This document shows, piece by piece, positions 1-64,000 of a stretch of DNA of 64,000 nucleotides. Both the position numbers and the translations under genes were made by a program. Source of the DNA: Trichoplax adhaerens (taxonomy: Eukaryota; Animalia; Placozoa); contig NW_002060950.1 of NCBI RefSeq assembly GCF_000150275.1, forward strand, positions 2,875,016 to 2,939,015, given 5' to 3'. Numbering within the stretch: the first letter of the stretch is position 1; each line of letters opens with the position of its first letter. A model generated the notes under the pieces. That model had not been told where the DNA came from, ran no database searches, and was given only the letters and a program-made list of their open reading frames with translations.

Positions 1-1855
1 TCGTGAAATCAACTTTTGTAACTGAACTGGATGAATGTATCTCTAATTTAGTGTAGTACTGAAGATGATAATAGTTACCGTTGCTTTGTTCTATTTTTTA
101 AGATTTTACACTCAAATATATACTTACGTACATAACATGGGCACTGATCCTAACAATCCATTCATCCAAGAACAAATGTCTTCCACTAGTCTAAAATATA
201 TGAAAAGGGTAAAGAAGCAGGAGAGAACTTCTGCGCCATACTCTATACTATATATACGCGTATCTCAAATATTCAAACATAATAAAAAAATGGGATCGTA
301 TAGTACACTCTGATATTTTTAACTTTGAATAGATCATGTATTTGATATTTTTTTATTTATTATCATTGACGAGACACACTTGGGTTGTCAGTTATAGAAT
401 TGGATGCACTTGAAACTTGCCAATAGACGTGATTCAACATGTTTTGATTCTTGAGAAATTATCAATTAACTCCTTTCTTGGGTTTTTCACTCATGTCAAA
501 AATTGTCATCAAAAAATACATGAAAGACTCTTTAATATATTGTTTGAAGATAACTCAGTTAATACAATAAAAAATAGAGGCTTTCTTGCATCTTAAAAAC
601 ATAGTGCATATCATAATCGATTTCTGTTGGTTGTCATGTTTTAAACTGTAACTATGCCTATTAGTTATGATTTAAGCTAGGCATGATGAAGATGTGACCA
701 TCATTAAAGCTACAGTACGTTATATCTAGTGGATATTAATCATCGCTATGTACTGTACTGTCGTATTTTGATCACAATATTATTTTCTGCAAACTATTTC
801 ATGTATTAGTAGATATTGTATTATATGGTCAAATCTATTTTTTACCATTTCAGTAAACACTTATTACTTTTACTTTCTCGTCATATTATACAAATACCAT
901 TGTAATTGATTTTATTGTCGTAATGACTCCAATTCTTAACGTCATCTGTGATCTTTTGATTGGACATAAGGCTATGAGTATATTAATGAATGTTGTTAAT
1001 ATCACTAATCCGGTAAATAAAAAAATATGAGCACAGTAGAATATGTTTAATAACGATCATTTCAACTCATGTCTTCCCATTTTAATTATTATTATCGTAT
1101 CTATATATCTTTGATTGCATTCTAGACTTGATTATTCCATGACGTTATTGAATTTATAACCGTTATTTCATGAATATGTTTTGCTTTATCGAGTTAAAAG
1201 CTTTCTACTTTAAGGAAAAAAAACAAAAAAGTAACCATATAAATGCTTCCAAAGTTTAGCAGCGCGATAAATTAGTTCGTAATTGCTACATTACCAAGCT
1301 GTCATGTAGCATCCGACAATTTGGCGCTTCGATTATGAATAGTTCATTAAAGATAAATGTGGTAGCTTGGAAATAAAAAACTATTCTCTACCAAGATGTA
1401 TAGGATACCAATTTTTTTTCTTACACGTCTATGTACAGTACTGTATAACTTCGTGTACAGTATAAACGTGTCGATCACGATGAGCATTGATTGTTACCTA
1501 CTTACAGACAGTATCATATTAATGGACACACGCAAAAAATTGAGTGTACGTGCGAATATATATTTATGCCATGTAATGTACTGTGTATAATATTGATACT
1601 CTCATGTCTTATCATAAGTTACCATTTTCGACAGTTAAATAGATGCACGTAATTGATTGATTTGGTGACTTTTCCTTTAAATAGACAGACATAATGTAGC
1701 CGTAATTACTTTATTATTATGTTTTATTATAATTATCCTAACTACTATTTACTGTATTGTCATAGAAATTGTGCACTTATCTTGTCTTGGTTGAAAAGAA
1801 ACTGAAGGTACATTAGTTTATCATTATTAAGCGACGACGTGAGTTGACCACCTCG

Positions 1856-4800
1856 ATGGAAGAAGACAATTTATCACCATTGGCTAACCATGCCGGTGCC
1901 AATTTGCCTCATTCACGATATTTAAAATCGAGGAGATTGTCGATTAGTGCTGAAGCTTGTAACTTTGATAGTGATGGCGAAGAAGAAGGATCTGGTAAAG
2001 ATTTAGTAGTGGTAAGTCATGATAAGAGTAATGCTCGCATAATCACACTGTATTAATGCATGGTCGTCATGTTGATTAATTTTCGATGACTTATCATTTT
2101 GAGTTATCAATTTTCAATTAATTTAACTAAATGATTTCTGTTAAGGCATAAAAAGTTATATAGCAATTACTGATTTATGTACAAATCATCCTGTGACTCA
2201 AATGGTTTCTGAATTTAAATGCTGTTTCCTATTCTTTTATTTCAAGTAACATTGAGAATGTACAGTACAGTACTTATAATATTGGCGAACCTTTCTGTCT
2301 GCTGTAGCTATGCATAGTAATTATAGAATTATTATTGCAGATACCGTGTTAAAATGACTATATTTGCTAACGAATTTTGAGAACTAGACGAGTATATCTA
2401 TGAGAAAATAACTTGAAGGAATAATGACATGGACATTATAGAATCTAGTGCATTTTCTGTTTTTATTTCTTTACTATTTTTTCCTATTATATAATTCTTT
2501 CGTCGTTGATAATATTCGCTATTAATTGTCGATCGACTCTTGCAGATATGAAAATATGCGTTTCAATTTCGTGACGTTTTTCAATATTGTTCACCCCGTG
2601 TAATGAAAGGACTATAGTTTATAGGCCATTATCACCGTAAAGTAGAATATAAGTTAATAAGTATTTGATATTGTGTCTTAAATACATGAACGTTACTTTA
2701 TTTAAAATCAAATTTCAAAATAACATTATCGTTGCGCTAGTTCTTATGTATCTCGCATTATTCAGCGAAGCAGTAAACTTCACTATGAACTAACCATTAA
2801 ATATCACAGTGAAACATATACATTATAAATTTCGCATCATCGTTTTATAGAGAATGCATTACAATATTACGTCCAAGTTGAGGAATTTTTGACAGAGGGC
2901 GAAAAACTACGATGTTATAATTTAGCAGATGATAAATTTCTGTACTGTGTTTCAAGGTCCCTTTAAGCAAATTTATTGTAGTGGCAGATACTATTAGCTT
3001 AATATATCCCCACTTATTGGTGTTATCATGCCGCACAATATAGTGCATACCTAGTAATGGAAAAACTTATTAATAAGTACTTCGTACTTAGTTTAGAAAT
3101 GATGACATATGGGAGTTTCAATATACCGATATTCATATTGATACTTATTGATGCAATATTGATAAAGTATGAATGATATGGATTATTGAAGACTATGACT
3201 GTTGTATCGGGTTTCTTTTTATGTCATTTTAATATCTCAATATGCCAGCACTTACCTCTTTTTCTTTCATAAATATATTGAATTGAAAGCAAATTTACAT
3301 CTTGATCGATAAAGTAAAATTCTGTCATCTTTAAGTCATTTATGTTTCATAAAGCCATTAATTAAATCATTTCTTTTTTCATTTTTTAAACGCGTTAATC
3401 TCTTGTGTGGCATACATCAAACCCGGGGGCATAAATACCGTTTTAATACTTGCAATACATTTTTGTACGATATTCTTCGACTACTGTACTATTGTTTAAA
3501 ATTATAACCCTAAACTTGTATATATTATCGTATCATATTATCGTCAATCTGTTATATCTTTTTATATTTGTAATGTTCAAAAAGACCAACATTTAAAATA
3601 TTGGAAAAATTCTTTTTGCAGTTGGTAAATTGCTTTGAATTCAGCGATTGCTATGATAACGAAGTAAAAATGATGATATACAGTATATTAAGGATAAGAC
3701 TGCAATAAATAAATAATACCGTACTTAATGCATAGGCAAAATTATAATCATCGATATTACGCTGACGAATGTGATCGTATTTTTTACAGTAGATGTTAAC
3801 AGAGTCGACATTGATACGACTTTAATACGACATTAGCACATTAGAAAGAAACCCATAGTGCATACGTACTGCGTCTTGTTTTAGGCTTTAATTCGTTAAA
3901 CAATTTCTGATGGATAAGTTAATCAGTAGAAGTTGTACAGAGTTGATAGATTTCTCGTATGTGGGATAAAGGTACTATGCCATCGATGGAAGATTTGCCA
4001 GTGTATCAAATATCTGATGTTTAATATTCAGTGATTAAAGGCTACGCTTGCGATTTTTTACGCAGTTAATGCTATTTAATTGACCTATTTGTTAATTCTA
4101 CGGTTTTACTATTTCAAAAATCAATCAGAACTAGTACAAAAATTAGCGTATATCTTTCTTTAATTATATCATATTGACGATGTTTGTAGCTTCAGCTAAC
4201 ATACCGATAAAATTTAAATTCCATGTAATATAAAAACCTTTAAATATCGTCGTTATGCAATTTAAGGTTAACAAGGAGTCGTCATGTGTATATGCTATAC
4301 CGATCAGCGATTATAAATATTATTAGATGAGATTTGTTGCTGTTGCATCATTTTGCATTCCTGCCAAAAGCAAGATCAAATCGTTAAGCTGTTGGATGAT
4401 AAAATTACGAATATAGTGCGACTTAAAATTGCAGCCTATATTGTACGTAGAGAGGCAATTTATTGTACAAATTACGGAAATGATATTGTAATGCTACACT
4501 TTATTTGGTATCTATGATCTGAAATAATTGAAATGAATTTTAGTCCTTTACACAGATGATTTATTACCGAATAGAGTATTTAGAACGAGCGACAAATTCG
4601 ATACACCCTTCTTATGTGAAATATCAAATGTATCTACTCAATTTCAATTTGTTATTGAAGAGCAGTTATTATAGGATTCCTAAAAGCAACTTAATTTAGA
4701 TGTAAATGATGTGTAATTTAATCCGTCAGTCGTCTACGGTGAAGGTGATAACTTTTTCTTATATTTTTAACTATTTATCATACCTTATTGCTAGTTATCA

Positions 4801-7687
4801 TGACTAAATATAGAAACTCATTATAAATTATTAGATGGAGTTATATGATAATCCGTTCAGATTTAGATAAATTACTTTCAAATATTCATCATAATTACTG
4901 ATTAAGTTATAAATGATATTTAATGATATAAACGATGGATTATAATTCCTCGAAACTTAATGAAAATGCATTTAATGAGAGATTTTAACTTAGTATGATT
5001 ACTTCACATATACCTTATAACCTATCATTACATGTGATCTCTATAAAGAATAATTGTAATATGAATACAATTTATCGATATTTTGAAAGGGTAGGACTTT
5101 AAATAATCTATAATTATAATGCAATGATCAAACTTTTGTTTTATGTCTAGTTGATTTCTTGAATACATTTTATCAACTACGCCTTAAGATTTAGTAACTT
5201 TCTTTGGCTCTTTTTAATTGGACTTGTATATTCATAGTCTAATAACAAAACTAAAAAAATAGGGCATAAAGTTACTTATATCACGTTATCATTAATGATA
5301 CTAAATATACACCGTATTGCAGACGTAATCAGCCTTGACTCTTAAAAGAATTAATTAAATCGAATACTATATATGTAATCAACTGGACGAAAATTAACTA
5401 AATACTATTAATTCTTATGATCGAAGTTAGTATTAATACTGAAGGCCTCGATTAATGAAGTAAATATCAAAAGCAGTCTAACGAATGAAATGATTGGTGA
5501 TTATGTTATTATAATTATCGAAATAATTGTAATTGAATTTTAGGTATTAATCTTTTCGTGATAGTTTCCTGTAAGGCTGTAACAGTAAGATTAGTACAAT
5601 AGGGTTATGCCTTCTTTGGCGTCTTATATCCTCAACTAAATGATATTTGAGTAATAGTCTCATATTGTGATATGATTCTATATCTATCAGTAGTACCGCT
5701 ACGTAGTGCAAACAATATTAGAATAACATGCACCTGTTTCAACATAGTCTGGCTCTGTGGATATTGTAATAATACAATTACTGCTATTGTTACTATATTT
5801 CAAGTCAATGCAAGACTGTCATAATTGCTGATTAGCTAATAATAACGACTAGTTATTTTATTGACATTTTTATATTCCTGTCAAGTATAAAGATATAACT
5901 AACTTACTGTACTTGTGGTCAAGACATAAATAGAAGCCACATTTACATGTTATTGTAGTGGAAAAAGTTAAATCCAGATGAAACAATAACAAATAGGTAT
6001 TGCTTTTAGTATCCGTTGAGTTGATATTTGTTTTTACTATGATTACATCTGAACCTATTGTCTAATTTCCTTCACCTGTTCTTGTTGTCCTGGTATTTAA
6101 GAATTAGCTCAACATTTTGGTTTACAATTAATGGGTCTTCCATCAATGATCTAACTAAAAATAACACATCTGATAATTGATTTACATTTTGTAGATTGTA
6201 ATTTTTTAGCTCAGATTTATAGCAGATTTTAGCAGGAACTGAAGTGCAAAGTGATTAAATATTAGTGCTATTGACTTAACATCATCATCGTTACAGCCTG
6301 TCGTTATCATTGTATAGCTTCAACGTAATTTAAACTGCTTTTGGCTCAGGGTGGGGTGATTTTACACATAAGTAGTATAGCAGCATTTGCGCTACTGCAA
6401 GGTTGCTGACACGTATATAGATGCTATAAATTCATATAGTATATCATTTTTAGCTGAAATCCAATCTATGTTTTATAACAGCTAATATTGTTAATTCTTT
6501 AACTGATTTAAAATTTTTAAATTTTAAAAAGAAATTATTCCTGTAGAGAAATATTTAAAACTTATTATTACCTTTAGGTTAAACATCCTAAAAGTGATGA
6601 ACAGTTGGCTCGATTAAATAGTGCAATTACCAAAACCTTCGTTTTCAAAGCATTAAATGATGAACAACGTGAATTAGTTATTGACTCAATGTACGAGAAG
6701 TGTGTGGCTAAAGGTAAGAAATATTAAATATCAAAATCGGGATAATTGATGGCATGCATAGCTGAGCATCATACCGTCTTTATGAATAATTATAACAACC
6801 GCTTGTATATAGAATAAATGACCGGAAATTAGCATAATGTTATAATGTTACTCCATAATTTTATATCGTTATGTAAATAGGTTATGACGATAGTATCAGC
6901 TTTCTGTACTCATTCTTACTGTGGGAATTTTTGATACAGTGCACAAAGCTTTATCTAAAGTATATGAAACGATTTATTATCATTAGGAAATGACGTTATT
7001 CGTCAAGGCGATGATGGCGATAATTTCTATATTGTTGATGCCGGCATTTTTGAAGCCATTGTTAAACGAGACGGCAAAAGTGAAGTTGTCTTCAAATACG
7101 ATAATTCTGGTAGCTTTGGCGAGCTAGCATTGATGTACAATACCCCCCGATCGGCCACAGTGCGTGCTTCTACGGACGGTGTACTATGGACTTTGAGTGG
7201 TGAAATGTTCCGACAAATTGTCTTAAAAGCTGCTCGAAAGAAGAGGGAAGAATTCCGTAAATTGTTACAATCTGTAACCATATTGAAAGAACTGAGTACA
7301 TACGAATTGGAAAATGTTGCGGATGCGTTAATTTTAAAAAAGTATAAGAATGGTGAATGTATCTTTAAGGAAGGTGATCAAGCGTACGAATTATACTTTG
7401 TATTAGCAGGTGCGGTCGAAATCCGAATGCTTGATAAATCAAACAGACAAAGTGGCCAACAAGTAAAAATAACAGAGTGTCCAGTTGGCAGTTACTTCGG
7501 CGAACTTGCGTGGCTAAAAAAGGATCCTAGGGCAGCATCGGCCTATGCTCTTGGTAATGTAACTTTAGCTGAATTGGACGTTTACGCATTTGAACGTTTA
7601 CTCGGCCCTTGTCGCGAAATTATGGAAAGAAATGCCAAGGCATACGAAAAACCATTAATTGAGAAATTTGGCTCGTTGGCAATGTAA
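1856..7687 (+). CDS. PRKAR2: cAMP-dependent protein kinase regulatory subunit, type II-like; exons 1856-2011, 6578-6713, 6987-7687
   Basis: Exon 1 has the substrate-type inhibitor site RRLSISAE (Ser at the P-site, RII type). Exon 2 reads VKHPKSDEQLARL...FKALNDEQRELVIDSMYEK. Exon 3 has two cyclic-nucleotide-binding domains (IRQGDDGDNFY...FGELALMYNTPRSATV and FGELAWLKKDPRAASA). GT/AG junctions are phase-consistent (0, 1). The true 5' end is uncertain. Confidence 0.93.
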
Positions 7688-10600
7688 AATTAAGACTTCA
7701 GGACCAATTATATTATCATAATGTTGCAGCTAGTGATGCTGTTAGGGTAGGCAACCATTCCAGCTGTTTCAAATCGACCGTAGTTAGTTTTATCTACCAT
7801 AAGAAAGCGATTTTGACACCGACAACATCGACGAAAAATTTAATTTCGACAAGACTATTGGCAATTTCTCGTAAAAAATGTGTATTTGTATGTAATATCT
7901 TTGTCCTTACATGTAGTATAATTATTTTAGAAATTATCCAACGTGTGGCAATCGATTGCTGAAATTATAAAATTTCGTAGCAAATTTACATTACTTTAGA
8001 AAATATATCAAGGACATGAATTGTGCTATTATAAAGTGCATTTACGATATCAGTTGATGATCGTTGGTTTGAGGTATTAATGAGCAATTTAAGGTTTACA
8101 TACTTTGATGTTGGCCAGCTAATTATTAATGATATTTTTAGTTAGTGACTGTTGATAAAGTATTACGAGTTAAATTTACTTACCAATTGCTAAATGTCAA
8201 GTATTATATTTAATGTTTTGACTGATAAATGATACCATTAACTGCAGTATTTACATGTTAGTATCTTACTGTATACGTGTATTATTTACCAAGCAAGATG
8301 GTACAACGTGATCTAGGCACAAGACTTGGTATTATATTACACCATCATCTTGGAGCTACTTACAGTCTAGACAATGTGATGATACGCTGTAGTATCTAAC
8401 GATAACGTTTGTAACTGTAAGCCGTTGATGACAAAGATATTTTCTGGCTATTTTGTCGAGGAATGTATCTGGTTTGTGTATCATGTTTGCTGTAGTTAGT
8501 GAATGTAGCCGCTATAGTATGAGCTGGTATGAATGATTTGTTCCGGATATACAGTAGTCAGTAGTTTACGAGACAAGTTGCTATACAATCATACCAGTAT
8601 TTGTTAAGTACTAATAAAATGTAATCGAGCAAAATTGTATTGGGATATGACGGTAACATTTTCTTACTTGACCTGCTATGATGGAGTGATATATGTGGAC
8701 TACTAAAACACCAAGGACGTGACAATCTCTACGGTGAAATACCATACTGTATGAGTCCAAACTTGATACTGTACGGCGTATTATAGACTTATTGCATAAA
8801 TTAACATACAAATTGCTTCATTTTGGAATCATGCGGTAATTATGATTTCACTTTTTAGCGTTCAAATCATGAGTGAATACTGCTAATTCTAAAGCATATG
8901 AAATGCGAGTTATTAATTTAATTTCTAATTAGATTATAGCGGTAAAATGTTAAAAAGCGCTGTACATCTATTCATTGCAAAAATGAATAATAGGTTAGAA
9001 GCGTCGAACGGTATTTTTGATGGATCTTAGTCATTGGGCTGCTTTTCGTCCGACTGTCATACTAAATGCTGAGCACGCTACTAGATTTAAAGAACATAGC
9101 AATGGCACCGTTGTGAGATTCAGCATTTTGCGTACATAACGTTATGAAACTCCGTATGTTGATGTGCCCTCGATTCCCCAATCAATATGAGCATTCAGGA
9201 CTGATAGAGGTACTGTAGGAGAAAAAGCCTCACTTATACGTATATTTTCATGCATATACTCTGCCGCAGGAAGCATATATAGTAAGATAATCTACCTGTA
9301 AATTTTCTTTTAACGTACTGCTTTGTGCTGAATACGACAATTTCATTTGAACGGGAAATTAAGTAATGTATATAATTGGTCTAAAACTAAATGCAGCGGT
9401 TCTAACCCTATTACTGTACCGATAATTTCCCAACCCGCCCATTAATCCTATTGATAATTCCCCTACCCTAAAAATTATTAAAATAATTTTTTCAACAATT
9501 TTAACAAAAAATAGCTTTAACATGAATGAACTCGAAAATTAAGGTAGTACAGAGGTATAGGCTAGATGAGCATAAGCCTGCAGTGTAACTGACTGACTGT
9601 CCTGCAACAAAATCGAATTTGACAAAGGCATATAAGCATATTTTAACTCCTTAGTATGAAATTACTGTTCCATATTAGTTTCTAAAATTTACCGATAAAG
9701 ATTAAAAATGAAAATAGTGACTAGTTGATCACAAGAGTTGACCATAGATTTTACGAGTGGCTAAGGAATGCATTTAATTGTGAATCTGTCTCAAATTGCG
9801 GTTATGCTTGCTCATTATGGCTAGTGAAAACATATTTAATCTGTGATAATCATAGACTCTAATAATTAATAACTATAATGCGCGTAGTAGTAAAGTATAA
9901 TATTAAATTTAAGAAAAATCAACCGGCGACTAAGTGATCCGATACTTGTCTATCGGGTAATTAATGAAAAGGGAAACTTAATAATAATTCAAGTAAACAG
10001 TTCGCATAAATCATTGTTTTTATCAAAAGACGAATGGATTGAGAAGTAAGTTCTGGAAGATAACTTGCCTGTGCAACGGTAGCGATCTGAGCTTACACTA
10101 AATGTTGTGGCTACGTAAATAATGACCACTTGCAAGAATAAATTAGTAATTCTAAGGTTTAAAGTTAAAAATTACTTTTGATCAGATTTTAACGGTAAGA
10201 GTATAACCATGTTATTTCTTGCAATTTTTCTTTAGTTCGATAAATAAAATAAAAAAGACTACCATCAAGTGTATTATTGAGATTCACTTTATCGGTTTTG
10301 CTTAATAATTGCCAATCTGCTTGATAGCGAATGACCAATTTTTTTATTTTTCGTTACGAGCCATAGACATTAAAGATACATAATAGTTTATTGTGCAAAA
10401 ACTAATCAATGCAGCAATCAAAAGGTGTAGCATTCACTGCTGTATATGAATAGTATAAGTAACAGTGTGAAATATTTGTGATTACTAGCTACTTTTTTTA
10501 TCTAATAAATGATAATTAAAACAACAGCTTTGGTTGAAACTTTCAATTTATCGTAAGCTTGAGTCTAAAGTAAAGGCTGTAATTATTATTATAATTATAA

Positions 10601-10773
10601 GGAAGCGTTAGTATAAGCTGTAAAATAGTTCATTTGTTAGGCTAATTCATTTCTCTCGATTGATTAGCTATGATAACGCGTTCTGGTTGTAATAACTTTT
10701 TGCTTGAAATAATCTATGAGTTAGGTACCGGTATCTAGTCCAAAATAGCTAAGCTGCATCATCATCGAACTTA

Positions 10774-11391
10774 TCAAGCACTTCTAATCCAATCATTAGA
10801 TTTTGCCTCATATGCATCGTCCCAATCGAAAGAGGTCTTTTGCTGTTGCATAGAAGTACTGATCCAATTACTCGATTTTGCTTCATACGCATCGTCCCAA
10901 TCGAAAGAGTTCTTTTGCTGTTGCAGTGAAGTGCCTGCCCAATCATTCGATTTTGCTTGATAGGCATCGTCCCAATTGAAAGAAGTCTTTTGCTGTTGTG
11001 AAACAGGCCCTACGAAAGCGTTCGATTTTCCTTGATAGGCATCATCCCAATCGAAAGAAGTCTTTTGCTGTTGTGAAGCAGGCCCTACTAAAGCGTTCGA
11101 TTTTCCTTGATAGGCATCATCCCAATCGAAAGAAGTCTTTTGCTGTTGTGAAGCAGGCCCTACTAAAGCGTTCGATTTTCCTTGATAGGCATCATCCCAA
11201 TCGAAAGAAGTCTTTTGCTGTTGTGAAGCAGGCCCTACTAAAGCGTTCGATTTTCCTTGATAGGCATCATCCCAATCGAAAGAAGTCTTTTGCTGTTGAA
11301 CAAAATTACCTAATGCAGCATGTGAAAGGTGTCTAGCAAAGCCGGTTGAAATTATGTAAGCGTACCATATAATCATTACCTTGCCCCACAT
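10774..11391 (-). CDS. Secreted repeat peptide (neuropeptide-like) precursor, 205 aa, 7 copies of QQQK(T/N)SF(D/N)WDDAY(Q/E)(G/A)K
   Basis: ATG at 11391. Signal-like N-terminus MWGKVMIIWYAYIISTGFA, then seven 25-aa units (last one 24 aa). Four units end YQ-G-K (Gly amide donor plus basic cleavage site). Single exon. Confidence 0.85.
   Translation of the reverse strand: MWGKVMIIWYAYIISTGFARHLSHAALGNFVQQQKTSFDWDDAYQGKSNALVGPASQQQKTSFDWDDAYQGKSNALVGPASQQQKTSFDWDDAYQGKSNALVGPASQQQKTSFDWDDAYQGKSNAFVGPVSQQQKTSFNWDDAYQAKSNDWAGTSLQQQKNSFDWDDAYEAKSSNWISTSMQQQKTSFDWDDAYEAKSNDWIRSA
10777..11298 (-). repeat. Coding tandem repeat, 75-bp unit x7
   Basis: The first three units are identical in protein and near-identical in DNA; the units diverge progressively toward the 3' end. 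Confidence 0.95.
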
Positions 11392-11497
11392 ATTTGCTAA
11401 AAATGCTGATTTACTCCAATTCAAACCTGAAGTTATAAAGAATCGCTGTTATGAGTGTGGGTTTAAGCTAGCTAATCAAGTCAATCAATAAGTTTGT

Positions 11498-11505
11498 CTT
11501 ATATA
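11498..11505 (-). promoter_or_regulatory. Possible TATA box (TATATAAG) of the WDDAYQ precursor gene
   Basis: Lies about 110 bp upstream of the ATG on the coding strand. The AT-rich background makes this weak. Confidence 0.3.
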
Positions 11506-14063
11506 TGCTTATTTTATGTGGTAGTTAAATTAAAATTATACCAACGATTACCGATTACGTCTTTTATTCATATTGATATAATATGGTCTTGTTAATAGAA
11601 TTAAGTAATTGCAAAGTTCAATCTTAATGACAATTAGAATAGAATATAACCTGTTCACAAGTTGTAGTATACTCAAATACGAGGATAATGTAGATGATGC
11701 GTTTAGCTGAATAAATGGACGTTTTTAGCAGGCTTCATTTAGTGCTGCTATTTCTATGATCTTAATCTACATTGTTTACCGTCCAAAATTAGAATTTTAG
11801 ATGTTAATCAAAATACTATTTGTAGCATTGAATAAGCATTCTTACAATAACTAAATATCTAATTATGTATTGCTCATCCAATAATTAAGTTAGCTAATTG
11901 CTAGTTACTTATGTAAGATATTAGTCAATATTACAGAATCTCGGTATTTTAGTAACATAATAGAAATATAACATGCTTCCATCTGGTTAACATTGATATT
12001 AAATCTAAATCTAAATATAGCTGATTAGCTTAATTTTAAATCTTCTTTAAACAAAGATATTCTAGTTAATTGTGAATTTTAAATATTTATTAATGCTTCA
12101 AATATTACGTCTATTCCTAAATGTCCAGTTATATATATTATATAGGATTTTCATTCAATTTTAATTTAGATATTCACTCCGGAGATAATTTCATTATTGA
12201 GTTACGAATTGAGTCGTTTTGATTTTTGTACTATGGAGAATTTTAGTACAAGTTAAATTCATAAACAAATTTAATCGCATAAACATCTGCTCTCGAAGAT
12301 AACCGCTACAAATCAGTTAACGCTTGGTATTTGAAGTACTACATATGCTTCCAATAATTTTTCAGCATGTAACTACACTATTCTTAGTAATCATGTAAAA
12401 TTTAGTTTTAGTTGGGCAACCCAGCTGTAAATTGAGTCGCTACTTCAGTTTTTCCTCAGCAATACGTTATAAAATTTTGATACTAATCAACGCCAGTTGC
12501 CATAATGATATATGATATATGTATATTGATAGCGATATCTTTGTGCGGTTAAATTTGTTAATTATTATATTGCACCTTTCTAGGGCTGTAACTGTGGACT
12601 AGGAATAAAGTTATGAGTAGCTCTATGACCTCATGTTTCATTCTCGATCCATAAGTATAAAACATGACTTCCTAGTAGATCTAAACACTGAATCAGACCT
12701 AAATTGTCCATACCTATAAGCTTAATGAAATTATGGTCAAATCTTCTTTAAAATCTGATTGATCATTTCGTAACTAGATTAATCAATGCGTAGGATTACC
12801 GTGTCCTCTTATAAAGATGAAAATTAATATTAGCTTGCTTACTTGCTTGTTACAAATAAGGAAGCTGATCAAGGATTTACTGATGTGTCCAAGTACTCAT
12901 GCCTTGATTATAATTTTTAAGCTACCCTGTAACGATGAAAATTGAAATTACTGTACCTTGCAAATTATAAATAGGAGCAGTAGATCAATATTTTAATAAT
13001 TCTTCGCATTACTAATAACTTGATTACTATGCCACTTAGCAAACATGAAAATTGAAATTCGCTTGTTTACTGTAAATAAGAGAAAACGGATTAACATTGC
13101 GGTATCTTTTCGTATCAATCTTTTATCTTGTCAGCTACGAGTGAGATGATGTTTTCATGATATCATCCAAATTTTATTCCTTCTAGTCATTATTACCGTA
13201 AGTATTAAATTTCAAATGCTATTCCACTAAGTATAAGCGAGAGACTTTGATATCAGCATATAAATCTTAAATATTACTAATTTAGAAACTATAAAGGGGT
13301 AAAGATATCACAAACCCTGTAACAAGTAGAAACTTAGACCAGGAGCAGCAAAAATTATTAATGCCTGTTACCAAGATGTATTGTTACTGAGCTTCATAAT
13401 GATATAAATTTAATACTCCCTGGCTATTTAGCTCCTCAGGAATTCTAGTAATAGATAAATAGATGGATCTATTGATGGTTATAATAGACCAAATTTATAA
13501 TACCACGCGTTTATTTCTTAGCCATTATACATCTCCAATTCACTATGATGAAGAATATGAAGACACTGCAGTTAATTGATAGAAAGCATCACTGACTATC
13601 CGTGTCTGATCTTCAAAATTAATTATCCTAAACTCTATCATAGCATTATTTGTTACTATTTGCTTACTTAAGAATTAGTATCAGTGAGTTTGAAGTAGAT
13701 TAAATGTTTAATTCTTGAATTTATTCATAAGCGGTCTCATATCTCTAATTAAATAGAGCGAATGATATAATTAATACTAAGGTACCGTATGGAAGACTTT
13801 TTTAACGGAAAGTAATCGAAATTTTATATCTACATCCAAGATTTAGTGTGACTGAGCTCGATATAGCGCAGATCTATTACCTGCATCTTTAAGATTAGGC
13901 ATCAAAAGATTTCATGATAAATCAGTTTATAACGTCCTGAAATGCTGTTTCACTGCCAGATATCTTCAATTTAATACTGTATCTGCATATTTAGAGATTA
14001 TTATCAAAAATTTCTCACAAACTATATAGATACAAGATTAGGGATTTATTCAGGAGATGCATC

Positions 14064-14101
14064 ATGGACTACTAGATATACCTGTACATCTAGTAGTCCA
14101 T
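14064..14101. repeat. Short palindromic element, perfect 14-bp arms ATGGACTACTAGAT/ATCTAGTAGTCCAT
   Basis: Perfect inverted repeat with a 10-nt loop. Related elements occur at 25922-25962 and 34175-34215. Confidence 0.75.
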
Positions 14102-15561
14102 AGCTGCAGCTCACATATAATTCAGAGATATGAGCATGGGTAGTTACTGTTACTAGAAGAAGAAAATAATACCTAAACGTATTTCAATACACAGTTACCA
14201 CGGCATCATTTACAACGCTCTACCGTGGTATAATCATGCAACATATTAATCTTGGTATTAAAATGTAGATACACTTTATTTAATGCTATAGTTTGTTAAG
14301 CACCGTTGTCATAATTTTAAATTATGAGGATCAAAGAGCTACTAAATTACACAATATCTAAGTCCCAAATTTACCCAATATGGTACATATCAGGAGATAG
14401 GCTAAACTATGGACCCTGTGGATGAAGATTTTGATATAATTACGGTACTTGTTCAGACTATTGCTCAGTAGTTATTGTCTAATCTTTTAAATATGTTGAT
14501 AATGCAGATATACTCACTACTAATTCCATGCAAAACTATGAGTTTTCAAATACGATCATAGAATTACTTATTATACAAAATTTAGCTAACTCTGTGTTAC
14601 TTTAAATAGAAATTTGCCAGAGGATTTTCATCTAGAGTTAAGCTAAACGTTGGTCATCTATGCTTTTTGCCTGTAGCTCATGTATAAGAAAAATAGAGCT
14701 ACTAATTATTGTATTGAACTATGAGTCCATAGAAATAGTGAAGCAACTGTTATATACTATTATTAAAATGTAGTCTGTGTATAAAAAAGGTGCTAATAAT
14801 TACTGTCTAGAATTATAAATCTATTGAAAATGTAGAAAGTATAAGATATTACGAAATTGCTCTTCATGGTTAAGGAAAATGGGTACTGCTCTAATTATTA
14901 TCTTGAACTGTAAATCTATGGATAATAAGTAGAAAATGTTCAATATTATTAAAGTTATAGCGTCTAGACATGCATATAGTTCATCATTTCCTAGGCGAAA
15001 TCTTAATATCTTCAGCATTTCAATATTAACTTTCTTCCACAAATAAAAATTATCAATCTTTGTTGTGTTCACAAGCTACATATTTATTGATGATTAATGG
15101 TAGGTTTAAACGCCACTGATATAACATACGATATGTACGCTAGTTTAAAGATCGCAAAGCATAATATCATACTAATAGCTTTTGCTAGATGTTTATCATC
15201 TCTAGCGAATGCTTACGCAAATATTAGTCGTTAAACATCACGTAGAGGAAATACAATATGGCTATTAGTATAATTTAATACAGCTACTTCATAGAGTTAT
15301 GATCGACTAGCATAAAGAAAGGAAATATAGGTTATGTGCTATCATCATCTTTAACAACCACTAATACTTAAGGCTACTAAACGTATGTGGCTTAAGAAGA
15401 GCCCCAGAGTCTAAATAACACGATGGAAATCAAATACTATTGAAATTATTTTGGGAATAGTGTCAGGATTAGTTAGTCTAGTTAGTTGTCCATCATGTTT
15501 CTGATATAAGTGAGCCAGAATTGAATCTAGCATAAGGGCCTATTGCTATATTATGTTTTAA

Positions 15562-16080
15562 TTACCCAGAATAACTTTGAAGCAATTTAGCTAGGGGAGC
15601 ATAGCGTTGTGGATCTGTACGCATTAAAAACGTCAAAATCTGGATGATTTTATCACAACCACAGTTTGATTGGAGCAATGGGGTACCAGGTCCTCTTGAT
15701 TCAAGCAATGGTGTGCCAGGTCCTCTTGATTCAAGTAATGGGGTACCAGGTCCTCTTGATTCAAGTAATGGGGTACCAGGTCCTCTGGATTCAAGCAATG
15801 GTGTACCAGGTCCTCTGGATTCAAGCAATGGTGTACCAGGTCCTCTAGATTCAAGCAATGGTGTGCCGGGTCCTCTAGATTCAAGTAATGGGGTACCAGG
15901 TCCTCTGGATTCAAGTAATGGAGTACCAGGTCCTCTGGATTCAAGTAATGGTGTACCAGGTCCTCTGGATTCAAGCAATGGCGTGCCAGGTCCTCTCGAT
16001 TCTAGAGCAAGGGGAACTGCAAATGCAAGGTCGTGGGAAACGAGCAAAGTAACCATCAACATACACAAGAGCTTGGCCAT
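15562..16080 (-). CDS. Secreted repeat peptide precursor, 172 aa: signal peptide, 10x GPGTPLLESR + 1x GPGTPLL, Cys-containing tail ending in Gly
   Basis: Signal peptide MAKLLCMLMVTLLVSHDLAFA (A-F-A cleavage motif), pro-piece VPLALESR, repeats invariant in protein with only synonymous DNA variation, and a unique C-terminus QSNCGC...LLQSYSG-stop. Confidence 0.85.
   Translation of the reverse strand: MAKLLCMLMVTLLVSHDLAFAVPLALESRGPGTPLLESRGPGTPLLESRGPGTPLLESRGPGTPLLESRGPGTPLLESRGPGTPLLESRGPGTPLLESRGPGTPLLESRGPGTPLLESRGPGTPLLESRGPGTPLLQSNCGCDKIIQILTFLMRTDPQRYAPLAKLLQSYSG
15673..15993 (-). repeat. Coding tandem repeat, 30-bp unit x ~10.7
   Basis: Plus-strand unit GATTCAAG(C/T)AATGGNGTRCCRGGTCCTCTN repeated head to tail. 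Confidence 0.95.
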
Positions 16081-19000
16081 TTTCTAGCTAGTTGTTATAA
16101 AATTGGGGAATACGAAAATTCTCAACTTCACTTAGTAAATTCTTAGTTTGCAACAAATGATGGATTTGCTGCAATTAGCTACCGGAGATGCGATTTAATG
16201 GCCAAAGGTTATGAATATGTCCCTTAAATAAGTTTCTTGAGGGGCTAATTGCGATTCTTTGGCTAATCATTACTAATTACATTAGAAATAAATTGAATTA
16301 AACATTAATATATCGTATTACCACATGCAGATATATTATTTACAGATGGTCTCTAAACGATGTAATAAGATCAGAAGTCCTATTGATCTTTTATTCCTTG
16401 TTCTGATAGTGCCATAAAATAACAAAAATAGCAGAGAGTACCTTTCAATGTATCGTAGACATATAGTCTTCTTTACAATATAGAGGATAATAAGCTATCT
16501 GAAATCTTACCATGTATACTGTATATTCAAGTTGGCAAATAGGATCACAAATAATATAATTATAATTTGACAGCAGTAGCATAGATCATCTCTACCTCCT
16601 TAAATATTGGATATTACACATCATTTTTATTTAAGCTAGACAAACTAGATTAATAAATTAAGGATGAATCTTAACATGGGATTCCTAGTGAGAATATTAC
16701 GTCAAAGTTGGCGTAAATCATAATGGCTCATTTTAGTAAACTCTATTAAGCGAGGTATAGATGCTACTATAGCTAGAATATTAACTATAATTAATATTTT
16801 AAAGCATATTTGTCAGAGGAGAAAATGTGCTGCTAATTATGTTAAATTACTTGTACAAGATATTTAAGCCAGATACCGCATAAAAGAATCTTTATCAAAT
16901 CAATTTTTTACAGATCTTCCATGTCTGATCGTTTAAGACAGTCGCGTCTGGCAAAAATTGCATTAACAAAGTTATGTTCCTGGTTGAAGGTGATGATTAT
17001 TACACCATGTGAAGAATATCGTTAATTTAGTTAGATAAAAATAGATTCTTATTATAGCAATATACGCATCAGATGGCAACTACTAATAAGGTCCAACATA
17101 TATTATTCTCAAAAATAGTTATCCCTTGAGTCTTGACTATAAGTCTATCGCAACATCCTGAACATACCTTGATATTGTTCATGTATGGCTACGTGATATT
17201 TTAATTTATGCCAAAACTGAGCATATTGATCGTTTAAGCTGTTTCTTGGTAAACAATTCGAAAGCTATATATAGAGCTTCGTCATTCTCTAGATTACTTA
17301 TGGACAGCAAATAAATTTACCTCCAGTGAAAAATAAAGGTTATGCTGATAATAGGAATGTTTGGATTGCAAGTTTGCGGATTAGTGCTTACGTAGGCATT
17401 TCCCGAAAAATAAAATTTCTTATAATCGTCATAGGTGTAATTATTGATAGAAATATCTACTTATTAAAATTTGATTTAAGCTACAATGCTGGTATGCAAA
17501 ATAAATTGATATTGGATATTTAATCATTGAGATAGGCTAATTATTCACTTTTTACTGGTAGAAGTGTACTTTATGTAGTATTTCATCTTCTTATTAATTA
17601 ATTCTATGAATAACATTAAAAGGCTAGCTAAGGTAATGTAGTGCCTATGAATTGCAATAGAGAATAGAAATTATTTGAATTAGATTGAGAAATAACCATG
17701 GTATTGGTAGACATTGGTGATGATCTCAATAACGATAGTTACTGCACTGTACTACTTACTGTATTACATAATTAGCTGATACATACTGTATATCAAGTGC
17801 CGCAATCTTTTGAGATATTTTAATCACCTCGAGACAAAAAATGGTCGATTTCGGCTCATGTTTAGTCAACGGTTATGAAACAGAATGATAATACCCCTAA
17901 ACGTAGATTTATGATGTTTATCAATTGTATTTGTGTCCAATAAACGTAATAATTGCGCTGATTAGAGAAATTTCTAAAATGTAGGAAATGGAAACAGTTT
18001 CGATTTGCAGATTAATATTTATTTTGGTATTTACTGAAAATTTTGAACATTCCCGATTGTTTAGGATAGGCATATGATCGCTTTCAAATATAATCTACGC
18101 TTAATAAACAGAAATGAATGTAAAATACGCGTAAATCATAGCTGACCATTTGATTTGTTCCTCCTTTTCCAGCAAAAGGCGTTTTTAAGCAGCATTTCAT
18201 TCTTGTATTAATACGGACGTTAAGGATTGCTGATATGAACTGGCTAGCTAAATAGAGACTTTAGGCTTTGGAATATATAGAGTACTGCAGCTTGAACTTA
18301 AGTGAGAAATAGCTATAGTACTGCTCAATAAAAAGTAATGGATGATCATTGAACAGTAATTAGTGCTTATAGGAGTCAAGACAGGAATTGAAGATATTAT
18401 ATACTATGGCGTTACTGCAGCTATTTTATGCATTCCATGACTATTTTGAAACGATTAGACTACATTTGCCCATGATAAATTTAGATCAAATCAGTATTAC
18501 ATTTAAGGATCAGTGATTTATTTTAGACCTAGATGGCTTCTCATTTAATCCAGATCACTAAATTACCAAGTATGATTATAAAAATAAACCGTAACTTTCT
18601 TATTTCAATATTTATTTCGGCTCTAATGGTATGTTTTATGGGCTCCATCTCATGATTTTCGTTACTACAACATTTGTCACACACCGATACTTACCAATTG
18701 CATCAAACCATTTAATTTCGTTTGCAGTTACCTGTAGCTGAGCAGTGGGAATTGAATTTTAAAATGAAATTAGATGACTGTTCGAATAAACTAAATTTAT
18801 TATACTGCATCCTGTCAAGCAGGTCGTCCACTGTATTGCACAATCATCTTATCTCCATAATTAATCGTACCTTCTAAAATAAAACTGCTCCAGAATAAGT
18901 ATTATAAAAGTTTTCTAGCATTACTACTATACGCGTATATGAAGTTTGCATACTGGCAAAAGGTATGCTGCGGTGCAATAGCCTACATAATATAGTGCTT

Positions 19001-19272
19001 CATTTTACACTACTATAACATGCTTTTATCACACCCAACTACTGTAGTTGTGTCCCAGCCATATGATAATTATTAACTGTTGAATAGAAAGTAACTATTT
19101 ATTGTATGCAGTAGTTTTAATGTCTGATATTAACAAACGAGCTGTCAATGAATTTTAGTTACACAATCAACTATAAACATGACCAACGCCAACGTTGTTG
19201 AAGCCTCGAAATGTTATATTCTAGTAATTATGAAATAATAATCGCAATAATTTTATTATATGAATAATGTAA

Positions 19273-19352
19273 TACAATCATTATAATAAACTGACAATCA
19301 TTATAAAAGATTGACAATCATTATAAAGAGATTGACAATCATTATGAACGAT
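19273..19352. repeat. Minisatellite, ~20-bp unit with core ACAATCATTAT x4
   Basis: Read directly; lies just downstream of the RRM-Tudor stop codon (probable 3' UTR). Confidence 0.7.
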
Positions 19353-19470
19353 TGTATTACAATATGCATCAGAGAACCTGTGTATGAAAAATTAGAAAAA
19401 AACAATAATTTACAGTTATTATGCTATTAATATAAAAGGTATTATAATAATTAAGAATAAAGATTAACAT

Positions 19471-22400
19471 TTATTTCTTTACGTAAGAACTATAATGCCT
19501 TAAGGCAGCTAGACTGTCTTGTAATGGATTTAAGTCACCATCTGTGTCTTTGGTATCATTAATTCGCTTTGCATATCCTCGCATTATCAACGTGTTTTCG
19601 ATTTTGATAAGCGATGATTCTTTGGTGACTTGTAACTGAACATCATACGTACCGTCGTTAGATATCGAAATAAATCTGGCTTTTAAGTTTCCTAAAGTAA
19701 CTAAATTCCGAAAGGAGGAGATTGATTCCGTATTCCATTCGCCGTCTTGCAGCGTTCCTATACATTTATGAAGGCTACATTGCATGGCTAACGGAGGTAC
19801 AGGATCGGATTCATTATAATTTGCTCCAATATCTGCAAGACTAATACAATCAGTGGTACCATAGTCAATATTGAGCACAGCTGCTTGCTTATTTGGAAGA
19901 AGTCTCATGATAAGACCACGATACCACCCACTACTTTGGGTGCCAATAAAGTATATCTTTCCAACAGAAATACCTTTGTGCCCAACTGTTTGCATAGCCA
20001 CCTTCATGTTTTCTAGATAATGTTTATTCATTTGTCCAGTTTCATCACAACAATGCAACCAAAATAATCCTGGATTGATAATATTAGTAACTTCCACTTT
20101 AATTAGATTCTCAGAAGATAGTAGATTAGCTTGATTTATAGGTAATAATGATTCTTTTATCATTCTGTGGAAGCTATGGATCTTACAAAGAAATCTATGA
20201 GAATCCCAGTTTAACTTACACAGATTTTTCTCAACTAATATTCGATTAATATTAGTTAAGCCATTCTCATTATTAACAAATAAATCAATATGATAGTTGT
20301 ATTCATCTCGTAAAATTATTTTTGCTTTTAATAAGACGTTTACATTTAAAACTAATCCTTTAAACCAATCAACTATATCAGGGACCCAGCTTTCACAATT
20401 ATCTGGATTGGTAATTCCATATAACGTGCAAGGATAGATGGAAGCATAGGATTGTGCAACTGATTTGAACAAGGGTTTAATTTCGTTCAAATCAATAGTT
20501 TGCACAATCCCTTCATCAACACAGTGTATTTCAGCATTCTCGTTACCAATAGTATCAATTATTACGCGACGCCAATGTTCGGCAAAAAATGCACTATAAG
20601 CTTTGCCACATGATAGCTCATTGATATTAACAGACCTGACGTTCTTGCTGTATCTTTTGTCCATAAGATCTCTTATGTCACTATATTGTTGTATTTCACG
20701 ATCAGGTTCCAACGATTTGACTAGAAAATAGTTTGGGTTTACAACATCGGTAATAGCTATGTCTATTGTTGCACTGACTACTAGTTCCTCATAACTTAAT
20801 GAATCAATACATTCGTTATCGGTATCTGTACTTGCCTCTTCGAGATTATTGTTACGATTACTTAATATAGGTACATTGGTAGATGCAGTATTTTGACCTC
20901 GAGTTGAGATATTATGGTCCTCCGTTTCTATAATATTTTTGTCCATTGATGGAACAGTTTCTTTCAAGTTAGGGTGTCCAGATGCTGCTGATAGTGAGCT
21001 CTGGGTATTGCTCAACTGTTCACTTGTTGAGCGAATAGATTGTAATTGATTATCCGTAATATCCAATTGTAGCATTGTAAACTCTTTTACTTTGTCTTTA
21101 GCCATTAATATGTTGCGAAGAAATTCCGAATTTTCAACGTTGAGAAAGGCATAACGACTTCTACTCACTTGCTCATTTAAACTTTCTTGTAAATTATCAG
21201 GTAAAAAGATAATAACTTCAATTTGATTGCTAAATTTTTCATCAATAACAACGGCATATAAATGCGAGGCTGTATCGAGAAGTGCAGCAAGATGTCTTTT
21301 GCCTTCGATTCTTGCACTACCATCTAATGTATCTGTTCCGTAAAGCTTAAATGGATAAGGACCAGATTGTGTGTAATGTAAATATTCAGGCAGTTTATAG
21401 AGAGAATTTAGGTTTACATTCTGGATACTACCACCAGAATCTATGAAAGCTACAGTAGTGACAGTATCCAACGCTAGCACACGTACTCTATGCAGTTTGT
21501 TTGTAACCACGCCATATATTCGACCTACTTTAACTTCGTTACTATTTATTTTTACCCAACATTTCGATGGGTATATAGAACCGACAATATCACCCAGCTT
21601 GAAAGCCTCAGAACTAATTTTTCCCCAAAAGGAACATCCGTCATTACACCAGGTAGCAGCTAGTGGAAGTACCATGCTATCTTTATTCGAGCTATTAATT
21701 GTGGGATAATTAAAGTCGTTATATGATAGATTGTCGTGAACATGAGGATCAACACTTTTATTGTTATTTCCAGTTGTAGCTCTGGATAAGGCAATTTTCT
21801 TTTTGGGAGAATGCCTTGCTTTATTACTAGGCGCTTCATCATTCGAAAACAACGAATTGTTAGTATCTGACGTTTGGTGTGCATCGACAGTGCTTCTTTC
21901 CATACTTCGGTGTTTACTGGATGTTTTACGGTGATCGATCTTTCGTACATCAGATGTTGAAGATTCGTAGCTACTAGAATCTGGATATCCATCGTTGATA
22001 CTAGATGAACGCAAGCTTCTTGTTATACTATCAGTAATATCTTCAGAGGTCAATTTGCCGTCAATTTGACTATCAACTTGCTTTGCATCCTTATTTAAAG
22101 GAGTATTATTTAAGTCACGCCTTGCATCGATAGATTTGCCTGCAATATAAATTTATAAGATAGCAAGATTTAGCATAAGAATTGCCGAATGCAGTTCAAG
22201 TATCACAATTTAAATCACAACTTACTAGATGCATTAATTAACACAGACGATCGCCAAGAGGTATTGTTTCTGGTATTTGTGTCACTTTCCATTTCATCTA
22301 CTTGTACATTATTTGTAAAATTTTTTGCAGAACTGTTAGATAGGCTCATTTCTGAAGCAAATCTGCTTAAAAATTTCTCAAATACACGATGTAATTTTTC

Positions 22401-25400
22401 CAAGCGTTTATTTTTTTCTGTTTCAGATCTCGTTGACCATGAACAACTTGTAAATAGAACGTTTGATGGCATTAAATTAGCAGCATGATAGCTGGCGAGA
22501 CCATCAATTTCGCTTGAAAATTTGATAAATCTAAGAAAATTGTACACGAAAAAATTTAGAATAGCTTAGAACTTGTCTTACGTATTATGTTTTATGTCGA
22601 AATGAATGAAGTTGGGCATTACAAAGTTATCTTTCCATCATCCTGCTGATCTTTCTGTTCTGACCATTCGTTGATTACAAGGCCAACTTTATCAATAGCG
22701 ACCAATAACACTTGCTATGATGTCCAAATATCATGAGAATAGTGATGTAAATTAAGTGAGATTAATTCAAGCTTACATCACAATGACAAGTGATAATAAT
22801 CTCATTCAATTTATAGTCACTATAGACATTTCATAACGGATATCGTCACATAATGATAACTACCTTAGAAATTATGGTATTAGAGTAACAAAATTGAATT
22901 TCACAGTCGTTCTTGACAGAAGCTTGACCAAATTTTCTGTGAGCTAATACTCTACGTCTTAAACATTCAAAGGATATATTGCCAAAAATTAAAACACTGA
23001 TAATTCAACAATTCGAGTATAAATGATAACCATATTTCTATCATGATCATTATAATATAATTATCGGCATTTACATTTTCTTTAAATTTTTTTGGAAATC
23101 TGTCGTTGTCATCAGTATTTTGTAAGGATGATTGAAAGCAAGTTTAAAATCAATCATCCACTCCTTTAGGGCGTCCTTTTGAGATTGTGGGCTAATCAAG
23201 TCTAAAGTAACGTCTAGTTTTTGACCTTCAAGCTTGTAACGATTCATCGCAGCTATAGCTGCAAAGGTAGATTCATCTGATACATATACAAGTGTCCTAG
23301 TTGAACAAAAATAACTCTCTTAGTTGTCCTGTATAGTACGGCAGATTGCATTAACAAAATCATTATTGTTTCTGATAACAAAATTTTCACAAACATGTGC
23401 CAGTTGCCCTTTCGAGAGTATTCACGACCACCAAGAATTTTAATTTTTCCAAAATTTTCAAATATTTCTTTAATTCTTTCCTAATTAAGTTATTTGATAT
23501 GAATAATAACATTAGGGATGTTATACGTATGAAGCATTACAAATCTTGGCAATTCATCCATATACAGGCTTAATGAAGTACTGCCAATTACATATTCTAC
23601 CTGATCCACGGAACGTGGTATTCTTGAAATGCAGATTACTCTGGTATTGGTAGAGGCTTTCAGGTCTTTATCTAGCGTTTGAGATTTCCTACGTAATAAC
23701 GACATAGATATATATACACGATCATTACTGAATTTTCACGCCGAGAGTATAATGTAGATTATAGGTAAAGCACGGAACAATCTTTCCATTGCTAGCTGTA
23801 ATTTTGTAGTACAACTTTATTATAATTGATGGTAAATATTGATATACTTTTTTAAAATGGTAAATAATTCCTGAAAGACATTTTTGTTTTTTTCCGATAT
23901 TTCATTTCGTAGTTGATATTCAGCAAATGCTTTCTTCAGATACAAAGTTCTTTTCCTTTTATCAATAAATTGTACATCTATCGTTTTATCGTTAATTTTA
24001 TGATTGGATAATATTTGAGTAATTTTGAATGCTTCTTCTTCGGATTCAAAAGTAATCAATCTGAAATAGGCAACAACCAGTTATATTATGAACGACTGTA
24101 ATACAGATTTAAATTAATCTTTAAATTTAAAACAAAACTATCGCTATGCCACTAACAAACTAGGTAGCTACATGCACGATGATATAAATATAAACGATAA
24201 TCAGTTATAGAAAATACCAAATTATAGCTTCTAAGTGATACATACCCGATTCTTCCAAAAGATGGATATTTAGCTGATTCAAATTTAGTATCAAACTTTG
24301 TAGTAGTTATTTTTTCCAATTGATCAGAGAATTGTTTCTGTTACGATAGGATGAGAAGGTAGAGTTGCCAAATACAATTAAATGTCAAGATGCCTTAATT
24401 TCAATCATTTTGGCTATAGAATTTTATCCATCAAACCTTAAAATGATACTTACTTTGGTAATTTCGTTAGGAAGATAGCGTATTCTTATCGTTACTTTGC
24501 ATAAGTTGTATTCTTTGAATGCTGTAGAACTATCTGAATCATGATTTGAAGTAGTGTCAACGGAATAAATACTTTTTTCTGTATCAGTATCCGTCATTTC
24601 TGAGTTCATATCCGTTCCTGTATGGTCTGGATTGAAAGCTCTTTCTATTTGCAGCATGAATTTTTCTGCAGTATCTTGTGTATTAGCGAAGGTACTCAGT
24701 TTATACATTGTTTCCAGTATGGACATGTCATGAATTTGAGCATTGGAAATGGAAAACTTTGTAGACATCTCGTCATCTATTACCATTTCACTGATTTTAT
24801 CCAAGGCACGTTTGCACCGAAAAGCGTCATCTCTCAGCTTGAAAGATACACGACTAACGAAAGAGTAAGAATAATATCATTAATAGCGAATTCTTTCACA
24901 GTATTGATCAGACATTGGACTTGTGTGCATTAGGATAATAAAGGGCAAGTCATTGCATATCTCTTTCACTACGGCCACGACTACTCCTAAATTAGCCCAA
25001 TGCCAGCTTAGTGTTTATGCTGTAGATGTTATAGCAGGAGCTATACTATCAGACTACAATTAAAGCTATTTTTACCCAAAGAAGACGTGTGTCTACGACA
25101 ATAGTTATTGCAGTAAAATGATGGCATAAACCGTTACTACAGAAAAGAACTTGTGATTGCATGTAAATAAGGACAATGCTGTAGACTCGGTCTTACAAAT
25201 AGACATTAAATAATTTTGGTAAAGTGATTGGAAGGCAAAGCGTGCCGCCGCCTATTACTATTCAGCGATCATTACTTTAAATCATGTCGTCATGGATGAC
25301 AGCTAAATAAGGCATTTATTTGGCAGTAAGAAGAATACCAGCAGTATGCATAACACTTACACAGTTGGTGTTCGCGAGTAATTGATAATAGGGCCATCCA

Positions 25401-25658
25401 CGATAAGGCCAAATTGAGGTAAAAATTCAGTCAAGCTATTCTGAAATATAAAACAACATAAATTAAAATTCTTGATTGTTGAGGTGGCTAACCAAGCAAG
25501 TGATTGATAACTTGTTCATAATATCAAGTAAGTAATTAATCAACGAATTGTACAACTTGGCAATATGTAGGTCCATTTACCATAAAGTGATGGCTTGGCA
25601 TTTTTTCAAATTGGATAGTAATTTCGACAGGGTTCTGTTGTATTTGCCCAGCAAACAT
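19471..25658 (-). CDS. Multi-exon RRM + Tudor domain protein (about 3 RRM-like and 3 extended Tudor domains)
   Basis: Phase-consistent exons 25658-25581, 25440-25361, 24853-24454, then exons at ~24337-24246, 24060-23848, ~23728-23601 and further small exons, and a large last exon ~22139-19471. RRM pieces: LTEFLPQFG...VRVSF; IRIRYLPNEITK...GLITFESEEEA; ICISRIP...IKEIFENFG...AIAAMNRYKLEG. Tudor pieces: LHRVRV...FIDSG; HWRRVII...CVDEG; GWYRGLI...NIDYG...PPLAMQCSL. Middle exon boundaries are approximate. Confidence 0.8.
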
Positions 25659-26179
25659 AGTAGCAAAATTGGCTCTATTCGTCATTCGGCAGAATGTAGT
25701 CAATTATACACATAGAAAGTTATTGGGATCGAATCGCTACCAATATAATCGATATTCACAATATCTATCATACTAGGCTGACTTAAAATGGCATAAATAT
25801 GTTAATATCGTGAATAAACTGGCTGCAATACGAAATCCTTTTGCCTAGATGAAGATGATCATGTTGCTGTAGGAATGAGCGTAACAATTACAACATTCAT
25901 TTATACTGTGCATGGTACAGTCATGGATTACTAAATACTCGTGGGAGTATTTAGTAGTCCTCAACTATATCTGTCTACTTAATCTAAATATGGCTATTGA
26001 TGTATGATCTACAATTGAATGCAGCAATAAAATCAGATTTATATTTCTGAATTCAAAGGGATATCATGTGGGTCCAATGTTGATATTTAAGAGTGTATTT
26101 TGAAGTGTAAACGAATAAATCCACACTTATCATCGAATTGGTGATCCATAACGTTCATTCTGATCATCATCGCTTACCT

Positions 26180-27100
26180 TGGTTTGGACATGTTTGATTT
26201 GACGAAGAGATTCCGTTAGTCCAATCTCTTTCAATCAATTTAAGCAGGTAAATGGCCAAGGTGTCTACTTGCTAAAACAATAACCTACACGTAGAATGCA
26301 AATTCAGCAGTCAATCAGTAATAATTCGATATCATCATGGTGAGATCAATCAATCGATAGACTATTGCGTTAACAGAAGTTGATCTATCAAGAGTATTGT
26401 ATGACTGCATGGCGTTTTTAATGCAACAATATCCTGATAAAGATGTTCAAGGGACCAAGGGGAAGTTCTTTTTTGAATGGCTTTTCACAAAATTGAAATT
26501 GTTTGGATGACTTAAGATATTTTTTGTTCAAGGTAAACTGTTTGTACGAATCGCGGATGACAAACGATGAAAACTACAACGTTAATGGATTCAGTATTTG
26601 AATCGATAATTCTCAAGCGTCAATTCTTTTTACAAATTGCTTTCTTCATTATCAACCTTTGGTGCAATGATATTTTTTATAGCCAACAACAAGGTCAAAT
26701 AAGATCCGATACAGTGATGGCCGACCGATCTATTTTCACCATGTCTAATCAAATTACACTTATGCTAACGTCTTCTACCTAATTTACAATTTAAAAAGGA
26801 TTGCATCGACAGGCATGGCGCCTGCCGTCTCTTACTACCTCTGTTGACGCTTGCTACTACTAAGTCTGTTGCTACTATATCGTCATGTTGTATGCCGTTG
26901 TAAATGATATTGGGTACATAAGAATTGGCAATGGATTGCAGAGGTGGATGTCCAATGAAGCCATCTCTGGACAAGACAACGTCAATGATGATGGAATAAC
27001 TACAAGGCTTACCATTGAATCAATGTTTACAAATCGTTCTTCTTCCCTGTATGCCAGTCTATAGCGTGATATCATCCAGGCAATAGTTAGTCTTTACAAG
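26180..27100 (-). pseudogene. Decayed animal haem peroxidase-like remnant (C-terminal part)
   Basis: Frameshifted fragments resemble peroxidase motifs: DLVVASVNRG (cf. DLAALNIQRGRDHG), LYRILFDLVVG and DDIELL (cf. DDIDLFVG), PFTCL (cf. PTFACL). Many stop codons. Confidence 0.35.
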
Positions 27101-27293
27101 GTTAGATGAATCATTGTAGGCTAGGTTGTAGCATGCTGCCAATCATGAAAACAAACAACATGCAATTCAAGATGTTGGTGACATAAGAACAAGAGGCAAA
27201 AAACGCTTCGTATGCCTAAAATGCCAAAATTTAAAAAATGAGCTATTCTAGTACCATGTTCAAATTAACACATGCCCCAAGGGCTGTACTGAA

Positions 27294-27566
27294 TCTAATT
27301 TGGATCGATTTGAAGCGATCGATTGCTCTACAAGCAGGCAATCGGCAATAGTAAAAGTAAGAAAGAAAATGAGTCCAGGGTTTTTCCTAGTCTAATTTGG
27401 ATCAATTGGAAGCGATCGATTGCTCCACAAGCAGCCAATCGGCAATAGTAAAAGTAGAAAATGAGTCCAGGGTTTTTCCTAGTCTAATTTGGATCAATTG
27501 GAAGTGATCGATTGCTCAACAAGCAGCCAATCGGCAATAGTAAAAGTAAAATAGAAAATAAGTCAG
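27294..27566. repeat. Tandem repeat, ~95-bp unit x3
   Basis: Units start TCTAATTTGGATC at 27294, 27391 and 27483; each contains GATCGATTGCTC and CAATCGGCAATAGTAAAAGT. Confidence 0.9.
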
Positions 27567-27862
27567 ATTGAATTTGCTACCGATAGTCACACAGAGATTA
27601 ATTTCACGGTGTGAAGAAGAGTAGCAGTTTCATCATTCCCCAATAACTTGTCCAGTTGAAGAAGAACAGTGAAGATGCGAGCCACCAATTTAGCCAGGTA
27701 ATGGCGGAGCGCAAAACGGAAGAGTTACAACACGCTAACACTAGTGACTGACTAATCGATTCATTTATGGCCGGCCGGACGGTAGGACAGCAGTCCACGA
27801 TAGTAGTGGACTCTGCTGCCCAAGCGTATAGTGTACAGTATGGCGGTACCGACGCCATTCAG

Positions 27863-29598
27863 GTGTGAACAAGGCCAGTGCAAAATCTATGTCATTTTAC
27901 AATAACTTTTTACACAAGCAAGAGATGACAAATCATTTGGCAACCGTGAGTTGCCAAATGAAACAAATGGGTCTCTAATAACTCACCATATTTTGGATAT
28001 CGTGTACAAGAAACTTGAATGAATTTCCATAGCGATACAAGCAAGTTTCCAGGCATTTTCAACCTTCTATTTCTGTTTGGTCATCATGGCTTTGTCTAAT
28101 TCTAGCCATACGGTATATGGCCCGTTTATTATAATACATCTTAGAAATGCTGACGGAGGCACTTTGTTGGCGTACAGACGCCAATCAGGTATGAACAAGG
28201 ACAGTGCATAATCCATGTCATATTACAAGGACTTATTAGACAAACAAGGGGTGACAAGCCATTTGACAAGCGTGAGTTGTCCAAGAAACAAATGGGTCTC
28301 TCTCTACATCTCACCATATTTTGGATATCGTGTACAAGAAACTTGAATGAATTTCCATGGCGATACAAGCAAGTTTCCAGGCATTTTCAACTTTCTATTT
28401 CTGTTTGGTCATCATGACTTTGTCTAATTCTAGCCATACGGTATATGGCCGTTTATTATAATACATCTTAGAAATGCTGACCCAAGCACTTTGTTGGCGT
28501 ACAGACGCCAACAAAGTGTGAACAAGGCCAGTGCATAATCCATGTCATGTTACAAGGACTTATTAGACAAACAAAGGGTGACAAACTATTTGAGAAGCGT
28601 GAGTTGTCCAAGAAACAAATGGGTCTTCAACTCACTGGATATCGTGTACAAGGGACTTGAATGGATTTCAATCGAGATACAAGCAAGTTTCCAGGCATTT
28701 TCAACTTTCTATTTCTATTTGGTCATCATGACTTTGTCTAATTCTAGCCATACGGTATATGGCCGTTTATTATAATACATCTTAGAAATGCTGACCCAAG
28801 CACTTTGTTGGCGTACAGACGCCAATCAAGTGTGAACAAGGCCAGTGCATAATCCATGTCATGTTACAAGGACTTATTAGACAAACAAGGGGTGACAAAC
28901 TATTTGGCAAGCGTGAGTTGTCCAAGAAACAAATGGGTCTCGAACACCTCACCATATTTTGGATATCGTGTACAAGAAACTTGAATGAATTTCAATCGAG
29001 ACACAAGCAAGTTTTCATGCATTTTCGACCTTGTATTTCTGTTTGGTCATCATGACTTTGTCTAATCCTAACCATACAGTGCATGGCCGTTTATTATTAT
29101 TATAATACATCTTAGAAATGCGGACGGAAGCACTATGTTGACGGACAGACACCAACTTGGTATGAATAAGGCGAGTGCGTAGTCGATGTCATCTTACAAC
29201 CACTTGTTAGACAGACAAGGGGTGACAAATCATTTGGCAATCCTAGTCGTTAAAGAAAGAAATGGCTCTCCAACTCACTGGATATCGTGTACAAGGGATT
29301 TGAATGAATTTCAATCGAGATACAAGCAAGTTTCCATGCATTTTCAACCGTCTATTTCCGCTTGGTCATCATGACTTTGTCTAACCCTAACCACACATGG
29401 CTATTTATTATAATACATCTTAAAAATGATGACGGAAGCACTTTTGTTGGAGGACGCCAATTAGGGATGAACAAGTCGAGTGCAAAATTAATGTCATCTT
29501 ACAACAACTCGTTAGACAAACAAGGGGTGACAAATTATTTGGCAGCCCTAGTCGTCAAAGAAAGAAATGGGGTCTTCAACTCACTGGATATCGTGTAT
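27863..29598. repeat. Tandem array, ~305-330-bp unit x ~5.5 (copy A)
   Basis: Unit starts G(T/G)(G/A)TGAA(C/T)AAG at 27863, 28189, 28517, 28830, 29160 and 29466. Confidence 0.92.
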
Positions 29599-30373
29599 CC
29601 TTCCGTCGCTTTTTACCCGAAATTCCGCCTTGTCCAGACTAGCAACAGTATAGAAATGGCGAGATTTCGGGTAAAAAGAGGGACGGCGACGAAGGAGGGA
29701 AAGTTGCCTAGTTCCTAGCGTCGATTAGTCCAGCGCGCGTTACTTGAACTCTACTGTACTGTACTGTATACACACGTTTTTCTTCATACTGTACCTCAAG
29801 GGTGCTCTAGTCTGAAGACTATAAAGTTGGAGGGATAGTCTGTGAAAGGATTGATTCTAGTCAGAAGACAAAAATAGAGTCATGAACTGAAATAAAATAT
29901 CGGTACTGTACCGTACATATTGTACAGTATGGTGGTCAGGGACGAAAAGAAAGAAAGAAAGATGGATATGCCAGCGCAACCTTTCTGCTTTTCTTCCTAG
30001 ATGCGTGTAACGGACAGACAACTTCCCAGAAGCGCTACACTACTGATCTAGAGAATGGAATCCATCCCTGATATACTGAGCGTGATCCTTTTCGTTTTAG
30101 ATAAATCAACGCTAATGTTTTGCGACATTTTGTGAACGAAATTCATCAAAATTGTTATGTGTGGAAAGAAGAAGCTCTCATAAACATGCCTGTATAATTT
30201 ATTTTTGTGAAATAAATGATTTCAATTCGTTTTTTCACGATTTATGGTGTACCGTTATTCTTGTAAAAATCGCCATTGTACAGTACTGTATTGTATTGTA
30301 ACTGTAGCATTTCTAGCAGTCTANNNNNNNNNNNNNNNNNNNNNNNNNNNNNNNNNNNNNNNNNNNNNNNNNN

Positions 30374-33300
30374 GTTTATCATTCCCCAATAACTTGTCCA
30401 GTTGAAGAAGAACAGTGAAGATGCGAGCCACCAATTTAGCCAGGTAATGGCGGAGCGCAAAACGGAAGAGTTACAACACGCTAACACTAGTGACTGACTA
30501 ATCGATTCATTTATGGCCGGCCGGACGGTAGGACAGCAGTCCACGATAGTAGTGGACTCTGCTGCCCAAGCGTATAGTGTACAGTATGGCGGTACCGACG
30601 CCATTCAGGTGTGAACAAGGCCAGTGCAAAATCTATGTCATTTTACAATAACTTTTTACACAAGCAAGAGATGACAAATCATTTGGCAACCGTGAGTTGC
30701 CAAATGAAACAAATGGGTCTCTAATAACTCACCATATTTTGGATATCGTGTACAAGAAACTTGAATGAATTTCCATAGCGATACAAGCAAGTTTCCAGGC
30801 ATTTTCAACCTTCTATTTCTGTTTGGTCATCATGGCTTTGTCTAATTCTAGCCATACGGTATATGGCCCGTTTATTATAATACATCTTAGAAATGCTGAC
30901 GGAGGCACTATGTTGGCGTACAGACGCCAATCAGGTATGAACAAGGACAGTGCATAATCCATGTCATATTACAAGGACTTATTAGACAAACAAGGGGTGA
31001 CAAGCCATTTGACAAGCGTGAGTTGTGCAAGAAACAAATGGGTCTCTCTCTACATCTCACCATATTTTGGATATCGGGTACAAGAAACTTGAATGAATTT
31101 CCATGGTGATACAAGCAAGTTTCCAGGCATTTTCAACCTTCTATTTCTGTTTGGTCATCATGACTTTGTCTAATTCTAGCCATACGGTATATGGCCGTTT
31201 ATTATAATACGTCTTAGAAATGCTGACCCAAGCACTTTGTTGGCGTACAGACGCCAATCAGGTGTGAACAAGGACCGTGCATAATTGATGTCATATTACA
31301 AGGACTTATTAGACAAACAAGGGGTGACAAACTATTTGGCAACCGTGAGTTGTCCAAGAAACAAATGGGTCTCTAACACCTCACCATATTTTGGATATCG
31401 TGTACAAGAAACTTGAATGAATTTCAATCGAGACACAAGCAAGTTTTCATGCATTTTCGACCTTCTATTTCTGTTTGGTCATCATGACTTTGTCTAATCC
31501 TAACCATACAGTGCATGACCGTTTATTTATTATTATAATACATCTTAGAAATGCTGACGGAAGCACTATGTTGACGGACAGACGCCAACTTGGTATGAAT
31601 AAGCCGAGTGCGTAGTCGATGTCATCTTACAACCACTTGTTAGACAGACAAGGGGTGACAAATCATTTGGCAACCCTAGTTGTTAAAGAAAGAAATGGCT
31701 CTCCAACTCACTGGATATCGTGTACAAGGGATTTGAATGAATTTCAATCCAGACACAAGCAAGTTTTCATGCATTTTCAACCTTCTATTTCCGCTTGGTC
31801 ATCATGACTTTGTCTAACCCTAACCACACATGGCTATTTATTTACTGTTAAATGAGCACATTATCGTAAACCGTCAGCAAAGCGACGGGAGCTTGCACTA
31901 GTACATCTTAAAAATGATGACGGAAGCACTTTTGTTGGAGGACGCCAATTAGGGATGAACAAGTCGAGTGCAAAATCAATGTCATCTTACAACAACTCGT
32001 TAGACAAACAAGCAGTGACAAATGATTTGGCAGCCCTAGTCGTCAAAGAAAGAAATGGGTCTTCAACTCACTGGATATCGTGTATCCTTCCGTCGCTTTT
32101 TACCCGAAATTCCGCCTTGTCTAGACTAGCAACAGTATGGAAATGGCGAGATTTCGGGTAAAAAGAGGGACGGCGACGAAGGAGGGAAAGTTGCCTAGTT
32201 CCTAGCGTCGATTAGTCCAGTAGAATACCCAGCGCGCGTTACTTGAACTCTACTGTACTGTACTGTACACACGTTTTTCTTCATACTGTACCTCAAGGGT
32301 GCTCTAGTCTGAAGACTATAAAGTTGGAGGGATAGTCTGTGAAAGGATTGATTCTAGTCAGAAGACAAAAATAGAGTTATGAACTGAAATAAAATATCAG
32401 TACTGTACCCGTACATATTGTACAGTATGGTGGTCAGGGACGAAAAGAAAGAAAGATGGATATGCCAGCGCAACCTTTCTGCTTTTCTTCCTAGATGCGT
32501 GTAACGGACAGACAACTTCCCAGAAGCGCTACACTACTGATCTAGAGAATGGAATCCATCCCTGATATACAGTACTGTACAGTAGGACTGAGTACAGTAC
32601 ACTTGCGAACTACTGTACGTTTTAGATAAATCAACGCTAATGTTTTGCGACATTTTGTGAACGAAATTCATCAAAATTGTTATGTGTGGAAAGAAGAAGC
32701 TCTCATAAACATGCCTGTATAATTTATTTTTGTGAAATAAATGATTTCAATTCGTTTTTTCACGATTTATGGTGTACCGTTATTCTTGTAAAAATCGCCA
32801 TTGTACAGTACTGTATTGTATTGTAACTGTAGCATTTCTAGCAGTCTATCCAACAATACAGTACGCATACTCGTACTTCAAATCAAGGGGGGAATTGCAT
32901 AATATCCAAAGGTATTTCCTTCATTTTCCCTTAAATTATTCAATAAATTCAATCAAAACTTCAATAATGAATTGATTAATCGAGCACTTGCAAGGCAGTG
33001 GATGCAAATAATATGCAAGGCTTGTATAGAACATCCAATATTCTCCATCCAAGGAGTTTCTCAACGGTTGCTATGCTATCGAATACAAGACAAACGCTAG
33101 TGGCAATTACTTCTATTCGAGTTCGAAATTTCAAAGTACTGCATTGGGATCAGGGATGACCACAAATTGTCGCGGACCTTCACGGTAAATAGGAATAGGA
33201 AAGCACAGAGTTGGCATTGGCAATAGAGCGCAAAGATAAAAAAAAAAATTTAAAATAAAAGTAGCCATGTGATGGAGGTGCGGGAAGAGGAAAGGGGGGG

Positions 33301-33396
33301 GGGATAAAGGAAAATACAATTGGAACATCTCAAGTAAACTAAATAAATGGACGGAAATAGCAACAGTAACCATCATGTAACAAACAGACATCTTAG
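30374..33396. mobile_element. Repeat element copy B (one fewer ~325-bp unit than A; includes the probable right end)
   Basis: Aligns with copy A from ~27630 onward. Units start at ~30609, 30935, 31262, 31593 and 31953. Its tail matches the end of the window. The right boundary is inferred from where peroxidase-like sequence resumes. Confidence 0.65.
31843..31901 (+). mobile_element. Helitron 3'-terminal fragment inserted in copy B
   Basis: 59 bp absent from copies A and C. GC-rich hairpin CCGTCAGC-AAA-GCGACGG lies 9 nt before a terminal CTAG, which is followed by a host T. Confidence 0.7.
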
Positions 33397-33399
33397 CTT

Positions 33400-33760
33400 A
33401 CTGTAGACATTCCTATCTTTTGCAGGATACAGCAAATGGAACCTGCATCATTATCGATGAAAGGATGGTGTTAGCGATAACGATAGCTTCCGAATTTCTG
33501 TATGCTCTCAGACTACTGAAGCGAAATTCATCAACGATACGAAATACGCGCACGTTAGGGATTGGATGCAATATAGAATGGACACCATGCTAATTGCATA
33601 CTTTGCTAGATATTACAAAAGAGCGGCGTGTAATACTACTTCTGGAGTACAGGAGTCATTATTTTGCAATTTTTGATTCCATTAAAGGTGTCCTAAATCT
33701 TACGTACGCATCGATGTTGTTACATGGACATCAGCAAATCATTGTTGAGCTTGATATGGC
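33400..33760 (-). pseudogene. Possible N-terminal part of the decayed peroxidase remnant
   Basis: Minus-strand fragments FRT..NG, PIPNVRV (cf. LPNARLVS) and SIMMQ (cf. LMQWGQ) occur in the order expected upstream of the 26-27 kb fragments. Confidence 0.25.
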
Positions 33761-35333
33761 TATATCACTATCCAGTATAGCATCATTCAACCCTTGTCAG
33801 ATTGGTACTATGTGTAAGCGCATAGTCTTCAAATATCATGAATGATTAATTATAGTAGAAACTGAGTCAATGTAGCCAAAATAAGTCGTTAATTCACTGT
33901 GAATGACCGTCAAAATTGCCTAGTTAGAGCTAAGCATCTTTGATAACAATTTTTGATATTGCTTGCTTCAAAATAGTGGCTGTGAGAAATAGTAAATCAA
34001 ACTTAAATGCGCCTTACGGCACTACTCAGTTAGTGTGACCTCTCTCATTATGATTTCTACGCTATCTTCGAGCTTGCCACCGATTTTTTTCTCTAACTAG
34101 ACTGGGCCAGCTGAGTTGTCTTTAGATTTCGGAGTGAATAACAAGGAAGTTGCAAAGTATGGCTGGTCAGTGCCGAGGACTACGAGACCTAACTAGGTGT
34201 ATCCAGTAGTCCATGCCAGTACTCACTGTTATGTCTTTCATGGTTCATCCTGCTCAAGAGTAAATTTAAAAATACTTCGAGTCTACAACATAATGCAAAT
34301 ATAATATTTATTATACTAACCATCAGTAGAATGGAATCAATGTAGTGCATAGTACAAAATGTTAGATAAAAAGGAAAGTAAGCAATGACAATTACAAAAA
34401 TGCGGCTTAGGCACTAGCTTTTATACTATCGGACGAAGTTATAAACACATATTCGTTACCGACAATATACTTACCATAGCTATAATAAAACTACGATCAT
34501 TGGTAATGTCATACTGATCTGGAAAGAAGTGGCTCTTACTGTATAGGAAGCATTTAAACATCACAGATGGTACGTACGTTTAGCGCCATGATGGATTAGA
34601 ATTAATAATTATGCTTTGCGTGATTGTCTCTATTCGAAACTGCCTCAAGCAAAATTTTGACAGATTTTACTATTGGAAATACCTACAGGTGCTAGTATTG
34701 TTATTCATAGTACATCCTTATCCGCTAGATCATTGCAGGCAATTTAGGCTTTATTATCAAGTCATTATGGAATGATGGTATAATGAAATATATCTTACAA
34801 ATATACGCGTATTCTGTGACTGTAATGATAGGCATACAGTAGAATAACTGGCTAAATTGATTGCTAAAACTTCTATCCATACTACATAAATCTACTAGAG
34901 GTTGAATAGAGCCAAGATTGATAAGTCACAATTTACAATAATATACTTGTGCATATAATTGAAGCAATATATTTGTAAAATCCAGCTGCATACATTTGTT
35001 ATTCGATTGTATGACATTATTGATACATCGAATGATACTCGGATCATTGTCATACCCTTAATATTACGATTTTCTTAATACTTATTAAATTGGTTATACA
35101 AGTGCAATTAGAAATTTATTATCAACCATGTGCTGTGTTCTATTTTCAAAGACCATACACAGTACATCCAATTTTGTTAAATTTTATTCGTAATAAAGTG
35201 ATTCAGCATTTTTATTTCTAATAATACATCATTCATTTCAATCCAAAAGGACGTCTCTTGCCCTAGCTCTACTTCTAGCTGGCTGTAATAGAATCTTTAT
35301 AAGGGATATTCTTGGCTCAGCGATAAACATAAA

Positions 35334-38300
35334 TCAACTTGAATACACTATGTATTCTGGGTAAGCAGCGTTATCGTGAAATACCACAAAAACAGAGTCA
35401 TTATTTTCGTTACGAACTGAATGGAGATTTATAGTCTGGCTGCCTTGTATGGTACCTAAATTGGGTTGACTTCTTTCGGCTGGTTCTCCGAAAATACCTG
35501 TCAAAACGCGTGCTATTATAATCACTGGACCATATACTTTAGCTACTTCAGCACTTTGGGTAAAATAAGTTCCAATACCCAGTGCTGCACCTGATTAGAA
35601 AGAAAAATTCCGTCAGCATAAATTATGTTATTGCTATGAGATCGAATCGATATCAGCTATGTTTGTCTATTATGTACCATTAGATTTTCCTGAATAATCT
35701 CTGTTAAATCCTGCTTGGCAAATTCTATCGATAAAATTAAGCTGGGTACCATGAAATAATTGCCTTTCTACAATCGTCCCTGGCTGATATTCATCAACTA
35801 TTTTAGCTACATCCATCTTCATTAATTGATAGCGTTGATATAAATTCCAATTTTGTACTCGTTCCACTTGTGTTACTTCGATATTACTATTTCCTAGTAG
35901 ACTATAAATTTCTGCTAATTCTATTGCAGTGGTTATTTCTACTCGATTCTTTCTTCCGTCTTGGATCTCATTAATATTGTCGTATTCCCAGTCGCCAGGT
36001 ACACTTATGCAGTCTACTTATAGTAGTTGGCAGAAAAAAGAAAGAATATATTTTTTGAATATGATAACATTTACATGTATCGCATAATTGCACAGAATTT
36101 ATAGTAAAATAAATTGAATTTATACCTGGATAATTTTTTCTAATTACATATGTACGATTGCTATTTTGCAATGTCAGATTCATCTGTTCAAAATTAACCA
36201 CCTTGAGTTCACCACCTATACAAGCCGTTTGACAAAACTTCTTGTCTTTTTGATAAAGTTGGTAATATTTTTCAATTTCGTAATTTAATTTTTCGTCAAA
36301 TGGATAATAAGAATGACCTATTTTCATCTGCCATGGTGCTATTTCATACGTAAATTGTTGCAATGTATGACTAGCTTTCTCTTGTAAATTGCGTTGTATT
36401 TTTTGATAGAGATCTATTATCGTACAACAAACATCTTCACTAATGCCATATATGGTAATAAATGAATATTCTTGGCTAGATTCTTTAATTAAGACGGTGC
36501 CATATTTATTCCACATATTTAATTTCAAGCTGATCCAACTGTGATCTTCTAAATTTGTAAGGTGTTCAACATCTGTCAGTGTTTTGCATGCCAACGATGG
36601 CATCAGTTTATACATTTTCGATTTTATCCGTCGGATAGTTTCACGATCTTTTGCTGCAATTGCAATATCAATATCTAATGGCTTACAACAATAATCTTGA
36701 AAAATGATCCATTTATAATATGAAGTAGAGCTACAATTAATCATTCGATTTCGTATCCATCTTGTCATTTCCAGGCATCGATACCAGTTAATCATGACAA
36801 ATTCAAGGCGTTGCAGGTTCTTCGTTAAATGCTGTTGTTGCACAAATTCTTCAATTTTACTTATTAGTAAGCCAATATTCTTCTCATCTGTTTCATTTCC
36901 AAGAAATGGGATTGCTAAAGAGCTTACTTTAGCTCTGTTAACGTAATTTAACAAAGCATCAAAGTTTTCCAGCATTCCATATGGGCATGCCTTAATTACG
37001 ATTGGGTCTTGAGAACAAATACTAACTCCATGCAGTCCTTGAGGCAACGACTGATTACTATTGCAATCAGATCCATGAAATTGGAAATTAACTGCGTAGC
37101 CATCTAGATGACTTGCACAAATTTCTATTAAAGATAATAAAGCTTTTGCATGGGAATGTTGGATTGATCCCTTGTAAATATCAAGAATTAATATCTGCTG
37201 ATCTTTAATACAACATCTTGCGGAATAAAGTAGAGTCAATTTACCACCATTTCCTTCGTTCCGGATAGCTTTTGATTTTATTGCGTTATTAATAAGATCT
37301 ATTTCTGATTTTACATTAAGTAAAGCTTGCCTAAAGGCAGTATGATGATCGTTTAATGAGACAGTAACATAAATAGTCTTTAAACTAGTTTTAAGCGAAT
37401 TTTGAAGGGCAAATTCCTTAGCAGCATCGATCATTCCTCGAGCAACCTCCTGGATATGGAGGCCCACATTCCCAGCTCCAATTGGAGGTATCGCAATAGA
37501 TGTCATTAAATTGTCGTGAGCTATTTTGATACACTGATTAATTTTGTCAATAAGCCACTTAAATAGAAGAGAAAGAAAATAATAAATGAGCCAACTCTGA
37601 AATTTGTACGACTCAGTAAGCAAAGTGATAAATCATTATTTATAATAGAATAGTATTTAGTTACTATTATATCTACCGGTAATTTTCTGTTTGAGCTTAG
37701 AAATGGAATATGATAAACTGCCTTGCTTTGAAAATAACTACCATCCGTTATACCAATCTTGTCTAGTGTTAATTCTGCTAGATTTGTATCGCAGTCATTT
37801 TGGTAGGCTTGGCCACCTGCGCGATATAATAATTTTGCAAGTTTCCCTACACTGTAAGATCCGAGCTCTATAGAGTTTATAATGACATCTGCCTATAATT
37901 GGATATTTAGTTTAGCAATCCTGTAGTGGTATAAGAGTTATTATTGACTTTACTATATGTAAATATTAGCTTCATCTTAAAAGCAACTAACTTTAATCTT
38001 TTCCAGGGCTCCGCGAACGATTTTAATAGTGATTTCGTTAATTTTGATTTCATCAAGGGTGTTTCCCAATTTCGATTCAGCAGCCTTTTCTAATCTAGTT
38101 ATCAAAAAGTTATCATGGCAATATTTGATAGTGATGTTGATGCAGTTCAACGAACAAGGCTGGTAATGATTAATAATTCTAATTGTAAATTTAAAAATCC
38201 TATTTCTAGTAGCAGCAGATTTGACTTGAATTCATGCTGTAATTACCTATTTTGGATTTTGAATAGTTCATGCTTTATGGATATCCTAGATGTTAATAAA

Positions 38301-40060
38301 ATGAATTTGATGCACATGAAGCCGATATTTACTACTTATCTGATAAATTAGTCATTTAAGTGTTGCTCCAACATTAGCTTGTAATTTAACATCAAACTAA
38401 AAAATCAGTCTAGAGAATAAATTGGCGTAGTAGACTACCAGAATTTCGACGTAGAGAAATTAAAAAGGGTATATTTTGAATCAGACGGATTCAATTAATC
38501 TAAAAATTTTGAAATGTACTTGACATTCATATTTGGTTATTATACATTGGTAAATAAACTAATTAATGTGATGTATAGCTAAGAATAGAAATTGTATAGG
38601 AGATCTTATTGCAGAGTAATTTGGTATTCTGAGATAGATAAAGATACACCAGATTTATAGACGATGAAAACGGTGTCAGATAATATTTTGCTAGCCTTTA
38701 GAACTAGTTAATATTTAGGAAGCCTCTTTTATTGCATTAAAATTATAACTTACGAATGTAGAGATTGGATATCGCTTTTAATTCGGATTGTACACTGGAA
38801 TTCTTTTTGAAGTGATTCGATAAATATTTTTCTCCTAGCTCTATTTTGGAGATATCTACTCAAGCTTGAAAATCTGCTAATATTCCAGTGTTCTTCGGTA
38901 GTAATATCATTGAAAAGTTTAGAAATCTTCTCCTTGACTATTCCTTGATGGCATATTGGGCAATGAATTGTGACTTGCATTTTGCCATAGGCTTCACTAT
39001 CAATCAGTTGATTTTCAGCTTGGGGATTAAATTCAATACCCGAATCACAATGATATTGCTCTAATAATTTCTTGAACCTTTTCTCTATATATGATTGCAC
39101 ATAATTCATCTTTAACGCTGTTAATTCTAGCGTGATAACCGTTTTTATATTGTGATATCTATTTATTCGCTCAGTAAACTTCATTAGAACCTGATATACG
39201 TCATAGTCTTTTCCAGTAACTGTAATCATACATGATTGAAAGTTATTGTCTACTTTCATTTTTGAATAAACATTTTTGCATTCAGATATTCCATTAGTCA
39301 TTTCCTTCTCGAAGACTTGTAAATCTCGTGGTAGATACAGGTTTTGATCTCGTACTGTTAGCGATTTGGTAATAAAGACAGTGGATAAATATCTGATAGC
39401 TGTGATATACTCTTCCTTATCAACGGCGCTAATGAGAATGGATTCATTAGATAGGATAATACTGGCCTTGATATTCATGCTTTGGAAATCCTGATTAATC
39501 TGATCCCTTTCGCGTTGATGACTAGCCAAAAAAGTCATGATGGAATCGGACAGGATTTCGCGATCTTGTAAATAAGTTCAAAAATGCACCTTATATCTTT
39601 CATACCGTAAATTGTTTGTCATTTCCCTAACTAAAGCTACAGTCAAATCGATTCGCTTAGCGACTTACTTTGTAATTGTATCTGGGAGAAACTGAAGTTG
39701 CACTTGGCTTTACTTGCATCCTCTACTTCATTCTTTCGCTCGGATTGATTTATCGATATTGTCCACTTTGGATCTTTCTTAACTTGGTTAGCCGGAATGC
39801 ACCCAAATTCAAGATAATCATCTTTCGAGATGTAACTATTAAATAAATCTGTATTACATGTATTAGTATGGGCAATATTTGCTTTTAGTAGATGCGAATA
39901 TTTCCCTGATCTCAAGAATTTTTTGGCTGTAAAGAAAATTTAAGCCTTATACTTCTTCGAAATATATTAGCAATATGTGATAGCCATCAACAAAATTTCC
40001 CCTTACCTGATGATGGTATAGGAAGATTAAACCAAATATGTTTCCCTTCTAGTGGCATAG
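35334..40060 (-). CDS. PARP14: PARP14-like macro-PARP paralogue 1 (KH-like region, macrodomain(s), WWE, ADP-ribosyltransferase domain); 5' end unresolved
   Basis: Exons include ~39927-39669, 39564-~38754, ~38095-37992, ~37891-37678, 37557-36126, 36013-35678 and 35590-35334. Macro motifs ADVIINS...AGG and SIAIPPIGAG; WWE WQMK...PFDEKLNYEIEKYY; catalytic ERVQNWNLY...QLFHGT...GFNR...GTYF...ARVLTG...AYPEY. The symbol denotes the PARP9/14/15 family, not proven orthology. Confidence 0.85.
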
Positions 40061-42057
40061 GCAAAATTCTTTATATACAAAATATCGATTCAAGTATAAA
40101 GGTTTTACTTAAAATCAACGGGACGCTTTGTAACCTGATCAAAAACCCAAAACAAATAATTTTCCTGATATTTACTCCATCAATGCATTGGTAAACTCAT
40201 TTCTTAGAAAATAAACTGATACTATCGAATCTTCTATTAATACTATAATTGTAAGTAGCCATTTATCCGTAAGATACGCTCACTGGAAGGAGAGATATTG
40301 CTGTCGATAGTTAATCAGCTATTACTGAATAATACTGACTTATTTTCTCCGAGAGTACTATTAACTATCGTAGAATAACCTTAACATTTATTGATAAAAT
40401 ACAGAAGTAGTATTATAATACTTTCTCCTGTTGGAGAAAAAATAATAAAAGTCCATATCAGAATTTGCTACCTTCCTCCTAAGGTAGACTGATTCTAGCT
40501 ACAGCAGTTACTTTCTCTAAAGCTAACCAAGACTTTCTTGGGATGAAAATGATAAGGTAATTTGTCAATAGAGATACCTGTGAAAATATTCTAGGCCAGC
40601 CTTTCCGATTGATTGCCTCTCAACTCATCATAACTTTGTTTATTACACATTTTATACCTTCGAAATTTGTGTCTGGTGGTGTTACAAATTATTTTCTCTC
40701 TACCACCTTAGGCCGGCGACGCCAAAAATCAGGACATGTTATGATCTATAGATAAATTAATTCCCTGGTGCAAATGTAATTTATTTAATTAATATAAGGG
40801 AAAGTGATCCATAATTTTTTCCACTGACGTTTTATGTATCCTTGCAATATATAACATGTACATTTCCACTTGGCATATTTGGTCTATGCTAACTCAGCTA
40901 ACATTCTCCGTAATTGACATTTCGGATACTTTACTGCACCACTTTAATTAAATAAATAGTGTCCCATCTAATTGATGATGTTAACAGAGTTAATCTTTTC
41001 AATCCTACCCATAGCCACATTGATCAGTTGTGTGGATATAAACTCTCAATTTAGATGCAAAGTATGATAATGGTACTAGTATGATCGATTGAGAAGTATT
41101 CAGCAAATTAATTTATGAGATAAGCATGAAATAATATTGTGCTTAGTTGTAAAGGACGGTAGAATATTGACTTTTATATTATTTTTAGCTCATGAAAAGT
41201 ATAGTAGAGAATATAAGGTATCTGGTATCCATCTCCAGTAATAGGAGATTATGATATAGATAAATCAAAAGCTTTCTGAATAATTACAAGTAGTTGTAAT
41301 GTCGCTAATTTCAACAGATTTTGGATTTTAGTTTATAACATTACATAAATAGGTCTGATACTGTAGTAACTATATAGTGCATCTCGATGGGTTAGTTTAG
41401 TTAAATTAATAAATTCTTGTATTTGTATATATGTTAATACAATAGCTATTATATAATTTTCGATTGGAAATGACTGTAGATAGGTTGACCATTAAGAGTT
41501 GGAATGTTCCTTCATGAAAGGGACAATTTATGCACAGGATATAGCTGATAGTGACCAATACAGAAGTTTGATAACTAGAATAGGATAGCGCGGATCAATA
41601 AAGCGGAATGGATGAATCGTACAATATTCGATGGCAAATACAACACGAACTGAGATGAAGTTGGTGGTAAGCTGCCTGCAAAGCAATTTAATTTCAGTAA
41701 TTTATAGGCAATAATGCCATCGAAATCAGCGACTTGCTATTATATCAACATCTCTATCCATTGCCCAAGCAGCATTAGGTATGTTAGATTGAATATACTT
41801 ATTTCATTAGTACATAGTGGAGTAAGTTTCTTAAATAAAGGAACATTAACTAATAGTTTTCTAATTCCGAAATTCAGTATAGAAAGAATGCAGTTTTAGT
41901 AGTGCACTTTGTATACAGAATTATGGGTGCCGTATAAGGTAATTATGTAATCTATTTTAAAGCCAGATCCCTATGCCCTCTGTATCATATTTTTGTTGTT
42001 TTTAAAGTTAGTAAGGGATCTTTTGTTGTCTACCATCACTAGTTTTAGTTTGATAAA

Positions 42058-42323
42058 GACATTTTAACATCCACAAATAATATGGATGTTCTAGCAGCTC
42101 TTCAATGCCAAAATATGTCAAAAATTAAGGGAAAAAATATTATCAAGTATACGAATTGCCGTTTATTTCTCTAGTTCATAACTTAGTATCGTTTAATAAC
42201 GACATTTTTAGCATCCATGAACGGAATATGAATGTTCTAACAGCTCTTCAATACGAAAATATGTCAAAGATTAACGGCAAATAATTATCAAGCATATTAC
42301 CGGTTATTTCGCTATTTCATAAC
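42058..42323. repeat. Diverged tandem duplication, ~143-bp unit x2
   Basis: GACATTTT..CATCCA...ATGTTCTA.CAGCTCTTCAAT...AAATATGTCAAA at 42058 and 42201. Confidence 0.7.
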
Positions 42324-45300
42324 GGATTAATAATAAATGGGTCTACGGATCTTCTTCTATCCAGGTCATAAGATTTGCACCTACATCAACAGGAAGAAAA
42401 TAGATGCCAATAAATCTTCATATGCTGACATAAGCGAAAATTTATTTGCCATTTTTTCGTCGACCTGGCCATCAAGTGTTTGTCATATACATCTTGCAGT
42501 TTAGTTGCTAGAATTTGTTATATTACACGTAGTTATACCAGGGTTACTAATTACTTAATTTTATGATTTTAATCTAGCATATTTTTAATCACCGAAATAT
42601 CGAATAAATAAGTGACTGTGGGTATTCGCTATGGAGAAGGAATATTGCTAGTATAATTAGATGGTATATCTACAGTCATATATGCTAGCCTGTCAAGGCT
42701 AATTTTATACGGATATGGAAGTAATTATTAGTGGGTAGAAGTAGTCATATCAAATTTAGACTATAGAAATATCCTTAGTTGATCAAATTCATCCAATATT
42801 TATTATGGCTATTCATATTTGGCCATCTTCCTGGATGGAGAATATAGTACTGGATAGCCCACTTCTTAAAGGTTGCCAAATTTTATTAGTGAAATTTCAA
42901 TATGAAGCATTTTCGCTACTATTGTTGCCCTTAGTAGCCAAGGGAGGTACTCTGTTCGAAATTTTGATAATGTGAAATACGACTTGTAAAATAGAGAGAA
43001 ACATGAGCCAAACTAAAGGAAACATCAAGGTAGGAGAGACAGATTGTTGCTAGCTCAAATATATCCTATAGCATTCGCTCTCTAAGAAACCTAATAGCAC
43101 ATTGCACTGATCTTAAAATATAGAAAATGCACAAGAACCCGAAAGGTTGGCCACCTTCGCCTAACTTTAGGTAGCAAAGAATTGAACAGATTACTTAAGA
43201 AATGCAATTATTCATGTGCCAGCTACAGAATTGTAATTTTGATGTTAGCTTCATCTGGATAGTCTTTCTATTTTCTTGCTGAACATCTGTTTTAATTTGC
43301 TCAGCATAAAATGACTGTAGCTTGATATGTTTAAGGATGGTAAGTCTTATGAAATTTTAGAAGAAGAGAAATAAGGCTTATAAGGCTTTATTTACACACC
43401 GTTAATGATGACAGATCTTTCTGATGGACAAATAAAATTTTGAAAGAAAGACAAACCTTGGATTCTCGCCCAATATTTTGTTGAAAAAGAATCAATGTAT
43501 GAAGGCGTTTATTTCTATAAAGGATCGTTATAGTACTTTTAGTTTTAATCTTTTCCATGATTAATAATCAAATATTTTGAATTTTGCATGCAATTTGCTA
43601 GATACTGTATGTTCATAGTTTGTAATTCTGACCAAAGTAATTCCATTCGTTTAATATCCTATAAAATCAATCGAATACAACATTTTAAAGGATTTCATTT
43701 TTTATCTCAGGAGAAATTTGTCAGTGTCCATTTATACTCTTAACTTAATACAATTTGGAATTGATAATGCGCTGGATCAATTTCGAAATATGGACTACGA
43801 CTAGGCAAGCATATCCAGCAGAGTACTGTAGGATACCCGTCAAGCTTGTAGAACGTACGTATAGTCTGAATTATTTACACTAAATTAATGATATCCATTT
43901 TATAACCTACCAAACTAACGGAATTACTGACTTTTAAAGCATTAACTTTTAACATTGACATAGAGGAGAGTGTGTTTTATCAGCATACCATTTGCTCTCC
44001 TTGTTCAAAGAGATTTCGGTGATGAACTAGACTAATTTCAAACAAGAGGAGAAATGAATCGTTCAGTCTAATAAAACATAAATAAAAAAGATATACTGGA
44101 CTGATATTAAAATCAAAGATTTAGGAAGATCAGACCATCCAATTGAAGTTTTAATGATAATCGACAGAATGGTGTGCTGGCTTGATTCCAAATAGGAAGA
44201 TTGCCTTGGTTTAAGATTGGATAGAAAATGAACAAAATGATGATGGATTGGGTCGATTTTATTATACTGTTATAAGAAGATATGCAAGAGTCAGAAACCT
44301 CAATTCTAGATCGAATAAAAATGACAAGATTTCCGAAGAGAATGCCTTTAATTAAGAATTCTTGAATGGCTGTGAGGTTTGAGTTTTGCACTTCGCTTAC
44401 TTTAATCTATTCTTCATTTCAAGTGGAACAAAATATGAACAGTTAGCTGAAAAAATAGATGATCGTAAAATTATAGTCGTCTTGCATTCAACTTTGATCT
44501 GTGGCTCAACGAAATGGTCTAATATTCTGGAGTTCTTGATTGAGTTTGCTTCCTGTAGGATCCCGAATTAATCAAAGTCTGCACCCCGGTAGTTAATTTT
44601 ACCTGATCAGATTAACCTTTGTGAGTAAAGAAAGAGTTTTATTCATATTTATTACTTTCAGTTGTATATAGAATCATTTTAAAATAGAGAATAATTTAAA
44701 AGCGTGGCAACATGCATGGCTTTCTATGAAACTTCGACATTCTTTTGTCATTTTTAGTTAATTATGCTGAAAATACAATGCAAAACTGCCAACGTCAGCG
44801 AGTCATTTTCTAGTTTAACGGAGTGGTAGCGGTGGATTAAACAGTGTTCAAGAACATAAGTCTACTGTACATCAAGCTGTCATCTAATTTGAGACACAAT
44901 TTTATTGGCTATTGCTTGAAAAAAGTAACGCCTTAAGGCCATATTAATTGATCAGTCGTCATTAGAGCTCCAATCAATCACTTAATATTTTAAATCAATA
45001 GCTTAGACTAGAGAATACGTGCTACCAAATCTCTACATTTCATATGCAGTAGGCTATAGATTCGCGTCTTCCCATGCGAGCTTGATCTCTGTTTGATTCC
45101 TACTTAGAAATACAAGTAGTTTACCGACATTTCTGCTTTTCCACACGGTGCAGTGAAAATATTAATTAATAAATAGCGAGTACAGTATCGGAGTTGATCT
45201 CTCAGCGATCTCAGGCTTACCTTTCAAACATTGAAAGCAAGCGTTCTCGTTGTCTTAAGTTAACAGCAAGTAGACATACTATATGCCTTAATAAGTAAAT

Positions 45301-46745
45301 AAAACAATTCAGATTAGGATCAAAAGACGGAAGGTTTATCCTTGGCCTTAACCTATTGCTAGGATAGCACAGAATTGCTAAAACGCGTGCTCGATATTTT
45401 GGCCTTGAGACTAGAATTGGTTTCGCTATAAGCTAATGGTCCATCAATAGGCATTGATAGATCAGTTCGTTCAATCAGTCAAGTGATATAAATCAAAGAT
45501 TTATCGAACAGGTACTCATCATTTTTTTATACTTTGGATAGACCTAACGTTAGAATAAAGAAATTTATTATTCAAATAATCGATCTGAGACATTCTTATT
45601 TTCAATGTCGATAATTTAATATAGCCAAGTAGCATTTCTTAGCGAAACAGTAAGATTAAATGCCTTTCACCCGATATACTGCCTTTAAAATTAGAAATTG
45701 CTTTATCTTGAGTTAATAGCCATGTTATGAGCATTGCACATTCTTTACATTGATAGATTGGTTGCAGTTAGGTTGTAATGATGGTGCATAGATCCTTGTC
45801 CTATTTCCTTGTTCTTACCACATAGACTTTAAATTAGGATGGATAGCTAATAACAAGTTTTTATATGATTTTCTTTAGAGAAAAAACTTGAATACACTAA
45901 TGCAAACTTAGTCATACCAGAGAGAATTGATCATGATCAAATAAAGAACACATTTTATAGCAAGATAATTACGCCTTTAATTAATTATAGTAGCATTTCG
46001 TCTGAACGTTGTTTGTGAGCCAGTTTGTAATTTACAGTTTGTACTACGATGACAGAAAGGCTTGATCTTTGATTCTATCCTTTAATGGGCTATATTTATT
46101 TATCGAGTATAATCAATTAGGCTAATACTTAGAAGATCTCCTGTGACATGGATTGATATTTATCTTTAGGGCAGCAGTTTATCTGAATATTTTTTATGAA
46201 CCGGTTTGTGATTTAGTACTGCGATGATGGAAAAGCTTAATTCTATTTGTTTATACCGTTAATAAGGGCATAATTTGGTTTGATATTAATTTTTAAGCCA
46301 AGACATAATTTGGTAGTACGATGACGGAATGGCATGTTTGCCATTTCTTTCACTAAAAATTGAGCATGGAGAATGATTACTCTCAATATTAATTCATTGT
46401 GCCCATGTGTTAATGAAATAAGTTACTTAAATTCCGACCTGAGCACTTTTTTAGCTTTTCTACTAATATTCGTACAGCATTTTAGAGATTCTTCTTGCTT
46501 TACTTATCTTTTAAAGGTTTGAAACTGATCTAATTTATCGCTGTCGCATACTGGAAAGGTTCGAACTGATGTAAGAATTCATACCGGATAGACCAGATCC
46601 AACGGATTGAAATAGAAGCTGATATCGGAAGCTTGCAGCCTTCTTGAACGACTGCGAATTACCTGATTTACTCTATTCACAAAATTGGTGCTTGTCCATA
46701 AACAAACTAAAGTGCTATCATTTCCATATAATCCAGCATTAAATT

Positions 46746-49700
46746 ATGGCTTCTTCTAGGTAATGTTATACTCTTTACTAGAGAATCTACGCTTGCTTCG
46801 ACCATCACTAAATATAGCTGTTAAGATCCACTAAAGTGTAAAATTCTACATTTTAATTTTTCAATACTCTAGTTCAAAATCGCACTTGTTGTATATCTGC
46901 GGAATCGAAAAACGAATCGCTGAGGTAATATAACCATCCTCACTTAGAATAGAGTAGAGTATGGCAACATTTCAACTTGGCAAATATATCAAAAAGTAAT
47001 TGGTAGCTCTGCTGCCTAGCTATTTTTTACTACACTCAAGTCTCCTCAAGATTGTATTAGTGTTGTAAACAATCATTTTTCATTAGAGTTTGAAATTATT
47101 AATACCCTTCGAAAATTAAATTTGACAATTGAACTAACACAATCCTGTGATATTTATTAACCACAGTTCAAGGTTGCTATATTTCCACTGTGATGCAGAC
47201 GCGTCTAGCGTTACTACAATATTAAATTTCGTGACGGTTTATTTTAATTTCTAATTCGATAATTTAATAAGAGATTAAAATCATTAACAGCATTCGGAAA
47301 TTGAATAGGATAATTGAAACAACACAAGGCTATGATATTTATTAACCACAATTTTAGGATAACTACATTTCCACCATGAAACAAACGTGGCTGTCGTTGA
47401 TATAGTAGCAAATTTTGGCATAGGAATGTCTAGTTTCTAACGCAATAATTTTAATAAGAGTTTGAAAAAATTAACGCTGTGCGAAAATTAAATATGACTA
47501 TTGAGCCAATACAACACTACGATATTTACTAACTGTAGTTTTTAAGATCTTTTCCATAATGAAACAGATATGCCTATCTTTGCTACAGTCGTGAACTTTG
47601 TGAAGGTTAATTTTAATTTTTGATGTGATGATTTAAACGAGTTAAAAAATTACGATAGCATTGATTTGACCGCTTTAAGGTAAAAATGATCAGCTAATAA
47701 TGGTATCCAACGACTATAAAATGAATTCTTGCATTCGATTATCGACTACAAGTTGCGTAGTTGTCTCTATAATTCTATTCTGACAATTGTGATTAACGGC
47801 AAAATTTAATTGCCATCAGCTTATTGTGCTTCATTTAGCTGATATATATTCATTGATATAATGTCTTATTAATCACAACAACAATTTTGAATATATTCAT
47901 GCAGCCATCCTAGCATGGCTCTCTTTTAAACTTTATGATATCATTAGCCGTATAGAAAGAAACTTTCACGTACTTTGAATAATAAATTAGCGTTTATTTA
48001 GTAAGATTTTATTATTTATATCTTGCGAAAGGCACATTATTAGATGATGATGAGGAAATAGAATGATCGTTTACAACGTCACTATATTATTTTGCTAAAA
48101 TTAATCACCCCTGTATCATGATAGCTGATAGATCAAAAGATTGTAAACATAGATGGTAACAAAATCTATCTCTTAATGATGATTTTAGAATGATTTAATG
48201 ATCACGGTGAATTCTATAGGACTTTAAAAAGACGGCAATTGCAATCGTTCCTGATGTTCAAATTGAATTAACCAATTATACATGTTCAACCAAGAAGAAT
48301 TGGTATTTTGCGTAAGTGATACTGAATTTAATTGCAGTGATCTTTCAACAATCAATCAGAGAACCTCCTTTGCACCTGTAATGTTAGTCTTAAGTTATTT
48401 GCATTCTTGGTGAATTTAGAGATAATTTCTTGCATGCTAGAGCACGTAAATTTTTCGCGTACAGGAGTTATCTTAAGTATGCCTCATATTCTGCTTGTTG
48501 GTGCTCGAGCTGCTATGCGATAGCTGAAAAGACAATCAGGACTGCCTATTTTGATTCTGCAAAGCTTATTTATTCTTAATTAATTTATGTTCTTGCCAAG
48601 GCAAATTGAGATCGTAACAGTCCGAATGAGTTTTCCGAAAAAGTAGTGAGTTCGTTTTTATACTTCCAATTTTGGAATGGCTTGATTGAGCTATAGTGGG
48701 ATGGTGTATCAACTACTAATTCTATATCTATAAGCTGCTTTTTAAGATAAGCAGTTAAAAGTTCTGAGTGAGGCTGAATTAAGCCTATCATAGTCGAATG
48801 GAATGAGATTTTCCGAGTTAAAAATGACGTATTTATTATGCTTCAAATTATATAACTGCTCTGGCTATAAGAAAATATTGGATCGATTACTTGTGTCATA
48901 TCCATCAATTTTATTTTCAGTAATTTCTGTATTAATAATGGAGGTAGATTGAGCTTATAATAGGCAACTAGAAGGAATAAGTTTTTTTTCAAAGTATAAA
49001 TAAATTGTTGTTCTATATGTCTATGTACTTCTATGCCTTAAAATTGTTTGTACTACCAATCGATATTAGATTACCCATTTTACTTCGATAAAGTCAATTT
49101 TTAAGTAACTTATGCTCTTAATAATTCTAAATTGTGGTCGCTATAGTTAAAAGAGAAATGATCTTGTACACTGAGATAGGAAATTGTTAGCCAAGTCTGC
49201 TATAATAGATTCTCAATTTAAAATCAGTTCAGACCGTAACTAACTTTCGATTAAGTAAGAACTTATTACACGAGGCATTACCGTAAACTCTATATCATCC
49301 TGTTATACTATATACTTTTACATTACTTGAGCTACTTACAATATCGAATCAGTTCTATTTTTACCACCGCTCCTTTTTACTTCGATAGATATTGAATAGT
49401 AATTATAACAATAAAAATTAGACAAGGTAAGTTATATATTGAGCACGCATATTTCTCTACCATTGGTTTTAATGGCAATTAGGCAATTGCACGTTTCTTC
49501 TGAAAAAGACTCTATTGAATTAATGGCAAAGCTAAGAGGTTTGAAAATTGGAAAGAGTAAAATTCCTCTGAGATCGCTTTGGCCGGTAGAAATGGATAAT
49601 CGTAAACGTAAGAAATTATTGGATAAGGTTTCTAAGCAGATGACTCAATTAAATCGAAAAGGTTACGGCGGCTTCTACGATAGAAAAATTGAAGATAAGT

Positions 49701-52700
49701 AGGTCGAATGGATTGGCCTAATTCCATATCTTGATATTTATTCTGTAATTGCTGCTTCGATATTTCGCTTACGAAATGCTCATATATGTGAAATAGAAGA
49801 ATAAACTAGAATTTGGTATCGTGTGACCACAAACTAAATTATAACATTTCGCTATACAATTTAGAAAGGTACTGGCCTTGAAGCATTTGAATAAGGCTCA
49901 ATGTAGATGTACTCTTGCTATTGTGAAAATATGTAATATTCCTACATCAATGAATAAGGTCAGTTAAGCTATCTTATTTAGTTTTTAATTAGGATCTCGG
50001 TTGTTGTGGGTTTCTTCATGTTAATATCATTTTAATCCAAATTTAAATGAAACGTTACGAAGATCGAGCTCTATCATTTGGTTAGTCAAGGAGGAATCGT
50101 TATTGAATTGAAGACAATTCCGCCTGATCAAGCGTAATGATTTATAGCTATTTTATTAATAAGTACCGGCGTATGAATGCCATAGATCTTAATTAGCTCT
50201 CAAGCCATATAGACTACTCGTATAGCTGATAGTTTTAGCTAGCTGAGTAATCTTCCATATAAAACGTATTTTTTAACTCTAATTATAAGATGCTGATCTT
50301 CTATTTTAAATCACTAGAACAATTGCAACTATACAATTGCGTATTAATAACCTTAGTTACTAGCTTACTTAAATTTAACTATCCTTCCTAATACTCTATT
50401 CATTTGTACCAACAAACTCATTCTATGCACATTTTTCTGTCTATCCTAGGAAAGTAACTTACCGCTGTCAAGCTGATGCTATTATAGCATTGATATGCTT
50501 AGACCAATTTGAAATTTGTACCGACCAGCCGATAAATATCCAATTTGAAGGTAAAGATTCTAAATTTATGTATGACGAAGTCTTTCGAATTCGAAATCTT
50601 ATTCAAAAGCAGCAGAATGAAAGCAATTTATTAGCATTACAACCGGATACAAGTTCTCCATTGCCATCTAAGTCAAGAGAGACTGCAAGTACCAACTTAC
50701 AGTCTTCTTCACTCCGTTCTTGTTCCAAATCGAGTACCAGCTCAAAAAAAGGTCAGAAAAAGGATCAATTTGCCAATACTAAGAATGGAGATGATGGAAT
50801 CAGTCAAATTGAGAAAATTGCTCAAGACAGTATAAAGCAGAAAATAGATGGCAGAGGCAAATTAAATAAAAGTAATAGTAACCGAAATGGAAGAAATACC
50901 GGGGGTAAAACAGCAGCTATTAAAATAGATCGAAGCTATAAAGGTGACCAAACATTTAGCAAAAATCAGAATCAAGGAGGAAGACAAGATTCTTATCCAT
51001 CTAGCAGCAAGCTGTCTCCTGTAAAGCCTAAATCCATGATCTCTAAGCGTACGATCGGTAGTGACTGTGCGAAATTTTCAGTATCAACGAAGGCAACAAT
51101 TGAGGAAGAATATACTTTTTCGGATAAAGCTTATTTTCTTATGCAAAAAATTAATCTGGAACAAAGAATTAAGGATAAAGGCTACGAAGTCTCTTTCACC
51201 TTTAGGGATAGAGAAGATGGCGGTAAATTACTTGCAAGGATGATAGATGGTAGTCAAAGTTACATTATGAAGGAATTATTTGATTTTTTTAACTTAATGG
51301 ATTCCAACCAAGATTTACCTACTAGAATATGCAAATATCTAGCTCAACAGACCGAAATGACGGATAGTATTAACAAGAAATTAATTGAAAATGGTATATG
51401 TGCTGTAATTATTCCAACCAACACGAATGCTACTATTTCTGTCATTGCAAAGAATGCGACAGAATATGAAAAGGTTACGGCGGTATTGTTAGAAATTTTT
51501 GACACTAAATCAACAACCGTATCTGGTGAAGCTTTCTCTTTTCCACAAGATACCGCTATACTTCTTTCTAGTATTCAGCAAGATATTGCCATGAGTAGCA
51601 AGCTCCTGCTAGAAGCTGAGCTAAATGATTATACTAGCTCTTGCACCATAACAGTTACAGGGCCTCGTAATAATCTTCATGATGTCATTAGAGCTATTCA
51701 AGCTAAATTAGAAGAATACAAATTGATAAAATTTGATATTACGGATACTCCTGTTTTGAAAACAGAATATTTGCGTACGTATCTAAAAGATAATATTCGG
51801 TCAATAGAAAAGATATTTGGCTGTCGAATTGAAGTGGAAGCAAAACTGGATAGCGATTCTTGGCTCATGGAACGTTGTAAAAATATTAGCATCAGCTGTT
51901 ACCAAATCTATAAAAATACTATTGAAAACAGAATTCGAACAATTTTACGAGGGATTACCGTGCAAAAGGAAGATGGTATTAGTAAATATTCGCTCACTGG
52001 ACGATTACTTAGCTCTAGTAGAAATAAAGCTAGGTTACAACGCTTACAAGAGGAACTACACTGTTTGATTGCCATTGCAGGGAATAAAGGCGAAAGGTAC
52101 CTATACTTTACGCGTAGATATGATTATTTGATAATAAAGATCTATCTTGAAGCAGTGTTTCTATTTCATTATAATGAATTTTACGCTGATTGGTTGGAAT
52201 ATTATTGAGGTTAAAATGAAAGTACGGGGAAGAAAATTAAATGAGGTTACCATAATTGCTTATGGAAACAAAATTTAGCCTAGATAAGAGTTGGCATGTA
52301 TAGTAAATTGTCAGTTTTTACTGATAAAGTAATATGTGACAAAAAAGATATCATTAAAGGCTAAACAAAATTAAGGGGAAGAAAAGTAAAAAGGATCACT
52401 TGAGTGCTTATGAAAACGAAATTTAGCCCTAAAATAAGAGTTGACAAGAAGAGTAAATCGCCAATTTTTACCGGAGTAACAGTCCCGACTGTACTCCTAG
52501 TTTAGAGTATACCGGGGTAGCTTCTAGTCTAGCCTATTTTATACCCTGGAGTATAATCTAGGTCAGGTTACACCTCCTCACCCCCTCTTACATACAAATA
52601 TATCAAGTAATCGATATATCACTTCGTAGTAAATCGATTACAATATATTGCCTGATATGATTATTGAAAAATTATCAAAGGCTAAACGAAATGAATGTAA

Positions 52701-55700
52701 GAAAAGTAAATGGTATCAAATTATTGCTTATGAAAGCGAGATACATCCCTAAAATAAGTGTTGTTATGTATAGTAAATTGGCAATTTTTATTGATGTTGT
52801 AGTTGGAACATGCAGAATTGGTTTAAAGAGTTGCATTCGTAGAAAGAAAATTTTTGTTATGTAAATATAGCCATATTATTACCTATGGCAGCAAATTAGA
52901 ATCGAAAATTAGAGTTGGTGTGTACAGTAGATTATTCATTTTTTACCGAAATTGTCATTTAAACATGTAAAGTTGACATTAACTAATAAACTCGTTAGAG
53001 AAATTCAATTGAATTTTCATTTCCTATTATGTAATTTTAGTAAGTGCCAAAAGCCTTCAGCTAATCCTCGAAATGCATTTCTGCGAAGAACAGAGCCAAA
53101 GATAGGGAAAGTTGCAACAAAAGGTGTCGTTAATTTGACCCAAGCAACTCCGCAAACTAGCCGCAGTAAGAGAAAAATCAACAATGTTGCTATTAAATTG
53201 GTGAAAGGAAGAATTGAACAAGATGGTGGAGCAACTGTAAGTTGAAATAAAATCTGTCATGAGCCATCTTACATCTTATTAATGTTTCATAGTCGAAGGA
53301 AAATATTTACTTAGATGGCATTAATAAAGGAATCCTTCAATCTTTTATTTCTTCAAGGCTGATGTTATTGTCAATTCTGTGAGTACGAATAATTTTTCAG
53401 AAGGTAAAATTGCAGCAGCATTATTTAAAGCTGGTGGAACAGCCTATCAACAAGAATGTCGTACCCAGTTGCAGTTTCCACAAGACGATAGCATTGGTTC
53501 TACAAATGGCCAGTATTTTGGTTGCAAGAAAGTATATCACATTCCATTCTTAACTTCTGATAGATCAATATCAGTAAGTGCGGAGCTGTATTAATATTTA
53601 TGTCTAACCTTGATAAGGCAACTACTACTGCTGACAAGGATGTTGAATCTAGTGTAAACTCCAATAGTCAAGACAGATGCAATGTTGATCATTTTTTTTG
53701 CAACTTACTATTTTTAGTGGCTTATTCTACGTATTGAAGACTGCTTAAGGAAAGCGGATAGAGAATCGATGCGATCGATAGCTATACCTATCATTGGTAC
53801 AGGACAATTAAAACTCGATGTCCAAGAGATCGCAAGGAAAATGACAGATACATCAGTGAAGTTTGCTTATAATCAAACAGGAAGCCTAAGAGAAATTTAC
53901 TTTATGGTCTTTCCTACCGACACAAACGTCTACAACGCGTTTGAATACGTACTAGAATTAAATAATCCATTAGAAGTTCCATTACATCATCAAACAGATT
54001 TACTTGATAAGATAACAAAGTCGACAGGAGAGACTCCTGTAGAAGAAAATTCCTATAGCGCACTGAAACTGTTATTTTCAGCTCGATACGACGGAACAGA
54101 AGTACCAATCTCCATCAATGTCTATCATGGTAATGCCCACAATGCGACTACAGATGCTATCATCGATGTAACATCATTATGTGCTAAACATTCCAATTTA
54201 GATTCTCATTTAGATATTATGCGCTACAGCGATAGTAGGCATACATCACAAACGTTAAGAATATTATCTTCTAAATCGCGCTCTAGTATCTATCAAGTTT
54301 GTCCTTATGGTTGCTTGCCCGGCTTTGGTACTATATTAGCAATCATTAATGCCCGTGAACAAAAATCGATCACGATTCCCTTATTAAGTATTGAAATAAA
54401 TATTAGTCATGTTTACCGCTTGATAGGTGCTATAGAAACATTTTTAGCCAACCACCTGGATGAAACAAATTATGTAAATTGTTTTAATTTTGTCATTGGA
54501 TATGAAGATCGAAGTCAAGAATTTGCAACCTGGGTGCAAATGCAAATAACTAATAAGTCTTTACAATTTGGATGGCAAATTAGTCAACACGTAGCAGTAA
54601 CAGAATTTGGTCTTAATATAATTTACGTCGCTGAAGATCAATCTGTGATTTCAAAGTTGAAATCCAAGATCGAAGAATATGCTGATTCTTGGATATGCCA
54701 CAAGATGAAGGATGAAGATTATTTCAATTCTATTGATCAAAATCGCTGGAATCGACTTGTGCTGCAATTTTGGTCAGAGTATAATACAATTCTAGTAAAG
54801 CAAGATGGAAATAAAACTGTGTGTATATCTGGACTCGAAAATGATATACTGAATGCTATTTTAAGCATCAATAAACTAAGCCAAATTTACTTCGAAGAGA
54901 AAGCTTATAATGAAGTAGAGAAATTTGCAGCCGACTCGGCCCAGTGGCATGCAAAATTTGGACAATCCAGAACTAACTTTGATGTAAAGCTAAACTATGA
55001 AATTGAAAAAAATTATAAGACCTATACTAAAGATAAGACCAAGAAGATTTTTCAAATTGATGCAACAACTAAAACTGTTGATTTCGGTCGAATGTTGATC
55101 AGGCTTGCTGATGGGACACAGTGCTCTATAGGGAAATTGTCATCAGAAGGTATTACCGAGTATAAAAATCGCGTTAGTAATCAGATTGATCATATAGTAT
55201 GGAGAGATATTATTCTATTTCTACATCGAAACTCAAATTTAGTACTACAATACGTATGAGTTTATATCCTGATACTTAATTTATTAATTGTTTTATTTTA
55301 CATAGCTAGTTTCGCTGTTGCAATAAATTAATTTTATCCATGGCAATTATAAATTAGATTTTGCTATACCTGATAGCTGGGAAAATACAAATGAAGATGA
55401 AATCAAAGATGGCTACTTCCGCATAATCGACGTTAAAAATCAACGGGAGATTAATAGCGTATCTAATCTTCCCGGATTGAGTGGCTATAAAATTAGGAGG
55501 TTGCAAAGAATCCAGAATTGGAATTTATATCGACGATATCAGATCATGAAAACTGAGGTAGCTACTGCTGTTCAGAAATATAAACCAGGCGCCCAGGTAG
55601 AAAGGCAGCTATTTCATGGTACTTCTAGCCGCAGCGTTACAGCGATATGCAAGAGTGGTTTTGATAGAGATTTTTCTGGAACATCTGCTGGTTGGTTCAT

Positions 55701-56102
55701 GATATATTCGTATGCTTTATATTTTATATTATATATCAAATAAATTAGTGCATGTAGATGCCCCTTGACAACAGTATACAAATACTAAAATTTGCAGCGG
55801 GTGACATTTGTTGAATTAATAATATCTTTTCTCCTATTTTGATAGGTTCCGGATATGGTACAGGAACTTATTTTGCTGTCAAAGCTCACCTTTCGCAGGG
55901 TTTTGGTGATTCCTTGTTACTAGTGCGTGTTCTAACAGGAATCTACGGCTCTTCAAGCGGCAGCGGTAGGCCAAATCTGTCTATTATTCCGGGAAGTCAA
56001 AATGAACGTATACATTCAGTGGTGGATAATACAAGCAGTCCTTCTATGTATGTTGTATCTAACGACAACTCTGCTTATCCAGAATATATTATTCACTTAT
56101 AA
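46746..56102 (+). CDS. PARP14: PARP14-like macro-PARP paralogue 2, apparently complete (RRM-like x2, KH-like, macro, degenerate macro, WWE, ART)
   Basis: Phase-consistent exons 46746-46759, 46873-46924, 48220-48311, 49483-49698, 49865-49958, ~50063-50133, 50450-52096, 53041-53236, 53358-53573, 53718-55149, 55358-55690 and 55846-56102. The first four exons are corroborated by paralogue 3. Motifs: ADVIVNS...AALFKAGG, SIAIPIIGTG, FDVKLNYEIEKNY, QLFHGT, YGTGTYFA, SAYPEYII. The symbol denotes the family. Confidence 0.9.
47085..47660. repeat. Intronic diverged tandem repeat, ~186-bp unit x3
   Basis: Anchor GATATTTA(T/C)TAAC at 47149, 47334 and 47521. Confidence 0.7.
52255..52950. repeat. Intronic diverged repeats (~4 copies)
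   Basis: A GCTTATG(G/A)AA...ATAAG(A/T)GTTG...AGTAAAT...TTTTTA motif recurs near 52257, 52407 and 52727, with a more diverged copy near 52880. Confidence 0.55.
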
Positions 56103-57672
56103 TGAATGAATCATTGAGTAACCATTCTACTTTGCCTATACGCGTAGTATCACGATTTAGGTTCAGCGATCATAATCTGCCTAAGTACCGGGCTGTTTAT
56201 TCGTTTATTTCTATCTTTGTTGACATGTTCATGTTACACTAGCTCTTCGTAGAAACTTGGTGAAATAATCTATATCATATCGCATTTAAATACGCTAATT
56301 GGATTAGATTACCGTATAATATCTGGATAAATATGAGACAATATTACTTTATTATATGCTGCTTGAGTACGATGTATATAATAGTATATGACAGTAATAT
56401 AAACCGGTACATAAGCTGTGATTAAAAATTAAGAGAATAAATTTGATGATTATTACAGATTCCAATATTGCGTATATGATTATTGCAAGATATTAAAAAA
56501 AAAACATATTCTCGTAATGTCAATTATTTTCAGTAAATAATGACTTAACTGATGGTCAAAATATCGAAAATGTGAAGATATTCGAGGTTGATACCTAATA
56601 GGGATTTACTATCCTAACATCGATACGAATTTATCTTGTATGCACACTGTACAGTATTGTACCTAAACACTTGTTGTATAATTCTGTGTTAAGAATAGGC
56701 ATGAGCTACTAGAAGAAGAAGACCTTAGGTCTTCTTGAAGTAGTGCATAGAATAGGTATCGCTCGGTATTCTCTATAAATATATTTGGAACAGTCAGGCT
56801 AATGTACACAAACATGTGACTAAACTTATCCGAAAATGTTTGTTGCTAATTCTTATTTTTTACTTATTAATTGCTATGTCATCGAATTATATTTATAAGT
56901 CTCTTGAAGTATGAACAGAAAATATTCAATTTGAATTCGGTAGTTCCGTATAATAATTAATTAGTGAACTACTACGGTAGTGAATTAATAATGGTAATTC
57001 TGTAAAACACTTATGATAATAATATCTACCATAATAATAAACACCTGCAACAAAGGGATTTTAGCTTCTTTAATAAGTGTAGTGCGACTGTGATGGGTTA
57101 GAATATCAGCTGCGACCTGGAATGAATTTATTTGGTCAAATTGACTGTCCTACTGCACATAATTTTACACCGTGTATTATTATTATTATAGTTTCAAAGC
57201 GCATAGCCACTGTAATTAGGAACAGCAACGCTTTATTAGCTTAATCATGACGAGAATATTCGAGATTATATTTATATGCTCTAGGAAATACTGGATTCAA
57301 TAATGGCTGAAATGATGTTGATTAATCATATTTTGGATATGATGAAGTGTATTATAATTTGAATACTAAGCCATGACTGAGTCGGTTTAAATTATCAAAC
57401 ACTATCGCATTCGTTGGCTATAAGCGAGTTATGATCAGCTCATTAATTCATAGGTTACAATGCTATCACAAACTAACGTAATCACGTAATCGTTCTATCT
57501 AGTAATAACACTGCAAAAGGTTGCATGAAACTCATTATCTGGCCAAGTTAGGACGATAATAATAGATTTGTCAATTAAATGAATTGATTGTACTAAAATC
57601 TAAACTGTTAGCGTGTCTTCAACATTATCATAACACCGCACAATTTAAAGATAAAAGCTGGAACATAATTCT

Positions 57673-57692
57673 TAACCCTAACCCTAACCCTA
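57673..57692. repeat. Interstitial (TAACCC)3 telomere-type microrepeat
   Basis: TAACCCTAACCCTAACCCTA is the reverse complement of the metazoan telomere repeat TTAGGG. Confidence 0.5.
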
Positions 57693-60641
57693 GCTTACAG
57701 ACTATAGTGATACAGCAATGTTTTGCTATATTTTCAAGCCGTTCCCTGACGTTTCCATCTAGCTTAGTGAACATTTTCGTAGTCATGGTGTGGAATTATC
57801 TAGGTTCATCACCACCTCACTGGTGCTGTTTCAATGTTGGTTATTATTAAGCTAGACAATCTTGTTTAATCCTTACGAGTACCAATTTACTATGTATCAA
57901 AACTCACCACGGAGTGAGAAGCCAGATGATACAGCCTATAATGCTTAGTACAACAAATATGCATGTTAGACCAAATCGAAAGGCAAAAAAGTTTTTCTAT
58001 GTGTTAAAATTGAAAATAATGTTGTCTTTAAACGATTAGTATTTCTGTTTGTAGTTAAAGTTTGGATCATTGTATCGGTCAATCAAAAGCTTATAGCTGT
58101 AATTTGCAATTTGTTGAACAGATATTCTTGACGATTTTTTCTAAATTACTTTATCACGTTAATAAATGTAGTTTGATCGATGGATAAGAGCCACATAGTG
58201 ATCGCCTTGAAGTAATACGAATACTTTGCTATACAGTATAATATAGTATGATCTGTAGTATATTGTCTTATGGAGCATTTTGAGTAGACTATAAAAAAAG
58301 TTGTTGGTGAATGCCGTGTGGAATTGTAAGTTACGGAGGTAGTTGGATCTGCACTAGTGCCTTCGAGCACCAAAGATTATAAAAAGGGTTATAAAAAGGG
58401 TGTTTTATTATCCTGTGAGGACTCCTTAACCTCCCTGATATCCAGTGATCGCATCAGCTGCAATTTTGCATTAAGATCATTACAGTTCCACTAAGAACAA
58501 AACATCAGAAAATGACATCAGCTTATTGATTAGAACCAGTTATAATTATATAACTGCGTTATAACTTAAAAAGGATACTTTTATATTATGTGCACCAGGA
58601 GTTTCTGACGAGACTATAAAAGGCTGGTGCCTGAAGATTCCTTTTTAGTTCGTTAGTCGGTTAGATAGTCAACTAGTTTTTCAATTGATATTTAATTGTA
58701 AAGACTATAATCTTGGGTGCCAAGATTCCTTCAGTAATAAAAGATAGTAAATCTCTGACTATCTTGTCTACATCATCTGTGACGCTATAATTATACCATA
58801 GTATTCGGTCGTTGGAACTGAATTATTTGGTGATATAGCTAATCTCGCCTCTTTAAGTTAGTAAGTGGCGTTCTCCGCAAGGATTGGCGTGTGTAGACTA
58901 CTTCGTCACTAGTGGTGTGTGACAAACTGCTAGGCTGAATAGATAATAATCAATTTTCCTTATTATTGTCTAATAGTAATTAGGATGGGATTGATGCTGT
59001 TGGATTTCAAATGGAATTTTTTGTTGAGGAATGATTTCATTTACTGCAGCTTATGTTGTATTGACGTTATGGTATTTATTGTTAATATAATAACTTACTT
59101 TAGCATTCCTTATCTAGATTTAAGGGTGGGTCGTTCTAAAATAGCGTTACAATATCGTAAAATCAATCCTTAGAATAAGGTGCTAGAGATCTTAGGTAGG
59201 CATAGAAGACTTGTAATTGTGATTAGGGCTAAAGAAATAGTAGGTGCGACTAAGATGTCCAATGGGATGATTTAGTTCTATTTACATTAATACTCTGTAA
59301 CCTTAGTGGGTAGAATTGTTACCCTTAGTCGAACCTTGGGGAACCATGTTGACTATTACGTAGTTCGCAATTTTATATTACAGTAAGATCCCGACGTCAT
59401 ACTGTAGACTAAAAACCTACTTAAGCGAGCTCATATCTAGTAAAAGACGTCATCTATGTGAAGTCAAAAGTGTCCTAATTATTGTGAATTTTGCTAGAAC
59501 TTGTGATAAGTAGTTCTCTATAACTCAACCAGACGTAAAATCTTGGGATTTAGTTTAATAATTAATACTTTTGTTTGCTAAACTTCTTCATAAATACCTT
59601 TGTCATTAGTGAGGTAGTGACAAATAGACAGTACTTAAGGCTGCTATATCTAAAATAAGAGAGAGCGAGAGAGGACAAGGAAGATTGTAGAATAGTTGAT
59701 TAGTTTCGATCTTAGATTGGATCATATTGCTCCTCGGTAACTCATCTGCTTTGGTTTAGTTTCGTGTTCAGTGGCTTGTTGGAAACCTTTTCATTTTTTA
59801 ACTCAATAAATTGGGTATACTGACGGATCGGTAAGATTAATCAGCTAGGCAGTAAACTATCATGGATCGTACAGTTCATTTTCATTTGAAAGGGCATGAT
59901 GACATCTATCAGTCGTTTTAGCTAATACTATTGCTATATGTAGATGTAGTATAGTATTTGCTTATTAGGATTTACGGTATAGAGTACTTAGATTGTGAAG
60001 TTACTTCCATTAATAGGTTTGCTACAATTTCAGTGTGTATTTTATTAAATATAAATAGATATTGCTACTTAAATGTGGTAAAACACACATTAATTATTCC
60101 ATATCTAAAGTAATTTCGGAAATGTATAAATACACGATTCTGATTGATCAATAAGCGATTCTCTATTAAACCTACTACCAATTACCAATTACCACGAACA
60201 TAACAACTATCATGATAGAAAAGTTACAATCTTGTTTTATCATCTCATTAGCTCAAATATATCAAGTACAACTATTGTTAATATTAATTATTTATGTCTA
60301 TGTGTAAATTGGATAAAATGCTTGAACTAGAATGGCAGCACTTGTTATGCCTTTCTCCTAATGGATCATCTGCGTGATTTCTTCAAATTTTACTCATTTA
60401 CATAGAATTCCGGAACTAATTCTTGGTACTAAATACTAAGAAAATCGACTTCGCTTATAAGTTTTGCACTAGATAGATCCGATTTAACAGGTTAATATAC
60501 TAATAAACATTGGCAACAGACTATACTGCTGCATTCGTAGATAGTAAATCAACAAAACTGCCACATTAATCAAATTTAATCTGTAAGAGCAGCTAGAGAA
60601 ATACAGCGACGTTTTCCCTTCATAGATTCAGAATTAAGAGT

Positions 60642-62510
60642 ATGGCATCTTCAAGGTAAAATTGCATTTCGTGCTATCTATACTCGTATATAGATTAATG
60701 CTAAATGAACCTGCCAAAATAGGCGAGAGATACTGAACGAAACTTTCTAATTTTTCAATATTTTAGTTTAAAATCTCACATAATATATGCTTGCGGAATT
60801 GAGAATCAATTTGTCGAGGTATTTAACGTATTTACTCTGACACAGAATAGTGTGTAGTAAAATAATTGCACGGTCTATGTCCACTTGGAAATCCGATGCT
60901 GCTTTCTACATGTTACTGATAGAGTTGCGTAATTATTGCTTTGTTGAAATATTGCTGAATTTCACGACTATCTATCTTGGCTATTTAAAATGAAAGTCAA
61001 TTATTGTAGCTTTAGACAATCTAAAGGTAACGCGACTTAAAAACTGAAAAAGAATTATTTATTCTACAGTATTTGCAGCTGTTTGTCGACTTTTTCATTT
61101 AAGGGATAAAGATAATTATTATTTCGTTGAAATATTGCTTAATTTCGTGTCTGTCCATGTTGATTGTTAAAAAATAAGCAAATTAGCGTTGCTTTCAGTT
61201 AGATGGCCTTAAGGTAGACTGTGTTCGTTAATGTTAGTATCCGGCAATTTTCTAAAATTTTTTTATTTGCATATAATTGTAGCAAACAATGCTGTACCTA
61301 ATTTTTTTTGAATTGATTATGATAAAGTGAATTAAAAATGTCATTTAGGTGCTGTTAGCTTATAGTACAATCTTTAACAGCTATAAATGAATGTAGTTAC
61401 ATGAGATAAAATTATTTGTTTCTCATTCAAATACGATCGCAACAATTTATCTTAAATTGCATCGGACAATTTTATAATGCTTTATTAATTTGTATATGAC
61501 TATTCTAATAAGTACTACCGTACCTAATCTCCCCTGAATTGATTGTGGAAAAGTGAATTGCGTATGCCATTTACAGCTATTAACTCATCGTGCAATATTT
61601 AACAACTAAGGCAGACAAAATGTTGCTACATCGGATAGAATTGGTTGCTTCTCATTCAATCTTGATTCTTCATGATAAAAATCAGTTTCATATAATATTT
61701 TAGATTGTTACAGACAGTTTAATTCTAGATAGTGAGCAAAAGTTTATCCATCGCGTAGGATAAAAGTCATATTTTGGATTAGCAATTATAAAATTAATCG
61801 TTTTCAGCGCTACTTTGTTTTAACCCGAACAAAAGTACAATTCTATCCTGATATTTAAATACATTATAAAACGTTAAATCGATCCATGATATGACTTTAA
61901 AACCATTGATCACTTTAATTTACATAGGACTTTAAAAAGGTAGTTATTCAATTGGCTCCAAACATCCAAATTGGTAGTTTTACCAATTATGTTTGTTCAA
62001 AAAAGAGAAACTGGAACTTTGTGTAAGTCATCGTGAATTTAAATACTACAATCGTCAAAAATCGATGAAAGTTCGCCCGTCTTAAATTCGTAATACTTAG
62101 TTTTTAAGTAACCTATGTTCCTATCCAGTCTAAGCTAAGTTACTGAAAATCAGAATGATTTAATTTTTTTGGCTACATGAGCTTCTATTTATACTCAAAT
62201 TCTGATTGCTTCTGCATAATTTATCGGACAAGATGTGGATTTTACATTCCCTAAGAAAAATGAGAACTTTTTACAATCTTGTCACTGTCATTAGGGAATT
62301 GCGGTTTTCTTCGGAGAAAGACGGCGTTCAGTTAAAAGTACAGCTAACTGGTTTAAAGATTAAAGAGAGTAAACTTCCTTTAAGACTGTTTTGGCCAGTA
62401 GAAATGGATAACAGCAAACGCAAGCAACTGAATTATGACGTTTCTAAGCAACTAGCACAATTAGGCCGTAAAACTTATGGCTGTTACTACGATAGAAACA
62501 TTGAAGAAAA
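60642..62510 (+). CDS. PARP14-like paralogue 3, first four exons only (60642-60655, 60767-60818, 61928-62022, 62295-62510)
   Basis: MASSSLKSHIIYACGIENQFVEDFKK...NWNFVELRFSSEKD...WPVEMDN...YYDRNIEE aligns exon for exon with paralogue 2, with the same intron phases. It is followed by an N gap and the repeat element. Confidence 0.8.
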
Positions 62511-62867
62511 GTAGGTTGAGTTGAACGTTATACCCTACCTTTTAAATTTATAAATACCTATGAGTATTTCTCTGTTTACTTCACTGATATATAATTAGAA
62601 ATATTTTACTTTGATACTCGCATAGATTATAAAAAATTGAATTATTAAGCTTATATCATTCAAATGTAATATGTGGACAATATTCTGTCACATATCGATC
62701 ATATAGAANAGCAGCGGCTTCCAGGCTTTTGGACAAAGCTCAATTTAAACGCACGGAAACGGCTATTAACATATTTAACATTCCTACATCGATTAATAAA
62801 GTCAGTTAAGCTTGCTGNNNNNNNNNNNNNNNNNNNNNNNNNNNNNNNNNNNNNNNNNNNNNNNNNN

Positions 62868-64000
62868 CATGGCTATTTATTATAATACATCTTAAAAATG
62901 ATGACGGAAGCACTTTTGTTGGAGGACGCCAATTAGGGATGAACAAGTCGAGTGCAAAATTAATGTCATCTTACAACAACTCGTTAGACAAACAAGGGGT
63001 GACAAATTATTTGGCAGCCCTAGTCGTCAAAGAAAGAAATGGGGTCTTCAACTCACTGGATATCGTGTATCCTTCCGTCGCTTTTTACCCGAAATTCCGC
63101 CTTGTCCAGACTAGCAACAGTATAGAAATGGCGAGATTTCGGGTAAAAAGAGGGACGGCGACGAAGGAGGGAAAGTTGCCTAGTTCCTAGCGTCGATTAG
63201 TCCAGCGCGCGTTACTTGAACTCTACTGTACTGTACTGTATACACACGTTTTTCTTCATACTGTACCTCAAGGGTGCTCTAGTCTGAAGACTATAAAGTT
63301 GGAGGGATAGTCTGTGAAAGGATTGATTCTAGTCAGAAGACAAAAATAGAGTCATGAACTGAAATAAAATATCGGTACTGTACCGTACATATTGTACAGT
63401 ATGGTGGTCAGGGACGAAAAGAAAGAAAGAAAGATGGATATGCCAGCGCAACCTTTCTGCTTTTCTTCCTAGATGCGTGTAACGGACAGACAACTTCCCA
63501 GAAGCGCTACACTACTGATCTAGAGAATGGAATCCATCCCTGATATACTGAGCGTGATCCTTTTCGTTTTAGATAAATCAACGCTAATGTTTTGCGACAT
63601 TTTGTGAACGAAATTCATCAAAATTGTTATGTGTGGAAAGAAGAAGCTCTCATAAACATGCCTGTATAATTTATTTTTGTGAAATAAATGATTTCAATTC
63701 GTTTTTTCACGATTTATGGTGTACCGTTATTCTTGTAAAAATCGCCATTGTACAGTACTGTATTGTATTGTAACTGTAGCATTTCTAGCAGTCTATCCAA
63801 CAATACAGTACGCATACTCGTACTTCAAATCAAGGGGGGAATTGCATAATATCCAAAGGTATTTCCTTCATTTTCCCTTAAATTATTCAATAAATTCAAT
63901 CAAAACTTCAATAATGAATTGATTAATCGAGCACTTGCAAGGCAGTGGATGCAAATAATATGCAAGGCTTGTATAGAACATCCAATATTCTCCATCCAAG
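62868..64000. mobile_element. Repeat element copy C (partial)
   Basis: Essentially identical to copy A 29396-30323, then continues with the tail seen in copy B (~32848-33052). Confidence 0.8.

Follow-up and report, generated by a model that had tools for sequence, protein, structure and literature searches.

A single-exon Trichoplax gene with seven tandem acidic-aromatic units, a candidate secreted propeptide

A single-exon gene of Trichoplax adhaerens encodes a 205-residue protein in which a signal-like N-terminus is followed by seven tandem units, each bearing a conserved acidic-aromatic core between single lysines. Judging from these sequence features, we hold with moderate confidence that the gene encodes a lineage-restricted secreted propeptide, from which cleavage at the conserved lysines would release short peptides of acidic-aromatic character. 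The gene lies within a 64,000-nucleotide stretch of the H1 genome (contig NW_002060950.1), which is referred to here as the window. As far as we have checked, the gene is present in databases as an unnamed model and is undescribed as a peptide precursor. Its features, in window coordinates, are as follows.

10774 to 11391, minus strand: complete single-exon coding sequence of 205 codons, with the TGA stop at 10774-10776; matched by the annotation of Trichoplax sp. H2
11335 to 11391, minus strand: putative signal peptide, residues 1-19 (n-region MWGK, h-region VMIIWYAYII, c-region STGFA)
11299 to 11334, minus strand: N-terminal propiece outside the repeats, residues 20-31 (RHLSHAALGNFV), 12 residues
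10999 to 11298, minus strand: repeat units 1-4 (type A), residues 32-131, built as QQQK + TSFDWDDAYQ + GK + spacer
10777 to 10998, minus strand: repeat units 5-7 (type B), residues 132-205, with Ala instead of Gly and diverged spacers
11498 to 11505, minus strand: candidate TATA box (TATATAAG), 114 nt 5′ of the ATG; a sequence match, unchanged in H2
10387 to 10392, minus strand: candidate polyadenylation signal AATAAA, about 380 nt past the stop; likewise a sequence match

Layout of the gene and its repeat units

The open reading frame starts at an ATG with A at -3, its hydrophobic N-terminus is encoded by the non-repeat 5′ part of the gene, and the stop codon follows directly after the last repeat unit. 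Within the putative signal region, assessed heuristically, an n-region containing Lys precedes a 10-residue h-region of moderate hydrophobicity with many Trp and Tyr residues (the highest Kyte-Doolittle mean over an 11-residue span is 1.96, for residues 5-15), and a putative cleavage site before Arg20 has Gly at -3 and Ala at -1. A typical membrane anchor would need a longer hydrophobic stretch than these 10-15 residues. Apart from residues 4, 20 and 203, Lys and Arg are confined to two conserved sites per unit, and the protein is therefore without a dibasic site. The mature region is acidic (pI 4.6, 22 Asp, 10 Trp), contains no Cys and no Ser/Thr/Pro-rich tracts, and has a net charge of about -1 per unit. 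No Pfam domain was found in the product, and the ESM Atlas model of the exact sequence is of low confidence (pLDDT 0.58), which agrees with what is expected of a propeptide; the Atlas likewise gave no feature match, and the structural neighbours of so uncertain a model are meaningless. A paralogue search of the same genome returned the self-match only, and the gene is thus single-copy.

Tandem Repeats Finder reported a period of 75 bp at 10799-11298, with 91% matches over 6.7 copies and without indels, and the translation of this repeat gives seven in-frame 25-residue units. These follow the formula QQQK, then [T/N]SF[D/N]WDDAY[Q/E], then [G/A]K, then a variable spacer of nine residues. An earlier note on this DNA had described a signal peptide and seven units flanked by single lysines; the units are confirmed by reading of the open frame and by Tandem Repeats Finder, and the start looks signal-like by the heuristic. 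That note had also made all seven units TSFDWDDAYQG-K, which holds for units 1-4: the exact TSFDWDDAYQ-G-K is confined to these, where Gly-Lys is a possible amidation signal. The cores of units 5, 6 and 7 read TSFNWDDAYQ-AK, NSFDWDDAYE-AK and TSFDWDDAYE-AK, thus ending in YQAK, YEAK and YEAK and bearing T/N and D/N changes. The type A spacer is SNALVGPAS in units 1-3 and SNAFVGPVS in unit 4, and the array ends in the C-terminal tail SNDWIRSA. The QQQK codons are the same in all seven copies, and the residue before QQQ varies among Val, Ser, Leu and Met.

Units 1-3 are identical in DNA sequence and unit 4 differs from them by 2 nt, so that amplification or homogenisation of the array is recent. 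Units 5-7 have diverged from units 1-4 and among themselves, and in these type B units the changes are mostly synonymous in the core and mostly non-synonymous in the spacer. Indeed, pN/pS is 0.18 in the 12-codon core versus 0.65 in the spacer, with synonymous core changes at codons 1, 6, 8 and 10, and the constraint on the core is also present among the Gly-less units 5-7. As in peptide precursors, therefore, several copies of a short conserved peptide (here seven) alternate with less conserved spacers; another precursor hallmark, a Gly before a basic residue, is found in units 1-4 only, and the same 4+3 pattern recurs in H2.

In Trichoplax sp. H2 a single-exon gene for a 205-aa protein is annotated at the syntenic place (GCA_003344405.1, NOWV01000056.1 complement 385,891-386,508; L002:26020-26637), the H1 coding sequence being at 2,885,789-2,886,406 of its scaffold. 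That annotation was made by the evidence-based MAKER pipeline with transcript evidence, and it provides indirect support for transcription, short of proof. The two genomes differ at 4 of 1218 aligned bases, all within units 3 and 4 (window 10999-11150), and from H1 to H2 the resulting changes are Asp to Asn twice, Leu to Phe, and Ala to Val. Since these changes make units 3-4 copies of neighbouring unit types, they point to conversion or unequal exchange within the array. As a result, the ratio of Asp-type to Asn-type amidatable copies is 4:0 in H1 and 2:2 in H2. Genome-wide, H1 and H2 are 99.1% identical, so their comparison is uninformative on long-term conservation.

Candidate products and known precursors

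If the gene encodes a secreted propeptide, its product would lack a stable fold and would lose the signal peptide near Ala19. Cleavage of the prohormone would then fall at both invariant lysines of every 25-residue unit, followed by removal of these lysines, so that a single copy of the conserved acidic-aromatic core is released per unit. Four of the H1 copies have a terminal Gly and could be converted by PAM to TSFDWDDAYQ-amide; the other three, with the ends ...DDAYQA or ...DDAYEA, would remain free acids. Thus amidation via Gly-Lys, as put forward in the earlier note, may apply to four of the seven units; the other three have no Gly, and in H2 two of the four carry Asn. The mature peptides would act as diffusible regulatory (neuropeptide-like) signals.

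The residues before QQQ are variable, which leaves the lysines as the only invariant candidate endoproteolytic sites. The invariant QQQK could nevertheless be the mature N-terminus (pyroGlu-QQK-TSFDWDDAYQ-amide) rather than a cleavage signal, and a product in which QQQK is kept in this way, pyroGlu-QQKTSFDWDDAYQ-amide, is as plausible as the Lys-trimmed core. Calculated [M+H]+ values are 1246.501 for the 10-mer amide, 1741.745 for the pyroGlu 14-mer amide, 1317.538, 1332.502 and 1319.506 for the cores of units 5-7 as free acids, and 1199.602 for the spacer peptide, the uncut protein being of about 20 kDa. A pyroGlu start is typical of placozoan and cnidarian peptides, and an internal single Lys can persist in them, as in pQANLKSIFG-amide; by mass spectrometry (MS), one or two internal Lys are seen to be retained in the pyroGlu peptides QANLKSIFG and QAKKSFHFVEN. 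According to Najle et al. 2023, the peptidergic cells of placozoans contain transcripts for prohormone convertase, carboxypeptidases, PAM and glutaminyl cyclase, and the enzymes for either route therefore exist.

Both flanks of the core are invariant monobasic Lys, with no dibasic site and no upstream basic residue. A monobasic Lys that has nothing basic at P4, P6 or P8 is unfavourable for cleavage by convertases. The processing sites of the placozoan precursors that we checked are the following.

YYamide precursor: G-KK or G-RK; located in the same genome
PWN precursor: KR; located in the same genome
MFPF precursor: K then K or R, from MS flanks
SIFGamide and FFNPamide precursors: G-KR
PRWamide (RWamide) precursor: monobasic G-R, with the N-terminus formed from Asp/Asn-Gln to pyroGlu

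Monobasic Lys on both flanks is thus atypical among these precursors, which lowers our confidence in a TSFDWDDAYQ-amide product; the placozoan precedent for monobasic processing is RWamide, with ...PRWGR followed by D or N. Moreover, constraint on the core extends to the units that cannot be amidated, so that selection does not obviously act on the amide. The PWN precursor region (L010, G000:C1403:665343-668369, minus strand) consists of many very short, similar exon-like blocks that end in ...(D)IPWN-KR or ...VPWN-KR, with stop-containing sequence between them, an architecture very unlike the single-exon arrays of the window.

Among known systems, the YYamide precursor (predicted DYDDYYY-amide) resembles the seven-unit gene in that both belong to the same animal, carry a signal peptide or signal-like segment and tandem acidic units rich in Tyr or other aromatic residues with C-terminal Gly, have no folded domain, and are lineage-restricted. 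However, in the YYamide precursor the Gly of a unit is followed by a dibasic KK or RK that delimits it, the YYamide gene has at least two exons, and there is no sequence similarity between the two; YYamide has been localised with antibodies and tested by bath application, whereas the gene described here is known from sequence. Precursors of the PRWamide/SIFGamide/Antho-RFamide type share with it the many near-identical copies and the Gly followed by a basic residue (monobasic in PRWamide). In these the N-terminus arises from a cyclising Gln rather than from a basic site, a scheme that the invariant QQQK would fit, and pQANLKSIFG-amide illustrates that an internal single Lys is tolerated. In that type, however, Gln follows Asp, Glu or Asn, whereas here it follows Ser, Leu, Met or Val; Gly is followed by Arg or KR rather than by a lone Lys; and the arrays have no long variable spacer, in contrast to the nine-residue spacer and the three of seven units without Gly found here. 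The likeness to cholecystokinin, gastrin and sulfakinin is general only, namely acidic residues ahead of Tyr, a Trp, and a possible C-terminal amide, and the repeat gene has neither W-M-D-F-amide nor -H-M-R-F-amide, nor the single-copy architecture and dibasic sites of that family.

Tyrosine sulfation, which had been suggested from the acidic residues ahead of Tyr, is unsupported. A genome-wide search with Pfam Sulfotransfer_3 (PF13469), the family that includes tyrosylprotein sulfotransferase (TPST), detected no TPST, the search having been made exon by exon, such that a multi-exon TPST could escape it; the single match in the genome is a heparan-sulfate N-deacetylase/N-sulfotransferase (NDST) by Pfam and PDB comparison. 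A relationship to cholecystokinin or sulfakinin was accordingly rejected, there being no C-terminal motif, no homology and no TPST detected. The NDST gene itself (L012, G000:C1407:1672670-1676011; ORF 1018-3273, minus strand) is apparently intron-less and encodes 751 aa, which match human NDST1 structures at 1e-124.

The earlier note had allowed that the peptide might already be among predicted placozoan peptides and had looked to MS for processed forms, and neither was found in the sources compared. Table S5 of Najle et al. 2023 (400 H2 MS peptides, 333 H13 peptides and 60 curated peptides) contains no SFDW, DWDD, DAYQ, DAYE or LVGPAS anywhere in sheets a-c, so that no processed peptide of this gene is in the published H2 peptidome; likewise, none of the 60 curated neuropeptides in the docking table of that study matches the gene, and the supplement of Mayorova 2025 holds no match to the peptide. 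It is thus in none of the placozoan lists compared, a set that stops short of Nikitin 2015, Jekely 2013 and Sebe-Pedros 2018; the first of these comprises twelve preprohormones according to Hauser et al. 2022, who do not itemise them. To enter Table S5, a candidate gene had to reach an expression of 50-fold or higher in the peptidergic metacells of two or more species. Literature searches with the core, the amide names and fragments as strings retrieved no relevant paper. Detection by positive-ion MS is difficult for an amidated peptide that contains three Asp and lacks any basic residue. Because of the gene filter and this poor ionisation of acidic peptides, absence from the H2 peptidome is only mild negative evidence.

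In sum, the secreted-propeptide reading is supported by the signal-like segment, the lack of a Pfam domain, the Lys at conserved positions and the low pLDDT, and it is weakened by the lack of a dibasic site, the Gly-less units with a conserved core, the missing peptidome match, the only moderately hydrophobic h-region, and a conservation seen solely between the near-identical H1 and H2, the homologue searches having found nothing further. The neuropeptide-like precursor envisaged earlier accordingly stands in part: the architecture, the lack of a domain or transmembrane segment and the placozoan origin agree with it, but the exclusively monobasic Lys and the absence of any peptide from the H2 peptidome table do not. 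More tentatively, the gene may represent an unrecognised family of placozoan signalling peptides that are acidic, contain Trp and Tyr, are partly amidated, and are released by a Lys-specific monobasic route. Such a route would depart from the dibasic or Gly-Arg processing of every placozoan precursor characterised so far, and its products would have been missed by peptidomics because of poor positive-mode ionisation and prediction filters for a dibasic N-flank.

Clearly less probable than the secreted propeptide, in our judgement, is a secreted repeat protein that works intact, for example as a multivalent ligand of acidic-aromatic type, in the binding of cations or mineral, or within matrix or mucus. 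Its seven FDWDDAY motifs would be binding sites and its lysines structural or charge-balancing. Conservation of the core with or without a Gly after it would be expected of such a protein, as would the absence of dibasic sites and of any peptide from the published peptidome, and the acidic, Trp-rich mature region described above would suit it. Yet the regular alternation of core-Lys and spacer-Lys with a fast-evolving spacer is the classic pattern of a precursor, four Gly-Lys sites are present, and the protein offers neither Cys, a folded domain nor Ser/Thr/Pro-rich tracts, and only a small net charge per unit.

Reading frame and search for relatives

Across the units, the minus-strand frame of the repeat ORF is the only one of six that is free of stops, and pN/pS between units is lowest in this frame (0.48), compared with 0.58 to 1.43 in the other frames, all of which contain stops. 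Two further frames are open in part, over 112 aa and 72 aa, and an open frame over a tandem repeat is for this reason weak evidence when taken alone. From the sequence comparisons between units, the reading frame looks real.

Searches for relatives returned little. A word-indexed protein search with the full ORF matched nothing, and a HMMER scan of 1.84 billion representative proteins gave no homologue at E below 1e-6. Six weak matches were obtained in that scan, the best with an E-value of 3.5e-6. They come from a diatom, from Suillus fungi, from a metagenome region that is phage-like and from an environmental contig coding for a secreted protein; all are repeat proteins of unrelated kinds and were rejected as homologues. 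Two of the six carry look-alike motifs, SFSGDDAY and F-x-W-D-[DE]-A-[FL], and the genomic contexts of both indicate convergence. One is a 205-aa protein without a signal peptide, encoded in a phage-like metagenome region (L004:5001-5618) among small genes of Arc and HTH type, which has five spaced F-x-W-D-[DE]-A-[FL] motifs; we take its likeness to the FDWDDAY core to be convergence. Look-ups of the exact H1 and H2 products found the H2 genome record only, and no transcript-derived contig. Among placozoan proteins in the searched collections, a control query with a Tudor protein recovered H1 and H2 only, so that the Hoilungia and Cladtertia proteomes seem to be missing from them. The gene is probably restricted to its lineage, a statement whose scope is Trichoplax H1 and H2 and which depends on these sequence searches.

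Against this background, it is improbable that the array is a minisatellite left open in one frame by chance, its gene model being an annotation artefact with no protein behind it. Tandem repeats do easily stay open, as the two partly open frames illustrate, and the identical units 1-3 give no independent evidence; in addition, no homologues were found, and the product is missing from a collection of 15 billion proteins searched by exact look-up. However, in the diverged units 4-7 stops are missing from the ORF frame only, where pN/pS is also lowest and falls furthest in the core; the unique 5′ part supplies a well-placed ATG and a signal-like segment, with a stop right behind the last unit; and the evidence-based MAKER annotation of H2 retained the model. 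We give hardly any credence to a membrane-anchored cytosolic scaffold in which FDWDD would serve as a W-acidic motif for kinesin light chain TPR domains (cf. calsyntenin, SKIP), for although the hydrophobic-acidic-W-D-D of the core may fit the W-acidic consensus, and seven copies would make it multivalent, the sole hydrophobic segment is N-terminal, short (10-15 residues) and more positive on its N-side flank, which predicts a cleaved signal or a lumenal C-terminus and thus repeats that do not face the cytosol, and the nearest database look-alikes, the phage-region protein and the environmental secreted protein, are convergent low-complexity matches.

Meaning for placozoan peptide biology, and neighbouring genes

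Placozoans coordinate behaviour without neurons by means of secreted peptides, and each new precursor is a possible further channel. The seven-unit gene is a useful candidate in this field. Proposals of precursor genes in placozoans already number more than 50, so that one further candidate restricted to Trichoplax is an incremental addition. If the secreted propeptide is confirmed, the repertoire would gain a strongly acidic class of peptides, and single-lysine processing, which current filters exclude by demanding a dibasic N-flank plus a Gly-basic C-flank, would be in use. Amidated and non-amidated versions of one core could then be compared within one precursor.

Another repeat gene with a single exon is found on the same strand, 4.2 kb upstream of the seven-unit gene (window 15562-16080, minus strand). 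It combines a signal-like N-terminus with 11 contiguous copies of GPGTPLLESR and a 40-residue Cys-containing tail, and it too is annotated in H2 (172 aa, L002:21327-21845). GPGTPLLESR is missing from Table S5 of Najle et al. 2023 and from full-text literature searches, and Pfam gave for this gene only a sub-threshold match to the Spt5 CTD repeat. Like the seven-unit gene, it has a single exon, a signal-like N-terminus and tandem short units that end in one basic residue; unlike it, it has no spacer, no Gly-basic amidation signal and a Cys in its tail, and the two sequences are unrelated. A comparison of the upstream regions of both genes for common motifs yielded nothing convincing.

Further along the window, a Tudor-domain gene has a large exon at 19471-22053 (minus strand). 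The exon product matches the H2 'Tudor domain-containing protein 1', a protein of 1487 aa with RRM and Tudor domains, at 100% identity, and TRIADDRAFT_58757 at 98%. The gene model in H1 is 176 residues shorter than that in H2, so that the two annotations differ. Finally, an ORF at 35971-37623, also on the minus strand, has weak Macro and WWE matches, and its syntenic gene in H2 is annotated as a 1168-aa Macro plus PARP protein.

Follow-up and report, generated by a model that had tools for sequence, protein, structure and literature searches.

Two adjacent, unrelated tandem-repeat genes of Trichoplax adhaerens as candidate precursors of secreted peptides

Introduction

The closest described systems to the gene pair reported here are multi-copy peptide precursors of placozoans and cnidarians. 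The Trichoplax RWamide precursor, with its many DQPPRWGR units, resembles the pair in having a signal peptide, a short pro-piece and identical short units in one exon. The likeness extends to its basic residues (Arg, standing singly, is the sole basic residue of each unit), to its units, which vary only synonymously, and to its gene, which sits closely among unrelated precursor genes. In RWamide units this Arg follows a Gly, as for amidation, and P4 is also Arg, whereas the units of one of our genes, ORF B, have neither, and the sequences are dissimilar. Mass spectrometry has detected precursor fragments of RWamide, and RWamide cells have been mapped, whereas ORF A and ORF B are known here from their genes alone. 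The initial annotation of this locus proposed a non-dibasic processing system; such a system is not new, since the known RWamide precursor (pQPPRWamide) is cut at a single Arg.

Other known precursors share further features with the pair. Under one reading, ORF A resembles the SIFGamide precursor (pQANLKSIFGamide) in a Gln start after a non-basic residue, an uncleaved internal Lys (kept uncut in the reported pQANLKSIFG peptide) and a C-terminal Gly followed by a basic residue. However, SIFGamide uses the dibasic Gly-Lys-Arg and ORF A Gly-Lys alone, and the two are not related in sequence. Trichoplax YYamide (epitope GYDDYYY-amide) is acidic, aromatic and amidated, as predicted for the ORF A peptide, although the two have no alignable similarity and the YYamide gene lies on another contig (C1410:3627064). 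Similarly, the cnidarian multi-copy neuropeptide precursors described by the Grimmelikhuijzen model show non-basic N-terminal processing, protection by pyroglutamate or X-Pro, and single basic C-terminal sites; ORF B units start with Gly-Pro, reminiscent of the X-Pro N-termini of cnidarian neuropeptides. The cnidarian precursors have no sequence relationship to ORF A or ORF B, and the placozoan cells concerned are endocrine-like rather than neurons.

Results

Two intronless genes lie side by side on the minus strand

We analysed a window of 64,000 nucleotides of the Trichoplax adhaerens genome. Its minus strand carries two complete intronless open reading frames separated by 4.2 kb. ORF A (10774..11391, minus strand) is a complete single-exon coding sequence of 205 amino acids plus stop, and ORF B (15562..16080, minus strand) one of 172 amino acids plus stop; each is a candidate secreted multi-copy peptide precursor. 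The 4,170-bp spacer between them (11392..15561) contains no evident gene: it has no ORF longer than 83 amino acids, none that is coding-like, no Rfam family and no tRNA, and it is single-copy except for one palindrome of ~59 bp. The record of Trichoplax sp. H2 annotates each of them as a gene (205 amino acids for the ORF A counterpart, an identical 172-amino-acid gene for ORF B), with no gene called between them. The adjacency is real, and coordinates, spacer and H2 gene calls agree with the initial description of two intronless, co-oriented, precursor-like ORFs 4.2 kb apart with no gene between.

ORF A is flanked by a convergent cNMP-binding gene (PKA regulatory subunit-like; exon at 7130..7687, plus strand). 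Upstream of ORF B and on the same strand lies the Tudor-domain gene TRIADDRAFT_58757, whose large last exon (19471..22053, minus strand) matched only H1 and H2 proteins when used as a query. Macro-domain-like ORFs, judged by eye, occur beyond these nearest neighbours. None of the neighbours identified (cNMP-binding, Tudor, macro-domain-like) was recognisable as an enzyme of peptide processing or modification; the initial annotation had likewise noted that no modifying enzyme is encoded nearby. It had further named linkage in relatives as a check; the order Tudor, ORF B, ORF A, cNMP-binding gene is the same in Trichoplax sp. H2, yet with so little difference between H2 and H1 the shared order says little.

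The two proteins are unrelated in sequence, as first noted: no BLASTP alignment between them was found even at E<=100. A common origin was rejected, given the lack of protein similarity and a flank similarity within chance.

Architecture of the two predicted proteins

ORF A begins with a signal-peptide-like segment of 19 residues (11335..11391, minus strand), recognised by inspection from its hydrophobic core (best 9-residue Kyte-Doolittle mean 2.02) and a G-F-A before the predicted cut. A TATATAA motif at 11499..11505 (minus strand), 114 bp upstream of the ATG, is a possible TATA box by consensus match only. The repeat array (10777..11298, minus strand) comprises seven 25-residue units of exactly 75 bp (TRF 10799-11298, period 75). 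Each unit consists of a 14-residue core, QQQK[T/N]SF[D/N]WDDAY[Q/E], then [G/A]-K, then a variable 9-residue spacer. Units 1-4 carry the Gln run and Gly-Lys, as Gln-Gly-Lys, an amidation-type site; units 5-7 carry Ala-Lys. For ORF A, the ESM Atlas gives a low-confidence model.

ORF B starts with a 21-residue signal-peptide-like segment ending in A-F-A (16018..16080, minus strand), again recognised by inspection, with a Kyte-Doolittle value of 2.82 and an AF2 helix at residues 2-19. Its array (15664..15993, minus strand) holds ten GPGTPLLESR units and one GPGTPLLQSN unit, eleven 30-bp units in all (TRF 15674-16002). The C-terminal tail (15565..15663, minus strand; 33 residues) contains C-x-C-D, a predicted helix-turn-helix and a conserved DPQRY, and ends in Y-S-G, which from its sequence is a possible C-terminal amidation site.

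Potential cleavage sites and the intact-protein alternative

In keeping with the initial annotation's contrast of Lys in one protein and Arg in the other, ORF A has two Lys per unit, ORF B has one Arg per unit, and neither contains a dibasic pair. No basic residue occupies P4, P6 or P8 of the Lys sites of ORF A or the Arg sites of ORF B, and no Gly precedes the Arg in ORF B units. Monobasic sites of prohormone convertases usually have a basic residue at one of these positions, so their absence is unusual, and cleavage at single Lys is uncommon. These features count against the precursor reading. They would suit real genes whose products act uncut, as intact secreted repeat proteins of a mucus-like, adhesive, elastomeric, defence-related or ion-binding kind, an alternative that we consider somewhat unlikely. 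Under it, the GPGTP motif could be an O-glycan carrier, and DWDDAY, an acidic motif, could serve in cation binding or be tyrosine-sulfated.

Composition and structure models bear on this alternative from both sides. ORF B is rich in Pro and Gly, with Thr-Pro, and its ESM Atlas model is beta-roll-like (pTM 0.65) with an RTX-like structural neighbour, which also speaks for an intact protein and against a precursor. AF2, however, models the repeats as disordered (pLDDT ~40) and without strands, only the tail being helical. On this basis a beta-roll or RTX-like solenoid was rejected for ORF B. Also against the intact-protein alternative, Ser and Thr together account for no more than 20% of the residues in an ORF B unit, and the Gly-Lys sites of ORF A fit amidation.

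Selection acts most strongly on the repeated units

Across the ten units of ORF B, five DNA columns vary; all five are third codon positions and all five changes are synonymous (p ~0.004). The known Trichoplax genes for RWamide, WPPF, SIFGamide and FFNPamide likewise have identical peptide units whose DNA varies synonymously. A diverged homologue from a metagenome (P0001, contig L004, 593 bp) matches ORF B in its layout of start, signal segment, units, tail and stop. Despite ~35 nucleotide differences in 147 nt, 0 of 49 aligned decapeptide residues differ between P0001 and ORF B, whereas 14 of the 33 tail residues do, the signal peptides are barely alignable (the P0001 segment ends in A-Y-A) and the unit number is 5 in P0001 versus 11 in ORF B. 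Both tails end in Gly. For ORF A, with small counts throughout, the core shows pN 0.03-0.08 versus pS 0.16-0.63 (pN/pS ~0.1) and the spacer pN 0.21-0.42 versus pS 0.34-0.71 (pN/pS ~0.5-0.85), and the 75-bp register of the array is free of indels.

This pattern supports coding function for both ORFs. Since it is strongest on the units and weaker on the spacer, signal peptide and tail, it fits peptide precursors. It also weighs against the intact-protein alternative: all 15 full GPGTPLLESR copies are identical across the two lineages while tail, signal peptide and copy number vary, and structural repeats usually tolerate substitutions.

Could one or both ORFs instead be non-genes, that is, minisatellites whose period happens to be a multiple of three and whose frame is open by chance? 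Several frames are indeed open across both arrays, because of the repeat periodicity, and ORF A lacks a homologue outside Trichoplax. We nevertheless regard this explanation as very improbable, as in one frame of ORF B all variation is synonymous, P0001 preserves the whole layout from start to stop, core and spacer of ORF A differ in selection, the ATG and signal-like segment lie outside the repeats, and both genes are annotated in H2.

Searches for homologues and known peptides

A word-based protein search recovered one homologue for ORF B (P0001) and none for ORF A. An exhaustive search among 1.84 billion representatives found no detectable homologue of ORF A beyond Trichoplax H1 and H2, which counts against the precursor reading, and returned six weak, repeat-driven matches. 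The best of these, the bacterial repeat protein P0003, has a similar 25-residue period but was rejected as a homologue since it lies on a dense bacterial contig; another weak match, P0007, comes from a 3-kb metagenome contig. JGI metagenome scans were blank, no paralogue of either ORF was found in its own genome, and Pfam yielded sub-threshold repeat noise only (Aegerolysin, HipA N-terminal domain, Spt5 CTD repeat).

The predicted peptides had no match in the placozoan families SIFGa, FFNPa, RWa, WPPF, ELPE, LF, TaELP, PWN and YYa, as far as the literature text and supplements give them; this comparison left out the sequences of SITFa, MFPF and LFNE. No peptide of either protein appears among the rows listed in Table S5 of the 2023 mass-spectrometry study of Trichoplax H2 and Hoilungia H13 (PMC10580291), a search that relied on its authors' gene models. 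Among those rows, this absence favours intact proteins and counts against precursors.

Clustering of precursor genes and regulation

To place the pair in context, we located known precursor genes by searching the DNA with short degenerate patterns, each covering a single peptide unit. The ELPE and LF patterns had no match in the genome, perhaps because introns split their units. On contig C1410, three of them (RWamide, WPPF and FFNPamide) fall into a stretch of 24.8 kb; for three of the seven located known genes, the chance of lying so close is ~6e-6. Clustering therefore looks general. A scan for further ORFs combining a signal peptide with tandem peptide repeats found none in 264 kb (the window plus 200 kb upstream). 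The pair by itself does not exceed chance: with 53-100 such genes genome-wide, 0.14-0.5 pairs are expected within 5.3 kb. Taken as a lone pair, the adjacency of ORF A and ORF B is thus no more than chance would give with 50-100 such genes in the genome, which was counted against the clustering part of our reading. We read the pair as one more case of the tendency of placozoan precursor genes to group tightly.

The same strand, the short distance and the empty spacer would also suit a co-regulated peptidergic locus, expressed in one cell type from shared regulatory DNA, as originally suggested. The gene order in H2 is in keeping with this idea but, given the near identity to H1, says little. 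The comparison of upstream regions went against it: the 1-kb regions upstream of ORF A and ORF B shared 9- to 12-mers no more often than shuffled controls, and no significant local alignment was found between them. Moreover, the clustered genes for RWamide, WPPF and FFNPamide reportedly differ in the cell types or metacells that express them, and co-expression of amidated peptides was never seen, so clustering does not imply co-expression. We therefore find co-regulation of the pair quite unlikely, and consider local gene birth and turnover a more likely source of tight grouping than shared regulation.

Discussion

We put forward, with roughly even confidence, that ORF A and ORF B are separate, real single-exon genes for small, secreted, largely disordered tandem-peptide proteins, most likely regulatory-peptide precursors of the prohormone type, and that their adjacency is part of a general grouping tendency. 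They are probably new signalling-peptide precursors, a function that we infer from their genes.

As such precursors, both proteins would be directed into the secretory pathway by the signal peptide at their N-terminus, and each unit would then be cleaved at its single basic residue. The released peptides would be trimmed at the N-terminus or acquire a pyroglutamate there, and would be amidated in units with a Gly before that residue. ORF A would be predicted to yield an acidic aromatic amide, ...FDWDDAYQ-NH2, in about four copies, and three non-amidated variants, the peptide starting either at the Gln run (as pyroglutamate) or after the internal Lys. From ORF B, GPGTPLLES would be released ten times over, possibly together with the Cys-containing C-terminal peptide of 33 residues as an amide.

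The preference for local birth and turnover invites a broader conjecture, which we hold to be unlikely. Placozoan peptide genes may arise and turn over in local "nurseries", where unrelated precursors are born side by side from coding minisatellites behind a signal peptide; ORF A would be a snapshot of such a birth, and tight grouping a principle, so far undescribed, by which a pre-neuronal peptidergic system is organised. On this conjecture, ORF A is restricted to Trichoplax and has four nearly identical, recently amplified units with Gly-Lys beside older, diverged units with Ala-Lys. We found no description of tight grouping of unrelated precursors with different cell types in the parts of the placozoan peptide literature covered.

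Placozoans coordinate behaviour without neurons, via secreted peptides, so that every further precursor supplies one more candidate signal and one more potential partner for the many placozoan receptors that are still orphans. Should both genes be confirmed, two peptide types whose monobasic sites are unusual would join the known set: an acidic aromatic amide from ORF A, and from ORF B a Pro-rich decapeptide strictly conserved across placozoan lineages. Unrelated precursor genes that are tightly grouped yet active in different cell types bear on the origin of new signalling peptides.

Two unrelated neighboring genes on the minus strand

The window, C1407:2875016-2939015, has a G+C content of ~32% and its open reading frames (ORFs) are sparse. 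Its minus strand carries two complete ORFs, ORF A (10774-11391; 205 aa from the first ATG) and ORF B (15562-16080; 172 aa), separated by a spacer of 4,170 bp. Only short ORFs that do not look coding lie in this spacer, and we found no Rfam family or tRNA in it. The spacer is single-copy except for one palindromic element of ~59 bp (14054-14112), which has copies at 83-95% on contigs C1402 and C1410 and is possibly a small, dispersed inverted repeat. Comparing the two proteins revealed no relationship, and neither contains a dibasic pair. The initial annotation had described two unrelated co-oriented genes with no gene between them, sharing an architecture without dibasic sites but not a sequence, and these results bear this out. 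The comparison of motifs in the two upstream regions that it proposed revealed no sharing above chance, and the same held for the downstream DNA.

Both ORFs were also called as genes (172 aa and 205 aa) in the record of Trichoplax sp. H2 (GCA_003344405.1), which agrees with the earlier observation of two neighboring repeat-protein ORFs. There they occur in the same order as in the window, between a Tudor gene (TRIADDRAFT_58757 in Trichoplax adhaerens) and a cNMP-binding gene, with nothing between the two. Since the H2 DNA is almost identical to that of the window, these calls show annotation rather than deep conservation.

Elsewhere in the window, two arrays of a 314-327-bp tandem repeat with 85-86% matches (27841-29584 and 30587-31817, also 27294-27548) lie on either side of an assembly gap, a run of N near 30.3 kb, and are adjoined by a 92-bp repeat array. 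Two groups of large ORFs, inverted relative to each other (35971-39538, minus strand; 50490-55259, plus strand), look like paralogues when the ORF list is inspected by eye. By the same inspection, a 550-aa and a 496-aa ORF have a macro-domain-like start in common, and a 262-aa and a 572-aa ORF have a similar C-terminal part.

Constraint on the repeat units

ORF A starts with a 19-residue hydrophobic segment ending in G-F-A, followed by a 12-residue pro-piece and seven tandem units of 25 aa, each exactly 75 bp long. The DNA of units 1-4 hardly differs, and units 5-7 have diverged without any indel. On small counts, pN was 0.03-0.08 against a pS of 0.16-0.63 in unit codons 1-14, and 0.21-0.42 against 0.34-0.71 in codons 15-24. 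ESM modeled ORF A with low confidence.

ORF B starts with a 21-residue hydrophobic segment ending in A-F-A, followed by a partial unit, ten GPGTPLLESR units, one GPGTPLLQSN unit, and a 33-residue tail (15565-15663, minus strand) that starts with C-x-C-D and ends with Y-S-G. Five DNA columns vary among the ten full units; all five are third codon positions and synonymous (p ~0.004). A word-based protein search recovered one homologue, P0001 (115 aa), encoded on a 593-bp ENA metagenome contig that is presumably placozoan in origin. P0001 opens with a signal-like segment, followed by four full units, the terminal Q-S variant seen in ORF B, and the same tail, which ends in Y-S-G. Across the aligned units, 0 of 49 residues changed, against ~35 nucleotide differences in 147 nt, with Leu and Arg encoded by different codon families; 14 of the 33 tail residues differ, and the signal peptides are hardly alignable. 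Together, the H2 calls, the synonymous-only variation in ORF B, P0001, and the pN/pS pattern of ORF A indicate that both ORFs are real genes.

Structure models of ORF B (15565-16080), a perfect-repeat protein, are in conflict: the ESM Atlas model (pTM 0.65) has an RTX-like neighbor, whereas AF2 (pTM 0.21) leaves the repeats disordered and folds the tail, with moderate confidence, into a helix-turn-helix. A beta-roll, as in the ESM Atlas model, is thus not backed by AF2. An N-C-x-C-D motif that immediately follows the last repeat is kept in P0001. It is similar to the N-N-C-T-C-D located after the repeats in the published FFNPamide precursor; the Hoilungia FFGQamide precursor has C-L-C. The motif may be a common sorting or dimerization element, or chance.

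Probable peptide precursors

Neither protein had a Pfam match above threshold. Their architecture, comprising a signal peptide, a short pro-piece, and a multi-copy short peptide, is that of known placozoan precursors, as is the strongest constraint on the peptide with variable spacers and copy number. Similarly, in the genes for RWamide, WPPF, SIFGamide, and FFNPamide of the same genome, the peptide units are identical and their DNA varies synonymously. Published precedents also fit: the RWamide precursor is cleaved at a single Arg and processed N-terminally at Asp or Asn, and pQANLKSIFG retains an uncut internal Lys. ORF A and ORF B therefore probably encode peptide precursors and are probably further cases of a known type of gene. 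From this architecture and these precedents, units 1-4 of ORF A would yield an acidic aromatic peptide ending in ...FDWDDAYQ-amide and units 5-7 variants without amidation. ORF B would yield GPGTPLLES, which begins with Gly-Pro, a start that would protect it from aminopeptidases; an amidated peptide might also come from the C-terminus.

Convertases usually require an upstream basic residue (P4, P6, or P8) at monobasic sites, and the single basic residues of the units have none at these positions. Moreover, ORF A has no true homologue among 1.84 billion representative proteins, its best match being bacterial. The peptide strings of both genes were absent from the full-text literature searched, from the precursor list of PMC11452194, and from the listed entries of Table S5 of PMC10580291, a table given as covering 53 H2 and 52 Hoilungia H13 precursor genes. 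For these reasons, we retain as a less likely alternative that the products are secreted repeat proteins acting intact, perhaps O-glycosylated or tyrosine-sulfated. The peptidergic locus proposed initially is partly supported, in that the genes are real, unrelated, and probably precursors. Monobasic processing, as predicted for them, would be no novel system, the RWamide precursor being a known case.

Apparent clustering of unrelated precursor genes

Among ATG-initiated ORFs in 264 kb (200 kb upstream plus the window), only the ORF A/ORF B pair had both a signal-like start and tandemly repeated peptides. If 53-100 such genes were placed randomly over the genome (105.6 Mb, 1,414 contigs), 0.14-0.5 pairs would be expected within 5.3 kb, so that the pair by itself proves little. 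We located seven known precursors using short degenerate patterns, each representing one peptide unit. SIFGamide, an endomorphin-like peptide precursor, and PWN mapped to contigs C1401, C1388, and C1403, respectively. The unrelated RWamide (C1410:2292326-2292709, plus strand), WPPF (C1410:2300862-2301481, plus strand), and FFNPamide (C1410:2313768-2317089, minus strand) all fell within 24.8 kb (C1410:2292326-2317089; chance ~6e-6). YYamide lies on the same contig (C1410:3627064), 1.3 Mb from this group. The FFNPamide units are spaced ~132 bp apart, whereas the published coding unit is ~10 aa (30 bp), which suggests one unit per micro-exon with short introns between.

Grouping of unrelated precursor genes therefore appears to be a feature of the Trichoplax genome, into which the ORF A/ORF B pair fits; no description of it was found in the literature searched, whose coverage is incomplete. 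Published data assign RWamide, WPPF, and FFNPamide to distinct cell types or metacells and never show amidated peptides co-expressed. Gene proximity is no predictor of co-expression here, and the trio, as the sole precedent, speaks against the putative co-regulation of ORF A and ORF B. That unrelated precursor genes may cluster generally is a more interesting lead than the pair itself.
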